A DNA stretch of 64,000 nt from Carpediemonas membranifera BICM (lineage: Eukaryota; Protista; Fornicata), in the NCBI GenBank assembly GCA_019828565.1, contig JAHDYR010000038.1, positions 326,735-390,734 on the forward strand, in the 5' to 3' direction. Positions 1-64,000 of the stretch are shown piece after piece; positions within the stretch are counted from its first letter, which is position 1; each line of letters starts with the position of its first letter. The position numbers were made by a program, and so were the translations under genes. Under the pieces are notes generated by a model. The model worked only from the letters and a program-made list of their open reading frames with translations, searched no databases and was not told the origin of the DNA.

Positions 1-2
1 CG

Positions 3-3000
3 GTGGCTTCTGGTGCCATGCAGCTAGGTGTCGTAGGCCAGACAGCCGCCCACGTCGAGGTCCTCGGGCCCGCGGTCAGTCTGACGATGCTTCTTCTCAA
101 ACAAGCCATCCCGGGCACAGTGGCTTCCACCAGCGACTTCGAATGCGAATTGTGTAACGCAGCAGACATGGGAGAGCTCGAGGCGAAGAACCCCGCTTTC
201 AAGGGCACCAAATGGGTCAGGCGCACCCCGATCCCGGCGGCCACACGATTACTCATCAGACGGCTGATGGAAGCGAACCCTAAGCTCGAGGACGCTGTTG
301 GGGAGATCAAGCTGAGCTCACCCGTGACAACCCCCTCGTATCTCACTGATATGCTGCACATCTCGACAGACGGGTCGGTTGCTGACGGGGCCGAGTCAGG
401 CAACTCCACCGACCAGGCCAGGGCGTCGGGCAGCGTCTGGGCAGGGGGTCAGGAGAACTCGTTCCAACAGTTCCTCAACGGCACCTCGCCCATAGACATT
501 CCCAAGCCGGACATGACGTTCTCCTTCCTCAAGAGCAGGGATTGTGACAGCGACGGGTCCAGGGCCCATGCGAGGACGTGGAGCAGCAGCACAGCGGCGC
601 TTGAGCGGCTGGGCACGGTTGATTCGTCAGGGAATGATGTGAATTCCTCCTCCCCGATGGCGATCACAGTGCTGCCGGAAAAGACTGAAAACACCGACTC
701 CCTCTCAGATACGACTCCTACTGAGTCTGAGTCTCCCGGCACGTTGACCGACCATGAACCATATTCCACCGCCCAGTCGCCCGACTCTCCCGATTCCCCA
801 GACCTGGACGTGTCCGACTCATTTGACCCCTCTTTCGCGGTTTTCCAGGGTCTTCTCGACATCACCAGCGACCAAGACTCACTCGACGACGAGGACAACG
901 ACAGCTTCCCTGCCCCCTCTGTTCCCGGTCGAGATGACAGCATGGAGGACGCCGAGGGGCTGGATGAACTGAGGCTCAACCAGGTGCGGTTCAATTTACA
1001 ATCGTCGACCCACCTGGAGATGACCGAGATCACCGAGATGAGCAGTGGCAGCTACACTGTTCAGTCCATATCAAGGCCGACTAGCAGGCAGGTGACTCCA
1101 AGGCGAGTCAAAGGATCGTCGAACACCTCGTCGAAACAATCCGTGGTGCCGCCGTCTGACCCGAAAGCACAGAAGCTCGCCTCCCTCACCGCCTCTGTCT
1201 CCAGCTCGCTGTCCGCCGGCCTCAGCACCCAGTACTCCAGCGACACCCCCGTCTTCCCTCAAGCCAAGCCCCTGCCACCCGTCCTCCACGTTGGCGTGTA
1301 CAACTCTGGCGGGCCAGTCCTGCCGCCGCTACCGCTCGGACGAAGGGGTAGGAGCCAGGCCAGTAGCCCCGGCTTCGAGTCGAGAAGCATGGAGCATTCG
1401 TTCAGTCGGACGTCTGTGGAGGACGAGGATACTGTCCTGTGTGGCGCCAGGAACGTGGTGACCAATGTAGCACACGTGGCACACTCGCCCCGGCGCAGGT
1501 CTACTGTCAAGGAGAGCTCGTTCACCAGCCCTTTCGCCAGTCCCCGCGACGACACGGCCCCCCGCTCCTGCCAGTCCCAGACCTCTGTCGGTGGTACAGG
1601 CGGGCTGAAGAGCGGGACCAACAGCAGCAGTACTATGGGAAGCCTCGGCCATGAAAGCAGGGCGCGGCACGTCATTGCAGATGTTCGGGAGCTCATGTCT
1701 CTCACCGACTCTACAAGGCGCGCCAAGGCTGAGGCTGAGGCCAGGCAATCGCCCAGAGCGCTGCTCACCGTGCGGGCGGGCAAGGCTCTGGCCTGGGCAT
1801 TTGACGGTGTCCCCCTGGCGCTGTCAGACAAGGAGTTCCTCAACTACTGGCACCGAGACTCCCTCGTCAGTCATACGGGCGCAGTCGTCTTCAGCCTCAT
1901 CCTCCTGCTGGCGCACACCATCGTCGGGTTATCCGTGCCGCTGTACTCGTTCGACGTGCTGTCCAAGGCGGAGTCCGGGGCAGCCTACTGGCCCTACGTC
2001 ATCCACATCGCGGGGTCGTGCCTTATAGTGCTCGAAATGACGACGAAGATCGTGTTCATTACCCGCACTCACAGCCTAAGATCCTCTGCCTTCGTGGCCC
2101 TCGCCAACACCGCCATGCTCAACCTCTTCGTCATCACCATTATGCTCCAGTACTTTCTTGCCATTGCGTACGATGATGCCAAGCCAAACACCGTCCCGAT
2201 CGCCGTCTACCTCGTAGCAGTTGCCCTGTTCATCCAATACTCGTCCATCGTCCCGGCCGTCGGCTGTAGCGTGCTCAGGATCTCGATGACAGCTTCTCTT
2301 GTCACCTTCCTCGCTGAGCTCACTGTGCTCTGCCTGCTTGGCCTGACCGCGCCACTAGATCACTGGTACCTCCCCCCACTGCTGATATTCATCCCCCTGC
2401 TCGCCTCCCTCAATAGGGGCGGGGGTGGCACCAGCGAGGCGCTCAGGACGCTGCATATCAGGCGAGTGAATCGGATTAATGACTTGATCTCCGCGATATT
2501 CCCAGATCATTTATTGGATCGGATATTTGACAAAGATCCGGCCCTGACCGGAGCCTCGTCTTCGCACACTGGATCAGATTTCTTGCGTCACAGCTCGATG
2601 AGCCTGTACGGCCGCAGTTCCAATGCAGTCTCGTCGTTTGACGCAGTCAACGCCTGTACCGTGACCATCGTTGACTTTGCCTCGTTCTCCTCAGTTATTG
2701 AGATGACCAACGGGGACCTTAGTTTCAAGATCCTCAACTACATCATCGACATGACCGACCGACGTGCAGAAGAGTTCGGTCTGGTCAAGATCAAGACCAT
2801 GGGCGACCGTGCCATGTACGTGAGCGGCCTCTTCGACGGGGAAACCAACCACGCCCTCCTTTCGTGCCGCGCCGCCATCGCTATCCTTAGGGACATCGAA
2901 GCATTCAACGCGACTGATTTGCCCAGTCTCAAGCTTGCGGCGAGGGTGGGGATCGCGTCGGGCTCGGCCTTCGGTTCCGTGTTTGGGTCGTACAGGTTCA

Positions 3001-3155
3001 GCTACGACGTCCTCGGCTCGGCAGTGACCAAGGCAACGCAGCTGGAGGGCCTGTGTGACGTTGGATCAGTGTACATATCGACGAGCACCGCGATGCAGCT
3101 GGGAAGCAGGTTTAACCTTCAGAAGGCAGAGCGGGGCTTCCTCCTCAGCTTATAG
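3..3155 (+). CDS. Membrane-bound class III adenylate/guanylate cyclase-like protein, 5' end outside window
   Basis: C-terminal cyclase motifs VTIVDF, VKIKTMGD, RVGIASG, YDVLG, preceded by about 6 hydrophobic helices. The first ~45 aa (ASGAMQLGVVG...EVLGPAV...PGTV) resemble the tail of a second cyclase domain. Confidence 0.85.
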   Translation: MASGAMQLGVVGQTAAHVEVLGPAVSLTMLLLKQAIPGTVASTSDFECELCNAADMGELEAKNPAFKGTKWVRRTPIPAATRLLIRRLMEANPKLEDAVGEIKLSSPVTTPSYLTDMLHISTDGSVADGAESGNSTDQARASGSVWAGGQENSFQQFLNGTSPIDIPKPDMTFSFLKSRDCDSDGSRAHARTWSSSTAALERLGTVDSSGNDVNSSSPMAITVLPEKTENTDSLSDTTPTESESPGTLTDHEPYSTAQSPDSPDSPDLDVSDSFDPSFAVFQGLLDITSDQDSLDDEDNDSFPAPSVPGRDDSMEDAEGLDELRLNQVRFNLQSSTHLEMTEITEMSSGSYTVQSISRPTSRQVTPRRVKGSSNTSSKQSVVPPSDPKAQKLASLTASVSSSLSAGLSTQYSSDTPVFPQAKPLPPVLHVGVYNSGGPVLPPLPLGRRGRSQASSPGFESRSMEHSFSRTSVEDEDTVLCGARNVVTNVAHVAHSPRRRSTVKESSFTSPFASPRDDTAPRSCQSQTSVGGTGGLKSGTNSSSTMGSLGHESRARHVIADVRELMSLTDSTRRAKAEAEARQSPRALLTVRAGKALAWAFDGVPLALSDKEFLNYWHRDSLVSHTGAVVFSLILLLAHTIVGLSVPLYSFDVLSKAESGAAYWPYVIHIAGSCLIVLEMTTKIVFITRTHSLRSSAFVALANTAMLNLFVITIMLQYFLAIAYDDAKPNTVPIAVYLVAVALFIQYSSIVPAVGCSVLRISMTASLVTFLAELTVLCLLGLTAPLDHWYLPPLLIFIPLLASLNRGGGGTSEALRTLHIRRVNRINDLISAIFPDHLLDRIFDKDPALTGASSSHTGSDFLRHSSMSLYGRSSNAVSSFDAVNACTVTIVDFASFSSVIEMTNGDLSFKILNYIIDMTDRRAEEFGLVKIKTMGDRAMYVSGLFDGETNHALLSCRAAIAILRDIEAFNATDLPSLKLAARVGIASGSAFGSVFGSYRFSYDVLGSAVTKATQLEGLCDVGSVYISTSTAMQLGSRFNLQKAERGFLLSL

Positions 3156-4009
3156 CTGGGGATAGTGTTACTAGATTATTAAATTCGCTGCTTTCTCATG
3201 GCATTGACTCGGCCCGTTTCTTGTTATTGAGTTACAGTGATTATCTCAAGCAGATTAGCAGGAGCTCGAGTTTGGCAGTCTGCTCGGCGTGATGCGTGAT
3301 TTCCTCATCCCCAAGCGAGATGGCGTGGGCGAGCTCTTCGATAGTGGTCAGTCAAGCAGCAGTTTACCGCCGGTGATTAGTCATAATGACTCCCGGCTCG
3401 CTCTAACATTCCGTCCCCCGCCGGCTAGTTGGGATGTGAGCGCACTAGCTGGCTCGACTCCCAGGACTTGTTGTTTTGACACTGATTCCTCGCAAGCTGG
3501 CGGTTGACATCGGCCTGGAGTCGCGCCACAGAATGCAGTCATATGACATCTCCCAACACCAGTACTGATTTAAAAATTAAGATACAAAAGTGGCGACTCC
3601 CGGAAGCGGAAATTTAAGTCAAAAAGGGGCTCCAAACTTGAAACTTGTCAGGCAGTGTCACAATACTCTCGACCGCCCCGCCCGATTAACGGCGATCCAC
3701 TCCTCACCCGACCTCAGCATGAGCAGACAGTCACGCCCCAACTGACTCAGCGCTGTTGCTGAATCTTCCCAGAACCGGTGCTACCGCACATCAGACTGAT
3801 GGAACAACCCAGGCCCTCCCCTTGATATGTCCTGAGCCGACGTTCAACCCAAATCCCTGAACTGAGACGTGCGGCCGGCTTGTTCGCCATTTGTGAGGGT
3901 AAGTACCCCGGTATGGCATGGCCCGAGCAGCAATAGCTCGGTGCTCTCGATTGGACGTAAAGCACTAGCAAACCATCAACCCATCAACCCATCAAAACCG
4001 TTTACCGTC

Positions 4010-5014
4010 CTACGCCTTGGGGCTGACCGGCGCCTCGTGCCCAGGCGAAACCACCCTCTCCGACTCGGGCGCCTTGACAGTGAACCGTGCTTGCTCACTC
4101 TTGGGGTAGTGGTGCAGCGCAGTCGGCTCGATCATGTGGAAGTCCTCGAGCGGCGTCTCTCCGTGTTCGGGCGCCTCGGCCTGGCGCCGCTCGTCGATGA
4201 AGCGGTTGATGTCCCACTCGCGCTTGCCGCCGTAACGAACCGGGATGGCGTTCTCGTCCTCGAAAAGAAGGTCGAAGCTGTCGTACGTGTCGTCGAATAC
4301 GTTGTGGTATGAGATCATGTTCTTGTAGAAGAATGGACCAATCTTGGCGATAGGCTTGATGATGCCGTGCGGCTTGCAGTAGACGAAAGTCATATCGAGG
4401 CGCCTAGGATAGACGTCGCGGGTCAGCTTCAGTGAGCGGGCGTCCATCTTGATAAGGGTGAGCGGATGCCTGAGGACGGGCTTGACAAGGGAGCTCAGCG
4501 CCTTGCCCTGGCAGTCCATGATGCAAGTGATGGGTGCCATGTTCCTGGGATAGGTGCGGTCGATGTATTCGCAGAGGTAGGTCCAAGCAAGCACAGACTC
4601 GAGCATCTGGAGGTTGTTGAGGTCGAGGTCTACAATGCTCAGTGAGAACGTCGGGCTTCCCATCTTGTTCAACCCGAGGGGGAGGAAGTTAAGCCGGCGG
4701 ACTCCCTCGCCAATCTGGGCGATGTTAAGATCATCCAGGTGGTACTCAGCACGTCTGTCGCCAGCGCGCTTGAGGCTAGAGATGGCCTTCGAGACGTTGA
4801 GGTTGTTGGCACGAAGGTAGCGCATCACTAGGCACTCGCGGTCTTCTTCGGCCAGATGTTTCGGCCAATTGATCGAGGATCCTTCAATGCTGGCCCAGAA
4901 CATGCTCAGCTTCTCTCGTTCGACGCGCGTGAAGGTGCCCTCAAAGTGTCCATGGTCAGTGGCATAGATTGCATTCTCCAGGCGGCGCAATAGATTCAGT
5001 TTCTTCTCTTCCAT
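4010..5014 (-). CDS. CRAL-TRIO/Sec14-like lipid-binding protein
   Basis: LVMRYLRA..NVSKA (CRAL-TRIO N), CIMDCQG, YPRRL and IPVRYGG motifs. Confidence 0.8.
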   Translation of the reverse strand: MEEKKLNLLRRLENAIYATDHGHFEGTFTRVEREKLSMFWASIEGSSINWPKHLAEEDRECLVMRYLRANNLNVSKAISSLKRAGDRRAEYHLDDLNIAQIGEGVRRLNFLPLGLNKMGSPTFSLSIVDLDLNNLQMLESVLAWTYLCEYIDRTYPRNMAPITCIMDCQGKALSSLVKPVLRHPLTLIKMDARSLKLTRDVYPRRLDMTFVYCKPHGIIKPIAKIGPFFYKNMISYHNVFDDTYDSFDLLFEDENAIPVRYGGKREWDINRFIDERRQAEAPEHGETPLEDFHMIEPTALHHYPKSEQARFTVKAPESERVVSPGHEAPVSPKA

Positions 5015-5479
5015 GATGTTCGGAGTCGTCTGTTGAACCCGTAACCCGCATTCGCATAAAAGTTATGGTCTTGTCGAAAGTCACATAGCGATTCGATCAT
5101 TGAGTGGACAGCACAAGTGACTGCTTCACGGCGTCAAGGAGGATACTGACCTTGCGGTGTCGGTGAGTGTGGCAGTAGGAAGTTTCCGCCCTAAGCCCGG
5201 CCGGAGTCGGCTGGCGAGTCCGAATCAGCCAGGTTAAAGTTCGTATTGTCGAGAGACCAAGGGGTCAGGATCCCAGTGAGCGGCCTGGCCCCATTAACGC
5301 GAAGGTGAGGTTGCTGGGGTAAATATTTGACTCCATAACGGCGGTTAGAGTCGTATCCGGGTCTCATGATATTATTATGGTATTTGTCAATGATGATCGA
5401 CCGGTCGTCGCGTCTGACGTGGCATCAGCAAGCAGCTGTACATGGGCAGTTGCGTTCAATGCCAACATATGCTGTTGTG

Positions 5480-6155
5480 TCAGCGAGCAGGTTTAGTGGT
5501 GCCGCGGGTCAGGAAGTCGCGACCCTCGCGGTCGCCCCAAACATAAATTCTTCGCGGAGTGAGTGCCATGTTGGCCTCGCCGGCCACTGCGTGCATTGTA
5601 AGACACGGGGGCACGCAGATCCAGACGAACTGCTCTTCGTGAATGGCCGGCACTTGTTGGACGTTTCGCCTGTCGGCCTTGATACCGTAAATGGCGGTGG
5701 GTTGTGCTTCCAAGAGAATATGACTTGTCTAGGCCATTCTTCGCGGCGACGTTCAGCGTGAAGAAGAACTTGCGGCAGAGGAACCAGAGGCATTTGGCCT
5801 CAGGGGCGAGAGCGTTGCGGATCTTGTCGTGTATCGCGTTCTCATCTGGCCACTTCACTCGAGCCTCCTCCAGCACCCTGTCCTCGAGGTCTGGGTCAGC
5901 ACCACTCGCTATCATCACGGCCCACAGCGTGCCTTGGAGCAGGGTGTGCAGGGCGACCGGGAGCTCCTGCCCCTCCGCGAGCTCGACGTTCATGGAGAGC
6001 GGGGGGCCGTCTGCGATGATCGAGCGGGCGCGGTCGAGCAGGGCTTGCGCCGTTGGTTTCAGAGGGGGAATTCTCGAGAGCATGGTTTGCAGGGATTCGA
6101 GTTCTGCGCTGCTCGCTGATGCACTGGTGGTCTCTGCATCGCGCTCTACCGGCAT
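5480..6155 (-). pseudogene. Header-cassette/RCC1-like family member, copy A (frameshifted, truncated)
   Basis: Shared MPVERDAETT header from ATG 6155. The family motif ALTPRRIYVWG appears in another frame (ORF 5480..5713), then stops; no full propeller body. Confidence 0.7.
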
Positions 6156-8996
6156 GACCTTGTTGAAGTGCCTGGAGTAGGCGTGGCGGAGCAGAGAGGG
6201 GATGTCCCCGGGGATGTAGGCGGTTGCAACAGTCGAAACGCGGAATGCGGATATCAGCGCATGCTCAACGCCCAATGCCGCGGAATCGTGTTGTGGCGCT
6301 GCTTCGCCCATCCAAGCTGGCGCTGTCCTCTTGTGGCCACAGTCGCCGAGTCGTCGACCACCGACGCGCGCCGAGAGTGCTGCCACCAGCTAGGCTGCTC
6401 CATCCCAGCGCGCTGACGGGCGTCGACTGCCCCAGTCCCGGCCGAAGCGCCGATCCACAGAGCACTCGGGTTCTGGCGATGCCGCTCGGGAAGCAAGGGA
6501 ACGCCGGTGGGCATGACATCGATTCTCAATTGCAGCTCAATTTAGATCCAGATCGAATCTTGGGCTGGAGATTGCGTCTCGTACTTCAGAACCGAGCAAG
6601 CTTGAACAAGCAAAGAAGAATGGGACAGATACAAGTAGCTCCTTGCCTTGGCACTGGCGTAGGATATGACATCCCACAGCCCTGCGATGAGGATAACCGC
6701 GACCCCGAATCGAGCGGAACCATAATCTCATAAAAATGGATGAAACTAGAGAACGTACGGTCGTATAGACCATAAAGTAGCGATATTCACGCTAAGCCGT
6801 CGCAGCTGAGCCCAATGGTGGTCTCGATATGCATTCGATCTTTGCTCGACCGCTGATGCTCACCGCACGCAGCCATTCCAGCGACATATGGGAGAGGCCG
6901 ACCCATCACATCCCTGCGAGCGCGCTGTCGAGGGCCCGCTGACCCGATCCAGCCCATCTCCGCAGCCCAGCTTCTGAGACATCGCCACGCCCTCCGGCGT
7001 TCCGGACTAGCGTTGCCGGGCCCGTAGACCCACATTCCGGGCGTTGGAGCCGGTCAGCAAACTCTGTGGCACGCCTGGGCCAGCGGGTCGCGGCGACGCG
7101 AGGTGACAGCCGATGGCGATGGCACACGCAGGAGCGGTCGGCCGACACCAGCAGACCTCTGGGGCACCTTCTGGTGCAATCAGCTGGCCTCCCCGGGCCC
7201 GCAGCCGACCCGATGCGCATTAGGGTCCACAACCGATCCGATTGAATCTCCCGAAGTCGCCGTATCTGCTACTGCCCTCAGCAGAACGAAGACACAAAGT
7301 TCATGGAGATCGAAAAGCTTCTCGACAACAACGCATCCGCTTGCTACCAGTGCGAGCAAGCGCGCGGCCCCGGCTGCAACACGTTCAAGGGCGTCTGCAG
7401 CAAGAGCCCCGAAACAACCGCCATCCAGGACCACATTACGTGGCTCTGCATGCAGCTCGCGGCCGCCGCCGTGCAGGACCGCGCTAAGGTCACCGACGAA
7501 CAGCTCGTTCTGTTCAACCGCGCCATGTTCACGACGCTCACCAACGTCAACTTCGACGACGACGCCCTCATGCGCTACGCCGAGGACCTCACAGCCGAGC
7601 TGACCGCCCTCGGCGTCAACGGCGTCAACAAGTCCGCCGCTGAGGCCGTCGCGACCCTCAAGGACTACGGGCTCGCCCACCGCATCCACAAGTTCGGCGA
7701 GACCGTCGCCGGCCTCCGCGAGACCGTTGTCTACGGCATCCGTGGCGCCGCCGCCTACGCGGACCACGTCTTCGTGCTCGAGGGCCTCGACCCCGTGCGC
7801 AAGGAGACGTGGATGAACGTCGAGGCGATGGCCGAGCTCAACAAGGACGACCTGTCCGTCGACGCGCTCCTCGGCCTCACGCTCAAGGTCGGCGAGGCCA
7901 ACTTCGGCATCATGGCCGCGCTCGACAAGGCGCACAACGCGGCGCTCGGCCAGCCCAGCTTCGCGCCCGTCAACACCCGGCCCGTCGAGGGCAAGTGCAT
8001 CCTCATCACGGGCCACGACATGGACGACCTCCACAAGCTGCTCGAGCAGTGCGAGGCGCGCGGCGTGAACGTCTTCACCCACGGCGAGATGATCCCCGCC
8101 CACGCCTACCCCGCCCTGCGCAAGTACAAGTGCCTCGTCGGCAACTACGGCACGTCGTGGCGCAACCAGCGCAAGGAGTTCCCGCTCTTCCCCGGCCCCG
8201 TGCTCTTCACGACGAACTGCATCATGCCCCCGCGCGAGGACTACAAGCACCGCGTGTTCACGACCGGCCGCGTCGGCTTCCCGGGCCTGACCCACGTCGC
8301 GAACGGCGAGTTCGAGTCCGTGATCGCGGCCGCGCTCGAGGCGCCCGGCTACACCAAAGCCGATGTCGAGGCCGCCAACGCCGAGTCGCCCCTGCTCGTC
8401 GGCGCGATGCACGCCGAGGTTCTGAGCCACGCGGGCAAGGTCCTCGAGCTGATCTCCGCGGGCAAGTTGCGCCACATCTTCTTCATCGGCGGCTGCGACG
8501 GCAGCACGCCCGGCCGCAACTACTTCTCGGACCTCGCCGAGGCCATCCCCGACGACTGCCTGATCCTGACCGGCGCTTGCGGCCGCTTCCGCATCAACCG
8601 CGTCAAGGACTACGGCGACATCGAGGGCATCCCGCGCCTGCTCGACGTCGGCCAGTGCAACGACGTCTTCAGCGCCATCAAGATCGCGGTCGCCCTTTCC
8701 GAGGCCACCGGGCTCGCCGTCAATGACCTGCCGCTCTCGCTGTGCGTGAGCTGGTTCGAGCAGAAGGCCGTCGCCGTGCTGCTGACGCTGCTCCACCTGG
8801 GCATCCGCAACATCCGCCTCGGCCCCTCGCTGCCCCGCTTCCTGACCCCCGACGCCCTCGCCGTGCTGGCCGACAAGTTCGCCCTGAAGCCCACGAACAA
8901 CAAGGACGCCAAGGGCGACCTCGCCGACATGCTCGCCGGCGAGCACTAGACATAAATGCTACATGTAACTGGACCAGGGTGGATGATGACGGGCAC
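5744..8996. repeat. Left arm of ~3.25-kb inverted segmental duplication (partner 20344-23598)
   Basis: Reverse-complement near-identity; coordinate sum is 29340 across hcp and the inner boundary; few SNPs and small indels. Confidence 0.95.
7303..8949 (+). CDS. hcp: Hybrid cluster protein (prismane; hydroxylamine/NO reductase), copy 1
   Basis: CYQCEQ..GC..KGVC, ITGHD, THGEM, TTNC, GGCDG, ACG, GQCND and SWFEQKA motifs; strong C/G-ending codon bias. Confidence 0.97.
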   Translation: MEIEKLLDNNASACYQCEQARGPGCNTFKGVCSKSPETTAIQDHITWLCMQLAAAAVQDRAKVTDEQLVLFNRAMFTTLTNVNFDDDALMRYAEDLTAELTALGVNGVNKSAAEAVATLKDYGLAHRIHKFGETVAGLRETVVYGIRGAAAYADHVFVLEGLDPVRKETWMNVEAMAELNKDDLSVDALLGLTLKVGEANFGIMAALDKAHNAALGQPSFAPVNTRPVEGKCILITGHDMDDLHKLLEQCEARGVNVFTHGEMIPAHAYPALRKYKCLVGNYGTSWRNQRKEFPLFPGPVLFTTNCIMPPREDYKHRVFTTGRVGFPGLTHVANGEFESVIAAALEAPGYTKADVEAANAESPLLVGAMHAEVLSHAGKVLELISAGKLRHIFFIGGCDGSTPGRNYFSDLAEAIPDDCLILTGACGRFRINRVKDYGDIEGIPRLLDVGQCNDVFSAIKIAVALSEATGLAVNDLPLSLCVSWFEQKAVAVLLTLLHLGIRNIRLGPSLPRFLTPDALAVLADKFALKPTNNKDAKGDLADMLAGEH

Positions 8997-9140
8997 CGCA
9001 TATGAACGTGCATTAAGAAGCCATCTGACAGTCACCAAGTCGCCGTGTCACAGGTCCAGTTCGTGACACGACTTGAACGACTGTCGTTAAACTGTCACAT
9101 TGAGCAGGGTGCTCGAAACACAGCGAAACACACATAACGC

Positions 9141-9805
9141 ATGGTAAAACCTTCTCTTGAGAACTGTAAGGTTGATGGATCATCACTAGTGGTGTCTGGC
9201 AACTGGCTGTCGCTCATTAACATCCACTACACTGATGCCTATGGTGATCCTCGCATTTGGGAGGGTGTACGCCGTGTTAAGGGCGATGATTTCACTGGAG
9301 ATAGCAAGGTATGAACTCTTGAAAACCATTTCAGCTCACACAGGTCATCAACGCTTGTAACGTGATTCCAATCATCAAGAACACCGACGGCACGAAGCAA
9401 CTTCTCCTCGTCCGGCAGTTCCGCGCCGCCGCTGGGCGCCAGTCCATCGAATTCCCCTCGGGCCTCATCGATGCGGGCGAGCAGGCCGATATCTGCGCCA
9501 TCAGGGAGCTAGTCGAGGAAACTGGCCTTCACGGCCGAGTCATCGAGAAGGCACCCCTCCCCGTGGCATACACACCCACAAACAGCAACAGCCTGGGTCA
9601 GTACTACATTGTGGAGGTCGACATGGCCGATGAGAGGAACAAGAACGCCAAGCCCAGCTTCGACCCCGGAGAGTACTGTGAGAACGTGCTCGTCGACTTT
9701 GACACTCTTACTGAGGACTTGGCTAAGCTCAGCAGCAAGGGGTGTTACGTCCACGAGTCTGTGCTGATGTTTTCTTTTGGACTGCAAACTGCTGGAAGGA
9801 TTTAG
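9141..9805 (+). CDS. Nudix hydrolase (ADP-ribose pyrophosphatase, NUDT5-like), 2 exons: 9141-9308 and 9344-9805
   Basis: Nudix box GLIDAGEQADICAIRELVEETG and QFR motif. Removing the 35-nt GTATGA..CAG intron (9309-9343) joins MVKPS...GDSK to VINACNVIP in frame. Confidence 0.9.
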
Positions 9806-10045
9806 AATGGAATGGGTTGAAGAGATGGCACAGTGTGGCTGTTCTATGACGTAAATGTGTCGGCCCACTCATGTGGCATCGTGGAATGCTCTGGCAAACG
9901 GTTTAAAAATTCGACCTTGCCCAAGCTTCTTCACAAAAACTTCTGAAGCTGTCAACAAGAACTCTACCTACGGCACTGCTGACTGCTTCTCTGACCTGCA
10001 GCGGGGCATGACATCCGACCACGCAGATTAGGGGGGCAACAAAGG

Positions 10046-11992
10046 ATGCCCGGGCCGACTTTCCGTGGCTCCACCATAATACCACTGCCTTTTATCATCC
10101 CTGAACAGAACTACTGGCGGAATAAGGACCAGCCGCTCTATACTCCCAAAAAACTTGTGCTCGGGCGAGATCATGAAGGTCCTCGCTCTCAACATCCCGC
10201 AAGTCCGTTTCATCAGCTTCCTAGGTTGAAGGAATCGCCATATGCCCGCATATCACCATCTCCACCGCGTTTCTCTCCTTTTGCGGGCCAAAAGGAGACG
10301 CCATCGCCGTCTTCTTCCCCCACCTCGCCGATTTTTGACGAGCAGGAGCCTACACCACAGCCCTCGCCCTCCCCAATCATCCAGAGGCAGCCATCTCCGT
10401 CTATTGCACCCTGGAGAACAACCCCACCGCCCCCTTCGAGGTCCGCGAGCCCCTCGCCGTCCGTGGCCTCATCCCTTGACGGGAGCTCTTCGCCGCCTGC
10501 ACCTGCCGGACCTGCCCCACAGCCCACAGAGCCTAGCAGATCGGCAGAACCCCGAGTGCACGCACCACTTCACCCAACCCGGTCCTGGTCCGCCTCCCCC
10601 AAGCCAGCCAGCCCTTCGCCCATCAACATTCCCGTTAACGAGGCGAATGACAGGCGTAGTGTGGAATTGGATGACACGAGGGCGAAGGTTCCACTATCTC
10701 CCACGCGATACAACCTGTGGGGCGACCCAACTCTCATAGAGGTTGAGAACGCCCGCGCCCCTGCCCTTGCCGCGATTCCAACCTCCTCAACACTCACCCC
10801 GGCAGTTATTGAATGTGTTCCGAGTCCTCAACCAGCGGCCACAGCCACCCCAGGCCTCGACGCCCGGTCGCAATACGTGGACCTGGTACGAAAGACTCCA
10901 GTGACTAGAGCACTCAGCAGGAACAGGAGAGGGCCAGACCCGGTCACCCTGGGCCTGGACGGGCGGGTAGAGGTGCTTGCCAAGCCAGTGGCTGGGGACA
11001 ACTGGGACAATGCGGCCCAGAGTCGCGTTGAGCAGGTCGGCCCGTTAGAGACGAGGGCCGGCGCGGAGAACATGCTCCCATCAAGAGTCAATGTCAGTTG
11101 CGTCGAGGCTGCACGTCCAGGGCCCGCTGCTTGTCTGACTGGAAGCGTAGAGACGCTGCCTCGACAGAACCCGAGGCAGAGTTGGCCCCGGGCTCCACTC
11201 ACCCCCAGGGTGGAGAATGACCCGCCCTCTCTGATAATCTCAACTCCAGTCAGAGTCGAGCAGTTTATGGAAGCTGAGTCAGATGAGGTCGAGCTTCTCG
11301 AGCCAGCGGACGCGATTGGCGCGGAGTATGATGCGGCCGAAGGTAACACCGATGCTGAGAGCATTCCCGACGTTGACATGACTGTTGAGCTCGAAGAGGA
11401 TGACACGGCACCCATTGACGATGATAGCCAGAGCATGGTCGACGAAGAGGCGTCTGCCCCCTCTGAGCTAGTAGAGCAGGCAGTAACAACCACGCCGATC
11501 CTAGCAGATCACGCCATCCCCCAGCGCACGCCACAGCTGTACACCACGCCCACCCAGACCCACGCCGTGAAGACCACCTCTGCCACCCAGACCCACCGAC
11601 CGGCCAGAGCGGACGACATACTGAAGTACATCCCCCTGTCGTCCAGCGTCGTCCAGGGACCGCTGGTCTCCGTGGAACTCCAGCGAATCCCGACTACTCC
11701 AGAGCTTTCTACGGCTACCGGGGGGACGATGACTGTGGCAGCTGATGATCTTGGGCGAGCGCTCACACCTTGGTCGCTTAGTGCCAGCACAAGCGTGGTT
11801 CAACGGGCAGGGTCGGGTTCGATTCTGATCCGACCAACCACGCCTGGTATCGCGGGTAGCTACACACCCCAGCCGAGGCGGACGCTGAGTGAAATCAGAC
11901 TCGGTCTGAGGTCGCCCGGGCATGCAAGAGTGCGGTCTGGGTTCGTCTTTCCCGCCTCTGGGCGATCTGGTCCTAGTGGCGTGTTTCGTTGA
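10046..11992 (+). CDS. Pro/Ser-rich low-complexity hypothetical protein
   Basis: 648-aa ORF; no domain recognised. Confidence 0.6.
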   Translation: MPGPTFRGSTIIPLPFIIPEQNYWRNKDQPLYTPKKLVLGRDHEGPRSQHPASPFHQLPRLKESPYARISPSPPRFSPFAGQKETPSPSSSPTSPIFDEQEPTPQPSPSPIIQRQPSPSIAPWRTTPPPPSRSASPSPSVASSLDGSSSPPAPAGPAPQPTEPSRSAEPRVHAPLHPTRSWSASPKPASPSPINIPVNEANDRRSVELDDTRAKVPLSPTRYNLWGDPTLIEVENARAPALAAIPTSSTLTPAVIECVPSPQPAATATPGLDARSQYVDLVRKTPVTRALSRNRRGPDPVTLGLDGRVEVLAKPVAGDNWDNAAQSRVEQVGPLETRAGAENMLPSRVNVSCVEAARPGPAACLTGSVETLPRQNPRQSWPRAPLTPRVENDPPSLIISTPVRVEQFMEAESDEVELLEPADAIGAEYDAAEGNTDAESIPDVDMTVELEEDDTAPIDDDSQSMVDEEASAPSELVEQAVTTTPILADHAIPQRTPQLYTTPTQTHAVKTTSATQTHRPARADDILKYIPLSSSVVQGPLVSVELQRIPTTPELSTATGGTMTVAADDLGRALTPWSLSASTSVVQRAGSGSILIRPTTPGIAGSYTPQPRRTLSEIRLGLRSPGHARVRSGFVFPASGRSGPSGVFR

Positions 11993-12201
11993 AAAGCATG
12001 AGCAAATCATGACAAAATGTTGTATCGATAAAACAGCAGTCGCTGAGCGTCATAGAGGAGTCTAGATTGGTCGGTGGTTGTGATCCCTTTCTGCTGGGAC
12101 AAATACACACAATCCTCAAAAAATCCGAAGATCGCGCGATCCCAGGATCTTTTTTAAAATGATCCGTTCAAATCCACAGAGAACTTCGGCGAAGGTGTCG
12201 A

Positions 12202-15200
12202 ATGTCAGAGTACGATGAGTCTATAGACTTTTCGAGATCAGATACGCAAGAAGATGAGGCTTCTCTATCGATTGTTCGGCACGGACGCTTCGACGCGGCC
12301 AAACTGGGCCTGAAAAAGACCATGAACAGCCTTTTCCTTCTTCTGTACATGCTTACGAAGCAGAACAAGATCCTAGGCAAGACAATGGTCTTCCTAATGG
12401 CATTAGACTTCCTCCAGCTCATCAGCTTTGGCTTGTCATTTCAGTTTTCGTTCACTTCGCCCCTTTTAACTGCATTGCAGTTCAGCCTGCAGTTCGTGCG
12501 GATCCCCATCCACCTTTTCCCCACCGCTGTGAACTATAGCCTTGTTTTCGTCTCTCTTATCGCTGTTTACGCGGTTATCATCCTCATGCTCCTCGCAATG
12601 TACCGCCTCAGCGCCAATGAACAGCAGTTTCCAGACCGACTACTATTCATCCTGCGCCTCTCAGCGACTGTCTTTATCACCGGCCTCTTTGTTCCCGTCC
12701 TCTCAATCCTCATCCGAGTGCCCTTCCAGTCAGTGATCGAGACATTCAACCTCTACGCCGACTCCCCATCAGAGGCCCAGACCTACTTATTCCTCACCGT
12801 AGTGGTTGTTCTAGCATCAGTAGCCACCGTGATTCCCTTCTCCCTGCTCTGTTTCTCGGCCTCGGTCGCCTTTTACTCTTACGACTTTCAAGCCAAGTTC
12901 GACTTCCTCGCTCGGCCCCACATACGGATGGACTTCATCCTCCTCGGCCTCAAGTCCCTCCTCACCCTCTCTTTCGCCGTAGCTAGCGACTTCAAGTTTG
13001 TCCTATGCGGGGTATGTCTCGCAGTTTTCGGCACTTGCTGGCTTACAGTCCTCATACTCGCGCCGTACTATCGCCCAGAGATGAACTTCCTTAGGATTGC
13101 CATGATGAGCACTATTGTGGGCGTTTCCGTGGCTAACTCGGCCCTCTTCTGCCTCCACTACTGGGCGGACGATTATCTGTCAGCCTACGTTTTCCATTTA
13201 CTAGAGCCGCTTGGATTTACTCTTATTGTCGTAATTCATGTAATATTCGGCCTTGTGTGCATGAAGATCCGCTACATGATTGTCAGGCCACCAAAGGGCT
13301 CTATCGAGAAGCAGATCAAGAGAATCGAGAAGTCCCACTCCGCCTTCTGGGCGACAACCCTCTGTTACGGCGCGCTAGACCCCCATTTCGAGTACAAGAG
13401 CTCGATTAAGCGCGCTCTAACAGGCACTAGCGGCAAGAAGGGCCGCAGCCCCTCCGTGCTCCGCACATCCAGGGAGAGACGCCCCTCACAGAGCCGCAGA
13501 GACAGCGTCAGGAGCCGCAGCCACTCGCGCAGCAACTCTCTTCCAGGCGAAGCGAGCAGCAGCCACGAGTGGGCGGACGACCGCATTGAGATGATCAACC
13601 CCACCCCTTACGGCATGGGCAGACATGACGCGGACACGAGCATGTACTCTACAGACACTACAGATGACCCCGTGCTGTTCACACCGATGCCTCAGCCGAG
13701 GACGAACGCAGTGTCCGTGGGCTTCGCTGAGCATGCATCTCATACAATAGGGAGCCCGAAGACGATGCCGTCGCCCTTGGATAAGGTCACTGGGCCACGC
13801 CTCAGCCCTTCGCCGGGCAGGAGGAAGAGCGTGGCGCCCGTGGAGACGACTGTTAAGAAGCTGATAGCACAGAATGAGAACACCATCCGCCGCTCTCAGC
13901 CCCGCGGCGATGACCGCGCCTCGCATGATAAGCAGACCAAGCGCTGGAGTCTTACATACAAGTACAACATCCAGGGTGCGTCCCAGTGCTTCGAGGCCGC
14001 CCGTGCTCGCCATGAGCGCTCCTCGTGGGTCCTAACGCAATACTGCAACTTCGTATTCCTCATCGGCAACCAGCACATGGCCTACTTCGTCCTTAACAAG
14101 CTCTCCAACCGCCGTCCCATTATGGACCTCGCCTACACGATCTACCGACTCCACCACGAGCACGAGCAGCTCCAGGGCACGGGGCTCGGGGCCATGGGGC
14201 AGGGGGGCGACCAGGCGAGCGCTATTCGCTACATCCAGTTCCAGAAGACCATGCGTCTGGCGCAAAGGTTCCAACACGAGGCCGGGGAGCTCTTGCTGTC
14301 GTTCTGGCAGAGCCTGCTGCACGACTATGACGTCTACCAGACCCACACAATCAGTCAGAAGCTGCACGAGACGTTTACTGGCGCCCAGACGCAGTATACC
14401 TCCATGATGCGACGATTCACCAACGTGCCCGACCTCTTACGGGGCTACGCGTGGTTTATTGAGACTCTGCTCTACGACTCGGCAACAGCCAAGCAGCTGA
14501 TTGACCAAGCCGCGGGCCTAGAGCAGAAGGGGAAAGAGGGTGACGGGAGCAGCCGCGGGGGTGACATGCTGAACACATACGACGACGAGTACAGCATGTA
14601 CTCAGAGACCGAGAGTCAGTACTCCGCTATGGCGCCGTTCCCCCTCGGGGCGATCCAGGAGGAGGGCGCCATCGCCAGTGCGGCCACGGAGAGCACGGAC
14701 GCGGATACGGAGAGCGATGCGACGCAGAGGACAGAGACGGTGAGCGTACACGACGACGACGATGAGCTCAGCGGTCATGACGACATCGCCGACGAGTTTG
14801 TCTCCGAAACCTCCCTCCAAATGCGACGTATGCTCCGAAACGCCAGCTTCTCCCCCAGGAAATCGCCCAGGCGCCACCACACCCCCAGCCCGGGTCGCAG
14901 CCACCAACTGACGAGCGACTCGTACGACCCGTCCATCCGCTCCCGGTCGGACTCGCACTCACTACCACCAGCCGCCCAGAGTGGCTTTGACATGCTCGAG
15001 CGGGCCCAGACTGACGATAGACTGGGCGACGACGTGTCAGAGTTTGGGGCTCCGGCTGGTTTTATTATACCCATGGCACACGTCACTAGCACACCGCAGA
15101 CGGCCGCGCTGCCACCCAAGATCCCCACGAGCTCAGAGAGTCGGCGGGAGATGAGTAAGATCCCGTCATCTTCGCCGCGGTGGCTCGAGGACGTGACACC

Positions 15201-18200
15201 GAGAGAGGACGACTTCGTGCTCGGCCTGAACACCGGTAACACCAGCACCAGCATGATGGGCGCCCCGCCCGGGAGAGTACGGGGCAAACACCACAGCGCA
15301 GGGTCTTTGCAGTCGTCTAGCACTCGTGTGGGCGATCCCGAGCTCCAGTTTGAGAGCTCCAGCCACAGTCTGATTAACTCGACTTCGAACTCGAGTCCGA
15401 GAATTGGCCTAAACCTGCCACTCAAGAGCATGACAGGCAGGGCCAAAGCGCTTGTGATTACACCAAGATCTGCTCGAAACAAGTCGTCGCGCGATAAGGA
15501 GGGCGAGGGAAAGCAGCACAAGGGCCGGCGGGAACAGGAGAGTACAACGTCGCTGAACACACCCAAGACGCCTGGTACCCAGCGGAGCGCCCGTAAGAGC
15601 ACTAGACAGCTGACTAAGCGGACTCCCAACGACGGGAACAACTCTACAGACAGTCCCGTCAACACGGCACCCAATTCGGGCAGGGGCATGGGCAGTAAGA
15701 AGAACTCGAGCGACAAGCGGCTCACTGACCGACACGTGCAGATCGAGGACGACACCGTGGAGGAGGAAGAGTTCCAGGATGAGTACGCACCGACTGAGCT
15801 GCTCATTGGGCTCAATGGCGTGGCCAGCAAGGGTAAGATCGGAGATTCGAAGGCCAAGACGAGCGACCTCCGCTCCTTCTTTGACGGGGCCGCCGGTTCC
15901 GAGCACGACGACGACATCGACGACGAGCTCGACCAGGCTAAGCGCATGGGCGGGCTCCACACCATCAGGGCCTTCCTCTTCGCCACACTGCCCCTTGCCG
16001 CGGTCTTCGTGGTCGCAGTGCTCGCCCCGTTCATCGTATCCATCCTCCTCATTTCCTGGACAAGCAACGTCGGCACGGCGGTGGCGGGGTACCAGCTCGT
16101 GTCGTCTGTATCGTCGTACACGGCCGGACTCACCCAGCGCAGTCTCACAGTTGCTGCCACAGCTGATATGCAGGCCGCTAAGGCTGCCGGGTTTGGTGGA
16201 GCCGACCTTGACCTCGGCCTGTATGCATCCGCCCTCGCCTCGCTCTCCACGGCGGACCAGAGCGACTATCTCCGTGCCTACGGCCTCGCTGTATCGCACT
16301 CGATGCTCAAGTCAGCTGTGTGTCTCCGAGACAGCTGGGCTCACATCTCACAGACAGCCATGGCCGACGTAGATGATGAGGCGCTCACAGGCATCCTCAG
16401 CGGGCTTACTGGAGCTGAGCTGGGGCTTCTCGGCGTCTCAAGCTCAGACTTACCCACGCTATCGACACCCTGCCAGTTCAGCTCGTGCACAGCCTACAGC
16501 TTTCCCGATGTCCGCAGCGGCGTCGCCACCAGCTTCACAACAGCCCTCACCGCAGCCGCCACGGACGCCTCCAAGCTCTCCAACCTCGAGTCCAGCCTGC
16601 AGGTGTCGGGCTTATACACTGTGTTCGGTCCTGACATCAAGAGCATCCTCAACTCCGACGAGGCCCTCACCGCCAAGCTGTGGGTCGAGAGCACATCGTC
16701 CTTTTCCCCCACGGGCACGAGCCTCGTCAGCCTCTATTCGACTGTCACAACCCATCAGACTAACATGGCGGCGGTCCTCGGCAGGCTGCACTACCCAACC
16801 CTCAGCGCTGCAACCCAGACCGCCCTGGCCACGATTGCTCCGGCTGACACATCTGCAATCGGCCTCGACGATGTCGCCATGCACGCTATGAACCGGTTCC
16901 TCGAAGCCAACGCCGTTGCCGACCCGGTGAGCGGCATCCGCTCGCTCGTGAGGGAAAGAGTTCAGGCGCTGTACCTCTCCTATCTGTCGTTCATCCTGCT
17001 GTGCGTAGTCGCCTTCGTACTCTCGGCTTCAGCGTTCTTTGGCATGATTGTCGTTCTCATCTTGTTTAACGGTCGTATCATATCCCGCCAGCGTCGCCTC
17101 GTGAGGAATCTCAAGAGCCTACCCAAGACGGTTCTCCAGGCGATCATCATCGCCACCGCCCGACACCTGGGCCTCGACGAGAAGCTCACTGAGGGTGCCG
17201 GCGGGGATGGCCAGAGTGAGGATGAGTCAACCCACCCCCCAGGCCAGGTCGTGTCTCACCCAAACCGGTGGACCGTCAGTACGGCCAAGAGCCTTGCAGA
17301 CCGCAAGCCGCCGATACTCTCCAAGCGCCCTGTGGTGGTGTCGGACCCGGGGCAGAAGCGGGTATACACGTACCTCAGATACACGGCATTCACCCTCGCT
17401 GTGTTCGCACTGGCGTTCATCCCTCTCTTCATGTCCATGGTCGTCATGCTCGCCCCGCTACAATCTCTGCTCGTCGCCTCTAGCATGGTCTACTCGGTCA
17501 CGGCATCCATCCACCGTACTGTCGCCCTGGCTGAACAGATGTCGTCTGCAATGGTCGCTGAGACGCTACGCTCGAGCTGGACAGAGGCTGCACTCACCGC
17601 AGGCGGGTATACCAGCCTCGCCGCACTCGCAGCGAAGTGGAACTCGGGTCAGCTCGACCTTGATTCAATCAAATCCACGCTTCGGTCAGAGTCGCGGGAC
17701 CTCGCCCTCGTGTGGGAGAACCTCGTCCACGGTGGAATTTACGACTTCGACGTGACTTCTTGGGGTGACCTCGACGGCTATTGGCTTCCCGTGCGGCTGT
17801 GGCCCGGCATGCTCATGTTCTCGTCGAGCCAGCTCCTCGTCGACTCCAACAAGTGCCTCCTCGGAGAGTCGTCGTGCAGTTTAGGGCTCTCGCTGGATGA
17901 TACCGTCTCGGCCTTTGTGGAGCGTGGCACCCTGCTCTCGTTCGCCTCCTCGCTCTCGCAGATGGGCGATGAGAGCGTTGACAGACTCCGCACTTTAGCG
18001 CTCGTTTTATCGCCCAGAGTTTTGGAACTTCACGAGGCCGTCGATTCGATGTTCTCGAACTGGTTTGTCGCGTCGATCGGCACGGTCATCTGCTCCTTTG
18101 TGCTCACATTGGTCACTATCGGCCTCACCATCGTCATCAGCGTTCAGCTTCTTCGTAGATCGCAGGCGCGGGAGTCGTTGAAGGTCCAGATTTTGATCCG

Positions 18201-18267
18201 ATCAATTCCGAGGCAGTTCCTTCGTTGGTCGCTGGAACTGCGCCAGGTCGTCGACATCACACAATGA
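12202..18267 (+). CDS. Large multi-pass membrane protein, TmcB/TmcC (tiny macrocysts)-like
   Basis: N-terminal TM bundle (DFLQL, PYY..MN), helical repeat segment LLSFWQSL...LLRGYAWFIETLL, further TM clusters; 2021 aa. Confidence 0.65.
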   Translation: MSEYDESIDFSRSDTQEDEASLSIVRHGRFDAAKLGLKKTMNSLFLLLYMLTKQNKILGKTMVFLMALDFLQLISFGLSFQFSFTSPLLTALQFSLQFVRIPIHLFPTAVNYSLVFVSLIAVYAVIILMLLAMYRLSANEQQFPDRLLFILRLSATVFITGLFVPVLSILIRVPFQSVIETFNLYADSPSEAQTYLFLTVVVVLASVATVIPFSLLCFSASVAFYSYDFQAKFDFLARPHIRMDFILLGLKSLLTLSFAVASDFKFVLCGVCLAVFGTCWLTVLILAPYYRPEMNFLRIAMMSTIVGVSVANSALFCLHYWADDYLSAYVFHLLEPLGFTLIVVIHVIFGLVCMKIRYMIVRPPKGSIEKQIKRIEKSHSAFWATTLCYGALDPHFEYKSSIKRALTGTSGKKGRSPSVLRTSRERRPSQSRRDSVRSRSHSRSNSLPGEASSSHEWADDRIEMINPTPYGMGRHDADTSMYSTDTTDDPVLFTPMPQPRTNAVSVGFAEHASHTIGSPKTMPSPLDKVTGPRLSPSPGRRKSVAPVETTVKKLIAQNENTIRRSQPRGDDRASHDKQTKRWSLTYKYNIQGASQCFEAARARHERSSWVLTQYCNFVFLIGNQHMAYFVLNKLSNRRPIMDLAYTIYRLHHEHEQLQGTGLGAMGQGGDQASAIRYIQFQKTMRLAQRFQHEAGELLLSFWQSLLHDYDVYQTHTISQKLHETFTGAQTQYTSMMRRFTNVPDLLRGYAWFIETLLYDSATAKQLIDQAAGLEQKGKEGDGSSRGGDMLNTYDDEYSMYSETESQYSAMAPFPLGAIQEEGAIASAATESTDADTESDATQRTETVSVHDDDDELSGHDDIADEFVSETSLQMRRMLRNASFSPRKSPRRHHTPSPGRSHQLTSDSYDPSIRSRSDSHSLPPAAQSGFDMLERAQTDDRLGDDVSEFGAPAGFIIPMAHVTSTPQTAALPPKIPTSSESRREMSKIPSSSPRWLEDVTPREDDFVLGLNTGNTSTSMMGAPPGRVRGKHHSAGSLQSSSTRVGDPELQFESSSHSLINSTSNSSPRIGLNLPLKSMTGRAKALVITPRSARNKSSRDKEGEGKQHKGRREQESTTSLNTPKTPGTQRSARKSTRQLTKRTPNDGNNSTDSPVNTAPNSGRGMGSKKNSSDKRLTDRHVQIEDDTVEEEEFQDEYAPTELLIGLNGVASKGKIGDSKAKTSDLRSFFDGAAGSEHDDDIDDELDQAKRMGGLHTIRAFLFATLPLAAVFVVAVLAPFIVSILLISWTSNVGTAVAGYQLVSSVSSYTAGLTQRSLTVAATADMQAAKAAGFGGADLDLGLYASALASLSTADQSDYLRAYGLAVSHSMLKSAVCLRDSWAHISQTAMADVDDEALTGILSGLTGAELGLLGVSSSDLPTLSTPCQFSSCTAYSFPDVRSGVATSFTTALTAAATDASKLSNLESSLQVSGLYTVFGPDIKSILNSDEALTAKLWVESTSSFSPTGTSLVSLYSTVTTHQTNMAAVLGRLHYPTLSAATQTALATIAPADTSAIGLDDVAMHAMNRFLEANAVADPVSGIRSLVRERVQALYLSYLSFILLCVVAFVLSASAFFGMIVVLILFNGRIISRQRRLVRNLKSLPKTVLQAIIIATARHLGLDEKLTEGAGGDGQSEDESTHPPGQVVSHPNRWTVSTAKSLADRKPPILSKRPVVVSDPGQKRVYTYLRYTAFTLAVFALAFIPLFMSMVVMLAPLQSLLVASSMVYSVTASIHRTVALAEQMSSAMVAETLRSSWTEAALTAGGYTSLAALAAKWNSGQLDLDSIKSTLRSESRDLALVWENLVHGGIYDFDVTSWGDLDGYWLPVRLWPGMLMFSSSQLLVDSNKCLLGESSCSLGLSLDDTVSAFVERGTLLSFASSLSQMGDESVDRLRTLALVLSPRVLELHEAVDSMFSNWFVASIGTVICSFVLTLVTIGLTIVISVQLLRRSQARESLKVQILIRSIPRQFLRWSLELRQVVDITQ

Positions 18268-18347
18268 GCCTGCCTTGTCAGCATCACCATGTACTGCTAA
18301 CCCTCCACGATCTTTCTTTCCTCCGACCCGCTTGGAGTTGGAACTCG

Positions 18348-18404
18348 CGTATATACATCTCGCATATACATCTCGTATATACATCTCGTATATACATCGC
18401 ATAT
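18348..18404. repeat. 13-bp tandem repeat CG(T/C)ATATACATCT, about 4 copies, in the 3' flank
   Basis: Units at 18348, 18361, 18374 and 18387. Confidence 0.9.
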
Positions 18405-18874
18405 CACAGCCCAGCACCGCCGCAAGCGGGGATTGGGTCTGGAACTGGGTCAAGCAGCCCTCTGTAAATAGCAATACGCGTAATACCGTATTATCGATGG
18501 CATGGCCTTGAGCCGAATGATCGAAGGCCTGAGATCAAATTGCCTTTTTAGATTCTGTCTAGATTCTTATAAATCTTTTGAATCTACCAGCATGTGTCAT
18601 CCTCTTGGCACAGTTGAGCGAGCAAGTCGCCCCCATCAGCTTCGATGAGACTAGTATCACAGATTATTGCTAGATTCATTCGAAATCTGAGTTTGGGAAA
18701 TCATCTATCACAAGCAAGGCAGAGCAATGGTTGCCTGTTTCTTTCGAGACTTGCAGATGTTATTGGGTTTGGTGCCCCATGGTCCTCATCTGAGTCTCTC
18801 TGGCTGATTTACGTTGGAAGCAACATAACTCATATATTCGGATCAGCGGAACACCTCCGAAACGGCTAATCCTG

Positions 18875-20242
18875 ATGGGTTCGCCCTCTTGTAACGGGTT
18901 AGATCAGCTTATTCGTTCGCATGAGCCTGAGCATGAGCTTAACCTCGATATATTCATCAGCGACGCTTCGCACGTTGGAAGGTGCGGAAACTACGTATTT
19001 TGCGTCCAAAAGCAACTAATTTCTTTCTTTTCCTTTGCAGATGAACTCCAATACAACATAGCTGTCGAGTATCCTGGCGAAAAAGTGTTCCGCGTCTGCT
19101 CTCGCTCAGACGGCACCCTGTTTGCTCTCGATTCGTCCACATACTGTTCACCATTCTTCTCCTTCGACCCCCTGAACCCCAAATGGATCAAACACCGCGA
19201 CCTACAAGGCGGCAATCTCTCTAGCGCAGCGATGACAGCCACAGACTCGAAAGTTCTGGTCCATGGCGGCACGACTACCTCGAGCATCATGACAACTCTT
19301 CATTCCATCACCATCCCATCCCACACGAAGGGTCCGTGCTCTGCTAAGTGGAGTAGCGTCAACGTGCGGGTTCCCTTGATGCAGCACATTTGCGCGGGAC
19401 CCTATTTCCTCGGGGGTGGGTTCTACACGGATTCATGGGTCCCCAACCGCACTGTGTATCACGTGGACGATAAGTGCAAGAAGATGACACGTGTGGTCGA
19501 AGGTTGCCCCGCGGACCGCGTGCTTTCCTCCTCCCAAGTTGTCCTCGCCCCAGACAACACGATTGTCATCCTGACTGACGGCAACTCGCTTCTCCAGTGC
19601 GATGTGGGCCGTGTCAAGTGGACGATGCTCCCCACGCCCGAGGCTGGCTCAGTGCTTGGGCTGTGTGAGGGAGTCCCTACAGTCGTATCCCACAGCGGGT
19701 CTTTCGCCATACACGACGGTGTTATTACAAGCACGCCGAGTACATCGCGGTCGGCTACTGGCCATAATCTGCGAAACAGCACTACAAGACTGAGCGCGTC
19801 GTCGCTTGGGCAGTATACCACGGCGGTATCGCGGAACCTGTCGCCGACGAGCCTGTTAGAGATCATTGCCAAGCAAGAAAACGACCTCCGCAACGCCAAG
19901 TTTGCCATGGGCGAAAGAAACGCCACGATCTCGAAGCTGAAGAGTCTTCTCGAAATCTGCGCCGACGTCATCCATGGGGCCGGGATAGCGTCTGCGGCGG
20001 ACACCGAGATGGACGGGCTCGAAGACCTCAGCCAGACCGTCTTTGACGAGCGTGCCGGAGCGATGTTGAAAGCGTACATTGCCGGCGGCAGCCAGGCTGT
20101 CCCCGTTGATGTCATGCGGAAGATCGTCGATGGTCTGGCCGGCCTGCGCGAGGGAGCAGGCCTCATTGACATGGCTGAGAAGGCTACGATCGGGCTGGAG
20201 CAGCTCGTTGTCGGATCAGGTAGTGCGTTTAGCCACGTGTAG
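18875..20242 (+). CDS. Kelch-like beta-propeller plus coiled-coil protein
   Basis: VLVHGG and YFLGGG glycine doublets with W spacing; C-terminal heptad-like segment. Confidence 0.55.
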   Translation: MGSPSCNGLDQLIRSHEPEHELNLDIFISDASHVGRCGNYVFCVQKQLISFFSFADELQYNIAVEYPGEKVFRVCSRSDGTLFALDSSTYCSPFFSFDPLNPKWIKHRDLQGGNLSSAAMTATDSKVLVHGGTTTSSIMTTLHSITIPSHTKGPCSAKWSSVNVRVPLMQHICAGPYFLGGGFYTDSWVPNRTVYHVDDKCKKMTRVVEGCPADRVLSSSQVVLAPDNTIVILTDGNSLLQCDVGRVKWTMLPTPEAGSVLGLCEGVPTVVSHSGSFAIHDGVITSTPSTSRSATGHNLRNSTTRLSASSLGQYTTAVSRNLSPTSLLEIIAKQENDLRNAKFAMGERNATISKLKSLLEICADVIHGAGIASAADTEMDGLEDLSQTVFDERAGAMLKAYIAGGSQAVPVDVMRKIVDGLAGLREGAGLIDMAEKATIGLEQLVVGSGSAFSHV

Positions 20243-20343
20243 GCGATGCAAGCTATATAGGTATGGCTGCTGGCGTTTTCTCTCAATATATTTACGGTGG
20301 TAAAGCAGCTCGGTTGATAGTACATGTATATCCACACGGAGCT

Positions 20344-23300
20344 GTGCCCGTCATCATCCACCCTGGTCCAGTTACATGTAGCATTTATGTCTAGTGCTCG
20401 CCGGCGAGCATGTCGGCGAGGTCGCCCTTGGCGTCCTTGTTGTTCGTGGGCTTCAGGGCGAACTTGTCGGCCAGCACGGCGAGGGCGTCGGGGGTTAGGA
20501 AGCGGGGCAGCGAGGGGCCGAGGCGGATGTTGCGGATGCCCAGGTGGAGCAGCGTCAGCAGCACGGCGACGGCCTTCTGCTCGAACCAGCTCACGCACAG
20601 CGAGAGCGGCAGGTCATTGACGGCGAGCCCGGTGGCCTCGGAAAGGGCGACCGCGATCTTGATGGCGCTGAAGACGTCGTTGCACTGGCCGACGTCGAGC
20701 AGGCGCGGGATGCCCTCGATGTCGCCGTAGTCCTTGACGCGGTTGATGCGGAAGCGGCCGCAAGCGCCGGTCAGGATCAGGCAGTCGTCGGGGATGGCCT
20801 CGGCGAGGTCCGAGAAGTAGTTGCGGCCGGGCGTGCTGCCGTCGCAGCCGCCGATGAAGAAGATGTGGCGCAACTTGCCCGCGGAGATCAGCTCGAGGAC
20901 CTTGCCCGCGTGGCTCAGAACCTCGGCGTGCATCGCGCCGACGAGCAGGGGCGACTCGGCGTTGGCGGCCTCGACGTCGGCTTTGGTGTAGCCGGGCGCC
21001 TCGAGCGCGGCCGCGATCACGGACTCGAACTCGCCGTTCGCGACGTGGGTCAGGCCCGGGAAGCCGACGCGGCCGGTCGTGAACACGCGGTGCTTGTAGT
21101 CCTCGCGCGGGGGCATGATGCAGTTCGTCGTGAAGAGCACGGGGCCGGGGAAGAGCGGGAACTCCTTGCGCTGGTTGCGCCACGACGTGCCGTAGTTGCC
21201 GACGAGGCACTTGTACTTGCGCAGGGCGGGGTAGGCGTGGGCGGGGATCATCTCGCCGTGGGTGAAGACGTTCACGCCGCGCGCCTCGCACTGCTCGAGC
21301 AGCTTGTGGAGGTCGTCCATGTCGTGGCCCGTGATGAGGATGCACTTGCCCTCGACGGGCCGGGTGTTGACGGGCGCGAAGCTGGGCTGGCCGAGCGCCG
21401 CGTTGTGCGCCTTGTCGAGCGCGGCCATGATGCCGAAGTTGGCCTCGCCGACCTTGAGCGTGAGGCCGAGGAGCGCGTCGACGGACAGGTCGTCCTTGTT
21501 GAGCTCGGCCATCGCCTCGACGTTCATCCACGTCTCCTTGCGCACGGGGTCGAGGCCCTCGAGCACGAAGACGTGGTCCGCGTAGGCGGCGGCGCCACGG
21601 ATGCCGTAGACAACGGTCTCGCGGAGGCCGGCGACGGTCTCGCCGAACTTGTGGATGCGGTGGGCGAGCCCGTAGTCCTTGAGGGTCGCGACGGCCTCAG
21701 CGGCGGACTTGTTGACGCCGTTGACGCCGAGGGCGGTCAGCTCGGCTGTGAGGTCCTCGGCGTAGCGCATGAGGGCGTCGTCGTCGAAGTTGACGTTGGT
21801 GAGCGTCGTGAACATGGCGCGGTTGAACAGAACGAGCTGTTCGTCGGTGACCTTAGCGCGGTCCTGCACGGCGGCGGCCGCGAGCTGCATGCAGAGCCAC
21901 GTAATGTGGTCCTGGATGGCGGTTGTTTCGGGGCTCTTGCTGCAGACGCCCTTGAACGTGTTGCAGCCGGGGCCGCGCGCTTGCTCGCACTGGTAGCAAG
22001 CGGATGCGTTGTTGTCGAGAAGCTTTTCGATCTCCATGAACTTTGTGTCTTCGTTCTGCTGAGGGCAGTAGCAGATACGGCGACTTCGGGAGATTCAATC
22101 GGATCGGTTGTGGACCCTAATGCGCATCGGGTCGGCTGCGGGCCCGGGGAGGCCAGCTGATTGCACCAGAAGGTGCCCCAGAGGTCTGCTGGTGTCGGCC
22201 GACCGCTCCTGCGTGTGCCATCACCATCGGCTGTCACCTCGCGTCGCCGCGACCCGCTGGCCCAGGCGTGCCACAGAGCTTGCTGACCGGCTCCAACGCC
22301 CGGAATGTGGGTCTACGGGCCCGGCAACGCTAGTCCGGAACGCCGGAGGGCGTGGCGATGTCTCAGAAGCTGGGCTGCGGAGATGGGCTGGATCGGGTCA
22401 GCGGGCCCTCGACAGCGCGCTCGCAGGGATGTGATGGGTCGGCCTCTCCCATATGTCGCTGGAATGGCTGCGTGCGGTGAGCATCAGCGGTCGAGCAAAG
22501 ATCGAATGCATATCGAGACCACCATTGGGCTCAGCTGCGACGGCTTAGCGTGAATATCGCTACTTTATGGTCTATACGACCGTACGTTCTCTAGTTTCAT
22601 CCATTTTTATGAGATTATGGTTCCGCTCGATTCGGGGTCGCGGTTATCCTCATCGCAGGGCTGTGGGATGTCATATCCTACGCCAGTGCCAAGGCAAGGA
22701 GCTACTTGTATCTGTCCCATTCTTCTTTGCTTGTTCAAGCTTGCTCGGTTCTGAAGTACGAGACGCAATCTCCAGCCCAAGATTCGATCTGGATCTAAAT
22801 TGAGCTGCAATTGAGAATCGATGTCATGCCCACCGGCGTTCCCTTGCTTCCCGAGCGGCATCGCCAGCACCCGAGTGCTCTGTATACTGGATCGGCGCTT
22901 CGGCCGGGACTGGGGCAGTCGACGCCCGTCAGCGCGCTGGGATGGAGCAGCCTAGCTGGTGGCAGCACTCTCGGCGCGCGTCGGTGGTCGACGACTCGGC
23001 GACTGTGGCCACAAGAGGACAGCGCCAGCTTGGATGGGCGAAGCAGCGCCACAACACGATTCCGCGGCATTGGGCGTTGAGCATGCGCTGATATCCGCAT
23101 TCCGCGTTTCGACTGTTGCAACCGCCTACATCCCCGGGGACATCCCCTCTCTGCTCCGCCACGCCTACTCCAGGCACTTCAACAAGGTCATGCCGGTAGA
23201 GCGCGATGCAGAGACCACCAGTGCATCAGCGAGCAGCGCAGAACTCGAATCCCTGCAAACCATGCTCTCGAGAATTCCCCCTCTGAAACCAACCGCGCAA

Positions 23301-23598
23301 GCCCTCCTCGACCGCGCCCGCTCGATCCTCGCAGACGGCCCCCCGCTCTCCATGAACGTCGAGCTCGCGGAGGGGCAGGAGCTCCCGGTCGCCCTGCACA
23401 CCCTGCTCCAAGGCACGCTGTGGGCCGTGATGATAGCGAGTGCTGACCCAGACCTCGAGGACAGGGTGCTGGAGGAGGCTCGAGTGAAGTGGCCAGATGA
23501 GAACGCGATACACGGCAAGATCCGCAACGCTCTCGCCCCTGAGGCCAAATGCCTCTGGTTCCTCTGCCGCAAGTTCTTCTTCACGCTGAACGTCGCCG
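20344..23598. repeat. Right arm of inverted segmental duplication (partner 5744-8996)
   Basis: Reverse-complement near-identity to the left arm. Confidence 0.95.
20391..22037 (-). CDS. hcp: Hybrid cluster protein, copy 2 (protein identical to copy 1)
   Basis: Identical 548-aa translation; synonymous differences seen (GAT/GAC, CTG/CTA). Confidence 0.97.
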   Translation of the reverse strand: MEIEKLLDNNASACYQCEQARGPGCNTFKGVCSKSPETTAIQDHITWLCMQLAAAAVQDRAKVTDEQLVLFNRAMFTTLTNVNFDDDALMRYAEDLTAELTALGVNGVNKSAAEAVATLKDYGLAHRIHKFGETVAGLRETVVYGIRGAAAYADHVFVLEGLDPVRKETWMNVEAMAELNKDDLSVDALLGLTLKVGEANFGIMAALDKAHNAALGQPSFAPVNTRPVEGKCILITGHDMDDLHKLLEQCEARGVNVFTHGEMIPAHAYPALRKYKCLVGNYGTSWRNQRKEFPLFPGPVLFTTNCIMPPREDYKHRVFTTGRVGFPGLTHVANGEFESVIAAALEAPGYTKADVEAANAESPLLVGAMHAEVLSHAGKVLELISAGKLRHIFFIGGCDGSTPGRNYFSDLAEAIPDDCLILTGACGRFRINRVKDYGDIEGIPRLLDVGQCNDVFSAIKIAVALSEATGLAVNDLPLSLCVSWFEQKAVAVLLTLLHLGIRNIRLGPSLPRFLTPDALAVLADKFALKPTNNKDAKGDLADMLAGEH

Positions 23599-24670
23599 AG
23601 AAGGACGGCGAGAGCTATAAGTGGACTGACTACGAGAGATTCTACCACCACCGCATGTACATGGGCCGACTCTTCATGCTCTACACGAGGCACCACACCG
23701 CCCTCACCAGGGCCACGATGCCCAGGGCCCTCGAGGTCTACAGCAATTACATCACCTATGTTGCCAGGACGCCTAAGGGCCTGTGGGGCTGGGGGAATAG
23801 CTTTGAGGGTCAGCTGGGGTTTCAGTCAGAGTTCTCCGACCCGGCCCGCCTCACCTTCCCCGCCTGCCCCAAGGTCGCCGAGCTCGAGGCCAGCCTGCCC
23901 GCCTGGGAGAAGCACAGCATGGTGACTGCGGTGTCGATGAAGCACGGTCAAGCATTCATCCTCACCCCAGCCGGCACCATCATGGCCGGCAGTGATGCTG
24001 AGTTATTTGTCGGCCCAGTCGAGGAGGAGAACTGGTGCCGCTTCAAGCCAGTCTCTGTGCAAACTGGCTTTGTCCCAGCTCACATCATGCATGACTCGGC
24101 AGTCATCCTCACCATGGGCGATCGGCAGGTGATCAGCGGATGGAACAATTATGGCCAGCTGGGGCTTGGGCACGAGAATGAGATGACTGGGTTTGAGGAG
24201 CTGTCCTTCAGGGTCGACCGGCTTGCTCATTCTGGAAGCGCCTTCCACATATTCCTCAGCGGCGCCAGCTGCTCTTCGCCGGCGAGGTTCCAAAGCCGAT
24301 TGCCCAGTCGGGCCTGCTGCCAGGATACTACGGCAACGAGGAGTGCGTCACAGCCACCCCGCTCCGGTTCCCAGGGAGGGTCAAGGGCTTCTATTGTGAT
24401 AGGTTAGCTCTCATCTGGGTCACAGATGGCCACTCTCACCTGCGCGACGACAACGACTCATATCGCGTGCGCTTGGAGTCGACAGCACTGGGTGTTCGGA
24501 GCGTTGACGATGGAGTTGCTTACTCATTCCGGGACAACTTCGGCCAGTGGTTCAGGGTGACGGGCGTGTCAAGTGGGGTGGCGAAGCTGGTCGAGTGCGA
24601 GGCGCCCGATGATTGTGACATCTTCACAATCCTCCCAGTCGACTTAGACCCGTGGGAAAGCGGCGCCTAG
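23190..24670 (+). pseudogene. Header-cassette/RCC1(BLIP-II)-like family member, copy B, with a 1-nt frameshift near 24260
   Basis: WGWGNSFEGQLG and SGWNNYGQLGLG motifs. LSG|RQLLFAGEVP continues in another frame to the stop at 24670, matching paralogues C and D; could be a sequencing error. Confidence 0.75.
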
Positions 24671-24886
24671 CATGACCATCGCAGGCCCAGATTCTATTGA
24701 CTCTTTTGGGGTCGGCAATTGTCCTGTCAACACCCAGTCTGGACCATTGTGGATGAACCTCGCATTCGGCTGCCTCGCTTGTCGCTAAGAATCAGCATCG
24801 CTTAAAATCGACACGGGACAATTATCTCCCAAAAGGGCGATTTGATCTCAGCTTTCTCAAATCTCACCGGACCAGCGAAACATTCG

Positions 24887-26002
24887 ATGAGACCGGCATT
24901 TCTTTGTGTCATTGCACTCCTCGCCGCTGTTTCATGCAGAGAATACTTCGGCCATGTCGACGTCGGAGGCTCTTACTTTGGCACCTTCTACAACCACCAC
25001 ACTGTTGGCGACGAAGCCATGATCCCCATTACAACGAACTTCTGGTGCAATGGTGCCTATTGGAACTCCATTGTTCATGTATTCACCAGCGTTGACCAGG
25101 GAACCACGTGGTCGAAAGGCCAGACGATCTCGAACAAGGAGTTCATTCTTCCCCAAGCGATTGATAGGGATCACGTGGTTATGAGCATCGCAGACTCGGA
25201 CACCCGCAAGGTGGGCCAGATCATCGACTATTCCCGTTCCGGAGGGAAGCTGACGGAAGGCCCGACCATCTGCAGCTTCGATCATGATGCGTTCGACGTC
25301 AAGGTCGACCACATCGTCCTCGTCAACAAGGCCGGCCGGATCACTGAATATATTCGCCATGGCGACACGTTCAGCCCCGGCGTCAGTGACACAATCCCAA
25401 TCCCCGCTTTCAACCGCTCTGTTGTCAGAATCGTCGATGACGACATGATCCTCATCATGGCCGATGCTTCCACTGCCGTGGTCGCGGTCAAGCGCGGCAG
25501 CGCCTGGCAGAGGACCCAGACGATCGCCGTCCCGGACAACTTCGCCCCCTGCGACACGATTGCCTCCAACCATGGCATCATCGTCTTCCAATACCACGAC
25601 AATCGGGATCCGGTCCATCCGAAGCCGCAGCTCATCATCTACGAGCGCTCGGGCACCCAGCTCGCAGCCACCCAGCAGCTCGACTTCACCGATGAATTGC
25701 AGGACGTTCCGCCGCATGGTGTCAGGTATCTTGCCGCCTCGGTGCTCAACGCTGAAAGCATCTCGATTGCTATCGGCTATGAGGATGTTGCAGGCCACGT
25801 TGTCAGTTTCGATGTCACGAAGACCGGCTCCGCCTGGGCGATGAAGCCCCGCGGCAATGTCCAGCACGTAAGTCAGCACTCACACGACAATTACCTTCAA
25901 TCCATCACCTTTATGTCTGACGGGCACGTTGGCGCGGTCACGTCGGGCGGCGGTTGTGACACGGACTCCTTCGTTTACAGGATCGGAGACATCACCCGAT
26001 AA
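24887..26002 (+). CDS. Secreted beta-rich protein with an Asp-box (BNR) motif
   Basis: Signal peptide MRPAFLCVIALLAAVSC; SVDQGTTW Asp-box. Confidence 0.65.
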   Translation: MRPAFLCVIALLAAVSCREYFGHVDVGGSYFGTFYNHHTVGDEAMIPITTNFWCNGAYWNSIVHVFTSVDQGTTWSKGQTISNKEFILPQAIDRDHVVMSIADSDTRKVGQIIDYSRSGGKLTEGPTICSFDHDAFDVKVDHIVLVNKAGRITEYIRHGDTFSPGVSDTIPIPAFNRSVVRIVDDDMILIMADASTAVVAVKRGSAWQRTQTIAVPDNFAPCDTIASNHGIIVFQYHDNRDPVHPKPQLIIYERSGTQLAATQQLDFTDELQDVPPHGVRYLAASVLNAESISIAIGYEDVAGHVVSFDVTKTGSAWAMKPRGNVQHVSQHSHDNYLQSITFMSDGHVGAVTSGGGCDTDSFVYRIGDITR

Positions 26003-26436
26003 ATCTCACACCGTAGCATGGCATCCTGGGTAGTTCTGGCGGCTTGGAGCTCAAGGCCGAGCACGTCCGTTTATAAGGTATTCACGTCGAACTCAACGCC
26101 TGAGTAGGGTTGGCCGATTGAACACAGTGGCTGGGGAGCCAAAGAGCCCCCGTTCAGATGTACATGGGGTAGTCCTTGTCGACGTCGACCCGTGGACCCC
26201 GGACACCAAGTAATGACTGGCTTGACCCTTCAATAAGTGAGCACTGCTCACGGCACCCTTTGAGATGCCCATCCTGAATGATGAGGGCAGCGGCAAGTCT
26301 CGGCCGGTTCAGAGTGACCGCCGTGACAAATGGGCGGCTCCTTTTGGCCCAGACACATTGCTGTGATCTGGCGACAGTCTAGCTCTGGGCGCAACATAAA
26401 TTCAGCCCGTGATCAGGTCACCATTTATGACTCAGC

Positions 26437-27680
26437 TTAGGCCAGCACCAGCAATGCGAGGAGCACCGCAAGGAGGCCGACCTTGACCCAGGCAGCAGCG
26501 TCTGTGTTGGGGCGCTGGGCGGTGTAGAGCACCTCGCCAGACGTCACGTTGCCGGTAGTTGTCGTGGAGTAATCGTTGTTCATGTAGAGATCAGAGTAGA
26601 CCCGCATCCGGGAGTGGAAGCAGTTGCCGCCCATCAGGCAGGGGTAGTCGGCCAGCGTGAAGGTGATGCTCTCCTCGGTGCCGTCGATGGGGTGCAGATT
26701 AGCGTCGGCGAGGTGGGTAACAGAGTGCATCGCCATGTCGTCTGCGGTGGTGCCGTCGGCGTAAACAGCGGAGACGGAAGAAACGCCGTTGAGCTCGTCG
26801 TCGATCAGCTGGACGTACAAGATTGAGGCACCATCGCTCGTCACGTTGTACCAGGCGTCGACGGCGAACGCCCAGGTCTGCTCGGCAGGGTCGTATTCGA
26901 TGAAGCCGTAGTGGAAGCTGCCTGAGGCCACCTCCTTAGTGGCAGCAATGCGACCGCCGAAGCTGTTGGCCACGACTTCGTCGAAGTCGGTTGTGTTGAA
27001 GTTTGAGGCAAAGTCGGAGCAGTCAGTGTTGGCGCTGAGGATATAAGCCGTGCCGTCATTCTGCCCGGCGAGGATGACTGAGATGCCGTCCTTGTTGTAG
27101 GGAATGATGTTGTCGAACTCAGTATACTCGGTATACGGCAGGGTGAGTTGCTCTGCAGCTCGAGACCGAGGTTGTACACGAGGAGCTCGCTCTGAGTGCA
27201 AACGAAGACACTGGTGCCGTCGCAGTACATGGGCATGTCATCCGTGCGGAAGGGAATGCTGGCCTCGGCGAGCTGGGTGCCGTCGTAGTTGACGGAGACG
27301 ACCTTGTCGACCTTTGAGCGGAGGAAAAGGTGCGGCGTGGCCGAGCCCTTGTCGGAGCAGGGGTTGGATGTGCCAGTGAGGACATTGGTCACGTTGGTGA
27401 CGGTGAAAGTATGGGGGTTGATCTCGACGACATCATCGTTGCCGATGTCGTGGAAGTTGGATTCGAAGTAGTTGAAGGCAACATCGTCGGTGGCAATGGT
27501 ACGAGTGGTAGCCAGCACAGTAACCTCTTGGTGGTCGTCGCTCATAGTGATGTAGGTGAACTCTTCGTCGCGGACGACATCGACGTCGGGGACGCGAATG
27601 GCCATTTGAGCGGTGCGGTAACACATCGCAACTGTGACTATCTGCAGAAGAATGAGAAGGCAAATGCCGGTCTGCTTCAT
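26437..27680 (-). CDS. Surface protein (signal peptide, C-terminal hydrophobic anchor), split by a 1-nt frameshift near 27145
   Basis: MKQTGICLLILLQIVTVAMC leader; ORFs 26841..27719 and 26437..27201 join at LQSN|TLPYTE; ends VGLLAVLLALLVLA. Confidence 0.7.
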
Positions 27681-28273
27681 GTTTCTGGAACTGTTGGTGT
27701 CTGCCGAAAGTTTCGACACAAAGTGTCGAATTTCGAGATCGCCCGATCTGGAGATGCGCCCGATATAGCCAGGGTCGGAAATTTCCCGTATGGCCCCTAT
27801 CCGTCGCCATTATAGCACGGGATTCGTGCCTAGAGCGGAATTCGGGTCAAGGTCAGAGATAGATCTTGACGACACGCGTCGGAAGGCCGCGAGGCCACCA
27901 TCATGCGATGTATGTGCGTCTTGGACCAAATGGACGATGCAACCAACAGTCTTCCCGACGGTCGTCTGACATCAGCTCGATCATCTTCGCGAAAGAACGA
28001 TGGCATGCCAGCAGGCGAAACTCGGCAGATGAGCACAAAAATCACACAGGATGGCTACAATAGCTCTGTAATGGCAGTTCATGCGTTTCAAGCGACGCAG
28101 ATGCCCTCGTTCCCGGGAACAGCCATGATTTGCTCGCCACGCCAATTCCATGCGCCTTCGATGCATAATACCGCGTATTCATGACAGATACGCTACTATG
28201 ATACAAATGTGCAGCAGTATTTCGCCCGAATCCATCTTCTCCAATCGTCATTCCCAAATCTTGCTTCAGAAAT

Positions 28274-28439
28274 CCCCTCTGAAACCAACGGCGCAAGCCC
28301 TGCTCGACCGCGCCCGCTCGATCCTCGCAGACGGCCCCCCGCTCTCCATGAACGTCGAGCTCGCGGAGGGGCAGGAGCTCCCGGTCGCCCTGCACACCCT
28401 GCTCCAAGGCACGCTGTGGGCCGTGATGATGGCGAGTGG
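28274..28439 (+). repeat. Isolated internal fragment (copy E) of the header cassette
   Basis: ~165 bp near-identical to the PLKPTAQ...WAVMMASG segment of copies A-D, in unrelated flanks. Confidence 0.9.
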
Positions 28440-28986
28440 AGTCAACCGGATGGATTGCTGTGTATTAATGACGGACCACTGAGCGTGCGTGCAATTAGTC
28501 ATGTTCATGGTCATCATCCCTCTGTCAACGCATCACAAGCACTCTTGCAAGTCGGTCCCCTGCCCCAACAAGACCTGCGGAGCCCAGGTGGAGTTCATGC
28601 ACCGCACGACGTTCTTCTTCTCTCCAGACATGCGCACGGCTCAAGCTCTAGCGGCCGGAGTGGTGGACCCCGCCCACGTGACAAGGACGTCTACACACCC
28701 GACCCGGTTATCTCCAGGGGCGTGTCCGTCAGCCCGTAGGGCTTCGTGGCCAACTGAAGCGTTTCCTTGAACGCAGCGACAATATCAAGCTGACAAAGGA
28801 CTCGACGAATTTGATTATCTCTGTCACAAAGACGATTACAATATATGACCCATGACGGCCAAACGGTCCATATCTGCCCCTGATGTGTGGTAGAACCGGT
28901 TGTCATTTCATGCTCGTTTTGTTCCATATTGTTCTCCGATAATAAGAATTCGCCTTTCTCGTTCTGCTCGTCTTCGTCTTCACCTT

Positions 28987-30940
28987 ACTGCAGCACCTTC
29001 CCCCTGATCCTAGTCGACGCCATCGTCTGGGCACTCGGTGCTGCTGCCACATGCGCCGTGACCCCCTGGCTCGCCCTGTGCCTGCTCTCCCTCACACCGG
29101 TGGTCGCCCTACTCCCGATGGGCACGGTTAAGCTCACCACACTCGCCACGAGGAAGTACAGGGCGGAGGTCATGGCCCTGGAGAGCCCTGACCAGATGCC
29201 AGGGACCAGGCCTTTCCTGCTCTTCCCATACCACGCGTCGAGGTCGCGCTGAGTGAGTCAAAACTTGTCATTGCCAACTCCCAGAAGGACATCGCCGCAG
29301 TCAGCAGGCGCGTGCCGTTGACCATACTGGAGTTCTCTGGCGTTGTCGACGAGGCTGGCGTGCTGGACATGACCCGACTCTCTGATGACGACTCGGCCGT
29401 CATCGCCCAGTCGCTGCAGACCATCGAGGCTGAGACGGCGGACGGCATGCGGCTGTTCCAGATCACACACTCTCGCTGGCCGCACAGCGCCTGGTCCTGA
29501 CGTACATCATCTACACGGCCGCCGACCGCACTCAGTCCCTCCAGTCGGTCATGCACTCTACTGCCAGCACGTTTAAGCGGGTGATCAACCACGACTTGCA
29601 GTACGCCCGCTTCCTCTGCTAGAACTCCACGGACGCCCTGCACGGCGACGGGATTCCTGGCGAAGCAAGAGGCCAAGCGTGACTGGCACGCCTTGACGAA
29701 GGCCCGGCCAGTTTTCGCCGATTTATGGCGGCACATGTATGCCAGCAGAGGCCAGTCTTCGGCATCAAGTCTTGTGTACTACTTGAAGACTGTCAACCTC
29801 ATTTCTGCCCAACGGTCCCAGATCGACGCCCTGTACACGCGGGCCCTGAACCACCCGACCCCCCGCATCGTCCGGTCCTACGCCCAGTACCTCTCCATCA
29901 TTGACCCGTCCCCCGCTGTCGCCGCGTACTGCGAGGAGCTGTACGGCGTCGCTGACGAGCTCGAGGTCGCCCCGGGAGAGGGGGAGAAGGGCAGGATCAG
30001 GGTCGAGCTCGTGGACACAAGCAGCGAGGCGTCGTCCGGGGATAACGTCCGTCAGCACGCGTCTGGAGTCATCGCCTTCCTACTCATCACCTCATTTTTC
30101 CTCGTCAGTGTCCTATGCGTGGTTGCGTTCACGTACACGCACGCCAACATTCTGTGTAAGATGATTGGGCTCATGAACTCAACCATTGGGACCCAGCTCA
30201 TCACCGCAGCATTCGCGGCGCTGAGAGGAGATCCAACGCACATTGTCTCACAGCACGGTTGCCGGGGCACCGTGGAAGCCCTCGCTGAACGATATATCGG
30301 CCCAGTACCACCGACACAGCCTCGACACCTTCCCTGTCGCCTTGTACGCTCTCGGTGGGGCCGACTACGCCCAGGCCTACACGCTCGATCTTGTCACGAA
30401 GCTCGCGTCCATGGATGGCCGGGCTGCTCGCTCATGACCGGTCTCACCGCCGTGGTCGAGGCTACCGTGGCTAACGCCCAGGGTCGAGTGGATTCGCGGT
30501 GGTGGGGGGCTCTATGTCGGTGGGTCAACAGCCGACTCGGCAGCGGCGACTCCTGGACCAAGGGCATATCTGAGGGCGAGATTGCCGAGCTGCTCCACAG
30601 CATCGAGTCTCAGGTTATTCGAGACCTACCGCACATGGCAGCTGTCGTCAACCTGGACGTTACCAGCGGCTTCAGCAAGTCCAGTGATCTTCTCAAAGAT
30701 CGACTCCCAGCTTTCCGCTGCCAGGGCGAACGTCGGCATCTTCCTGGGCGGCTTCATCGTCATCCTTGTGGTCTACAACTACACCCACCTCAACCGCCCC
30801 GTCGGCATGCACAGCCGCACACGGCCAGCTCGCCGAAAAGTTCCGGTCGGTGTCACGATCCGGGATCCCAGTTGAGATCTTGGACAAGCTCGTTGAGGCG
30901 TTCCCAGATGAGTGAGGCGCGCCATAATCTCTCGTTTTAA
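28987..30940 (+). pseudogene. Degenerate TmcB-like membrane protein fragments
   Basis: TM fragments and ADLWRHM...ALYTRAL...IVRSYAQYL resemble the helical repeat of 12202..18267; several frameshifts and stops. Confidence 0.4.
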
Positions 30941-31779
30941 ACAACTGCATTTTAAGAACGATACTGATGAATTTGGCTTCGAACCTGGCCAGCTGGGGTG
31001 TCCCATTAGGTCTGCCGGTATCTGTCGCGCTCATATGTCGCTAAGATGGCTGCAAGCGGTCGTCAACTCTGATCAAGAAAGGATCAAAGCAATATCGAGA
31101 CCGTCATTCGGACCGTCCGCAACGACTTACTGGGAATCGAGCACATCTTGCTAGTTTATGTCTCTGCACGATCATGCCTCTGCTGGTTTCATCCATTCTC
31201 GTTAATGGACAGCTCCAGAAATCTGGGGATCCACGGGTATCTCAATGTTCTCCGATAGAATGTCCTCATATCCAATGCCGGTGCCAAGTTCAGGTGATGT
31301 TGGTATTTGTCCCATTCTTCTTTGCTTGTTCAAGCTTGCTCGGTTCTGAAGTACGAGACGCAATCTCCAGCCCAAGATTCGATCTGGATCTAAATTGAGC
31401 TGCAATTGAGAATCGATGTCATGCCCACCGGCGTTCCCTTGCTTCCCGAGCGGCATCGCCAGAACCCGAGTGCTCTGTGGATCGGCGCTTCGGCCGGGAC
31501 TGGGGCAGTCGACGCCCGTCAGCGCGCTGGGATGGCGCAGCCTAGCTGGTGGCAGCACTCTCGGCGCGCGTCGGTGGTCGACGACTCGGCGACTGTGGCC
31601 ACAAGAGGACAGCGCCAGCTTGGATGGGCGAAGCAGCGCCACAACACGATTCCGCGGCATTGGGCGTTGAGCATGCGCTGATATCCGCATTCCGCGTTTC
31701 GACTGTTGCAACCGCCTACATCCCCGGGGACATCCCCTCTCTGCTCCGCCACGCCTACTCCAGGCACTTCAACAAGGTC

Positions 31780-33261
31780 ATGCCGGTAGAGCGCGATGCA
31801 GAGACAACCAGTGCATCAGCGAGCAGCGCAGAACTCGAATCCCTGCAAACCATGCTCTCGAGAATTCCCCCTCTGAAACCAACGGCGCAAGCCCTGCTCG
31901 ACCGCGCCCGCTCGATCCTCGCAGACGGCCCCCCGCTCTCCATGAACGTCGAGCTCGCGGAGGGGCAGGAGCTCCCGGTCGCCCTGCACACCCTGCTCCA
32001 AGGCACGCTGTGGGCCGTGATGATGGCGAGTGGTGCTGACCCAGACCTTCATAACGCGGAAAGAAAGAGCTTCAACAAGGGAGCGAGATGCCTCTGGTTC
32101 CTCTGCCACAAGACCCTATTCTCATGGCAGGCAGCAATGAACGACGCGCAGATAGTCACCTCGCCGAACTCCTACCACTGGCTATACGCCGGCCATTTAC
32201 TGGCACGGCTGTGCTATGACGACGACTCGATCGTAACTGAGGAGTCATACGGCGAGTTCACTTTCCCCCCCGAGTACGCTTCGGCATATGCGCTGGTTCG
32301 AGTTCCGCCAGTTGTACACTTTTACTCATTCCATGATATGCACTTTATAGTCACCGCCAATGGTATTTACGTCGACGGTGTGAGTTACATCATATCGAAC
32401 ATGCGCATGGACGAAACAGCGTTGAAATACCCTACCAGACTCTCATTCCAGCACTGCCCCGCCGTGTGCGAGCACGAGGCCAGCCTGCCACTCTGGCACA
32501 AGGACGGCCTGGTCACAAACATCAGCATTGGCGTCCAAACCATCCTGATCCAGTCACCGGTCGGGCTCATTGCCACGGGCCTGGGTTCCAGTGTCCTGAC
32601 TGGCGTTCGCCGAGCCGGCCCGGGTGGGCTCATTCCCTTCCACCCAGTGGACCTTCCCGACGGCTTTGTTCCTTGTGAGATCATCAACGTGTGGCATGTT
32701 GTGGTTCTGACCTCGGCCTCCGGAGTCCAGCTTATTGGCGGACTGAACAACTCTGGACAGCTTGGGTTGGGTCATCTCGACCCTGTTGTGGGCTTCACAG
32801 AGTCTTCCTTCAGAGTCGACCGGGTTCTCTGCTCCACGGACGCCTGCGCCTTTTATCTGAGCGCGGGCCGGGTGCTGCTCGCCGGGGAAGTCCCGTGGTA
32901 CCTTGCTGAGTCTGCCTTGACCCGTGGCAAGCAGGAGGGCGACCTGTGCACACGACCAGTGGCCCTAGACTTTCCCCAGACTCCAAAGGGCGTTCTTGTT
33001 GACTCGAGTCGCATCGTTTGGGTCAAAAACTGCTCGACTGTGGTTGAAGACTGCGAGTCTGGCCTGTATCACTGCTACGAGATCCCGTTTGATGTACACC
33101 GCGTCAACTCCGGGAGAAGCTTCAATGTGATGGATGCGGCCGGTACATGGTTCTCAGTGAACGGTGTCACTGACGGGCTAGCGGATGTCGCCAATGCCAA
33201 CAGTCCCGATGTCGACACAGTTCGGGAGATGACCTGGTTTGGATACGCTGAGGGCCGGTGA
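31780..33261 (+). CDS. Header-cassette/RCC1-like family member, copy C (intact)
   Basis: MPVERDAETT header, GGLNNSGQLGLG, LPDGFVP, FRVDRV; upstream cassette near-identical from ~31307. Confidence 0.8.
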   Translation: MPVERDAETTSASASSAELESLQTMLSRIPPLKPTAQALLDRARSILADGPPLSMNVELAEGQELPVALHTLLQGTLWAVMMASGADPDLHNAERKSFNKGARCLWFLCHKTLFSWQAAMNDAQIVTSPNSYHWLYAGHLLARLCYDDDSIVTEESYGEFTFPPEYASAYALVRVPPVVHFYSFHDMHFIVTANGIYVDGVSYIISNMRMDETALKYPTRLSFQHCPAVCEHEASLPLWHKDGLVTNISIGVQTILIQSPVGLIATGLGSSVLTGVRRAGPGGLIPFHPVDLPDGFVPCEIINVWHVVVLTSASGVQLIGGLNNSGQLGLGHLDPVVGFTESSFRVDRVLCSTDACAFYLSAGRVLLAGEVPWYLAESALTRGKQEGDLCTRPVALDFPQTPKGVLVDSSRIVWVKNCSTVVEDCESGLYHCYEIPFDVHRVNSGRSFNVMDAAGTWFSVNGVTDGLADVANANSPDVDTVREMTWFGYAEGR

Positions 33262-33771
33262 GCAGGTTCATGCAGCTGCTCAAAAGGAATTCGCGAGTAA
33301 AGAAGGAGTTTTGAAAGGAAACCATACCCTCGCTGTGGTTCTCTAGACAAATGACGCTCCATGGCTGGCTGCTTGCCGGATCGGCAGCGGTGCCATGTAC
33401 AGAAATTAAGGGATTAAATTCCATAAATGGTCTCGGGCAAAAAGTCAAACAAAGTTGTATCAAGAAACCACTCAAATCAATCAAGAATTTGATACTGGTA
33501 GATGCTGGAAATCACGGGTATTAATCTCACGCATGGACTCAAACCACAGGTGTTGCTCACAGGGCACGGTCTCACCCGCCGCCAATCGAACAGTTTCGCC
33601 GTCTTCCAATCGCTTTGGTCAAAATCACACAATTCAATTCCGGAAAAAACGAATAGTCGCGGAACAATCTACGAGAACCCATGTGGTTGGGTTGAGCGAA
33701 TCACTTTGTGGAGATATTCTGGGCCGATCTCGCTATCTCTTGTGATTCGACGGTGATCCAGCAATTTGACA

Positions 33772-34665
33772 ATGAGAGCTCTTATTCTCTACGCTACGTT
33801 CACCGGCACCTGCAAGTATTATGCTGAGTGCTTTAAGACTACATTAGAAGCTGCGGATTACGTCGTCGACATTTTCAACGCAACTTCTCCCGCAAACCGC
33901 GAAGATATCCTCAAGAACCTCCTTCCCGCTAGTGAATACGACGTTATCGGCTTTGGCTCTGCCATTGCGATGAATGTTTTCATCACTCCCTTCAAGGATT
34001 TCATCGTTGAGCATTTCGACGAATACATCGACGGGAAGTTCGTCTTCACTTTCGCCACCGCCACGGCAACGCAGAGCGGCGTCGGTATCGTCGGCAAGCA
34101 CCTTGTGAAGAAGGGTGGGAAGTTTGTAGGCCACTTCTTCTGGGAGTCGACTGCCAATTACCCTCCTCTCGGAGCCAAGAAGACCGTCGTACTCACCAAG
34201 ACCGACCTCGAAGTCCCGCGCTCACACGCATCAGATCTCGTCAATAGACTCAACAGCGGCGAGACTGTCAAGCCGCCGGCAATCGGCATCGGCCAGAAGA
34301 TCTCCGGTGGTCTCGGGTACAACGACAAGATCGGCGGAAAGTTTGGCTTCAGCAAGGTCAAGATCGACCCGGAACGGTGCATTGGCTGCAACAAGTGCGT
34401 CAAGGTCTGCCCAACCGGTGCCATGAGCCTGGACAGCAACAAGATCGCGATCCGTGACCGCAAGCTCTGCCAAGGCTGCTATGCCTGCTACCACGTCTGT
34501 CCCAAGGCGGCCATCAAGATGCGTGCGGCTAACCCTGACGTGGCGCCCCAGTTCCAGTTCAACGAGACATATGTCAAGATGATCGAGGAGGCTGACTTGC
34601 CCAAGCGCCACCGCGTGACCAAGGCGGAGTGGGACGAGCTCAAGGCCAAGGTCGGCAGAGCTTAG
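33772..34665 (+). CDS. Flavodoxin-2[4Fe-4S] ferredoxin fusion (EFR1-like)
   Basis: YATFTGTC flavodoxin loop; CIGCNKCVKVCP and CQGCYACYHVCP. Confidence 0.9.
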   Translation: MRALILYATFTGTCKYYAECFKTTLEAADYVVDIFNATSPANREDILKNLLPASEYDVIGFGSAIAMNVFITPFKDFIVEHFDEYIDGKFVFTFATATATQSGVGIVGKHLVKKGGKFVGHFFWESTANYPPLGAKKTVVLTKTDLEVPRSHASDLVNRLNSGETVKPPAIGIGQKISGGLGYNDKIGGKFGFSKVKIDPERCIGCNKCVKVCPTGAMSLDSNKIAIRDRKLCQGCYACYHVCPKAAIKMRAANPDVAPQFQFNETYVKMIEEADLPKRHRVTKAEWDELKAKVGRA

Positions 34666-34859
34666 TTTGTTTAAATGTTTGGATTGCGTGTTTGAATGAC
34701 GGGTGTGTTCTTGTGTGTTTTCCGTCATGCATTTGGTCACTGCTCAGCCTGCCCAGACTGAAAGAGTCGGCCTTCTGCCTGGTCCTGCTCATAAATGTGC
34801 CAGTCTGGTCCAGACTAAACTGCGCTGTATCCATTTACCGTACTCAAGCATACGAAGCC

Positions 34860-36038
34860 TCACTTGTCTGTCGCTGCCGACACCGCTGCCGCGCTCAACC
34901 CCCGGCACAGCTGCTCGTGGACCTCGTCCAGCGTCCCCTCGGGCACGGTACTCCTCCAGTGGCTCTCGGCCGTCTTCAGCAAGACCATGATGTCCATGAT
35001 GAGCGGAACGGGAAGCAGAGGGTACATCTCCGCAAGCTGCGGCCCAAAGCTGGTCAGAATGCTGGCAAACGTCTCTTGGATGGGCGGCCCGCATGAGATG
35101 AGCTGGGAAAGCGCCAAGGCCACCCGGGCTTGGTCCGAGTCCTCTAGGGCTAGGGCCAGACGCCGCGTGCTCACCAGCAGACGAACCCATGGGCACAGGT
35201 CGGAGTCTGCCTGCAGAGCGCAGAGAGTGGAGTCGAGTCGGGAGTCATGACTCAAAATCGACTCAAAGGCATCGGACATAATCGAGTTGGCAGTGAGCGT
35301 ACTGTTAACGTCGCCCCTGAGGGCCCACCACACGGCCCGGCCGACATGCCCGGCGGCCCTGTTCTTCTCAGCCATGGCATCGGCGACCATGGCCGTGAGC
35401 GAGGGCAGTTGGTCCGCTGCAGACTCAGCCAGGGCGTATGCGGTGCGACATTGCGCGTCTGAGGACAGGGTTGACACTGTGTGTAGGATATGCCGCTCGA
35501 GGTCGACGAGGGAGGGGGCGCGGAGGTAGTAAAGCGCCGCCAGGTACCATTTGCCCTCGTTCGACAGCTGGTGCGCGTATTCTGTCATCAGCCGCTGCCG
35601 TGGTACATCCTGCCCGGCCTGGAAGAGCCTGTCGGCCAGATGGGCTTGGACGGCGAGTGAGTGGCGGGTGCAGGTGTTCCCGATCGCTGTGAGCGCGGCG
35701 GTGATGTCTCCGGAGAGTGCAAAGCCTAGGATGTTGTGCTGGGCTTTGGAGGAGCAGGCATCAGACGGGACCTTGAGGTTCAAAAGATCTAGAACGTCGG
35801 ACTTCGTCAGATCGGGGTCATCCTCCAGAGCCTGGTATATGTGACCTGCCCAGACACTGTTGATCGTCTCTGATGGGTGAAGCTTTTTGAAAAGCGCGTC
35901 AAACCATCCTAGGAGTGTATAAGCGAAAGAAGTCTCATCTGCGCTAACATACAGCGATTCCAAGAGGGCCCAGCCCAATGCTACGTCTGTGTTCTTGAAT
36001 GCCTCCTGAAGGCTAGCGAATGCTTGCTCCATAGCCAT
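34860..36038 (-). CDS. Nucleoporin Nup85-like helical protein
   Basis: AHLADRL...LMTEYA..L...WYLAALYY pattern resembles Nup85. Confidence 0.5.
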   Translation of the reverse strand: MAMEQAFASLQEAFKNTDVALGWALLESLYVSADETSFAYTLLGWFDALFKKLHPSETINSVWAGHIYQALEDDPDLTKSDVLDLLNLKVPSDACSSKAQHNILGFALSGDITAALTAIGNTCTRHSLAVQAHLADRLFQAGQDVPRQRLMTEYAHQLSNEGKWYLAALYYLRAPSLVDLERHILHTVSTLSSDAQCRTAYALAESAADQLPSLTAMVADAMAEKNRAAGHVGRAVWWALRGDVNSTLTANSIMSDAFESILSHDSRLDSTLCALQADSDLCPWVRLLVSTRRLALALEDSDQARVALALSQLISCGPPIQETFASILTSFGPQLAEMYPLLPVPLIMDIMVLLKTAESHWRSTVPEGTLDEVHEQLCRGLSAAAVSAATDK

Positions 36039-36333
36039 GATCAATGGAAAAGCGGTACGCTGCCAAGCCTGTTATATGACGGCACATAAATGCCTTATAC
36101 CGGAACAGCGTGACCTTAAAGCCCAACACAACATAGCCAGGCCAAGCGATGGCGATTTGTAAGTCTAGTCTTTGCGTGGCATATCATTCGCACAATGTTT
36201 TCCAATCTCTGCGCCCTGATCAAGATTTTCAAGGAAAAGAGTCAGGAATGACCCGCTATCAGTGCTAGACTACTCCGCGGTGCTCTATAGTCGAGAATTC
36301 GGCCATTGCATAACCTGCACCTCAAAACTGAAA

Positions 36334-37341
36334 ATGGGACAGCTTCTCGCCTGTCGCCGCCGTCCAACGGAAGAGAAACAGGAAGAGGAAGAATTTAGCT
36401 GGAATAAGCGCCGAATTGACCCTGAAATGTTCATGGTCCGGAACAAAAACTGCGAAATCGTTGTCAGGCAACCAGGCGAGATTGCTGGCAACCAATTCAT
36501 CATTGAGGAGTGTGAAGGATGTACGATATTCCTAGCGGACTATGCAGACTCCATGACTGTCGATCTTTGCAAGAACTGCACCATCTTTTTGGCCGGCTGC
36601 CAGGGCTCTGTCTTCGTTCGCGACTGTGTAGACTGCCGCTTCGTCCTTGTTTGCCAGCAGTTCCGCTCTCGTGATTGCAAGGATTGCAAGATCGACCTCT
36701 ATGCCCGCACACGCCCAATAATCGAGTCAAGCAGCGGCATGTCTTTCGCCTGCTACAACGGCCCCTCTTTCGAGGGCCATGAACACGTGATGGAGCAGGC
36801 TGGACTCGACCCGTTTGTCAACATCTGGTTTGTGGTCCACGACTTCAACGAAGTCGGAGGAGAGATCCACTTCACCCAGACCACTCGGGAACCCATCGAG
36901 ATCCCCACCGAGGCCGGACTCAAGCTTGCTGAGTGCCCCGTTCCTCTCACCAGGGGGCGCGCGAAGGATGACATGACTTATGTTATCGTCCCCGGCGATC
37001 GGGCAGATATTGCCCGGCAGATTGTGCGTACCTACGTCTCATCTACCGCGTTCACGAGCTCAGTTGCCGCCGTGTGTGCCGGCGCTGCCTCGAACGACCA
37101 GGTCGCTGCCCTAGTCACCAAGGGCGGCGACGGGCCACGGGCTCACAACGACTTCTTCTCGGCCGCGATGAAGGCGAAGCGGGTAATTGTCATTGAGCTG
37201 GAAGGATCGAATGCACCCTTCGACTTCAGCGATGCCGTGTCTCGCTTGGATCCTCCGGACGCCAAGGTTGTCCTTCAGGTTGCCGGGGAGGCGAACTCCA
37301 TGGTGAGAATGACGTGGATGGCCACGCTCGAGCAAAAGTGA
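36334..37341 (+). CDS. RP2/XRP2-like TBCC-domain protein (Arl3 GAP-like)
   Basis: MGQLLAC acylation-type N-terminus; GSVFVRDC, CQQFRSRDC, PIIESS. Confidence 0.85.
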   Translation: MGQLLACRRRPTEEKQEEEEFSWNKRRIDPEMFMVRNKNCEIVVRQPGEIAGNQFIIEECEGCTIFLADYADSMTVDLCKNCTIFLAGCQGSVFVRDCVDCRFVLVCQQFRSRDCKDCKIDLYARTRPIIESSSGMSFACYNGPSFEGHEHVMEQAGLDPFVNIWFVVHDFNEVGGEIHFTQTTREPIEIPTEAGLKLAECPVPLTRGRAKDDMTYVIVPGDRADIARQIVRTYVSSTAFTSSVAAVCAGAASNDQVAALVTKGGDGPRAHNDFFSAAMKAKRVIVIELEGSNAPFDFSDAVSRLDPPDAKVVLQVAGEANSMVRMTWMATLEQK

Positions 37342-37392
37342 ATGCGGTTGTAAATAATACGCGTTTGTGGCTATTTACATTCTTCGTGTATC

Positions 37393-37986
37393 TTATGTAT
37401 TCTGCTCATCCATTGCAGAGGCGGGCGACACTCTCTGGCTCAGCTGAGGGAGCTGCGCAGAGAGTGGCTCAACTGTGGCCTGGGTGGGGGTCGCGGGTTC
37501 AGATTCCTCGGATCCACTGGACATAGGCTCGTTCGGGCTGGCCATCTCGGCGAGGAAGGCGGGCGACGGGTCGAACGTCGCAGTCCCGGGCGGGGGCTCT
37601 GCGCCGTCGTTCTCCAGGGCCGCCACGTCGCGCGGCTGAATCTCAATAACATCGGCATTATACGACTGTCCGGACATCACAGTGATCGTCTTCCGCCACA
37701 CCCGCTGAGCTTTTGGCCCTGCGCGGGTGAAACACATGATGAACTGGAGGACGATGAGCAGAGCGGTGCAGGCGATGAGAAACAGGAGGAAAATGAAGGA
37801 TATCAAGTTCTCTGTGGATTCTTCATTATCACCAAGCATCGAGGAAAGGATAATGCCCTCTACGAAGATGAACACGCCAACTGTGTCATGGAGCATGCAG
37901 AAAGACGAACGAATGAAGAAGCTGAAGAGAAAGACGAATAAATTAGCCAGTAGAGTGCCGTTGGAGGGACGAATGAGGAACTTCAT
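37393..37986 (-). CDS. Small membrane protein (about 3 TM)
   Basis: Three hydrophobic segments and an acidic tail. Confidence 0.5.
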   Translation of the reverse strand: MKFLIRPSNGTLLANLFVFLFSFFIRSSFCMLHDTVGVFIFVEGIILSSMLGDNEESTENLISFIFLLFLIACTALLIVLQFIMCFTRAGPKAQRVWRKTITVMSGQSYNADVIEIQPRDVAALENDGAEPPPGTATFDPSPAFLAEMASPNEPMSSGSEESEPATPTQATVEPLSAQLPQLSQRVSPASAMDEQNT

Positions 37987-38253
37987 CGTGCCGCTCGCGA
38001 GAATGTCATCGCGAGAGACGTGTCATCAAAAGATTTGTCGAAATCTGACATCAGACGCTCTTGTACATCCTCCATATGAAGCGTGCCGCCTAAGGCGACT
38101 AACACGCCCATCATCTTGGGCGGACACACCATGCTTCATTCAGCCCGACCCAAGCGGCATCTGATTTCCTTCCGACTGCCACGAATGACAGTGTCAAATC
38201 GAGAAAGACAACCGTCAACTCGGATCAGCCCGCTCAGCCTCACTCAGTCGCCA

Positions 38254-39627
38254 TTATAAGCTGATTACGTTCAAAACTGGGCTGGAAGGCCCCGCACACC
38301 TGGCGATGCCTCCCCTGGTACGCCGGTACCACTGGCCCTCGCCGTCTCTAACATGGTCGCTGTAGTCGAACTGGATGGCAGTAAAGCCCTCGATCTCCGC
38401 CAGACCGCACCGGAACGACCAGAGCCGAGTCGACTCGTCGGACACGATAATGATCACATTGGTCGAAATATAAACACGCGAGACACTATCAGGGACGTCC
38501 AGAGGCATGGCTGGCGTGACTATCTCCCTTTCCCCGTGACCACCGAGGAGACGCGCTCGGTAGATAGACAAAGGCACCTCACCGCTGAACAGAAGCTGTC
38601 GGCCGCTAAGGAAGATGTTAAACTCAGGGGTGGCCGCGATAACTCGGTTCGCCCAGAACGGCATGTCGATCATGCCCTCCATCGTCTCAGCATGCCCGAG
38701 ACCCATCTGACCATTGTCATTTCGCCCTGAAAACAGCTGTCGGTCGCCCATACTCATGATTGTGATGTCTGCCACATTGATGATATGATCTGGGACAAAC
38801 CCATTGGGCATCGGGATGCGCTGGAAGCGGTTGCAGACAGCGTTTGGGCCTACGAACCACACAGCACCCTTCCCAGCCACGAGAGTGCCCAGCGCGGTGA
38901 CTATAAACGTGCGGCTGTGGCCCATCGTCACGTGCTTCACGAGTGTGTGCTTCTGCCAGGGGGCCAGGCCATCTTCAAAAGCGGCCAACTTGGGCTCTGC
39001 GCTGAACTTTACCCTGGCTGGGAAGCGTAAGTGCTGCGGGCTGACCCCTAGCTGGCCGTCCTTATTCATCCCGTAGCCCCATACACCACGGGGAGTGATG
39101 GCTAGCGCTGAGTAGTGATCTGTCACAACGGAGAGGGCCCTAGGCATCTGGGCGTGGTAGAAGTGAGTGTCACGGATGGCGTGCATCTTGAAAAGGAGGC
39201 CTGCATACTCTTTGTGGGCGAACTTATCGGATTGGTGGAAGCTCGCGCCGTCCTTCTCGGCGATGACAAAACAGAAGTAGAACTTTCGGCACATGAACCA
39301 GATATACTTGCTTTCTGGCCGTAACTGAAGTCTGAAAGCGGGCGAAAGGCTGTCCTCGAGGTCTGGGTTGGCTCCACTCGCCATCATCACGGCCCACAGC
39401 GTGCCTTGGAGCAGGGTGTGCAGGGCGACCGGGAGCTCCTGCCCCTCCGCGAGCTCGACGTTCATGGAGAGCGGGGGGCCGTCTGCGAGGATCGAGCGGG
39501 CGCGGTCGAGCAGGGCTTGCGCCGTTGGTTTCAGAGGGGGAATTCTCGAGAGCATGGTTTGCAGGGATTCGAGTTCTGCGCTGCTCGCTGATGCACTGGT
39601 GGTCTCTGCATCGCGCTCTACCGGCAT
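38254..39627 (-). CDS. Header-cassette/RCC1-like family member, copy D (intact)
   Basis: Shared header; VWGYGMNKDGQLG and SGRNDNGQMGLG; upstream cassette near-identical to 39988. Confidence 0.8.
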   Translation of the reverse strand: MPVERDAETTSASASSAELESLQTMLSRIPPLKPTAQALLDRARSILADGPPLSMNVELAEGQELPVALHTLLQGTLWAVMMASGANPDLEDSLSPAFRLQLRPESKYIWFMCRKFYFCFVIAEKDGASFHQSDKFAHKEYAGLLFKMHAIRDTHFYHAQMPRALSVVTDHYSALAITPRGVWGYGMNKDGQLGVSPQHLRFPARVKFSAEPKLAAFEDGLAPWQKHTLVKHVTMGHSRTFIVTALGTLVAGKGAVWFVGPNAVCNRFQRIPMPNGFVPDHIINVADITIMSMGDRQLFSGRNDNGQMGLGHAETMEGMIDMPFWANRVIAATPEFNIFLSGRQLLFSGEVPLSIYRARLLGGHGEREIVTPAMPLDVPDSVSRVYISTNVIIIVSDESTRLWSFRCGLAEIEGFTAIQFDYSDHVRDGEGQWYRRTRGGIARCAGPSSPVLNVISL

Positions 39628-40293
39628 GACCTTGTTGAAGTGCCTGGAGTAGGCGTGGCGGAGCAGAGAGGGGATGTCCCCGGGGATGTAGGCGGTTGCA
39701 ACAGTCGAAACGCGGAATGCGGATATCAGCGCATGCTCAACGCCCAATGCCGCGGAATCGTGTTGTGGCGCTGCTTCGCCCATCCAAGCTGGCGCTGTCC
39801 TCTTGTGGCCACAGTCGCCGAGTCGTCGACCACCGACGCGCGCCGAGAGTGCTGCCACCAGCTAGGCTGCGCCATCCCAGCGCGCTGACGGGCGTCGACT
39901 GCCCCAGTCCCGGCCGAAGCGCCGATCCACAGAGCACTCGGGTTCTGGCGATGCCGCTCGGGAAGCAAGGGAACGCCGGTGGGCATGATCCTGTTTCTCT
40001 ATTTAGGTAAGATGGCATTCAGTAAAGCAGGGTCGCCACGTCAGTCTCGAGTCGACCATGGATCCCCCAGGATCGGGACCCATCCCCATGCCTTGGCGTT
40101 GGACAGGACGAAAGCTGAGTGATGAAACTAGCAATTCACGATAGTATTGAGTACAATGGAACATAAAGTAGTGGTACCAAGACTGTACTTTGCCAATATC
40201 GCCCCACCTCCTTGGTGATACACTGCCGTCCACCATTCGGATGCATGCCGAGAGAACAACGCCCAGTCTACCGCATTTTAACCGTGGGTCGAA

Positions 40294-41013
40294 TCACCCC
40301 TCCGCGACGAATGCCCACACGTGGACTGGATATAGCCCGGGCCTCGTCTCCACAGCATGGTCAGCAAGCTTGAACCCAGCATTCGTTGCATGCCTCTTGA
40401 CTGCTATCGCGGGCCTGATAAGGAAGTTATCGTCATCATCCAGGAAGTAACTTGAGTTCGATGTGGTGTTGTCCTTAATGATGAGAACGCCCGTCTCGCT
40501 GAGGGAAGCCCTAAGTTTGGTCAGGACCCCGTGCATTTCCGCGTCTGTGATGTACCCAATTGCCCATTGAATCCAGATAATATCATAGCATGCGTCCTTT
40601 GGGGGGTCGAAGGAAGTGAAGGTGGCGCAGTAGCGCTGCGTCACCGCATCTGACCCGACAAGCTCGATAGAGCTGTCGAGGAACCTTTGACATGGCTCAA
40701 GCATGTGCACTTCCTTGGCTACCTTCAGCATCAGGGCCTTGGTGACACGTCCAACACCAGCACCACAATCAAGGCCTCTGGGAACCGGGAGAGATGGAAT
40801 AATGCCCTTGGTGTGAAGACGCTGGATGAACTTGAGAGATCTCGGGATGTCGTCTCTCACTGAATCCTCTAAACCCCCAAGCATACCTGCGACAGTGGCA
40901 TCCTGGTTGCTGTAGTACTTTTCAGTAGCATCAAGCCAAGCTGCCGTCTTGTGTTTCGCCCAAAACTCCTCGATGTTCTTGTACGTGGCTCCACTCGCTG
41001 TAACGACCGACAT
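40294..41013 (-). CDS. Alpha N-terminal protein methyltransferase (NTM1/NTMT1-like)
   Basis: ATVAGMLGG, LDCGAGVGRVTK, YDIIWIQW, IIKDN, LYPV motifs. Confidence 0.9.
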   Translation of the reverse strand: MSVVTASGATYKNIEEFWAKHKTAAWLDATEKYYSNQDATVAGMLGGLEDSVRDDIPRSLKFIQRLHTKGIIPSLPVPRGLDCGAGVGRVTKALMLKVAKEVHMLEPCQRFLDSSIELVGSDAVTQRYCATFTSFDPPKDACYDIIWIQWAIGYITDAEMHGVLTKLRASLSETGVLIIKDNTTSNSSYFLDDDDNFLIRPAIAVKRHATNAGFKLADHAVETRPGLYPVHVWAFVAEG

Positions 41014-41056
41014 CAATCTCGTCTTCGTCGGTGATGTGCCGCGCAGGATTAGAATT

Positions 41057-41220
41057 GTTGAGTCTAAAGACGACAGCCTAAGTCACCTTTACATGAATCC
41101 TCCACATAAACCCTCTAAATACCACAGGTGAAGTATCATAGAGTGCACAGTGCAAGCACTGCGTCTCTCCACTTCAATTAGCTTGCCCGGAGGCGAAGAC
41201 TAGCGGCTGGTTAGCCGTAA
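41057..41220 (-). ncRNA. Candidate Fanzor omegaRNA scaffold
   Basis: Located at the 3' end of the Fanzor ORF; short stems at 41204-41217, 41179-41202, 41149-41160 and TCACCT/AGGTGA (41083-41131). Boundaries are inferred. Confidence 0.35.
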
Positions 41221-42720
41221 TTGGTGTATTGGGGTTATAGTTGGGAAGACGGGCTGGAGGTCTTGGATTTCTGAAAGCACTGGCTTGATACTGTGCATCC
41301 GTCATGAGGCCGCAATCCAAGATGTTCTGTGCAGCAGTCTTGTCTCTGTGGGAGAGATTGAGTTAAGTGGATGTAGGATTGGAATTGAGGCGTTGCTGTC
41401 TGTACCATGGAGCACCTTGACAATTCGGGTTGTGGCATCGCATCGTGCGCCTCGTGTAGCGAGTTCTACGGAACCTCGCGCGGCAGAAGGGGCAGACGAG
41501 TGAGGTTCGGAACTCGTTAGTCATCCGCACTTCAGCAGTGATGTTGAAAGCTCTCATGATGTGTGGTAGTGATTTTGCAAAGCGACCATACGGCGCGCAT
41601 GGATGCACCCGACGGGGCGTCTTGAATCTAGCGCTTCCGTAGAAGACAACCAGCCTGGTGGGGGCTGCCCGGGGAGGGGCAATACCGCGAGGGAGTCGCC
41701 GAGGAGTCCATCCTAGGGTGCGAGCAAGCAGCTCCCCAGCTCTGTGGAAGTGCTTTTGACGCAAGATGTGGTTCGTCAGGCGCACTCTGCGGAAGCTCTT
41801 GACCATCCCAGCGTCGAATATTTCCTGCTCGTGGAGGAGCACAAACCTAATCGAGTTTTGTAGACTATCTAGATTTGTACTTTTGAATGACGCAGGAGTC
41901 ATGTCGAACGCGAAGCTGGGGGTCTTGGTGTACCCACACTTCGGGACCACACCGGAGCTGGTGGTGCCATCTGGGTGGCGGATGAAGAATCCACCCAGAG
42001 CCCGAGCACCCGGGTCGAAACCCATGAGGTGGGCATCGGGGTCTGGCGCGGGGCGAGCATCTGCGTCATCCACACCCAGACGCTCCCGAACCTTTCGCTT
42101 CATCGTCGGGTTGCCACTGGCACGTCTGTTGACGTATGGCAGAGCACCAACTTGGACCGTGAGGTCCACGGCGACCCCATCTGTCTTGACAGACAGCACC
42201 CGACGGATGTTCGGAGGAAGAGCCTCCAGCTGTTCTCGGGTCATGCGCTCAGTGGCATGATGCTCCGGGTCGACCCCAAGTTGGGCAAGCCAAGCCGGGT
42301 TCAGCACGTTGAGAGAACAGGGAACGTGCATGAACCCGGGGCGGACCGGAGCCATCGGGACAAGCGGAACAAGCTTGGGGCCAGCCAGCGGCTTGTCACC
42401 CGGAAGAGGCGGATGGGCGGTGTTGAATGCCGCAACCATATCCGTGAGCTCTCCCAGAGCCGCGGAGATCCGCCAGACGCAGGGCAGCGTGAGTAGAACG
42501 CCCTCGTCGACTCGTCCCGGAGTTGAGATCTTTGCAAGGTGCTCATCAACGATCGCCTTGACAGCGCGTTGTTCGGTGCGCAACCGGGTGATGTCGTCCC
42601 GGGGCACGTCGTATCGTCGTCGGATCAGGTGCAGTTTATGTCAGAGGCGTTCCCATCGCCTTACAAGCGCTCAATAGCAGCGATGTGGTACGCAAGATCA
42701 CCCCTGTCCACTGCGCGCAT
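41174..42720 (-). pseudogene. Fanzor (eukaryotic TnpB-like RNA-guided nuclease), decayed
   Basis: SVKTDGV; RuvC-I GFDPG; VFYG plus shifted RuvC-II NEFRTS; zinc finger CPFC...CHNPNC; in-frame TAA at 41363-41365, then RuvC-III HRDKTAAQNI and stop at 41174. Broken 5' frame upstream of 42607. Confidence 0.85.
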
Positions 42721-42782
42721 TTTCATTTGGGGTCAGTCGAGTCGGATGTCGTAGTCGCATGACAAGTGAAACAACGCCAGCA

Positions 42783-43176
42783 ATGTCTGAGTATACAGAG
42801 ACACTTGATACGGAGATCTGGGAAGATCTTCGTGAAGCTAATGAGGATGACCCATCATTTGTCGACGAGGTTCGTTTCTGACCGCTGTTTCTTACTGCAG
42901 ATCACTGGAATCTTCGTCACCTCTGCGAAGGAAAGCATAGAGCAGCTGAAAGAAGCATGGGACGCCAAGGAAATGGATAGTATCCAGCGCTACGCACACA
43001 AGCTCCGCGGCTCGTCGTCACAGGTGGGGCTTATCAACTTCCAAGAGCTCATGGGCAACATAATGTCTGACGCGACCAAACACGACAAGGAGAAGATAGG
43101 TGCGAACATGGAGCATCTAGACGGGCAGTGGGACGTCAGCCTCGCTACTCTGATGGCTGAAGTCAGCAAGGCTTGA
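42783..43176 (+). CDS. Stand-alone histidine phosphotransfer (Hpt, Ypd1/AHP-like) protein, exons 42783-42869 and 42901-43176
   Basis: AHKLRGSSSQVG phospho-His motif; 31-nt GTTCGT..CAG intron (42870-42900) joins DPSFVDE to ITGIF in frame. Confidence 0.9.
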
Positions 43177-43307
43177 TAAAGAGCGAAAGGGGATTGGGGA
43201 CATGGGTTGGGGCCGAGTCAGGGTCAAGTGGATGTGTCGCTGACAGTCCTTGGCCGTGTGATGGAATGACTCGGGCGGAGTCGATACGATATTGCACACG
43301 AACCACC

Positions 43308-43976
43308 ATGGGCGGAGGGGCCAGTGTTTTGGGCCAAACTGTAACTTCGGTTGCTCAATCCGGTCAATCGCGCTTACCTGAGTTGCCTTCAAGCGTCGCC
43401 ATGGTCACTAGCCGGATTCCAGAGCAATACATCCCATTCTCCACCATACTAAGTCCAATGCTGAATCCAGCACGCTACAAATTATCCCAAGATGATGAAG
43501 ATGATGAATTTGAGCGCTCTTTCCTCGCGACCACCGCGAATTTCGATGACGACGTAGACATCAACGATTCCGACACCCACAGTCCCAGCGACAGTGGCGC
43601 CGGCCTCTTCGACGACGAGCTCGACGACCACGTGTTTATGCTAGACGAGGACGAGGCCGAGGAAGATCTCAAGGCGGCCGTCCCCTTGCAGGCGATCTGT
43701 CGTGCCCAGATTATCCGACACACCACGAAGATCGGTGTCGAGAGCACCATTGTCAACATAGGGAAGGAGCTTTCCGCAGAGAAGAAGAAGACACTGGGGA
43801 AGTCCGGGTCGTCGAAGGCCATCCACGTGAACAGAACAGGGGATTCCGTCAGGGCCGCCGTCATCGCGGAGATGTCGGCGGAGGCTGAGGCGGCACTGGA
43901 GCAAACGGCACAAAAGGGGCTGGCGGCAATGGTCACAGCGCAGCAGGAGGCTTATCTGAAGGACCAGGGTATATGA
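43308..43976 (+). CDS. Hypothetical acidic protein, possible N-myristoylation (MGGGAS)
   Basis: ATG 43308 in ACCACCATGG context; ORF to 43976. Confidence 0.55.
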   Translation: MGGGASVLGQTVTSVAQSGQSRLPELPSSVAMVTSRIPEQYIPFSTILSPMLNPARYKLSQDDEDDEFERSFLATTANFDDDVDINDSDTHSPSDSGAGLFDDELDDHVFMLDEDEAEEDLKAAVPLQAICRAQIIRHTTKIGVESTIVNIGKELSAEKKKTLGKSGSSKAIHVNRTGDSVRAAVIAEMSAEAEAALEQTAQKGLAAMVTAQQEAYLKDQGI

Positions 43977-44621
43977 CGATATGCACAGGCATAATAGATG
44001 AGGGCTGGAGGTAGACGGTGCCATAATGCATGGTAGATGGGATTGATGAGAACGTTTAGGTGGCGGAGGTCGACCGACGTTAGAAGCCATTTTAATCAAG
44101 CAAATGAGCCTCAATCACTTTCCCTACTCACTCACACACGTCGTGGCCCGCCCCGTAAGCACCCACCACCGCACAGGACACCACCATCGCCGTCCCCTGG
44201 TTCGTGGCCTTCCTTATTGTCGCCTGGGTCCCCTTCATTGGCCAAGACATATACGTCGCCCTCATCGCATGGGCTATCATCCTCATCTGCAACGTTGTCT
44301 TCGGCATCTACTGGGACTTCATGACTGTGACGGACTTAAGAACGTCGGGCAGCTAGCTCTGCTTCATAAATCTGGATTAACAGTATGACAGGTCTCACCG
44401 TTGTAAGTCGGTCGATATCGCACCAAATCTATTGCCGAAAAATGCTATGCATGGCGAGTAGACACACATCGACCTATCGCAAAGCGGCAGATACAGTCTC
44501 GTTTATGTATGTGCATTATGTATTACGTAACATGACATGGATAAATTCGTGACCGGTCCCACCAGTCCAACTCTGTCAGCGGCTCGGCCGGGCTTAGAGC
44601 CCAGGAGCGGAGCAGCGAGTA

Positions 44622-45278
44622 ATGTTCGCGAAACGGGATCTTATCTTGCACAGGGGCGACAGGACGATGCATGCTCCATTCTTCGGCGCCAATACTGTTG
44701 GAAAGACAACGTTAGTGAACAGATTGGTCGGTACTATTGATGAATTAACAACTATTCCCACTTTAACATTCAATGTGGAGACGATCAAGTTTGGAGGGCC
44801 AGGTTCGGGGTTTCCGCGCTCTAAGATCACGATATGGGACCTTGGCGGTGCATACAAGTTCCACGAGCTGCACTACCATTATCTGAACGAGAAGATGGCC
44901 GTCATGTGTCTCATCACCAACCCGCACGAGAAAGATTCGTGGCGTCTCGACAAGCAACGAGAATACCTCCACCGAATCCTCGACCACGACACCAAGACGC
45001 GGCCCCTGATTGTCGTGGCCAACTACCACACCGACGATTGGGCCGACTGCCCCGATGCCATGACCCCCGACGGCCTGGCGGACGAGCTCGGCCTGTTCAA
45101 CCTCGCCGACAGGATGTGGACGGTCATCCCATGCAACGCGGTCTCGGGGAAGAACGTTGGCGCGCTCCTCCCCCTCATCGCCAGGGTCTCTGCGGCCGAA
45201 GGGGCCCGAGGCACGACCCAGCCCTCCGTGGCCCCCGAGCTGCAGCCGGACGCTGTGCCATCAAACGGGGCGAAGTAG
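44622..45278 (+). CDS. Divergent Arf/Arl-family small GTPase
   Basis: GANTVGKTT, TIPTLTFNVETI, IWDLGG, CNAVSG. Confidence 0.85.
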   Translation: MFAKRDLILHRGDRTMHAPFFGANTVGKTTLVNRLVGTIDELTTIPTLTFNVETIKFGGPGSGFPRSKITIWDLGGAYKFHELHYHYLNEKMAVMCLITNPHEKDSWRLDKQREYLHRILDHDTKTRPLIVVANYHTDDWADCPDAMTPDGLADELGLFNLADRMWTVIPCNAVSGKNVGALLPLIARVSAAEGARGTTQPSVAPELQPDAVPSNGAK

Positions 45279-45558
45279 CTCAGCGTCGTGGCTGTCAACA
45301 TGCTCAAGCGGGGTGACTCCGACCGCGATCGACCCACCCGGCCCGAAGGCTGCTCATGGGAGGACGAGGGCCGTGCCGTCGCCGAGTATTCAGGGCCGCT
45401 GCACGACATATACGCTCCTCCCTGCTCTGCTTTGACCCCGTTACTGCCAACGAGATCAAGATGATGAAGAGCGTCAAAACAATCGTCCGTTCCGGTCTCT
45501 TCCAGCTCTTCCTTAACGGACAAGGGAGGGTCGCACTTGTCGCCCCAACCATCCCCAT

Positions 45559-45611
45559 TGTCCCAATCAATTGATTAAACCTCTTTCGCTAGCTGTTCTA
45601 TCCATACCACA
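45559..45611 (+). repeat. 5' LTR (53 bp)
   Basis: TGTCCCAATCAATTGATTAAACC...CCATACCACA, identical to 57144-57196. Confidence 0.95.
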
Positions 45612-45623
45612 GTGATCACTGTC

Positions 45624-47459
45624 ATGGTTTTAGTCAGCAACAGCCGTTTAGACGAGTATCGTCTTCATGTTGCAAGCAAAAAGCAGCCGTCTAGCATCCT
45701 CTTTTTCCTCGGGAGCGAGAAACTAGCCGAAATCCGCGCGGCGTTCATCCCGACAACGAGATTCCCAACATTCGAGGATTTCCAATGCTTCTTTGAGACA
45801 GAGATCCGTCCTCCCATTCATAAGCCTTCCGAGCAGAATGAACCCGAGAAGAACGACGACGACAAATCGGCCGAGGAGCTCAGCGCTCTCCTGGCCAAGC
45901 TCAAGGATATAGACACCCAAGCGGCCTCGATCGCTTCAGACGAGCTGAAGCAGGCCTTCATCACCGCAGCCCTCAAGGCGGTCAGTCCGCCACCGACGGC
46001 CCCAGACACCTCGACCAACGCCTCAGAGCGCCTCTCGAGGGAGGAGCTCCGCGAGCGGGCGGACCTCTTGCTCACCTACACCGCGTACTTCGAGCTGACA
46101 CCCGCCCAGCGGGCCAACCCAGCCGCTCGCGCGGCGGCGATCCTGGAAAGGACCACGCTCACAGGTGGAGACATCACCTCTATGCAGAAGATGTTCCTAG
46201 CTTTCGGCAAGCACTGTCGCCAGCTGAACCCCAAGTTCCCGACAGAAGAAAACGGTTACACGCCCCTCACCGAGAAGAGGCTGATATCCACGCTTTTCCG
46301 CGTGCTGACCCGCGGTTTTGACGTCACCGAAGCCGCCCTCGCCTTCGAGGATTTCGCCGACGGCGCCACCACCATCGATGACGTCCAGCACCGCATCCTG
46401 GCTTTGCCAACTAACTCCGATGGGACGATCGTCACGCCTTGGTCCTTCTGCCAGAGGACCTCCGGTCCCATGGCAGGCGCCAAGGTCCCCGCTACACCGG
46501 GCAACGGCCGCAAGACCTGCCGCGTCCACGGTCCCGGCGGCCACTCTACTGAAGAGTGCCGGCTGCTGAAGCGCCAGAGTCAGGCTAACAGAGCCACACC
46601 GGCGGGCCGCCAACCTCAAGATCCCCGCCAGGGCCAGGCCTCTCAACGCACACCACACCAAGCCTCAGCCGCCCAGCAGAACCAGTCACGCCAGCCGCAG
46701 GCAGTTGGTCCCCAACGACAGGCCGCTGGACAACCACAGCAGCCCCAGCAACCATCGACGTCGAAGGGTCCTTGGCAGTTCAGGCAGAACCCCAAGCAGG
46801 CCACACCATTCACACCGACACCCCCCAACAAGCCCCAACAAGGCAGCGTTCAGAACGTAGAGCATGCCGAGCACGCTTACTCGCCGGGCCGGCTTCTCCG
46901 GATTCCAGTGACGATAGGTGACACGCTTATCTCAGCGACGGTCGACCCTGGCTCCGTAGTGTCCACCATCTCGCTGGACCTCGCCAACGCACTCGCCCAG
47001 TTTGGCAGGAGGGGCCCCGACATGGTCCAGCTGACGGGCCCTGACGACCAAGGTCTCCAGCAACACGGCACCTTCGAGACAACGCTGGTCGCGGACCGCT
47101 TGGGCGACCGCCGAACGATCATCGATTGGCCCCTGCACGTCATCAGCGGCAGGGCCGATAAGGTCCTCATCGGCTCGGATATATTGTGGTTCTTAGGCCT
47201 CATGTCCGACGAGGGCATCATGCTTCGCCTCCGCCCGCAAGTTCACGACGGCGAGGACGAAGGCCTCCCCGACGACCAGACCGATGACTTCCACGCAGTC
47301 AACAACATCGTCAGCGACGACGCGGGCCCACTTGGCACACGCATCGCAAGCGACTTCCCGCTCAAAGCCGAGATGGCTGATGTCATCCGCCGGCACGCAC
47401 CGGTATTCGGCGAGCTGCACCCTGACGGCGCCCAGATCGCCGCCGCAACGATTGACATC
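45624..47459 (+). CDS. gag: Gypsy gag-protease (5' part of polyprotein)
   Basis: Zinc knuckle CRVHGPGGHSTEEC, Q-rich linker, aspartic protease ATVDPGS...VLIGSD; joins 54564 in frame once the LINE is removed (AATIDI|VPGAP). Confidence 0.85.
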
Positions 47460-47473
47460 ATATTTTCCGCACC

Positions 47474-50400
47474 ATGGGCAAAAGTAGTTCTGGCTACAGA
47501 GGCCCAATCTTAGCGAAAGACACTGGTCCGCAACCACAAAGTACCACTGCTGCTCAAAGCAGTATCGCCGACCAACGCTTCCTGACGAGGAAGCACCTCA
47601 AATATGTTTCATCCGCCCCTCCTGTCCTCAAAAGACAACTACTAGCAGGCATTGCCTTTATTGGGGACCCCGTAATCATCCATCCCTTCAAAACTGAGCT
47701 TGCAACACACTCATCGACGGGCAATTTCGTCTCGGTGGCAATCCCAAACCTAAAACGGGACAACGCCCGCTATAAGCGGGCTAAGGATGCCTGTAATGAC
47801 CTACTCCAAGATGCTGAGCACCTTGCAGCTGCATTTGGGCTCTCCATCCGGGAAGGTATCCTCAAACTCTTTCCCCTCATTGCCTATGATCTTGTCCACA
47901 CGGTTGGAACGCTTAAGGCTGCCCTAATCCACTGCAGGTTCACGGGACTCCCCCCAGCTAGCAGCATGGACTGGAGCAAGTTCGCAGATTTCATCTCCGC
48001 CAGATGCCCTACAGTGTTAGACCAACGGAACGATCCTTGGCCTCCAACCATATCCACTGTCCCGAACTCTCCGAGCCTGACATGGCAGGCAGTCGGTCAA
48101 AGAGAGCCTCTTGGTCCCCGCATCGCTCACTCCGGCCGGCCCGGCCCCATTGTATCTCCGGATGGTCTCAACCTCACGCCGTTCATGGGCCTCGAGGTAA
48201 TCCACTTACTGTATGGCGCCTCTCCCGTGTTGGGAGGACATGCGATGACTGAGCTTTATGCCGAATGGGGTGGAGCCACAGCGGCCGACCTTCAGTCTTC
48301 CTTATCGAATACCTTATCAGACAGCCTTATCTCTCCCATTCGCCGGAAGGCCTATCCAGTCGATGACTCTACTATATCCATAAGTTCCTGTTCAAACTCT
48401 GATGTTGAGCTCGCAAGCCCGATCCCTGTTAGCGTGGAAGAGGTTGCGCGGCAGATTCGGAAAGAAATATCGTCTTGCGAAGAGAACAGCATTTATCCAT
48501 CATCCCCGATCGTAGCTGAGGAGCCTAACGCCCGTTGGGGCCCTCTCATGAGCATCCCAGTTCACGCCGACGGCAACTGTGGCCTTCACTCACTTGCTGT
48601 CTCTCTGGGTATGACGGGCCTGACGAGACGAGAAGCCGTGTCGAAACTTGCCTCCGCCATCCAGAATGGTACAGTGGATCTTAACTCCTCGTGGAGATCC
48701 ACGGTGCGCACTTTAACCACACACACCACCGCTAGCGACATTGGTAGTGCCTTCCTATCCACCACAGACCTCCGCAATATTGCATCGCTCTTTGGAAAAA
48801 ATGTGCTTATTGCTCATCGATATGATGCCAACACAGTCTCAGTAACCATCCCAGCATTATCCGAGTTCTCTACACTTCCTCTCAATATTGACGCGCTCAA
48901 AACGATGCTCAAAACCGATTACATCCTCATTAGACTGAGTGCTCTGCACTTCACGCCTCTTTTTCCGTCTGTGAGGAGCGCAGAAGCAAGGCGCCTGCAA
49001 TATGCTGAATATCGTCCAAGAAGAGCCCCCTCTAGTGTGGCTCGCAACAACATCGCCGCTGAAGGCCTCGATAGCGCCCCCTCTAGTGTGGCCCGCAACA
49101 ACATCGCCGCTGAAGGCCTCGATAGCGCCCCCTCTAGTGTGGCTCGCAACAACATCGTCGCTGGAGGCCTCGATAGCGCCCCCTCTAGTGTGGCCCGCAA
49201 CAACATCGCCGCTGGAGGCCTCGATAGCGCCCCCTCTAGTGTGGCCCGCAACAACATCGCCGCTGAAGGCCTCGATAGCGCCCCCTCTAGTGTGGCCCGC
49301 AACAACCGTGATGGCGTCCATGGCGCTCTCATAGGCTTGTCTGGCAAGAGAGAGGGTCCTGTTTCTCATATCCTAGTGGTCGACTTTGAAGGACTAGGAA
49401 CTGCCGTAGACCGCAGAGCCACCAAACAGAGTCGCGTCTCATATCCCGTAGAGGCCGGCGCCACACTCCTAGCCCGCGTCAAGGATCCTGAAACGGGGAT
49501 AATGATGTGGGACGTCGCAGGGGTCCACTGGGGCGGCTTAGAAGTTGATATCCCAGCGCAGTTAATGCAGACAGCTTTATACCAAGCGGCAGTTGTTCAT
49601 GGGTGTCCTCCCATGAGCTTCAGAGTACACCCCGACCACCCCGGGATCTCATTCCCCAGCCCGACCGACTGGCTTCACCACCTCACGGTCATAGTGAGCT
49701 CCCTCCCGAACTGCATCATGGTCGCCAAAGACCCGAGACTTGAGAACTCCGTCCTAGAGTCATGGGTCTCGGAAAGCGATGCCCCCTTCCTTGACAAGGT
49801 CTATGACATAAGTGATCTAGAGTCCATAGACAAAAGATCCTTTGGGCATATCCATGACTACTGCCGTTCACCCGAGTTCTCTGAGGCGATGTCGATAGCC
49901 CAATGTCTCACAATGGTGAAGTGCCCCTGCCCGTACCACATTGGAACAGATCCAGGCTACCATTGTGCTCTCAGTGACACTGTAGCTTTCGCGGCGGTAC
50001 TGCACACAGTCTCATGTCTCGACCGAACATCTAGGGGAGCTATCACATCCACGTACTCTGAAATCACTGATGCATGGAGGAAAGACTTGGATGTCCTCAT
50101 CGGCAACTGGTCCTCTCTCCTGCCCGACCTGGCCGTGCTACTACTCCAAGACCTCCACCTGCCAACGCTTGAGGAGCTGCACCACATCCTCAAGGAGTAC
50201 GTAATAGCACCTAAGGGTGGCTGCTCCTTCCCCACAGGTGATAGGGCCAGACAGGCTATGACGTGCCGTCAATTTATTGCAGTGCGGAGCCCAGCTCGGC
50301 GAGGGTGGGAATGGTTTGATCCTCTTGCCAAGATGATAGCGGTGGCGGATGCGGCAGGCATAGTCCCTCCAAACAGCCTAGAACAGCCATTCATCAGGAT

Positions 50401-53400
50401 AGCGACGGTGAATAACGACAGCTCCTTCAGCAATCAGTTGACGGCTCAGCAAGTTTACTGGGAGTGCCCTCCTCACCGAGACCTACCGCAATCTGCTGCA
50501 GAGCTTCTGGCTCTCAACGTTCCTCCCTCGGCAGACAACTCCAAAGGAGTAGTCAAGAGGTCCTACAGAGCGCCGGATCATTGGTTTCTAGTCCCGAGAA
50601 TCCCCAACAAGCCAGTGCGAGGGCTCCGCAAAGTCAGACTGAGAGGGCCCATGACTCGAGGAGACATGGATGCCCTCATACAGAAGGCAGAAACAGCATG
50701 GGTCAGCGAAGCGTGGGACCTTTCTCCGGTGTTCAAAGCTCTCCAGAGTGCCCGAGCTCACGACGGTAACTGGAGTAAGGTTGAGCCACCGGCTTCTTCC
50801 ACGCCAGCTCCAAGCTTAGCCACGCGAGTCTCGCCTGCGACCTTCAGGAATCAGAGAGGGCGAAGTCAAGCAGGTAGACGACCAGTAAATGGTCACCTCT
50901 ACTCGTGGAATTGCACATCACTCAACATCACCAAGATGACTCTTGCTCTAGTACAAGACGTGGACATCATGGCCATTCAGGAGCTATGGTGGTGGGCCCA
51001 GTCCCCGGAGCTGCCCACAACGAATGACAAGGTCCTGCTATACCACGGAGTGATCAAGTCAGAGTCCGAGACAAAGCATCTAGGCGTAGGCATCATGCTG
51101 AGGAAGGAATTAGCTGAGCTCTGCACATACGTCGAGAACCAACCCCACTCTCCAAGGTTGATTCAAGCTGACCTAGGCTGCGTGTTTGTAACAGCTGGCA
51201 AACTGAAGGTCCGTGTCATGTCCATCTATAGTCCATGCACGGGAGCACAAGCCAAGAAAGAGTTCCACACTCTACTGTCCTCCGAGGTGAAGAAAGCTAT
51301 TGAGCAAGGGCTCCAAGTTCTTGTCATGGGAGACTTCAACACGAACCTACTAGATCCATCGACGCTGTGGGCTACCACCCTAAAGGAGTGTGGCTTGAGA
51401 CTGGTAGTGCCCGACGGCCCGACCTTCATGGACAGAGTAATTGATGGCATCGCAGCAACACCTAAGCTGGCTGATCTCATCAAGAAGCCGCTCACAGTAT
51501 CCCTTGAACCCAAAAGGACACAGAGCGGTTGTAGCAAGATCAGGCATAACGGGTTACTTTCGCACGAGGAGCAAGGCAACAGCAGTCCTCAACGAAAGAC
51601 ATGTGGCTAACGTACTTGAATGCAGCAAGGATCATCGAAAGGCGAGGACTCTCCTGAGGAACATCAGCCACCTTGATGTCGACCAAGCCTTTCAAAGCCT
51701 GACGTCGACTATCAACCGATGGGCGTTGGTGGACACTGCGGCCTCACATGAAGTGAGAGAAGTCGAGAGAGCAGAAGACTACGACCACTGGTTTGTCGCC
51801 GGAGAGCAGATCGGTATTTCCCCTGAACGGCTCTATGAGCTCATCATTGAGGATCATCGCCACCAACATCAGCTCAAGGAGAGGACGAGCAGAGGCCCCC
51901 AAAGCTCTCGTGTGCTCTGAGCTATCATCAGCAATGCTATCAGTAGCGTTAGCATCCTCGGAGAGCCACGCCCACTCAACACTCAAAGCCTACCATGCCC
52001 GAGCCAAGCGAGTCTCTGAGAGCATGGATGTCATGTCCCCTGAATTCTTTAGATACGTCCATTGGAAGCTTTTTGAAGGGGCAGGCCAGAGTGTCTGGTC
52101 TTCGCAGAGACCTGGAAGGCTTACTCAGAGGACCCGGCCTTCCTGCTACCACCACAGTAGGAGGCAGAGTGATCACCAACCGAGAAGAAGTAGCCAAGGC
52201 CTTCGAGGAGTGGTATGCGTCAGTATCATATGTGGCAGGAGCAGTAGAACCATCCATCTCTCGCCCCCGATATAGAGCTCGAAATCACGGACACTCTCCT
52301 GGAAGGGGCTCTCAAATCTGCCAAGAATAGATCAGCCCCAGGCAGTGATGGACTAACCCCGGCAATTTTCAAATATTGCCCAGTCCTCAAGGAGGCGCTC
52401 AAGACTCTGCTACAGAAGTGCATTGACCAACTCAAGACCCCAGCAGAGTGGCATACCGCCGTGGTAATTCCATTGAAAAAGCCCGGCTCTACTAGCGATG
52501 CTCCTGTGGCGTTCAGACCTATCTCCCTACTTTCCACAGCCCACAAGGTGCTCGGCACAATGATGATCCGCACGATTGACCGAGACAACCCTCTTCCCCC
52601 TGAACAATACGGTGCAAGGCCGGGTGTTTCATCGGTTGATGCACTATGGGCTATTGAGCACGCGAGACGTGGGTTCAAAGCGACCCACATTGGGACTCTG
52701 GACGTGGCTAAGGCCTTTGACCGTGTCCCGAGGAGAGATGCATTGGACTCGTTGAGGGGGAACAGAAGGGCCATTGAGATGTTGAAGGAGATGCATTTGC
52801 ACACAAGGATCTCTATGCGAGGTAGCAGCACTAGCGCCGCTACCAACACAGGAGTACGGCAAGGATGCACCACTGCTCCCTTCATCTTCACAAGATACCT
52901 TGCGGAAGTCCCTCACATCATTGCAAGCTTAACCGCTCTAGGGAAGGAAGCAATTGAGAAGCTTCCTCCCGACATAGAGACCCTGAGACGAGTGGCAGCA
53001 AGGCCGTGCGTTCCCTGGATTGTCACAGTCCTGTTCGTTGATGACATTACAATAGTAGCTCCCTCCCTTAAGTGGTTGGAGGCAGCACTTACGGCGGCAT
53101 GGACATGCATGCTAGCGCTATCCTTGGAGCCCAACGATAAGACCACCTATGTCTCAGAGGACGACACCCCCTCCCTCACCATCCATGGCAATCCAGTCAT
53201 TAAGAGAGACGCGGTCAAGCTCCTAGGGGTCCTCTTCGATACGTCCCGAGACTTCTCCACCCAGAATAGGACTATGGGCGAAAGGATAGACAGAGAGCTA
53301 CGACTACTGAGAGCTAGCGGCGTGATGCACTCCAAGTTCTGTCCTCGCATTGTAGAGGTCTACACCCTCCCCAAGCTGCTGTACGGGTGGAGCGTCTGGG

Positions 53401-54177
53401 CTAATCATAAGGCTGTCTCCCAGGTAGGCAAGCTTGCATCGGCAGCCCTAAGGATCAGCCCAACTGCATCGGAGGCGAAGTACCTGGAGCTAGGCTGGCT
53501 GCATCCAGAGGCAATGCTCCTGCTGGACAGATTCAAGCAAGGGGGTGAGATGGGCGAGAATCCATCCGGGCAAGGATCTCCCAGACTGCATTGCTGAGGC
53601 ACAAGGCAGCCTTGGCCTGTCCCACTCCGACAGCCTTGACCTAGCAGCCTGTCGAGCAGCCCAGCTCTCTCACGACATAATCTGCCGTGGTAACAAAGTG
53701 GCTGTCAGGAGATACGTCACGGAGTCGGCACTCACCCGCCCTTTTACCCGCTCTAACTACCCGGCCAGGCAGCCATACCTCGACCATCTAACGGCTGGGC
53801 CAGCGAAGCGCCTCGCGATGCTACGGCTATCGTGTCTACCAATGCCAACGAGAGGGGCTCTTCCTGACGCGTGGCAGCCGGTCAGGGGAATCCTACAGGA
53901 CCTGAAGGATGAACCGGAAGCCGCCGCAGCTCTTGAGGCATGTCCTCTCTGTCAGGGTGAGGCCATCGCCGCGGCTGTGATTGAGATCCTGACGTCCCCT
54001 ACCAAGACCTTAGCAGTGCTGAGATCCAGGACGTGGGTTGTCCTGAACCAGACCCACTTGGCTAAGTGCGACCACTTCAAGATTAACCCCATCCTCCTTT
54101 TCAAGGACCCCCTGACCCTGAGCAGGCGTGACGACGCCAAGCTCACACATATGTTGAGTGTACTTTGTGACGCGTGA
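47474..54177 (+). CDS. LINE polyprotein: OTU-like protease, 17-aa repeats, DEDDh/MAEL-like exonuclease, AP endonuclease, RT, CCHC-like C-terminus; five frameshifts after ~51545
   Basis: ADGNCGLHS...LHF; VVDFEG..PVE..HG..CPYH..HCALSD; SWNC, IQE, GVG, SIYSP, GDFN; APGSDG, FRPISLL, QYGARPG, LDVAKAFD, GVRQG, LFVDD, KLLGV; CPLC..H..C. Confidence 0.88.
49025..49306 (+). repeat. 51-bp coding minisatellite (APSSVARNNIAAEGLDS), about 5.5 copies
   Basis: Units start at 49025, 49076, 49127, 49178, 49229 and 49280. Confidence 0.95.
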
Positions 54178-54563
54178 CTGGTAGGTTCCCTCGCTTACAT
54201 AGGAAAACGCCACCGTCCTCCCCGGTCTCAGGACCTCCTCGATCATCGTCCTGAGGGAGCCCCATCGGGCTCGGAGCACAGAGTCCCGCAGCGCCAAGAG
54301 CTGGAAGTTGTGAGCTGGCCGACCCGCGTGGGTCATCTTTTTACCCTTCTTCGAAGGGGTTTTAGGCCCTCCTCTCCCTGCAGCTTCAGAACAGTACTCT
54401 TGGGCGCCGCAGCTCTGGCTTCCAATGTTATGAGAACCGTTGCCCTCCTGCGGCTGATCACCGCTCGTCTGGCTCGGGTTGTGGCCAGTGCCTGGAGGTG
54501 GACACCCCGGCACTGTATCAAAAAATAAACTCAAAAACTCAAAAACTCAAAACGATTGACATC

Positions 54564-57159
54564 GTGCCAGGCGCACCCCTACCCAACCATGCCCCTCGAC
54601 CGCTCACGGCATCCACCGCCGAAAGAGTGCACGAGATTATCGACGACATGGACAGACAGGGCATCGTACGCGATTCCTACAGCCACGTGGCATCCGCAGC
54701 CGTCATCGTAGTGAAGAAGTCAAGCGAGTTACGACTTTGCGCCGACTACCGCGAGCTTAACTCGGTAACTACACCAGACAGGTTCCCCCTCGCAGATATC
54801 CGCACCTTCACCAACGACTTCATCGGTGCCAAGTACTTCTTCGCTTGTGACCTCCGGTCAGGTTTTCATCAAATGCCAGTACGCGAAGACCACAAGTACC
54901 TCACCGCTATAACGCTGCCAGGCCGGTTCAAAGAGTACAACTTTGCACCCTTTGGTCTTCGTAACCTACCGTCACAGTTCCAGCGGGCCATCCAGGCAAT
55001 CCTTGCCCCTGTGCGCGCCGACGGTACGAAGAACTACATCGATGACATCTTTGGTCGAGCCAAGACACCTCAGGAGCTTCTAGACCACGTCGACCGCCTA
55101 CTCTGTATCGCAGAGGAACGCAACGTCCGCCTCCGCGGCGACAAGTGTGTCTTCGGGGCGACGTCTATCGAGATCCTCGGCGATATCGTCGATGGCAAGG
55201 GCCGCCGCATGAGCCCTACTCGTGTCAGATCCATGCAGGACCTCGCCGCACCTCACTCGGTCAAGGACCTACGCATGATCATCGGTATGTTCACATACCT
55301 CAGTGACTATATCCCCGACTGCCAGACACGCCTCAAGCCGCTCCAGGCCTTGGTCAGCAAGGTCCCACCCTACACCTTCAACGACTGGGACGACACGCTT
55401 CAGGCTCTGTTTGATCAGCTCAAGCAGGCCGTGACAGACGAAGAGGTCCTCGCCCATCCGGACCAGAGCAGGCCCTGGCGCCTCGAGACCGACGCCTCTC
55501 TCGAAGGCATCGGCGGTGTCTTACTGCAGCTTGACTCGGACAACACATGGCGCGTCGTGTCATTCTTCTCAAAGGTCTTCAACGACACACAGTCGCGTTG
55601 GTGCACGTACGACCAGGAGCTGTTCGCGATCATCTACTGCCTCACTCGGCCTGACCTCTCGCCCATCTTTAGAGTCCACCAGGACCTGACGATCTGGACG
55701 GACCACCGCAACTTGGTCTACCTGCACTCCAAGGCTGGCCAGGAAAACCGTAAGCACCTCCGCTGGCTGCTTATGATCCAAGAGTTCGAGTTCGTCATCA
55801 GACACATCGCAGGCGCGCAGAACACACTGGCCGACGCACTCAGTCGATACAACCCGCAGGCCACAGTCACGCAGGTCAACAACGTCTCAGAGGCCGAGCT
55901 CGACGAAGACGCCAAGCGCAAGATCGTGCAAGAAGCTCACCGATACCACGAGGGCGAGCAGGCCACCATCAGGAACGTCCGCCAGCTTGGGCACGATTGG
56001 CCAGGCCTCCACTCCGACGTGCACGCAGTCGTGTCAACCTGCGTGTACTGCGCTAAGGCACGCCTCTCCGCTTTCATTAAGACCACAACGCAGTCTTCTC
56101 TGCGCGACCGACCCTTCCAGACCATCGCTGTAGACACCATGGGTCCTTTCCCTGTCGACTCCGAGGGTTTCAGATACATCGTGGTGGCAACCGACATGTT
56201 TACCCGCTTCACGGAGCTCATCCCCACAGCTTCCAACAACGCGACGACGGTCGGGCTGGCACTTTGGTCCATCATCGGACGCTACGGTGTGCCTCGCGAG
56301 TTCCTTTCGGACAACGGCCCCGAGTACCGCAATCGGATGATAGAAGCTTTCCTTGATCGCTTGCAGGTCACGTACCACCGGACAATCCCTTTCCACCCTC
56401 AGTCAAACGGCCTGGCCGAGAGACGCAACCAGGAAGGTAAGGAAGGTCAAGCGACACTTACGTGTGCTCTGTCTGATGTTTGACCGTTACGACGCCTGGG
56501 CCTCCGTGGTCCCATACGTCCAGTACATCCTGAACACTACGGTCCACTCCGTCACCGGCGTCGAACCCATTGCTCTCTTGATGGGCAAGCATGCCTCCGC
56601 TCGCGACTTCACGATCGCACCCAAGGAGGAGGGTAGAGTTCATACTCCCCTGGACGACATAGCCTCCTACATCGACGCGCTCACCGAGCACCTCCAGATC
56701 CTCGCCGACCAGGCCCTCAACCGCCAGCAGGCAATGACAAGGACCGCAGAGCCGACGCCCCCGATCGAGCCGGGCACTCTGGTCCTTCGTAAGAACGAGA
56801 GCCCCACGAAGCTACACGGCCACCGCGGCCCATTCCGCATCACAGCCGCCGACGGTTACGCAGCGGAGATCACGCCGCTCACTGGCGGCAAGAGCCGCCG
56901 GGTCCACCTGAGCCAGTTAATCCGCATCTGCCAAGGCCCCCTCAGCGACGCCGAACTGTTGCGCATCGCGGCTACCGACGACGAGGAGTATTACGTCGAG
57001 AAAGTCCTAGAGGTCGACGACGAGACTGGCGACCTCCTCATTAAGTGGCTCGGCTTCCCTGAGGCTAAGGCCACGTGGGAGGGTCCCAACTCTGACGCCG
57101 CCCGCACGTCCGTCGTGCGCCGTCACCTCGAGGAGAGGGGTAGTGTCCCAATCAATTGA
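54564..57159 (+). CDS. pol: Gypsy pol: RT, RNase H, integrase, chromodomain (one frameshift near 56435)
   Basis: LRLCADYRELN, DLRSGFHQ, PFGL, YIDD; ETDAS, ELFAI, TDHRNL; H..H..CVYC, VDTMGP, SDNG, ERRN; YYVEKVL..IKWLGF..ATWE. Confidence 0.95.
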
Positions 57160-57196
57160 TTAAACCTCTTTCGCTAGCTGTTCTATCCATACCACA
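57144..57196 (+). repeat. 3' LTR (53 bp)
   Basis: Identical to the 5' LTR; contains the pol stop codon. Confidence 0.95.
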
Positions 57197-57201
57197 CCCA
57201 T

Positions 57202-57634
57202 CACCATGCGTGTGTGCGCATGGCTGGGTCATGACGGCATACTAGGGCATACAATAACGCCAGGGACATTCGACAGGCAGCTATTCTACGACTCCTTTAT
57301 CGCCAATGTGTATTACAAAATGAATCCATGGCCTGGGCCACGGTCGATCTTAATGCTCGACAACGCCTCAATTCACCACTTTCCTCAGTTGCAGCAATGT
57401 ATCGACAACATTGGCGCCAAGATGATCTTTCTGCCCCCATACAGTCCGCACCTTAATCCCATAGAGGTCATGTTCTCCATCATCAAGTCTCGCATACAGA
57501 GAGATCAAGCTGCTTTTGCTCAAGCTCCAGCATCCACACTGAGCAGGCTCTTCGCTGAAGTGACCAACAGTCAATCACACCTCTTCAGCTCCCATGGCTA
57601 CCACGACGGGCAGCTGGACATACACTTCAGATAA
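57202..57634 (+). pseudogene. IS630/Tc1-mariner DDE transposase, C-terminal fragment
   Basis: ILMLDNASIH and LPPYSPHLNPIE..FS..K; first catalytic Asp and HTH not evident. Confidence 0.85.
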
Positions 57635-57643
57635 ACGCTTTAT

Positions 57644-58375
57644 TCAGTCTTCCTGGTGCTCGTAGTCGGGAATGTTGAGGCTGTTGGGCATGATAGGCGG
57701 CGGGGGACGACTGACCGGAGCTGGAGTTGTCTGGGCGCGTCTCAGTAGTGCTCGGACTTCAGTTACACGCTCATAGGGGACTGGAACGAGGACATACGCA
57801 TCCAAGTCGAAGTTGGGAGGCCGTCTAGGATGCTGAGGTGTCTCTGCAAGCTCTTGGCTCGCTTGTGGCCGCTCGTATTGAACGCCAGCCGGTGGATCAA
57901 GGGCAGTGACTCCGTCAACTCCTGACGCCAGGGAGTGAGCCCAACCCATCAGCTGAGATTCGGTCAGGCCAGGATTGGCAGCACGAAGGATCTCGCGGGC
58001 TTCATGCAAAGCCTCTCGGCCGACGAGTGCGTTTCGCGGTTGGTGGACAGGTTGAGATGAAGCTGTGGTCTTGTTGGGGTCAGCAGTCCACACATATGCC
58101 TCAGGCTTGCTGCATCTGGTGAACTTGCTCCAGGCAGCCATAGTAATGTCTTCTAAGAAGACCTTATCATTGGGAAGCTTGTAACGTACCTGAATTCTCT
58201 GCTTTGCAACGCTCTCTGCAATGTTATACCCCTTTTCGCTGACCAAGTTGCGAATATCACGCACGAAGGCTTCCATAGCTGTCCACTCTTGCTTCATCTG
58301 CACTATAAACGTGCAAAGTACCTTGTTACGAGACTTCTTCACCTTAATAGTAACATCCGTTCCCTCATCGTCCAT
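57644..58375 (-). CDS. Hypothetical protein convergent with the transposase fragment
   Basis: 243-aa ORF with ATG start, stop 9 bp from the transposase stop; AT-rich upstream region. Confidence 0.55.
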   Translation of the reverse strand: MDDEGTDVTIKVKKSRNKVLCTFIVQMKQEWTAMEAFVRDIRNLVSEKGYNIAESVAKQRIQVRYKLPNDKVFLEDITMAAWSKFTRCSKPEAYVWTADPNKTTASSQPVHQPRNALVGREALHEAREILRAANPGLTESQLMGWAHSLASGVDGVTALDPPAGVQYERPQASQELAETPQHPRRPPNFDLDAYVLVPVPYERVTEVRALLRRAQTTPAPVSRPPPPIMPNSLNIPDYEHQED

Positions 58376-58792
58376 CGCTCAATTCACCTGTTTTCAGCAC
58401 TCAAAACACAGTGTTTGATTGCTTAATTCAGGACTCAAAATAAACAAGCTCGTGGTTGATTTAAGGTGAAAAAAGCAATATAAAGAAAAGTTTACTATGA
58501 AGGATCGCGTCGGTCTACGGTCTGGAGAGCAGAGCCAGGTCGAGTTCACGAGTTAACGGCTTCGTGATTGTCACGTCTACAGTTGCCTTGACTGTACCAA
58601 GGCACCTGGCGGTGTAGCACGTGGCTAGGAACTTTTGATTAGAGTGTTAAACACGCTATTTATGAAGATACCGGTCCTGTACTGCTATATATGTAAATAC
58701 CTGGGTATATGGCGGAGTTGTTGGCCCATCTCTTTCGCCAATTTGAACGATGATCTCATCAAAGTCAAGAATGGTCAACCCACAACCCGGAT

Positions 58793-59662
58793 CTATAAAA
58801 ATAGAATATCAAGTGTATATCTGATGCCCGAGATCACCGGCCTGACCGTCGATAGAATGACCTTGGTGAAGGGCGACCGGAACCTGGCGTCATGTGTCTC
58901 CTGTCTCGATTTCCGCCGCTGCTTGATCTTGCTCGTAGTACTTGTGGAAGGCTTAGGTGTGGGTGAGTCTGGCGGATAGTTTGCCCGCCGTTCGACGTGT
59001 GTGAGGCTCTGCTCGCTGAACTCTACCGTCTCACACTCCAGGATGCTGCTGTCTGCCGCAGAGTCGTCTGGACCACAGACGACTGGAGCAAGAAGCTCGG
59101 GCATGGTACTATTCTTGAGACACCCCGTCCTGGGCGTGATGTCGTTGGAAAGGAGGGTGGGCGTGAGGAGTACATCATCCTCACAGACCTCGGCTACGTC
59201 TGGGAGAACAAATCGGACAGACTGGGAGGCAAGGGAATCCGTGCTGTAGTTGCTCGCTGTGCTGTCCTTTCGGAGGCAGGAGCGGGGTGTTGCGGGCGAG
59301 ACTGAGCAGTCTCGGTTTCTGATGCTCATTTGAGATGCTGAACTGAACGAACGAGGACGCGACGGTGAATGGAAAGAGTAGTTCGCGGATTCTTGCTTCC
59401 TATACGTCCGTATGGCATCAATATCACTTGCTCGTCGCCCATGATGTGCGACGTTCTTATGTTGACGGTGAAGAGCAGCGAAACGCTCCAAATTACGAAT
59501 AGTCTGAGGCTCTTGATGTGTATCGTTCTCGCTCATCACTGTTATTACTCCAAGTGGGCTGATATGCAAGCGAGCGTGCCGCGGTCGGTCACTGAATGGC
59601 TGCCCTTGACCGCACAAGATTCTGAGATTCTCCGTATGCAAGCCGAGTATGGAGCATGCCAC
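58793..59662 (-). CDS. Ser-rich hypothetical protein (start uncertain)
   Basis: 289-aa ORF; no domain recognised. Confidence 0.45.
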   Translation of the reverse strand: MACSILGLHTENLRILCGQGQPFSDRPRHARLHISPLGVITVMSENDTHQEPQTIRNLERFAALHRQHKNVAHHGRRASDIDAIRTYRKQESANYSFHSPSRPRSFSSASQMSIRNRDCSVSPATPRSCLRKDSTASNYSTDSLASQSVRFVLPDVAEVCEDDVLLTPTLLSNDITPRTGCLKNSTMPELLAPVVCGPDDSAADSSILECETVEFSEQSLTHVERRANYPPDSPTPKPSTSTTSKIKQRRKSRQETHDARFRSPFTKVILSTVRPVISGIRYTLDILFL

Positions 59663-60340
59663 TCAGAGGTCTCGGCCGGGTCACCCTTTGCCTCGGATGC
59701 CTTGATGAGCTCCAATTTTTCTCAAGACTTACGTTTTCACCACAACTGTTTCCGGAATATTTGGGGCGAAGCGTGGCCTGGGTGTCGCAAATGACTCCCT
59801 CAGTAACATTGGCCTCACGGACTTGTGACCTCACTATCGATGATCTCCAAAGTTTTCGGGTCCGGAAAAGTCTTCTCGAATCATAAAGACCCTTTGCACA
59901 GCCGCCGCAGGCAGGCAAGACGCGTGGTGGCTACTCTTATCGGCGGGCAGGCAGCAAGACCGTGGGAGCGGCATTCTCCCATCATTCTACAAGTCATCCA
60001 TTGGAAACACGACATGCTCTGGGAAGCAGGGGCCTGCCGGATGAACGAGGCGGATTCCTTCTCTCATAGTGTCTGCTCAGATCTCTGACTCTGACTCGCT
60101 CGATTGCTGGGCGATCAGAATTGCCAGACTGAAAACGCAAGGAATGTCGGAGCAATGACCTTCTAAGCGGCGCTCCTACTCAGCCCGATAGTAAATTGAG
60201 TCAAGATGGCGAGGGAGACCACGTATGTAACACGTAAATCGTGTATGTACGCGAAGCACACGAAAAACTCTCTGGCGCGCATGCCATTGAACGCAGACAG
60301 GATAGCCATAGAGGCCCTCGAGCACGCTATTGTAAGCACA

Positions 60341-61106
60341 ATGTCGGATCCAGTGAAGAATGCGCTCGAGGTGCGCGAGGCGACGATAGATGGGCTATGC
60401 GATGCTGCATCGGCCATTGCAGAGCGCTACTGTGCCCAGGTCGAACGGACCGGAAATCGCCTGCTCTTTAGCGTTCGTTCCTCCTCCCTTCCTCACGCAG
60501 CAGCCGCCCGTTGTGGGCATCATCGGCTTTGGTGAGCTCGGCCACGCCATATTCCAGTGCCTGCGGCCCCTCGGCAAGTTCCGCTTCCTCATCTCCACGC
60601 GCACAGTTACACCCGCGATCAAGGTGCTCGGCAAGTCCGATGACGTGCGGATCTGTGGCGACAACGACCTCGTCGTCCTCGGGGCCCGCATAGTATTCGT
60701 ATGCACGCCTCGAGTGCAGCTCCTGGACGTCTACCCGGCTGTGGGCACGAGGCTCCGTGAGTTGCGAGATAGGTTCCTGGTCGAGCAGGGCATCACGCTC
60801 ATGCCTTTGGTGGAGCTCACAGAATTCTCCCCCGCAGATTGCGCAAGCATCGCCTTTCTACCCCCGCCTCCCATCTTGTACGCTGCAGCGGCAGTACCCA
60901 GGACCAGGGTCGACAAACTCCTCGGCGTGGAGGATGACACCGGCCTGGCCCAACTCACACCGCACACGCCCAGCGACGTGTTTGACGGGTATATGCGAGA
61001 GACGGTGACCACGATGTGGGCTGCGGCAGCCATGGACGTGTGCGACGACGACCTGGGTGCAGTTGATGTCCTCGACGGGCTCTGCATGCATTATATCGGG
61101 GAGTGA
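60341..61106 (+). CDS. NAD(P)-binding P5CR-N/NOXRED1-like protein, exons 60341-60472 and 60501-61106 (start uncertain)
   Basis: VGIIGFGELG Rossmann motif and IVFVCTP; 28-nt GTTCGT..CAG intron (60473-60500) joins ORFs 60206 and 60390 in phase 0. Confidence 0.7.
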
Positions 61107-61732
61107 AGGAGGCTAGGGGTCAAGAACAGGCCGGTAGTTGTTGGTGCTGTTGTCCGGCGCCTCTGGTGAGACCAGTGCCGCTGTTGGATGGCTGCATGGG
61201 CACCAACCAGTAATTGTCAGTGATGATCGATGGCATTATCGAGCAATGCCTCAGCTATCTCAGCTATGCCTGTAGCAATCATTGCTCGAGCTAAACACTT
61301 GAATTGCTCATTGCAATCCCACCAACGCAGACATTGACGCTGTTTATCCTAATCGCGGAGCTATAGGTCTTGCTGGCCACCAAATCCATCGACTGGATGG
61401 GCAATGCCGTCACCTAGGTACGGAGAAGTGCTTTGGTTGCCCATTTATCGGCGAGAGAATCTTGGTTGTCCTTGTGGTTTGCAGAAAAAGTTTCTGCAAA
61501 CCCTCCGAAGAATCTAATCAAAACTGATGATCTCATGCAAGCACTTTCACAGAACTATTGGAAGCATTCATCTAGTGAGGCTTATGCCGTCATCGACATG
61601 TGATGACCGCCAAAACATGTCACCAGACCTTGGCTGAGCACCCCACCCCACACCGTTGTCCTTTACGTGAGTCAGCTCATAAAGGCAACCCTGTAGTCGA
61701 ATATTCGAAAATCAAACTGTACTTTACGTCCC

Positions 61733-63850
61733 TCAAACAACTGGCGACTCGTTCTTCTTCTCCAGAGTCTTGACCAGGCCAACCTTGACTGCATTAAAGC
61801 TCACCAGGACTGCGCCAAGAGTAAATGCCACAATCGCAGCCACGGCAATAAACACTACGAAGCCGAGGGCAGTCATGCGTGCGATGGCTGTGCTGCTGAG
61901 GGCACTGATCCCTGAGTCGGCACTAAGCATGTCGATGGTGAAGTAACTAGCGTAGACCTCGGCGCCGCCATAGGCCAGCTTGACGTCGACGATGCCACTG
62001 GACTCGACAGGGATGTGCTGGCCCTCTATGTTGAGAACAAGCCGGCCCTCGTTGGTAGAGGCAGTGCCAGTATAGTTGCCGACCGTCATGGTATACTGCG
62101 AGCCGACAGACTCGAAATGAGTCTTGACTCCAGTTGCCGAGTCGGGCACCTCAATGCCGACCACGGTGGGAAGGGTCTCAGCCGCGTCTGTTGAACCCGT
62201 GGGATCGAGCACAACATGGAAGGGCAGTGTGGAGAGCGAGGCAGACACCACGCTGTCCGCAGCGACGCAGCTGACAGTTCCACGAGCAGCATCGACAGAA
62301 ACATCGGCGGTAAGGATGTTGCCAAAGGCGCCAGAGTCGATTTCGAGAGAGCAGAATCCGATCTGGGTATCAGTGGCGATATCTATGGTGGATTCGGAGA
62401 TCGTCACGGTCCCGGGCGGGCTGGGGTCGATTGCCAGGCTGTCAATGGCGAGGGCGACATCAGTCGAGGAGCCGTCGCTCATGGTGACAGTCATGGTGTA
62501 GGACCCGGCGGGGAGGGTGCCGTCGGCGTTGGCCACTGGCACGACGAACGCTCTGTTTGAGTCGACCTTGGAGAAGTAGGTGGACATGGAGCAGCTCACA
62601 GCCATAACTTCGTTCGATTCGGTCCCGTTGATGCTGATGACGCTGGTGGGCTCGTCGGTGGGCCTGGGCACAAGCGTTGAGACATCGAGCGCGAGGAATG
62701 AAAGAGTAATTGCCTTCGTAACCACGGCCCCGAGTGTGTTCTTAGCAGTCACAGCGACTGTATGCGTGCCACTCCCGGTCGAGTCGGATGGAGTCAGCAC
62801 AAGTGCCCCGCCGTCCTCTGAGACTGCGACCCAGGCGGGGGTCGTGTCCTCGAGCGAGAGAGTGATCGCCCCACCGCTCGGGTCGGAGTTCACAAAGGCT
62901 GGAGTGACGCTGGTCGTAGAGGCTGATGCTATTGTATAGGCCGACTCAAAAGACTCCGACTCGCCCAGAGTTACCACGGTCACTGACGACGAGTAGTCGG
63001 CCTTCGTCCCGGCAATGGTCAGGCTGTAGGCCAGGGTCGCCGCGGACGTCTCCTGGGAGCACCGGATGACTTGGACAGAGTCGACTGTTTCAATGACGCA
63101 GCCGGTCGAGTCCCACGTGCTGCCCTTGGCCAGGGTGTACGGCGTGTCGGCCGGGTAGACCTCGAACAGGGGCGGGACAGCATTGGAGCTCTCGTTGAGC
63201 CCGACAGCAATGCTGGATCGAACGAGGACACAGGCTGTCCCGGATACGAACTGGCTGAGCCCAGTAGGGCAGGCGTCACAGCTGGTCTGGGGGCCTGTGG
63301 CGGCCGAATACTGGTCCATGCCGCAGTCCTTGCAGATGTCCCGTCCCGCGGTGTCCTGGTACTTGCCGCTGCTGCACTCCACCACTGACAGCCGGTCAAT
63401 GGCGACGCCGTAGCCCTTACTGGCCTTCTTACAGACGTTCTGGCCCGTCTCGTCCTGGTACTCACCTTCTCCATCACATGCCTGCTCATCGATATGGTCT
63501 CCATCGTCAGAAACATAGTGCCCGGCCCCAGCCAGCTTGCACGAGTCTTGGCGCGTCTCGTTCTGGTAGTACCCGCTGCCGCACATCACCTGGCTGGTCC
63601 TGGTGTCCGAGGGTTCATAGCCCAGGTCGTTCACCTTGCACACAGTCTGCCCCGCCTCATCCTGGTACTCTCCTGACCTGTTACAGCTCCGGGTGGTCGA
63701 GTCCCAGAAGCTCATAGTCCCAGCGACATTGTCGTGGCAGGATGTCCGCGTCTCGTCCGGGATCTGGTAAGGTCCGAAGGGACATGGCTCCTGAGACATG
63801 GCGCCACTGGACGCCTGGGCAACGAAGCCGGGGGCCGGGGCATGACACAT
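61733..63850 (-). CDS. Cysteine-rich type I surface protein (GCC2/GCC3-ephrin-receptor-like repeats, Ig/cadherin-like region, C-terminal TM); probably extends further 5'
   Basis: Repeated C..G.YQDE.GQ..CK units, Ser/Thr-rich beta region, TM ALGFVVFIAVAAIVAFTLGAVLV. Confidence 0.75.
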   Translation of the reverse strand: MCHAPAPGFVAQASSGAMSQEPCPFGPYQIPDETRTSCHDNVAGTMSFWDSTTRSCNRSGEYQDEAGQTVCKVNDLGYEPSDTRTSQVMCGSGYYQNETRQDSCKLAGAGHYVSDDGDHIDEQACDGEGEYQDETGQNVCKKASKGYGVAIDRLSVVECSSGKYQDTAGRDICKDCGMDQYSAATGPQTSCDACPTGLSQFVSGTACVLVRSSIAVGLNESSNAVPPLFEVYPADTPYTLAKGSTWDSTGCVIETVDSVQVIRCSQETSAATLAYSLTIAGTKADYSSSVTVVTLGESESFESAYTIASASTTSVTPAFVNSDPSGGAITLSLEDTTPAWVAVSEDGGALVLTPSDSTGSGTHTVAVTAKNTLGAVVTKAITLSFLALDVSTLVPRPTDEPTSVISINGTESNEVMAVSCSMSTYFSKVDSNRAFVVPVANADGTLPAGSYTMTVTMSDGSSTDVALAIDSLAIDPSPPGTVTISESTIDIATDTQIGFCSLEIDSGAFGNILTADVSVDAARGTVSCVAADSVVSASLSTLPFHVVLDPTGSTDAAETLPTVVGIEVPDSATGVKTHFESVGSQYTMTVGNYTGTASTNEGRLVLNIEGQHIPVESSGIVDVKLAYGGAEVYASYFTIDMLSADSGISALSSTAIARMTALGFVVFIAVAAIVAFTLGAVLVSFNAVKVGLVKTLEKKNESPVV

Positions 63851-64000
63851 GCCTCCGTAAGAGGAGGAGAACGTGCCTTCAGCACACGCGATACACGCGA
63901 CTGAGTCTATATCCCATGAAGATCCGGCCGGGCAGCGCTGGGCTGGGTCGGCGGCGATGCAGACGTCGGGGGGGACACCAAGGCGGGTGACATCGAGGAC

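Follow-up and report, generated by a model that had tools for sequence, protein, structure and literature searches.

The window analysed here, a stretch of 64,000 nucleotides from Carpediemonas membranifera, a free-living anaerobic protist, harbors a true LTR retrotransposon of the Ty3/gypsy group (Metaviridae) with LTRs of 53 bp. Proteins encoded in the window group with those of C. membranifera. This copy is now broken, having suffered two later lesions: the insertion of a LINE and a frameshift in the integrase region (Table 1). We consider it probable that it derives from a single-frame chromodomain element, likely of a protist lineage with LTRs of about 50-80 bp, the family with 53-bp LTRs being represented by a single copy in the 64-kb window, with no solo LTR seen.

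Table 1. Features of the element and of its right flank (positions in the window)
Feature	Position	Strand	Remark
Left target-site duplication	45554..45558	+	CCCAT
5′ LTR	45559..45611	+	53 bp, TG...CA
12-bp palindrome	45565..45576	.	within LTR, repeated at 57150-57161
14-bp perfect palindrome	45609..45622	.	over LTR end and 12-nt leader; at the usual tRNA primer position
gag and aspartic protease	45624..47459	+	612 aa up to the LINE
Nested LINE	47460..54550	+	encodes endonuclease and RT; frame broken several times
RT (YIDD), RNase H, integrase zinc finger and DDE core	54564..56436	+	continues the gag frame beyond the LINE
Short tandem duplication, integrase frameshift	56428..56454	+	limits approximate; frame continuous here in relatives
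Integrase C-terminus	56446..57159	+	GPF motif; HP1-like chromodomain (about 56971-57087)
Polypurine tract	57130..57143	+	also coding
3′ LTR	57144..57196	+	same sequence as 5′ LTR
Right target-site duplication	57197..57201	+	CCCAT
DDE_3 (IS630/Tc1-type) transposase fragment	57203..57634	+	right flank; starts at profile position ~40

Terminal structure

Direct comparison of the two LTRs revealed identity across exactly 53 bp, with no exact extension outward. The element thus ends as Ty3/gypsy elements do, with direct TG...CA terminal repeats, a target duplication within the usual 4-6 bp and a polypurine tract adjoining the 3′ LTR. The purine run GAGGAGAGGGG plus TAG comes just before that LTR. 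An earlier note on this DNA had described these repeats, the CCCAT duplication and the adjoining purine tract, all of which we recovered. A reading with LTRs of 61 bp was dropped because it includes three adjacent mismatches, and the target duplication agrees with 53 bp. The GC content of the LTR is 40%, versus about 60% for the coding parts of the element. Since the identity spans only 53 bp, it dates the insertion weakly: by our own arithmetic, a divergence of about 5% remains compatible with it. Retroviral replication regenerates the two LTRs from a single RNA; therefore, the ends of this copy already measured 53 bp when it was reverse-transcribed and integrated.

Coding region

Without the LINE, the element measures 4,534 bp (11,638 - 7,104), about 98% of which is coding. 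Its domains follow the Ty3/gypsy order (gag-PR-RT-RH-IN, then a chromodomain) and the catalytic motifs are present. The gag knuckle is atypical (C-x2-H-x5-H-x4-C), and the protease matches the Asp_protease_2 profile under the cut-off (E 0.022). The earlier note had placed the first gag ATG 12 nt past the 5′ LTR and had the pol frame run through the polypurine tract to a stop inside the 3′ LTR. Both points are confirmed: the ATG lies at 45624, and the frame ends in ...EERGSVPIN at a TGA (57157-57159). The same note's view of an element of about 4.5 kb made almost entirely of one gag-pol frame holds for size and coding density, but the frame is not unbroken because a tandem duplication near 56428-56454 shifts that of the integrase, a lesion that had been overlooked. 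The gag start precedes the K-x-P motif by 20 residues; since this spacing is about 12-32 residues in five relatives, no 5′ deletion is evident.

The chromodomain falls below the cut-off for the Pfam Chromo profile (E 0.0033) and matches CBX5 in the PDB (E 8.9e-6). Its Y, W and F line up with the Y, W and F that form the aromatic cage of CBX5, and the element thus carries the cage of group I chromodomains by alignment.

Classification

By comparison of RT-RH sequences, the element is a member of a protist Ty3/gypsy clade that has an HP1-like chromodomain and is distinct from Tf2 and the plant chromoviruses. In RT-RH trees (quick-method trees and one limited by RT-RH coverage to 162 of 197 proteins), Tf2 and the plant chromoviruses form a separate branch with 99% support and the element lies outside it. 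In these trees, made without curated references, a grouping of all chromodomain rows on one side has a support of 10, too little to accept or reject it. Therefore, the name chromovirus, given in the earlier note, applies only in the loose sense of a GPY/F motif followed by a C-terminal chromodomain. The domain order and the C-terminal chromodomain are common to the Tf1/Sushi group and plant chromoviruses, and the Tf1/Sushi group is described, like this element, as having no tRNA site (PMC6317226).

Among protist elements, Skipper-1 and DGLT-A from dictyostelids are Ty3/gypsy elements that also have a GPY/F motif (PMC5006619); the likeness to Skipper is one of described features. According to the same source, Skipper-1 carries a group I chromodomain and has neither a TGG primer site nor Tf1-type complementarity, and DGLT-A has a single ORF, all points of likeness to this element. 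Their LTRs are far longer, 163-601 bp (Table 1 of PMC5006619) versus 53 bp.

LTR length in related elements

No near-identical protein was retrieved by protein searches, the best matches reaching 59% identity over pol (P0088 and P0089) and 30-38% over gag-PR. The element is colinear with two intact relatives over gag-pol. Another C. membranifera protein, KAG9390150.1 (P0109), is 34% identical and lies outside the 13-row clade. Like the element, P0088, P0089 and P0109 have a single gag-pol frame (1,335-1,534 aa) and a chromodomain-like end. In all five closest-clade members with intact C-termini (P0088, P0089, P0211, P0090 and P0091), the protein closes with GGSV or GRMW and 3-7 further residues. 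Such endings are what a purine tract leading into TG would encode; they would indicate overlap of pol with the LTR, not LTR length.

Scans of 96 related loci flagged two for this clade, L001 clearly and L085 weakly. L001 is a metagenome contig of 3,952 bp with the 3′ ends of two relatives. The closer one, 39-49% identical to the RH-IN parts of the element, has a polypurine tract followed by TG and 50 bp ending in CA; there a pol frame that had been interrupted picks up again, in the register seen in relatives. In the more distant one, the tract is followed by TG, and CA comes at the end of 81 bp; this putative LTR abuts a G-T-D-L-L protease motif mid-codon. Both LTRs are deduced from 3′ ends on one, possibly misassembled, contig that shows neither a 5′ LTR nor a pair of target duplications. 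A search of viral contigs with the LTR pattern gave no match. LTR-like repeats at other loci (83 loci, those under 3.5 kb skipped) were attributed to distant elements or assembly overlaps. The length of contig minus ORF (52-458 nt in 12 relatives) was rejected as a measure of the LTR because k-mer trimming by the assembler yields equal numbers.

Short LTRs therefore probably run in the lineage of the element, since the L001 LTRs and the five C-terminal endings make this likelier than a one-off deletion. Such a deletion would have arisen in a family with longer LTRs, the parent or a reverse-transcription event losing most of U3 and the product moving once by read-through transcription. That only one copy is in hand, that it carries two lesions and that no near-identical relative was found would all fit this origin. 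However, a deletion after insertion cannot, by established mechanism, trim both LTRs identically, the close L001 relative has a putative 50-bp 3′ LTR, and the overlap between pol stop and ATTAAA described below matches host gene ends. We regard a deletion derivative as quite unlikely. The earlier note had proposed an extremely minimised LTR containing a 12-bp palindrome that overlaps an ATTAAA. The 53-bp LTRs are real, two relatives probably have similarly short ones (50 and 81 bp), and the palindrome does overlap ATTAAA (45574-45579). Any role of this palindrome would be hypothetical; it is absent from the 50-bp LTR, which also has no TAAA. In shuffles of the LTR bases (20,000), a palindrome of at least 12 bp occurred in 0.6%.

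Transcription signals

In the 3′ LTR, ATTAAA (57159-57164) overlaps the pol stop and is likely to be the poly(A) signal. The ends of host genes favour this interpretation: between the stop and +45, TAAA occurs in 16 of 26 ORFs of the window, which is gene-dense, versus 6.6% of random windows. The antisense control gave 7/26; therefore, part of this signal comes from AT-rich spacers or convergent genes. On the coding strand of the element, no TAAA was seen where 2.7 were expected, which is not significant (P 0.06). AUUAAA is a poly(A) hexamer of trichomonads, overlap of such a signal with the stop typifies compact genomes, and cleavage occurs 8-20 nt downstream (PMC11529991).

The LTR would probably act like a compact host gene boundary. 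ATTAAA (LTR bases 16-21) would direct cleavage near base 30-41, and transcription would begin around base 7-11, where the sequence resembles an initiator. This would leave a U3 of about 10 bases, little beyond the integrase site, an R of about 20-30 bases and a U5 of about 12-23 bases, with promoter strength supplied by downstream or flanking DNA. CCA and TCA at bases 5-11 are initiator-like sites, with a weak match to the motif (6/7). A promoter scan gave no match, using a bacterial model ill-suited to a eukaryote. Alternatively, short LTRs throughout the family might have no promoter of their own, providing only R, the poly(A) signal and the integrase ends, while a flanking host promoter or an internal one drives transcription. 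This differs from our preferred explanation in the promoter step only. The mere ~15 bases upstream of ATTAAA, the absence of a TATA box on reading the LTR and the gene density of the host window would suit it; yet transcripts beginning past the LTR would have no R region, and the initiator-like bases argue, weakly, against it. An LTR devoid of promoter seems very unlikely.

Priming

The TGG site at which the 3′ end of a tRNA would pair as primer, usual but not universal in Ty3/gypsy elements (PMC5006619), is absent after the 5′ LTR, where GTG is found instead; the earlier note had not remarked on this. No tRNA gene was found in the 64-kb window. Tf1-type self-priming complementarity is also absent, LTR complementarity next to the 5′ LTR reaching 6 nt at best; a pairing of 9 nt, G-U pairs included, occurs no nearer than 17 nt downstream, inside gag. 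Folding of the 5′ RNA was no better than for shuffled sequence (z -1.07 and -0.82) and an Rfam search gave no match.

The 14-bp palindrome is a candidate dimerisation or priming element. Palindromes of at least 14 bp occurred in 0.1% of shuffles, and the 64-kb window contains three. Priming would proceed without a tRNA 3′ end, the palindrome most likely pairing two genomes or folding back as a primer. In Skipper, by contrast, the LTR is followed by a polypyrimidine tract (PMC5006619), which this element does not have.

A broader proposal combines these features into an undescribed protist lineage of autonomous gypsy elements, in which the LTRs, at about 50 bp, would be shorter than in any other protein-coding LTR element, U3 is reduced to the integrase end, the pol stop doubles as poly(A) signal and a palindrome primes without tRNA, unlike in Tf1 or Skipper. 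We put it forward tentatively, as a possibility that is rather unlikely in full. The 53-bp LTR itself would set a natural lower bound on what an LTR has to contain and, with its leader, provide a 65-base test piece that brings together the signals for promoter activity, poly(A) addition, strand transfer, integration and priming. The absent tRNA site would be a further case for non-canonical priming in protist gypsy elements, an open question (PMC5006619).

Very short TG...CA repeats with 5-bp duplications are also known from SMART/FRetro129 (85 bp) and beet TRIM-01 (median 72 bp) (PMC3281118, 10.64898/2026.03.01.708851, PMC10741241). These LTRs of 72-85 bp, the shortest found in the literature consulted, belong to non-coding, non-autonomous plant elements, whereas this element has a gag-pol of 4.4 kb and a shorter LTR. 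Since the default minimum of LTR_Finder is 100 bp (PMC10741241), about twice the 53 bp found here, such elements would be missed and the LTR content of compact protist genomes underestimated. Related elements, which likely have equally tiny ends, may define the minimum size of LTR control regions.

Nested and flanking elements

The LINE interrupts pol in frame and is bordered by an exact 13-bp duplication (47447-47459 and 54551-54563). As to the transposase fragment on the right flank, the reading frame is open across the CCCAT duplication; insertion into an intact transposase gene was not adopted, because the left flank gave no significant alignment to the missing N-part of the fragment (best E 0.2). 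That result, together with the nesting itself, could suggest that the terminal repeats arose by misassembly of nested repeats or by chance. This is highly improbable, given that TG...CA ends, exact 5-bp duplication and polypurine tract all agree, that gag-pol keeps its colinearity with two intact relatives and that the LINE duplication is exact. In all, three mobile elements are nested at this locus.

Structure and coding content of the element

The Ty3/gypsy LTR retrotransposon at 45554..57201 is a genuine gypsy element whose LTRs measure 53 bp, and it probably belongs to a protist lineage with LTRs of 50-80 bp. As described in the earlier note, its terminal repeats are identical over 53 bp, the duplication CCCAT is present on both flanks, a purine tract directly precedes the 3' repeat and 12 nt separate the 5' repeat from the first gag ATG. 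The identity covers exactly these 53 bp and has no exact extension outwards. Without the LINE the element, previously estimated at ~4.5 kb, has a length of 4,534 bp; its non-coding part consists of 65 bases 5' of the ATG and 37 bases 3' of the stop. No 12-base segment of the LTR recurs elsewhere in the window.

Features of the element and of the surrounding window
Feature	Position	Strand	Details
5' LTR	45559-45611		53 bp, TG start, CA end
3' LTR	57144-57196		53 bp, identical to 5' LTR
Nested LINE	47460-54550	+	endonuclease E 3.4e-7, RT E 6.7e-21; exact 13-bp duplication
51-bp tandem repeat	48971-49357		within LINE first frame
Short tandem duplication, frameshift in integrase	near 56428-56454		immediately 3' of last catalytic residue codon
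DDE_3 transposase fragment and 243-aa ORF	57203-58378		tail to tail
358-aa ORF	41363-42439	-	Cas12f1-like TNB, weak match (E 0.096)
Hybrid-cluster-protein genes	7303-8949; 20391-22037	+; -	inverted, translations identical
Four genes	5493-6311; 23034-24407; 31624-33261; 38254-39783		N-terminal 135 residues near-identical, C-termini divergent

In the translation of the element, RT, RNase H and the integrase zinc finger and core score above the Pfam cut-off, and the protease and chromodomain below it. The chromodomain matches CBX5/HP1 (E 8.9e-6); its Y, W and F line up with those of the match, and we take them to be the methyl-lysine cage residues. The element also has catalytic motifs. The single gag-pol frame claimed earlier stands in so far as the gypsy reading frame continues in register on the far side of the LINE, but an integrase frameshift had been overlooked; this frame is uninterrupted at the duplication site in all five relatives shown. 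Carrying two lesions, the LINE and the frameshift, this copy is very likely dead.

The first LINE frame (1,384 aa) has the endonuclease at its end, and the RT lies in a later frame. The first frame also contains a HADGNCGLHS motif, which presumably resembles OTU-type cysteine proteases; no Pfam match was obtained for this region. The LINE has several frame breaks and a tail made of a short A-rich repeat.

Relatives and phylogeny

Searches with pol retrieved 73 and 148 proteins, none near-identical; the best matches, at 59% identity, are two unnamed proteins with gag-pol in a single frame (1,517 and 1,534 aa). With gag-PR as query, 13 matches were obtained among 1.84 billion representatives. 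In RT-RH trees, the element falls in an 8-row clade (100% SH-aLRT), itself within a 13-row clade (100%), and its neighbours are other chromodomain elements, among them one of Andalucia and a further one of C. membranifera. The name chromovirus fits the domain content; descent is unproven, since these trees separate the element from fungal Tf2 and plant elements, and a single lineage for all chromodomain rows has a branch support of 10.

Short LTRs as a probable family trait

In LTR retrotransposons, a single RNA gives rise to both LTRs. Because both are rebuilt from one RNA, a later deletion could not have shortened them alike, and this copy therefore integrated with 53-bp ends. Among 96 loci, the only clear clade member is L001, a 3,952-bp metagenome contig (1-3952) holding the 3' ends of two related gypsy elements, both inserted in pol of a third relative; the LTR lengths read from it (50 and 81 bp) are inferred from one end each, on a single contig. 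The minus-strand relative is 39-49% identical to the RH-IN parts of the window element; its chromodomain is followed by a purine tract, by TG and by 50 bp with CA at their end. The interrupted pol restarts right after this LTR, in register with relatives. The minus-strand pol frame also enters its own LTR, which has an internal 5-base tandem repeat. The more distant plus-strand relative shows a purine tract, TG, 81 bp and CA, and it splits a conserved protease-end motif mid-codon.

In the 8-row clade, five members have intact C-termini, and in all five the last few residues are preceded by GGSV or GRMW, the peptide encoded by a purine tract and then TG; the remaining two are cut short upstream of this position. 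The ending is absent from three sister-clade proteins (P0093, P0094 and P0096). Such endings show pol-LTR overlap, not LTR length. Contig sizes of the relatives were rejected as evidence on LTR length.

Proposed layout of the LTR

The pol stop lies inside the 3' LTR, as noted before, and overlaps an ATTAAA. TAAA occurs between the stop and +45 in 16/26 window ORFs, some of whose ends may be wrong, against 6.6% of random windows and 7/26 on the opposite strand; near or overlapping the stop, it is a candidate poly(A) signal of the host. The consulted part of PMC11529991, whose coverage excludes Carpediemonas, gives AUUAAA as a trichomonad poly(A) hexamer, stop/poly(A)-signal overlap as typical of compact genomes and cleavage as 8-20 nt downstream. 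If ATTAAA were such a signal, the R/U5 border would lie near base 30-41 because of this cleavage distance. An R region requires a transcription start upstream of that border. CCA and TCA at LTR bases 5-11 match weakly what we take to be an initiator motif, and a start there would leave a U3 of about 10 bases. Two results count against this layout: TAAA is absent from the 50-bp L001 LTR, and the coding strand of the element is not significantly depleted of it (P 0.06).

Priming and palindromes

No TGG follows the 5' LTR. Unlike in Tf1, which has self-priming complementarity, LTR/leader complementarity reaches only 6 nt, adjoining the LTR; the pyrimidine tract found after the LTR of Skipper (PMC5006619, consulted part) is also lacking. 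The gag start spacing falls inside the range of relatives, and a primer-site deletion is therefore not evident. Four bases past the LTR end lies the centre of a 14-bp palindrome, noticed post hoc; such palindromes arise in 0.1% of shuffles, and the window has three. 5' RNA folding was no better than in shuffles. In Ty1 and in retroviruses, palindromic sequences are candidates for dimerisation (PMC3592414, consulted part). Use of the palindrome for dimer or fold-back priming would be the likeliest option, at low odds, and a tRNA fragment remains an alternative candidate primer. Inside the LTR there is also a 12-bp palindrome, of a kind that arises in 0.6% of shuffles; any role for it would be hypothetical. 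The 81-bp L001 LTR has a 9-bp hairpin (z -2.0); the 50-bp one has none.

Comparison with published elements

A full-text literature search, most matches being judged by listing, found no paper on Carpediemonas LTR elements and none describing a coding element whose LTRs are close to 50 bp, although Repbase, subscription journals, the host genome paper and supplements may hold shorter ones. Nor do the consulted parts of PMC3601003, PMC11358816, PMC3286476, PMC11787283, PMC8767320, PMC6934838 and 10.64898/2026.05.21.726589 contain any with ~50-bp LTRs. The shortest published values met, from sources consulted in part, are 85 bp for SMART (PMC3281118) and a median of 72 bp for beet TRIM-01 (10.64898/2026.03.01.708851); both are non-coding, whereas the element encodes gag-pol between 53-bp LTRs. 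Dictyostelid LTRs span 163-601 bp in the consulted source.

Other features of the window

Of three proteins of the window that were looked up, two have entries in the protein collection, and one of them shares a 90% cluster with five hybrid-cluster proteins from Carpediemonas membranifera. The flanking DDE_3 fragment lacks its N-part and has its best match in the same species, so that this free-living metamonad or a near relative is the host; the stop of the fragment and that of the unknown 243-aa ORF are 9 bases apart, with TAAA at each. From its sequence, the 358-aa ORF is possibly a TnpB/Fanzor-like gene. The four genes with a common N-terminus may form a family that is mobile or undergoes recombination.
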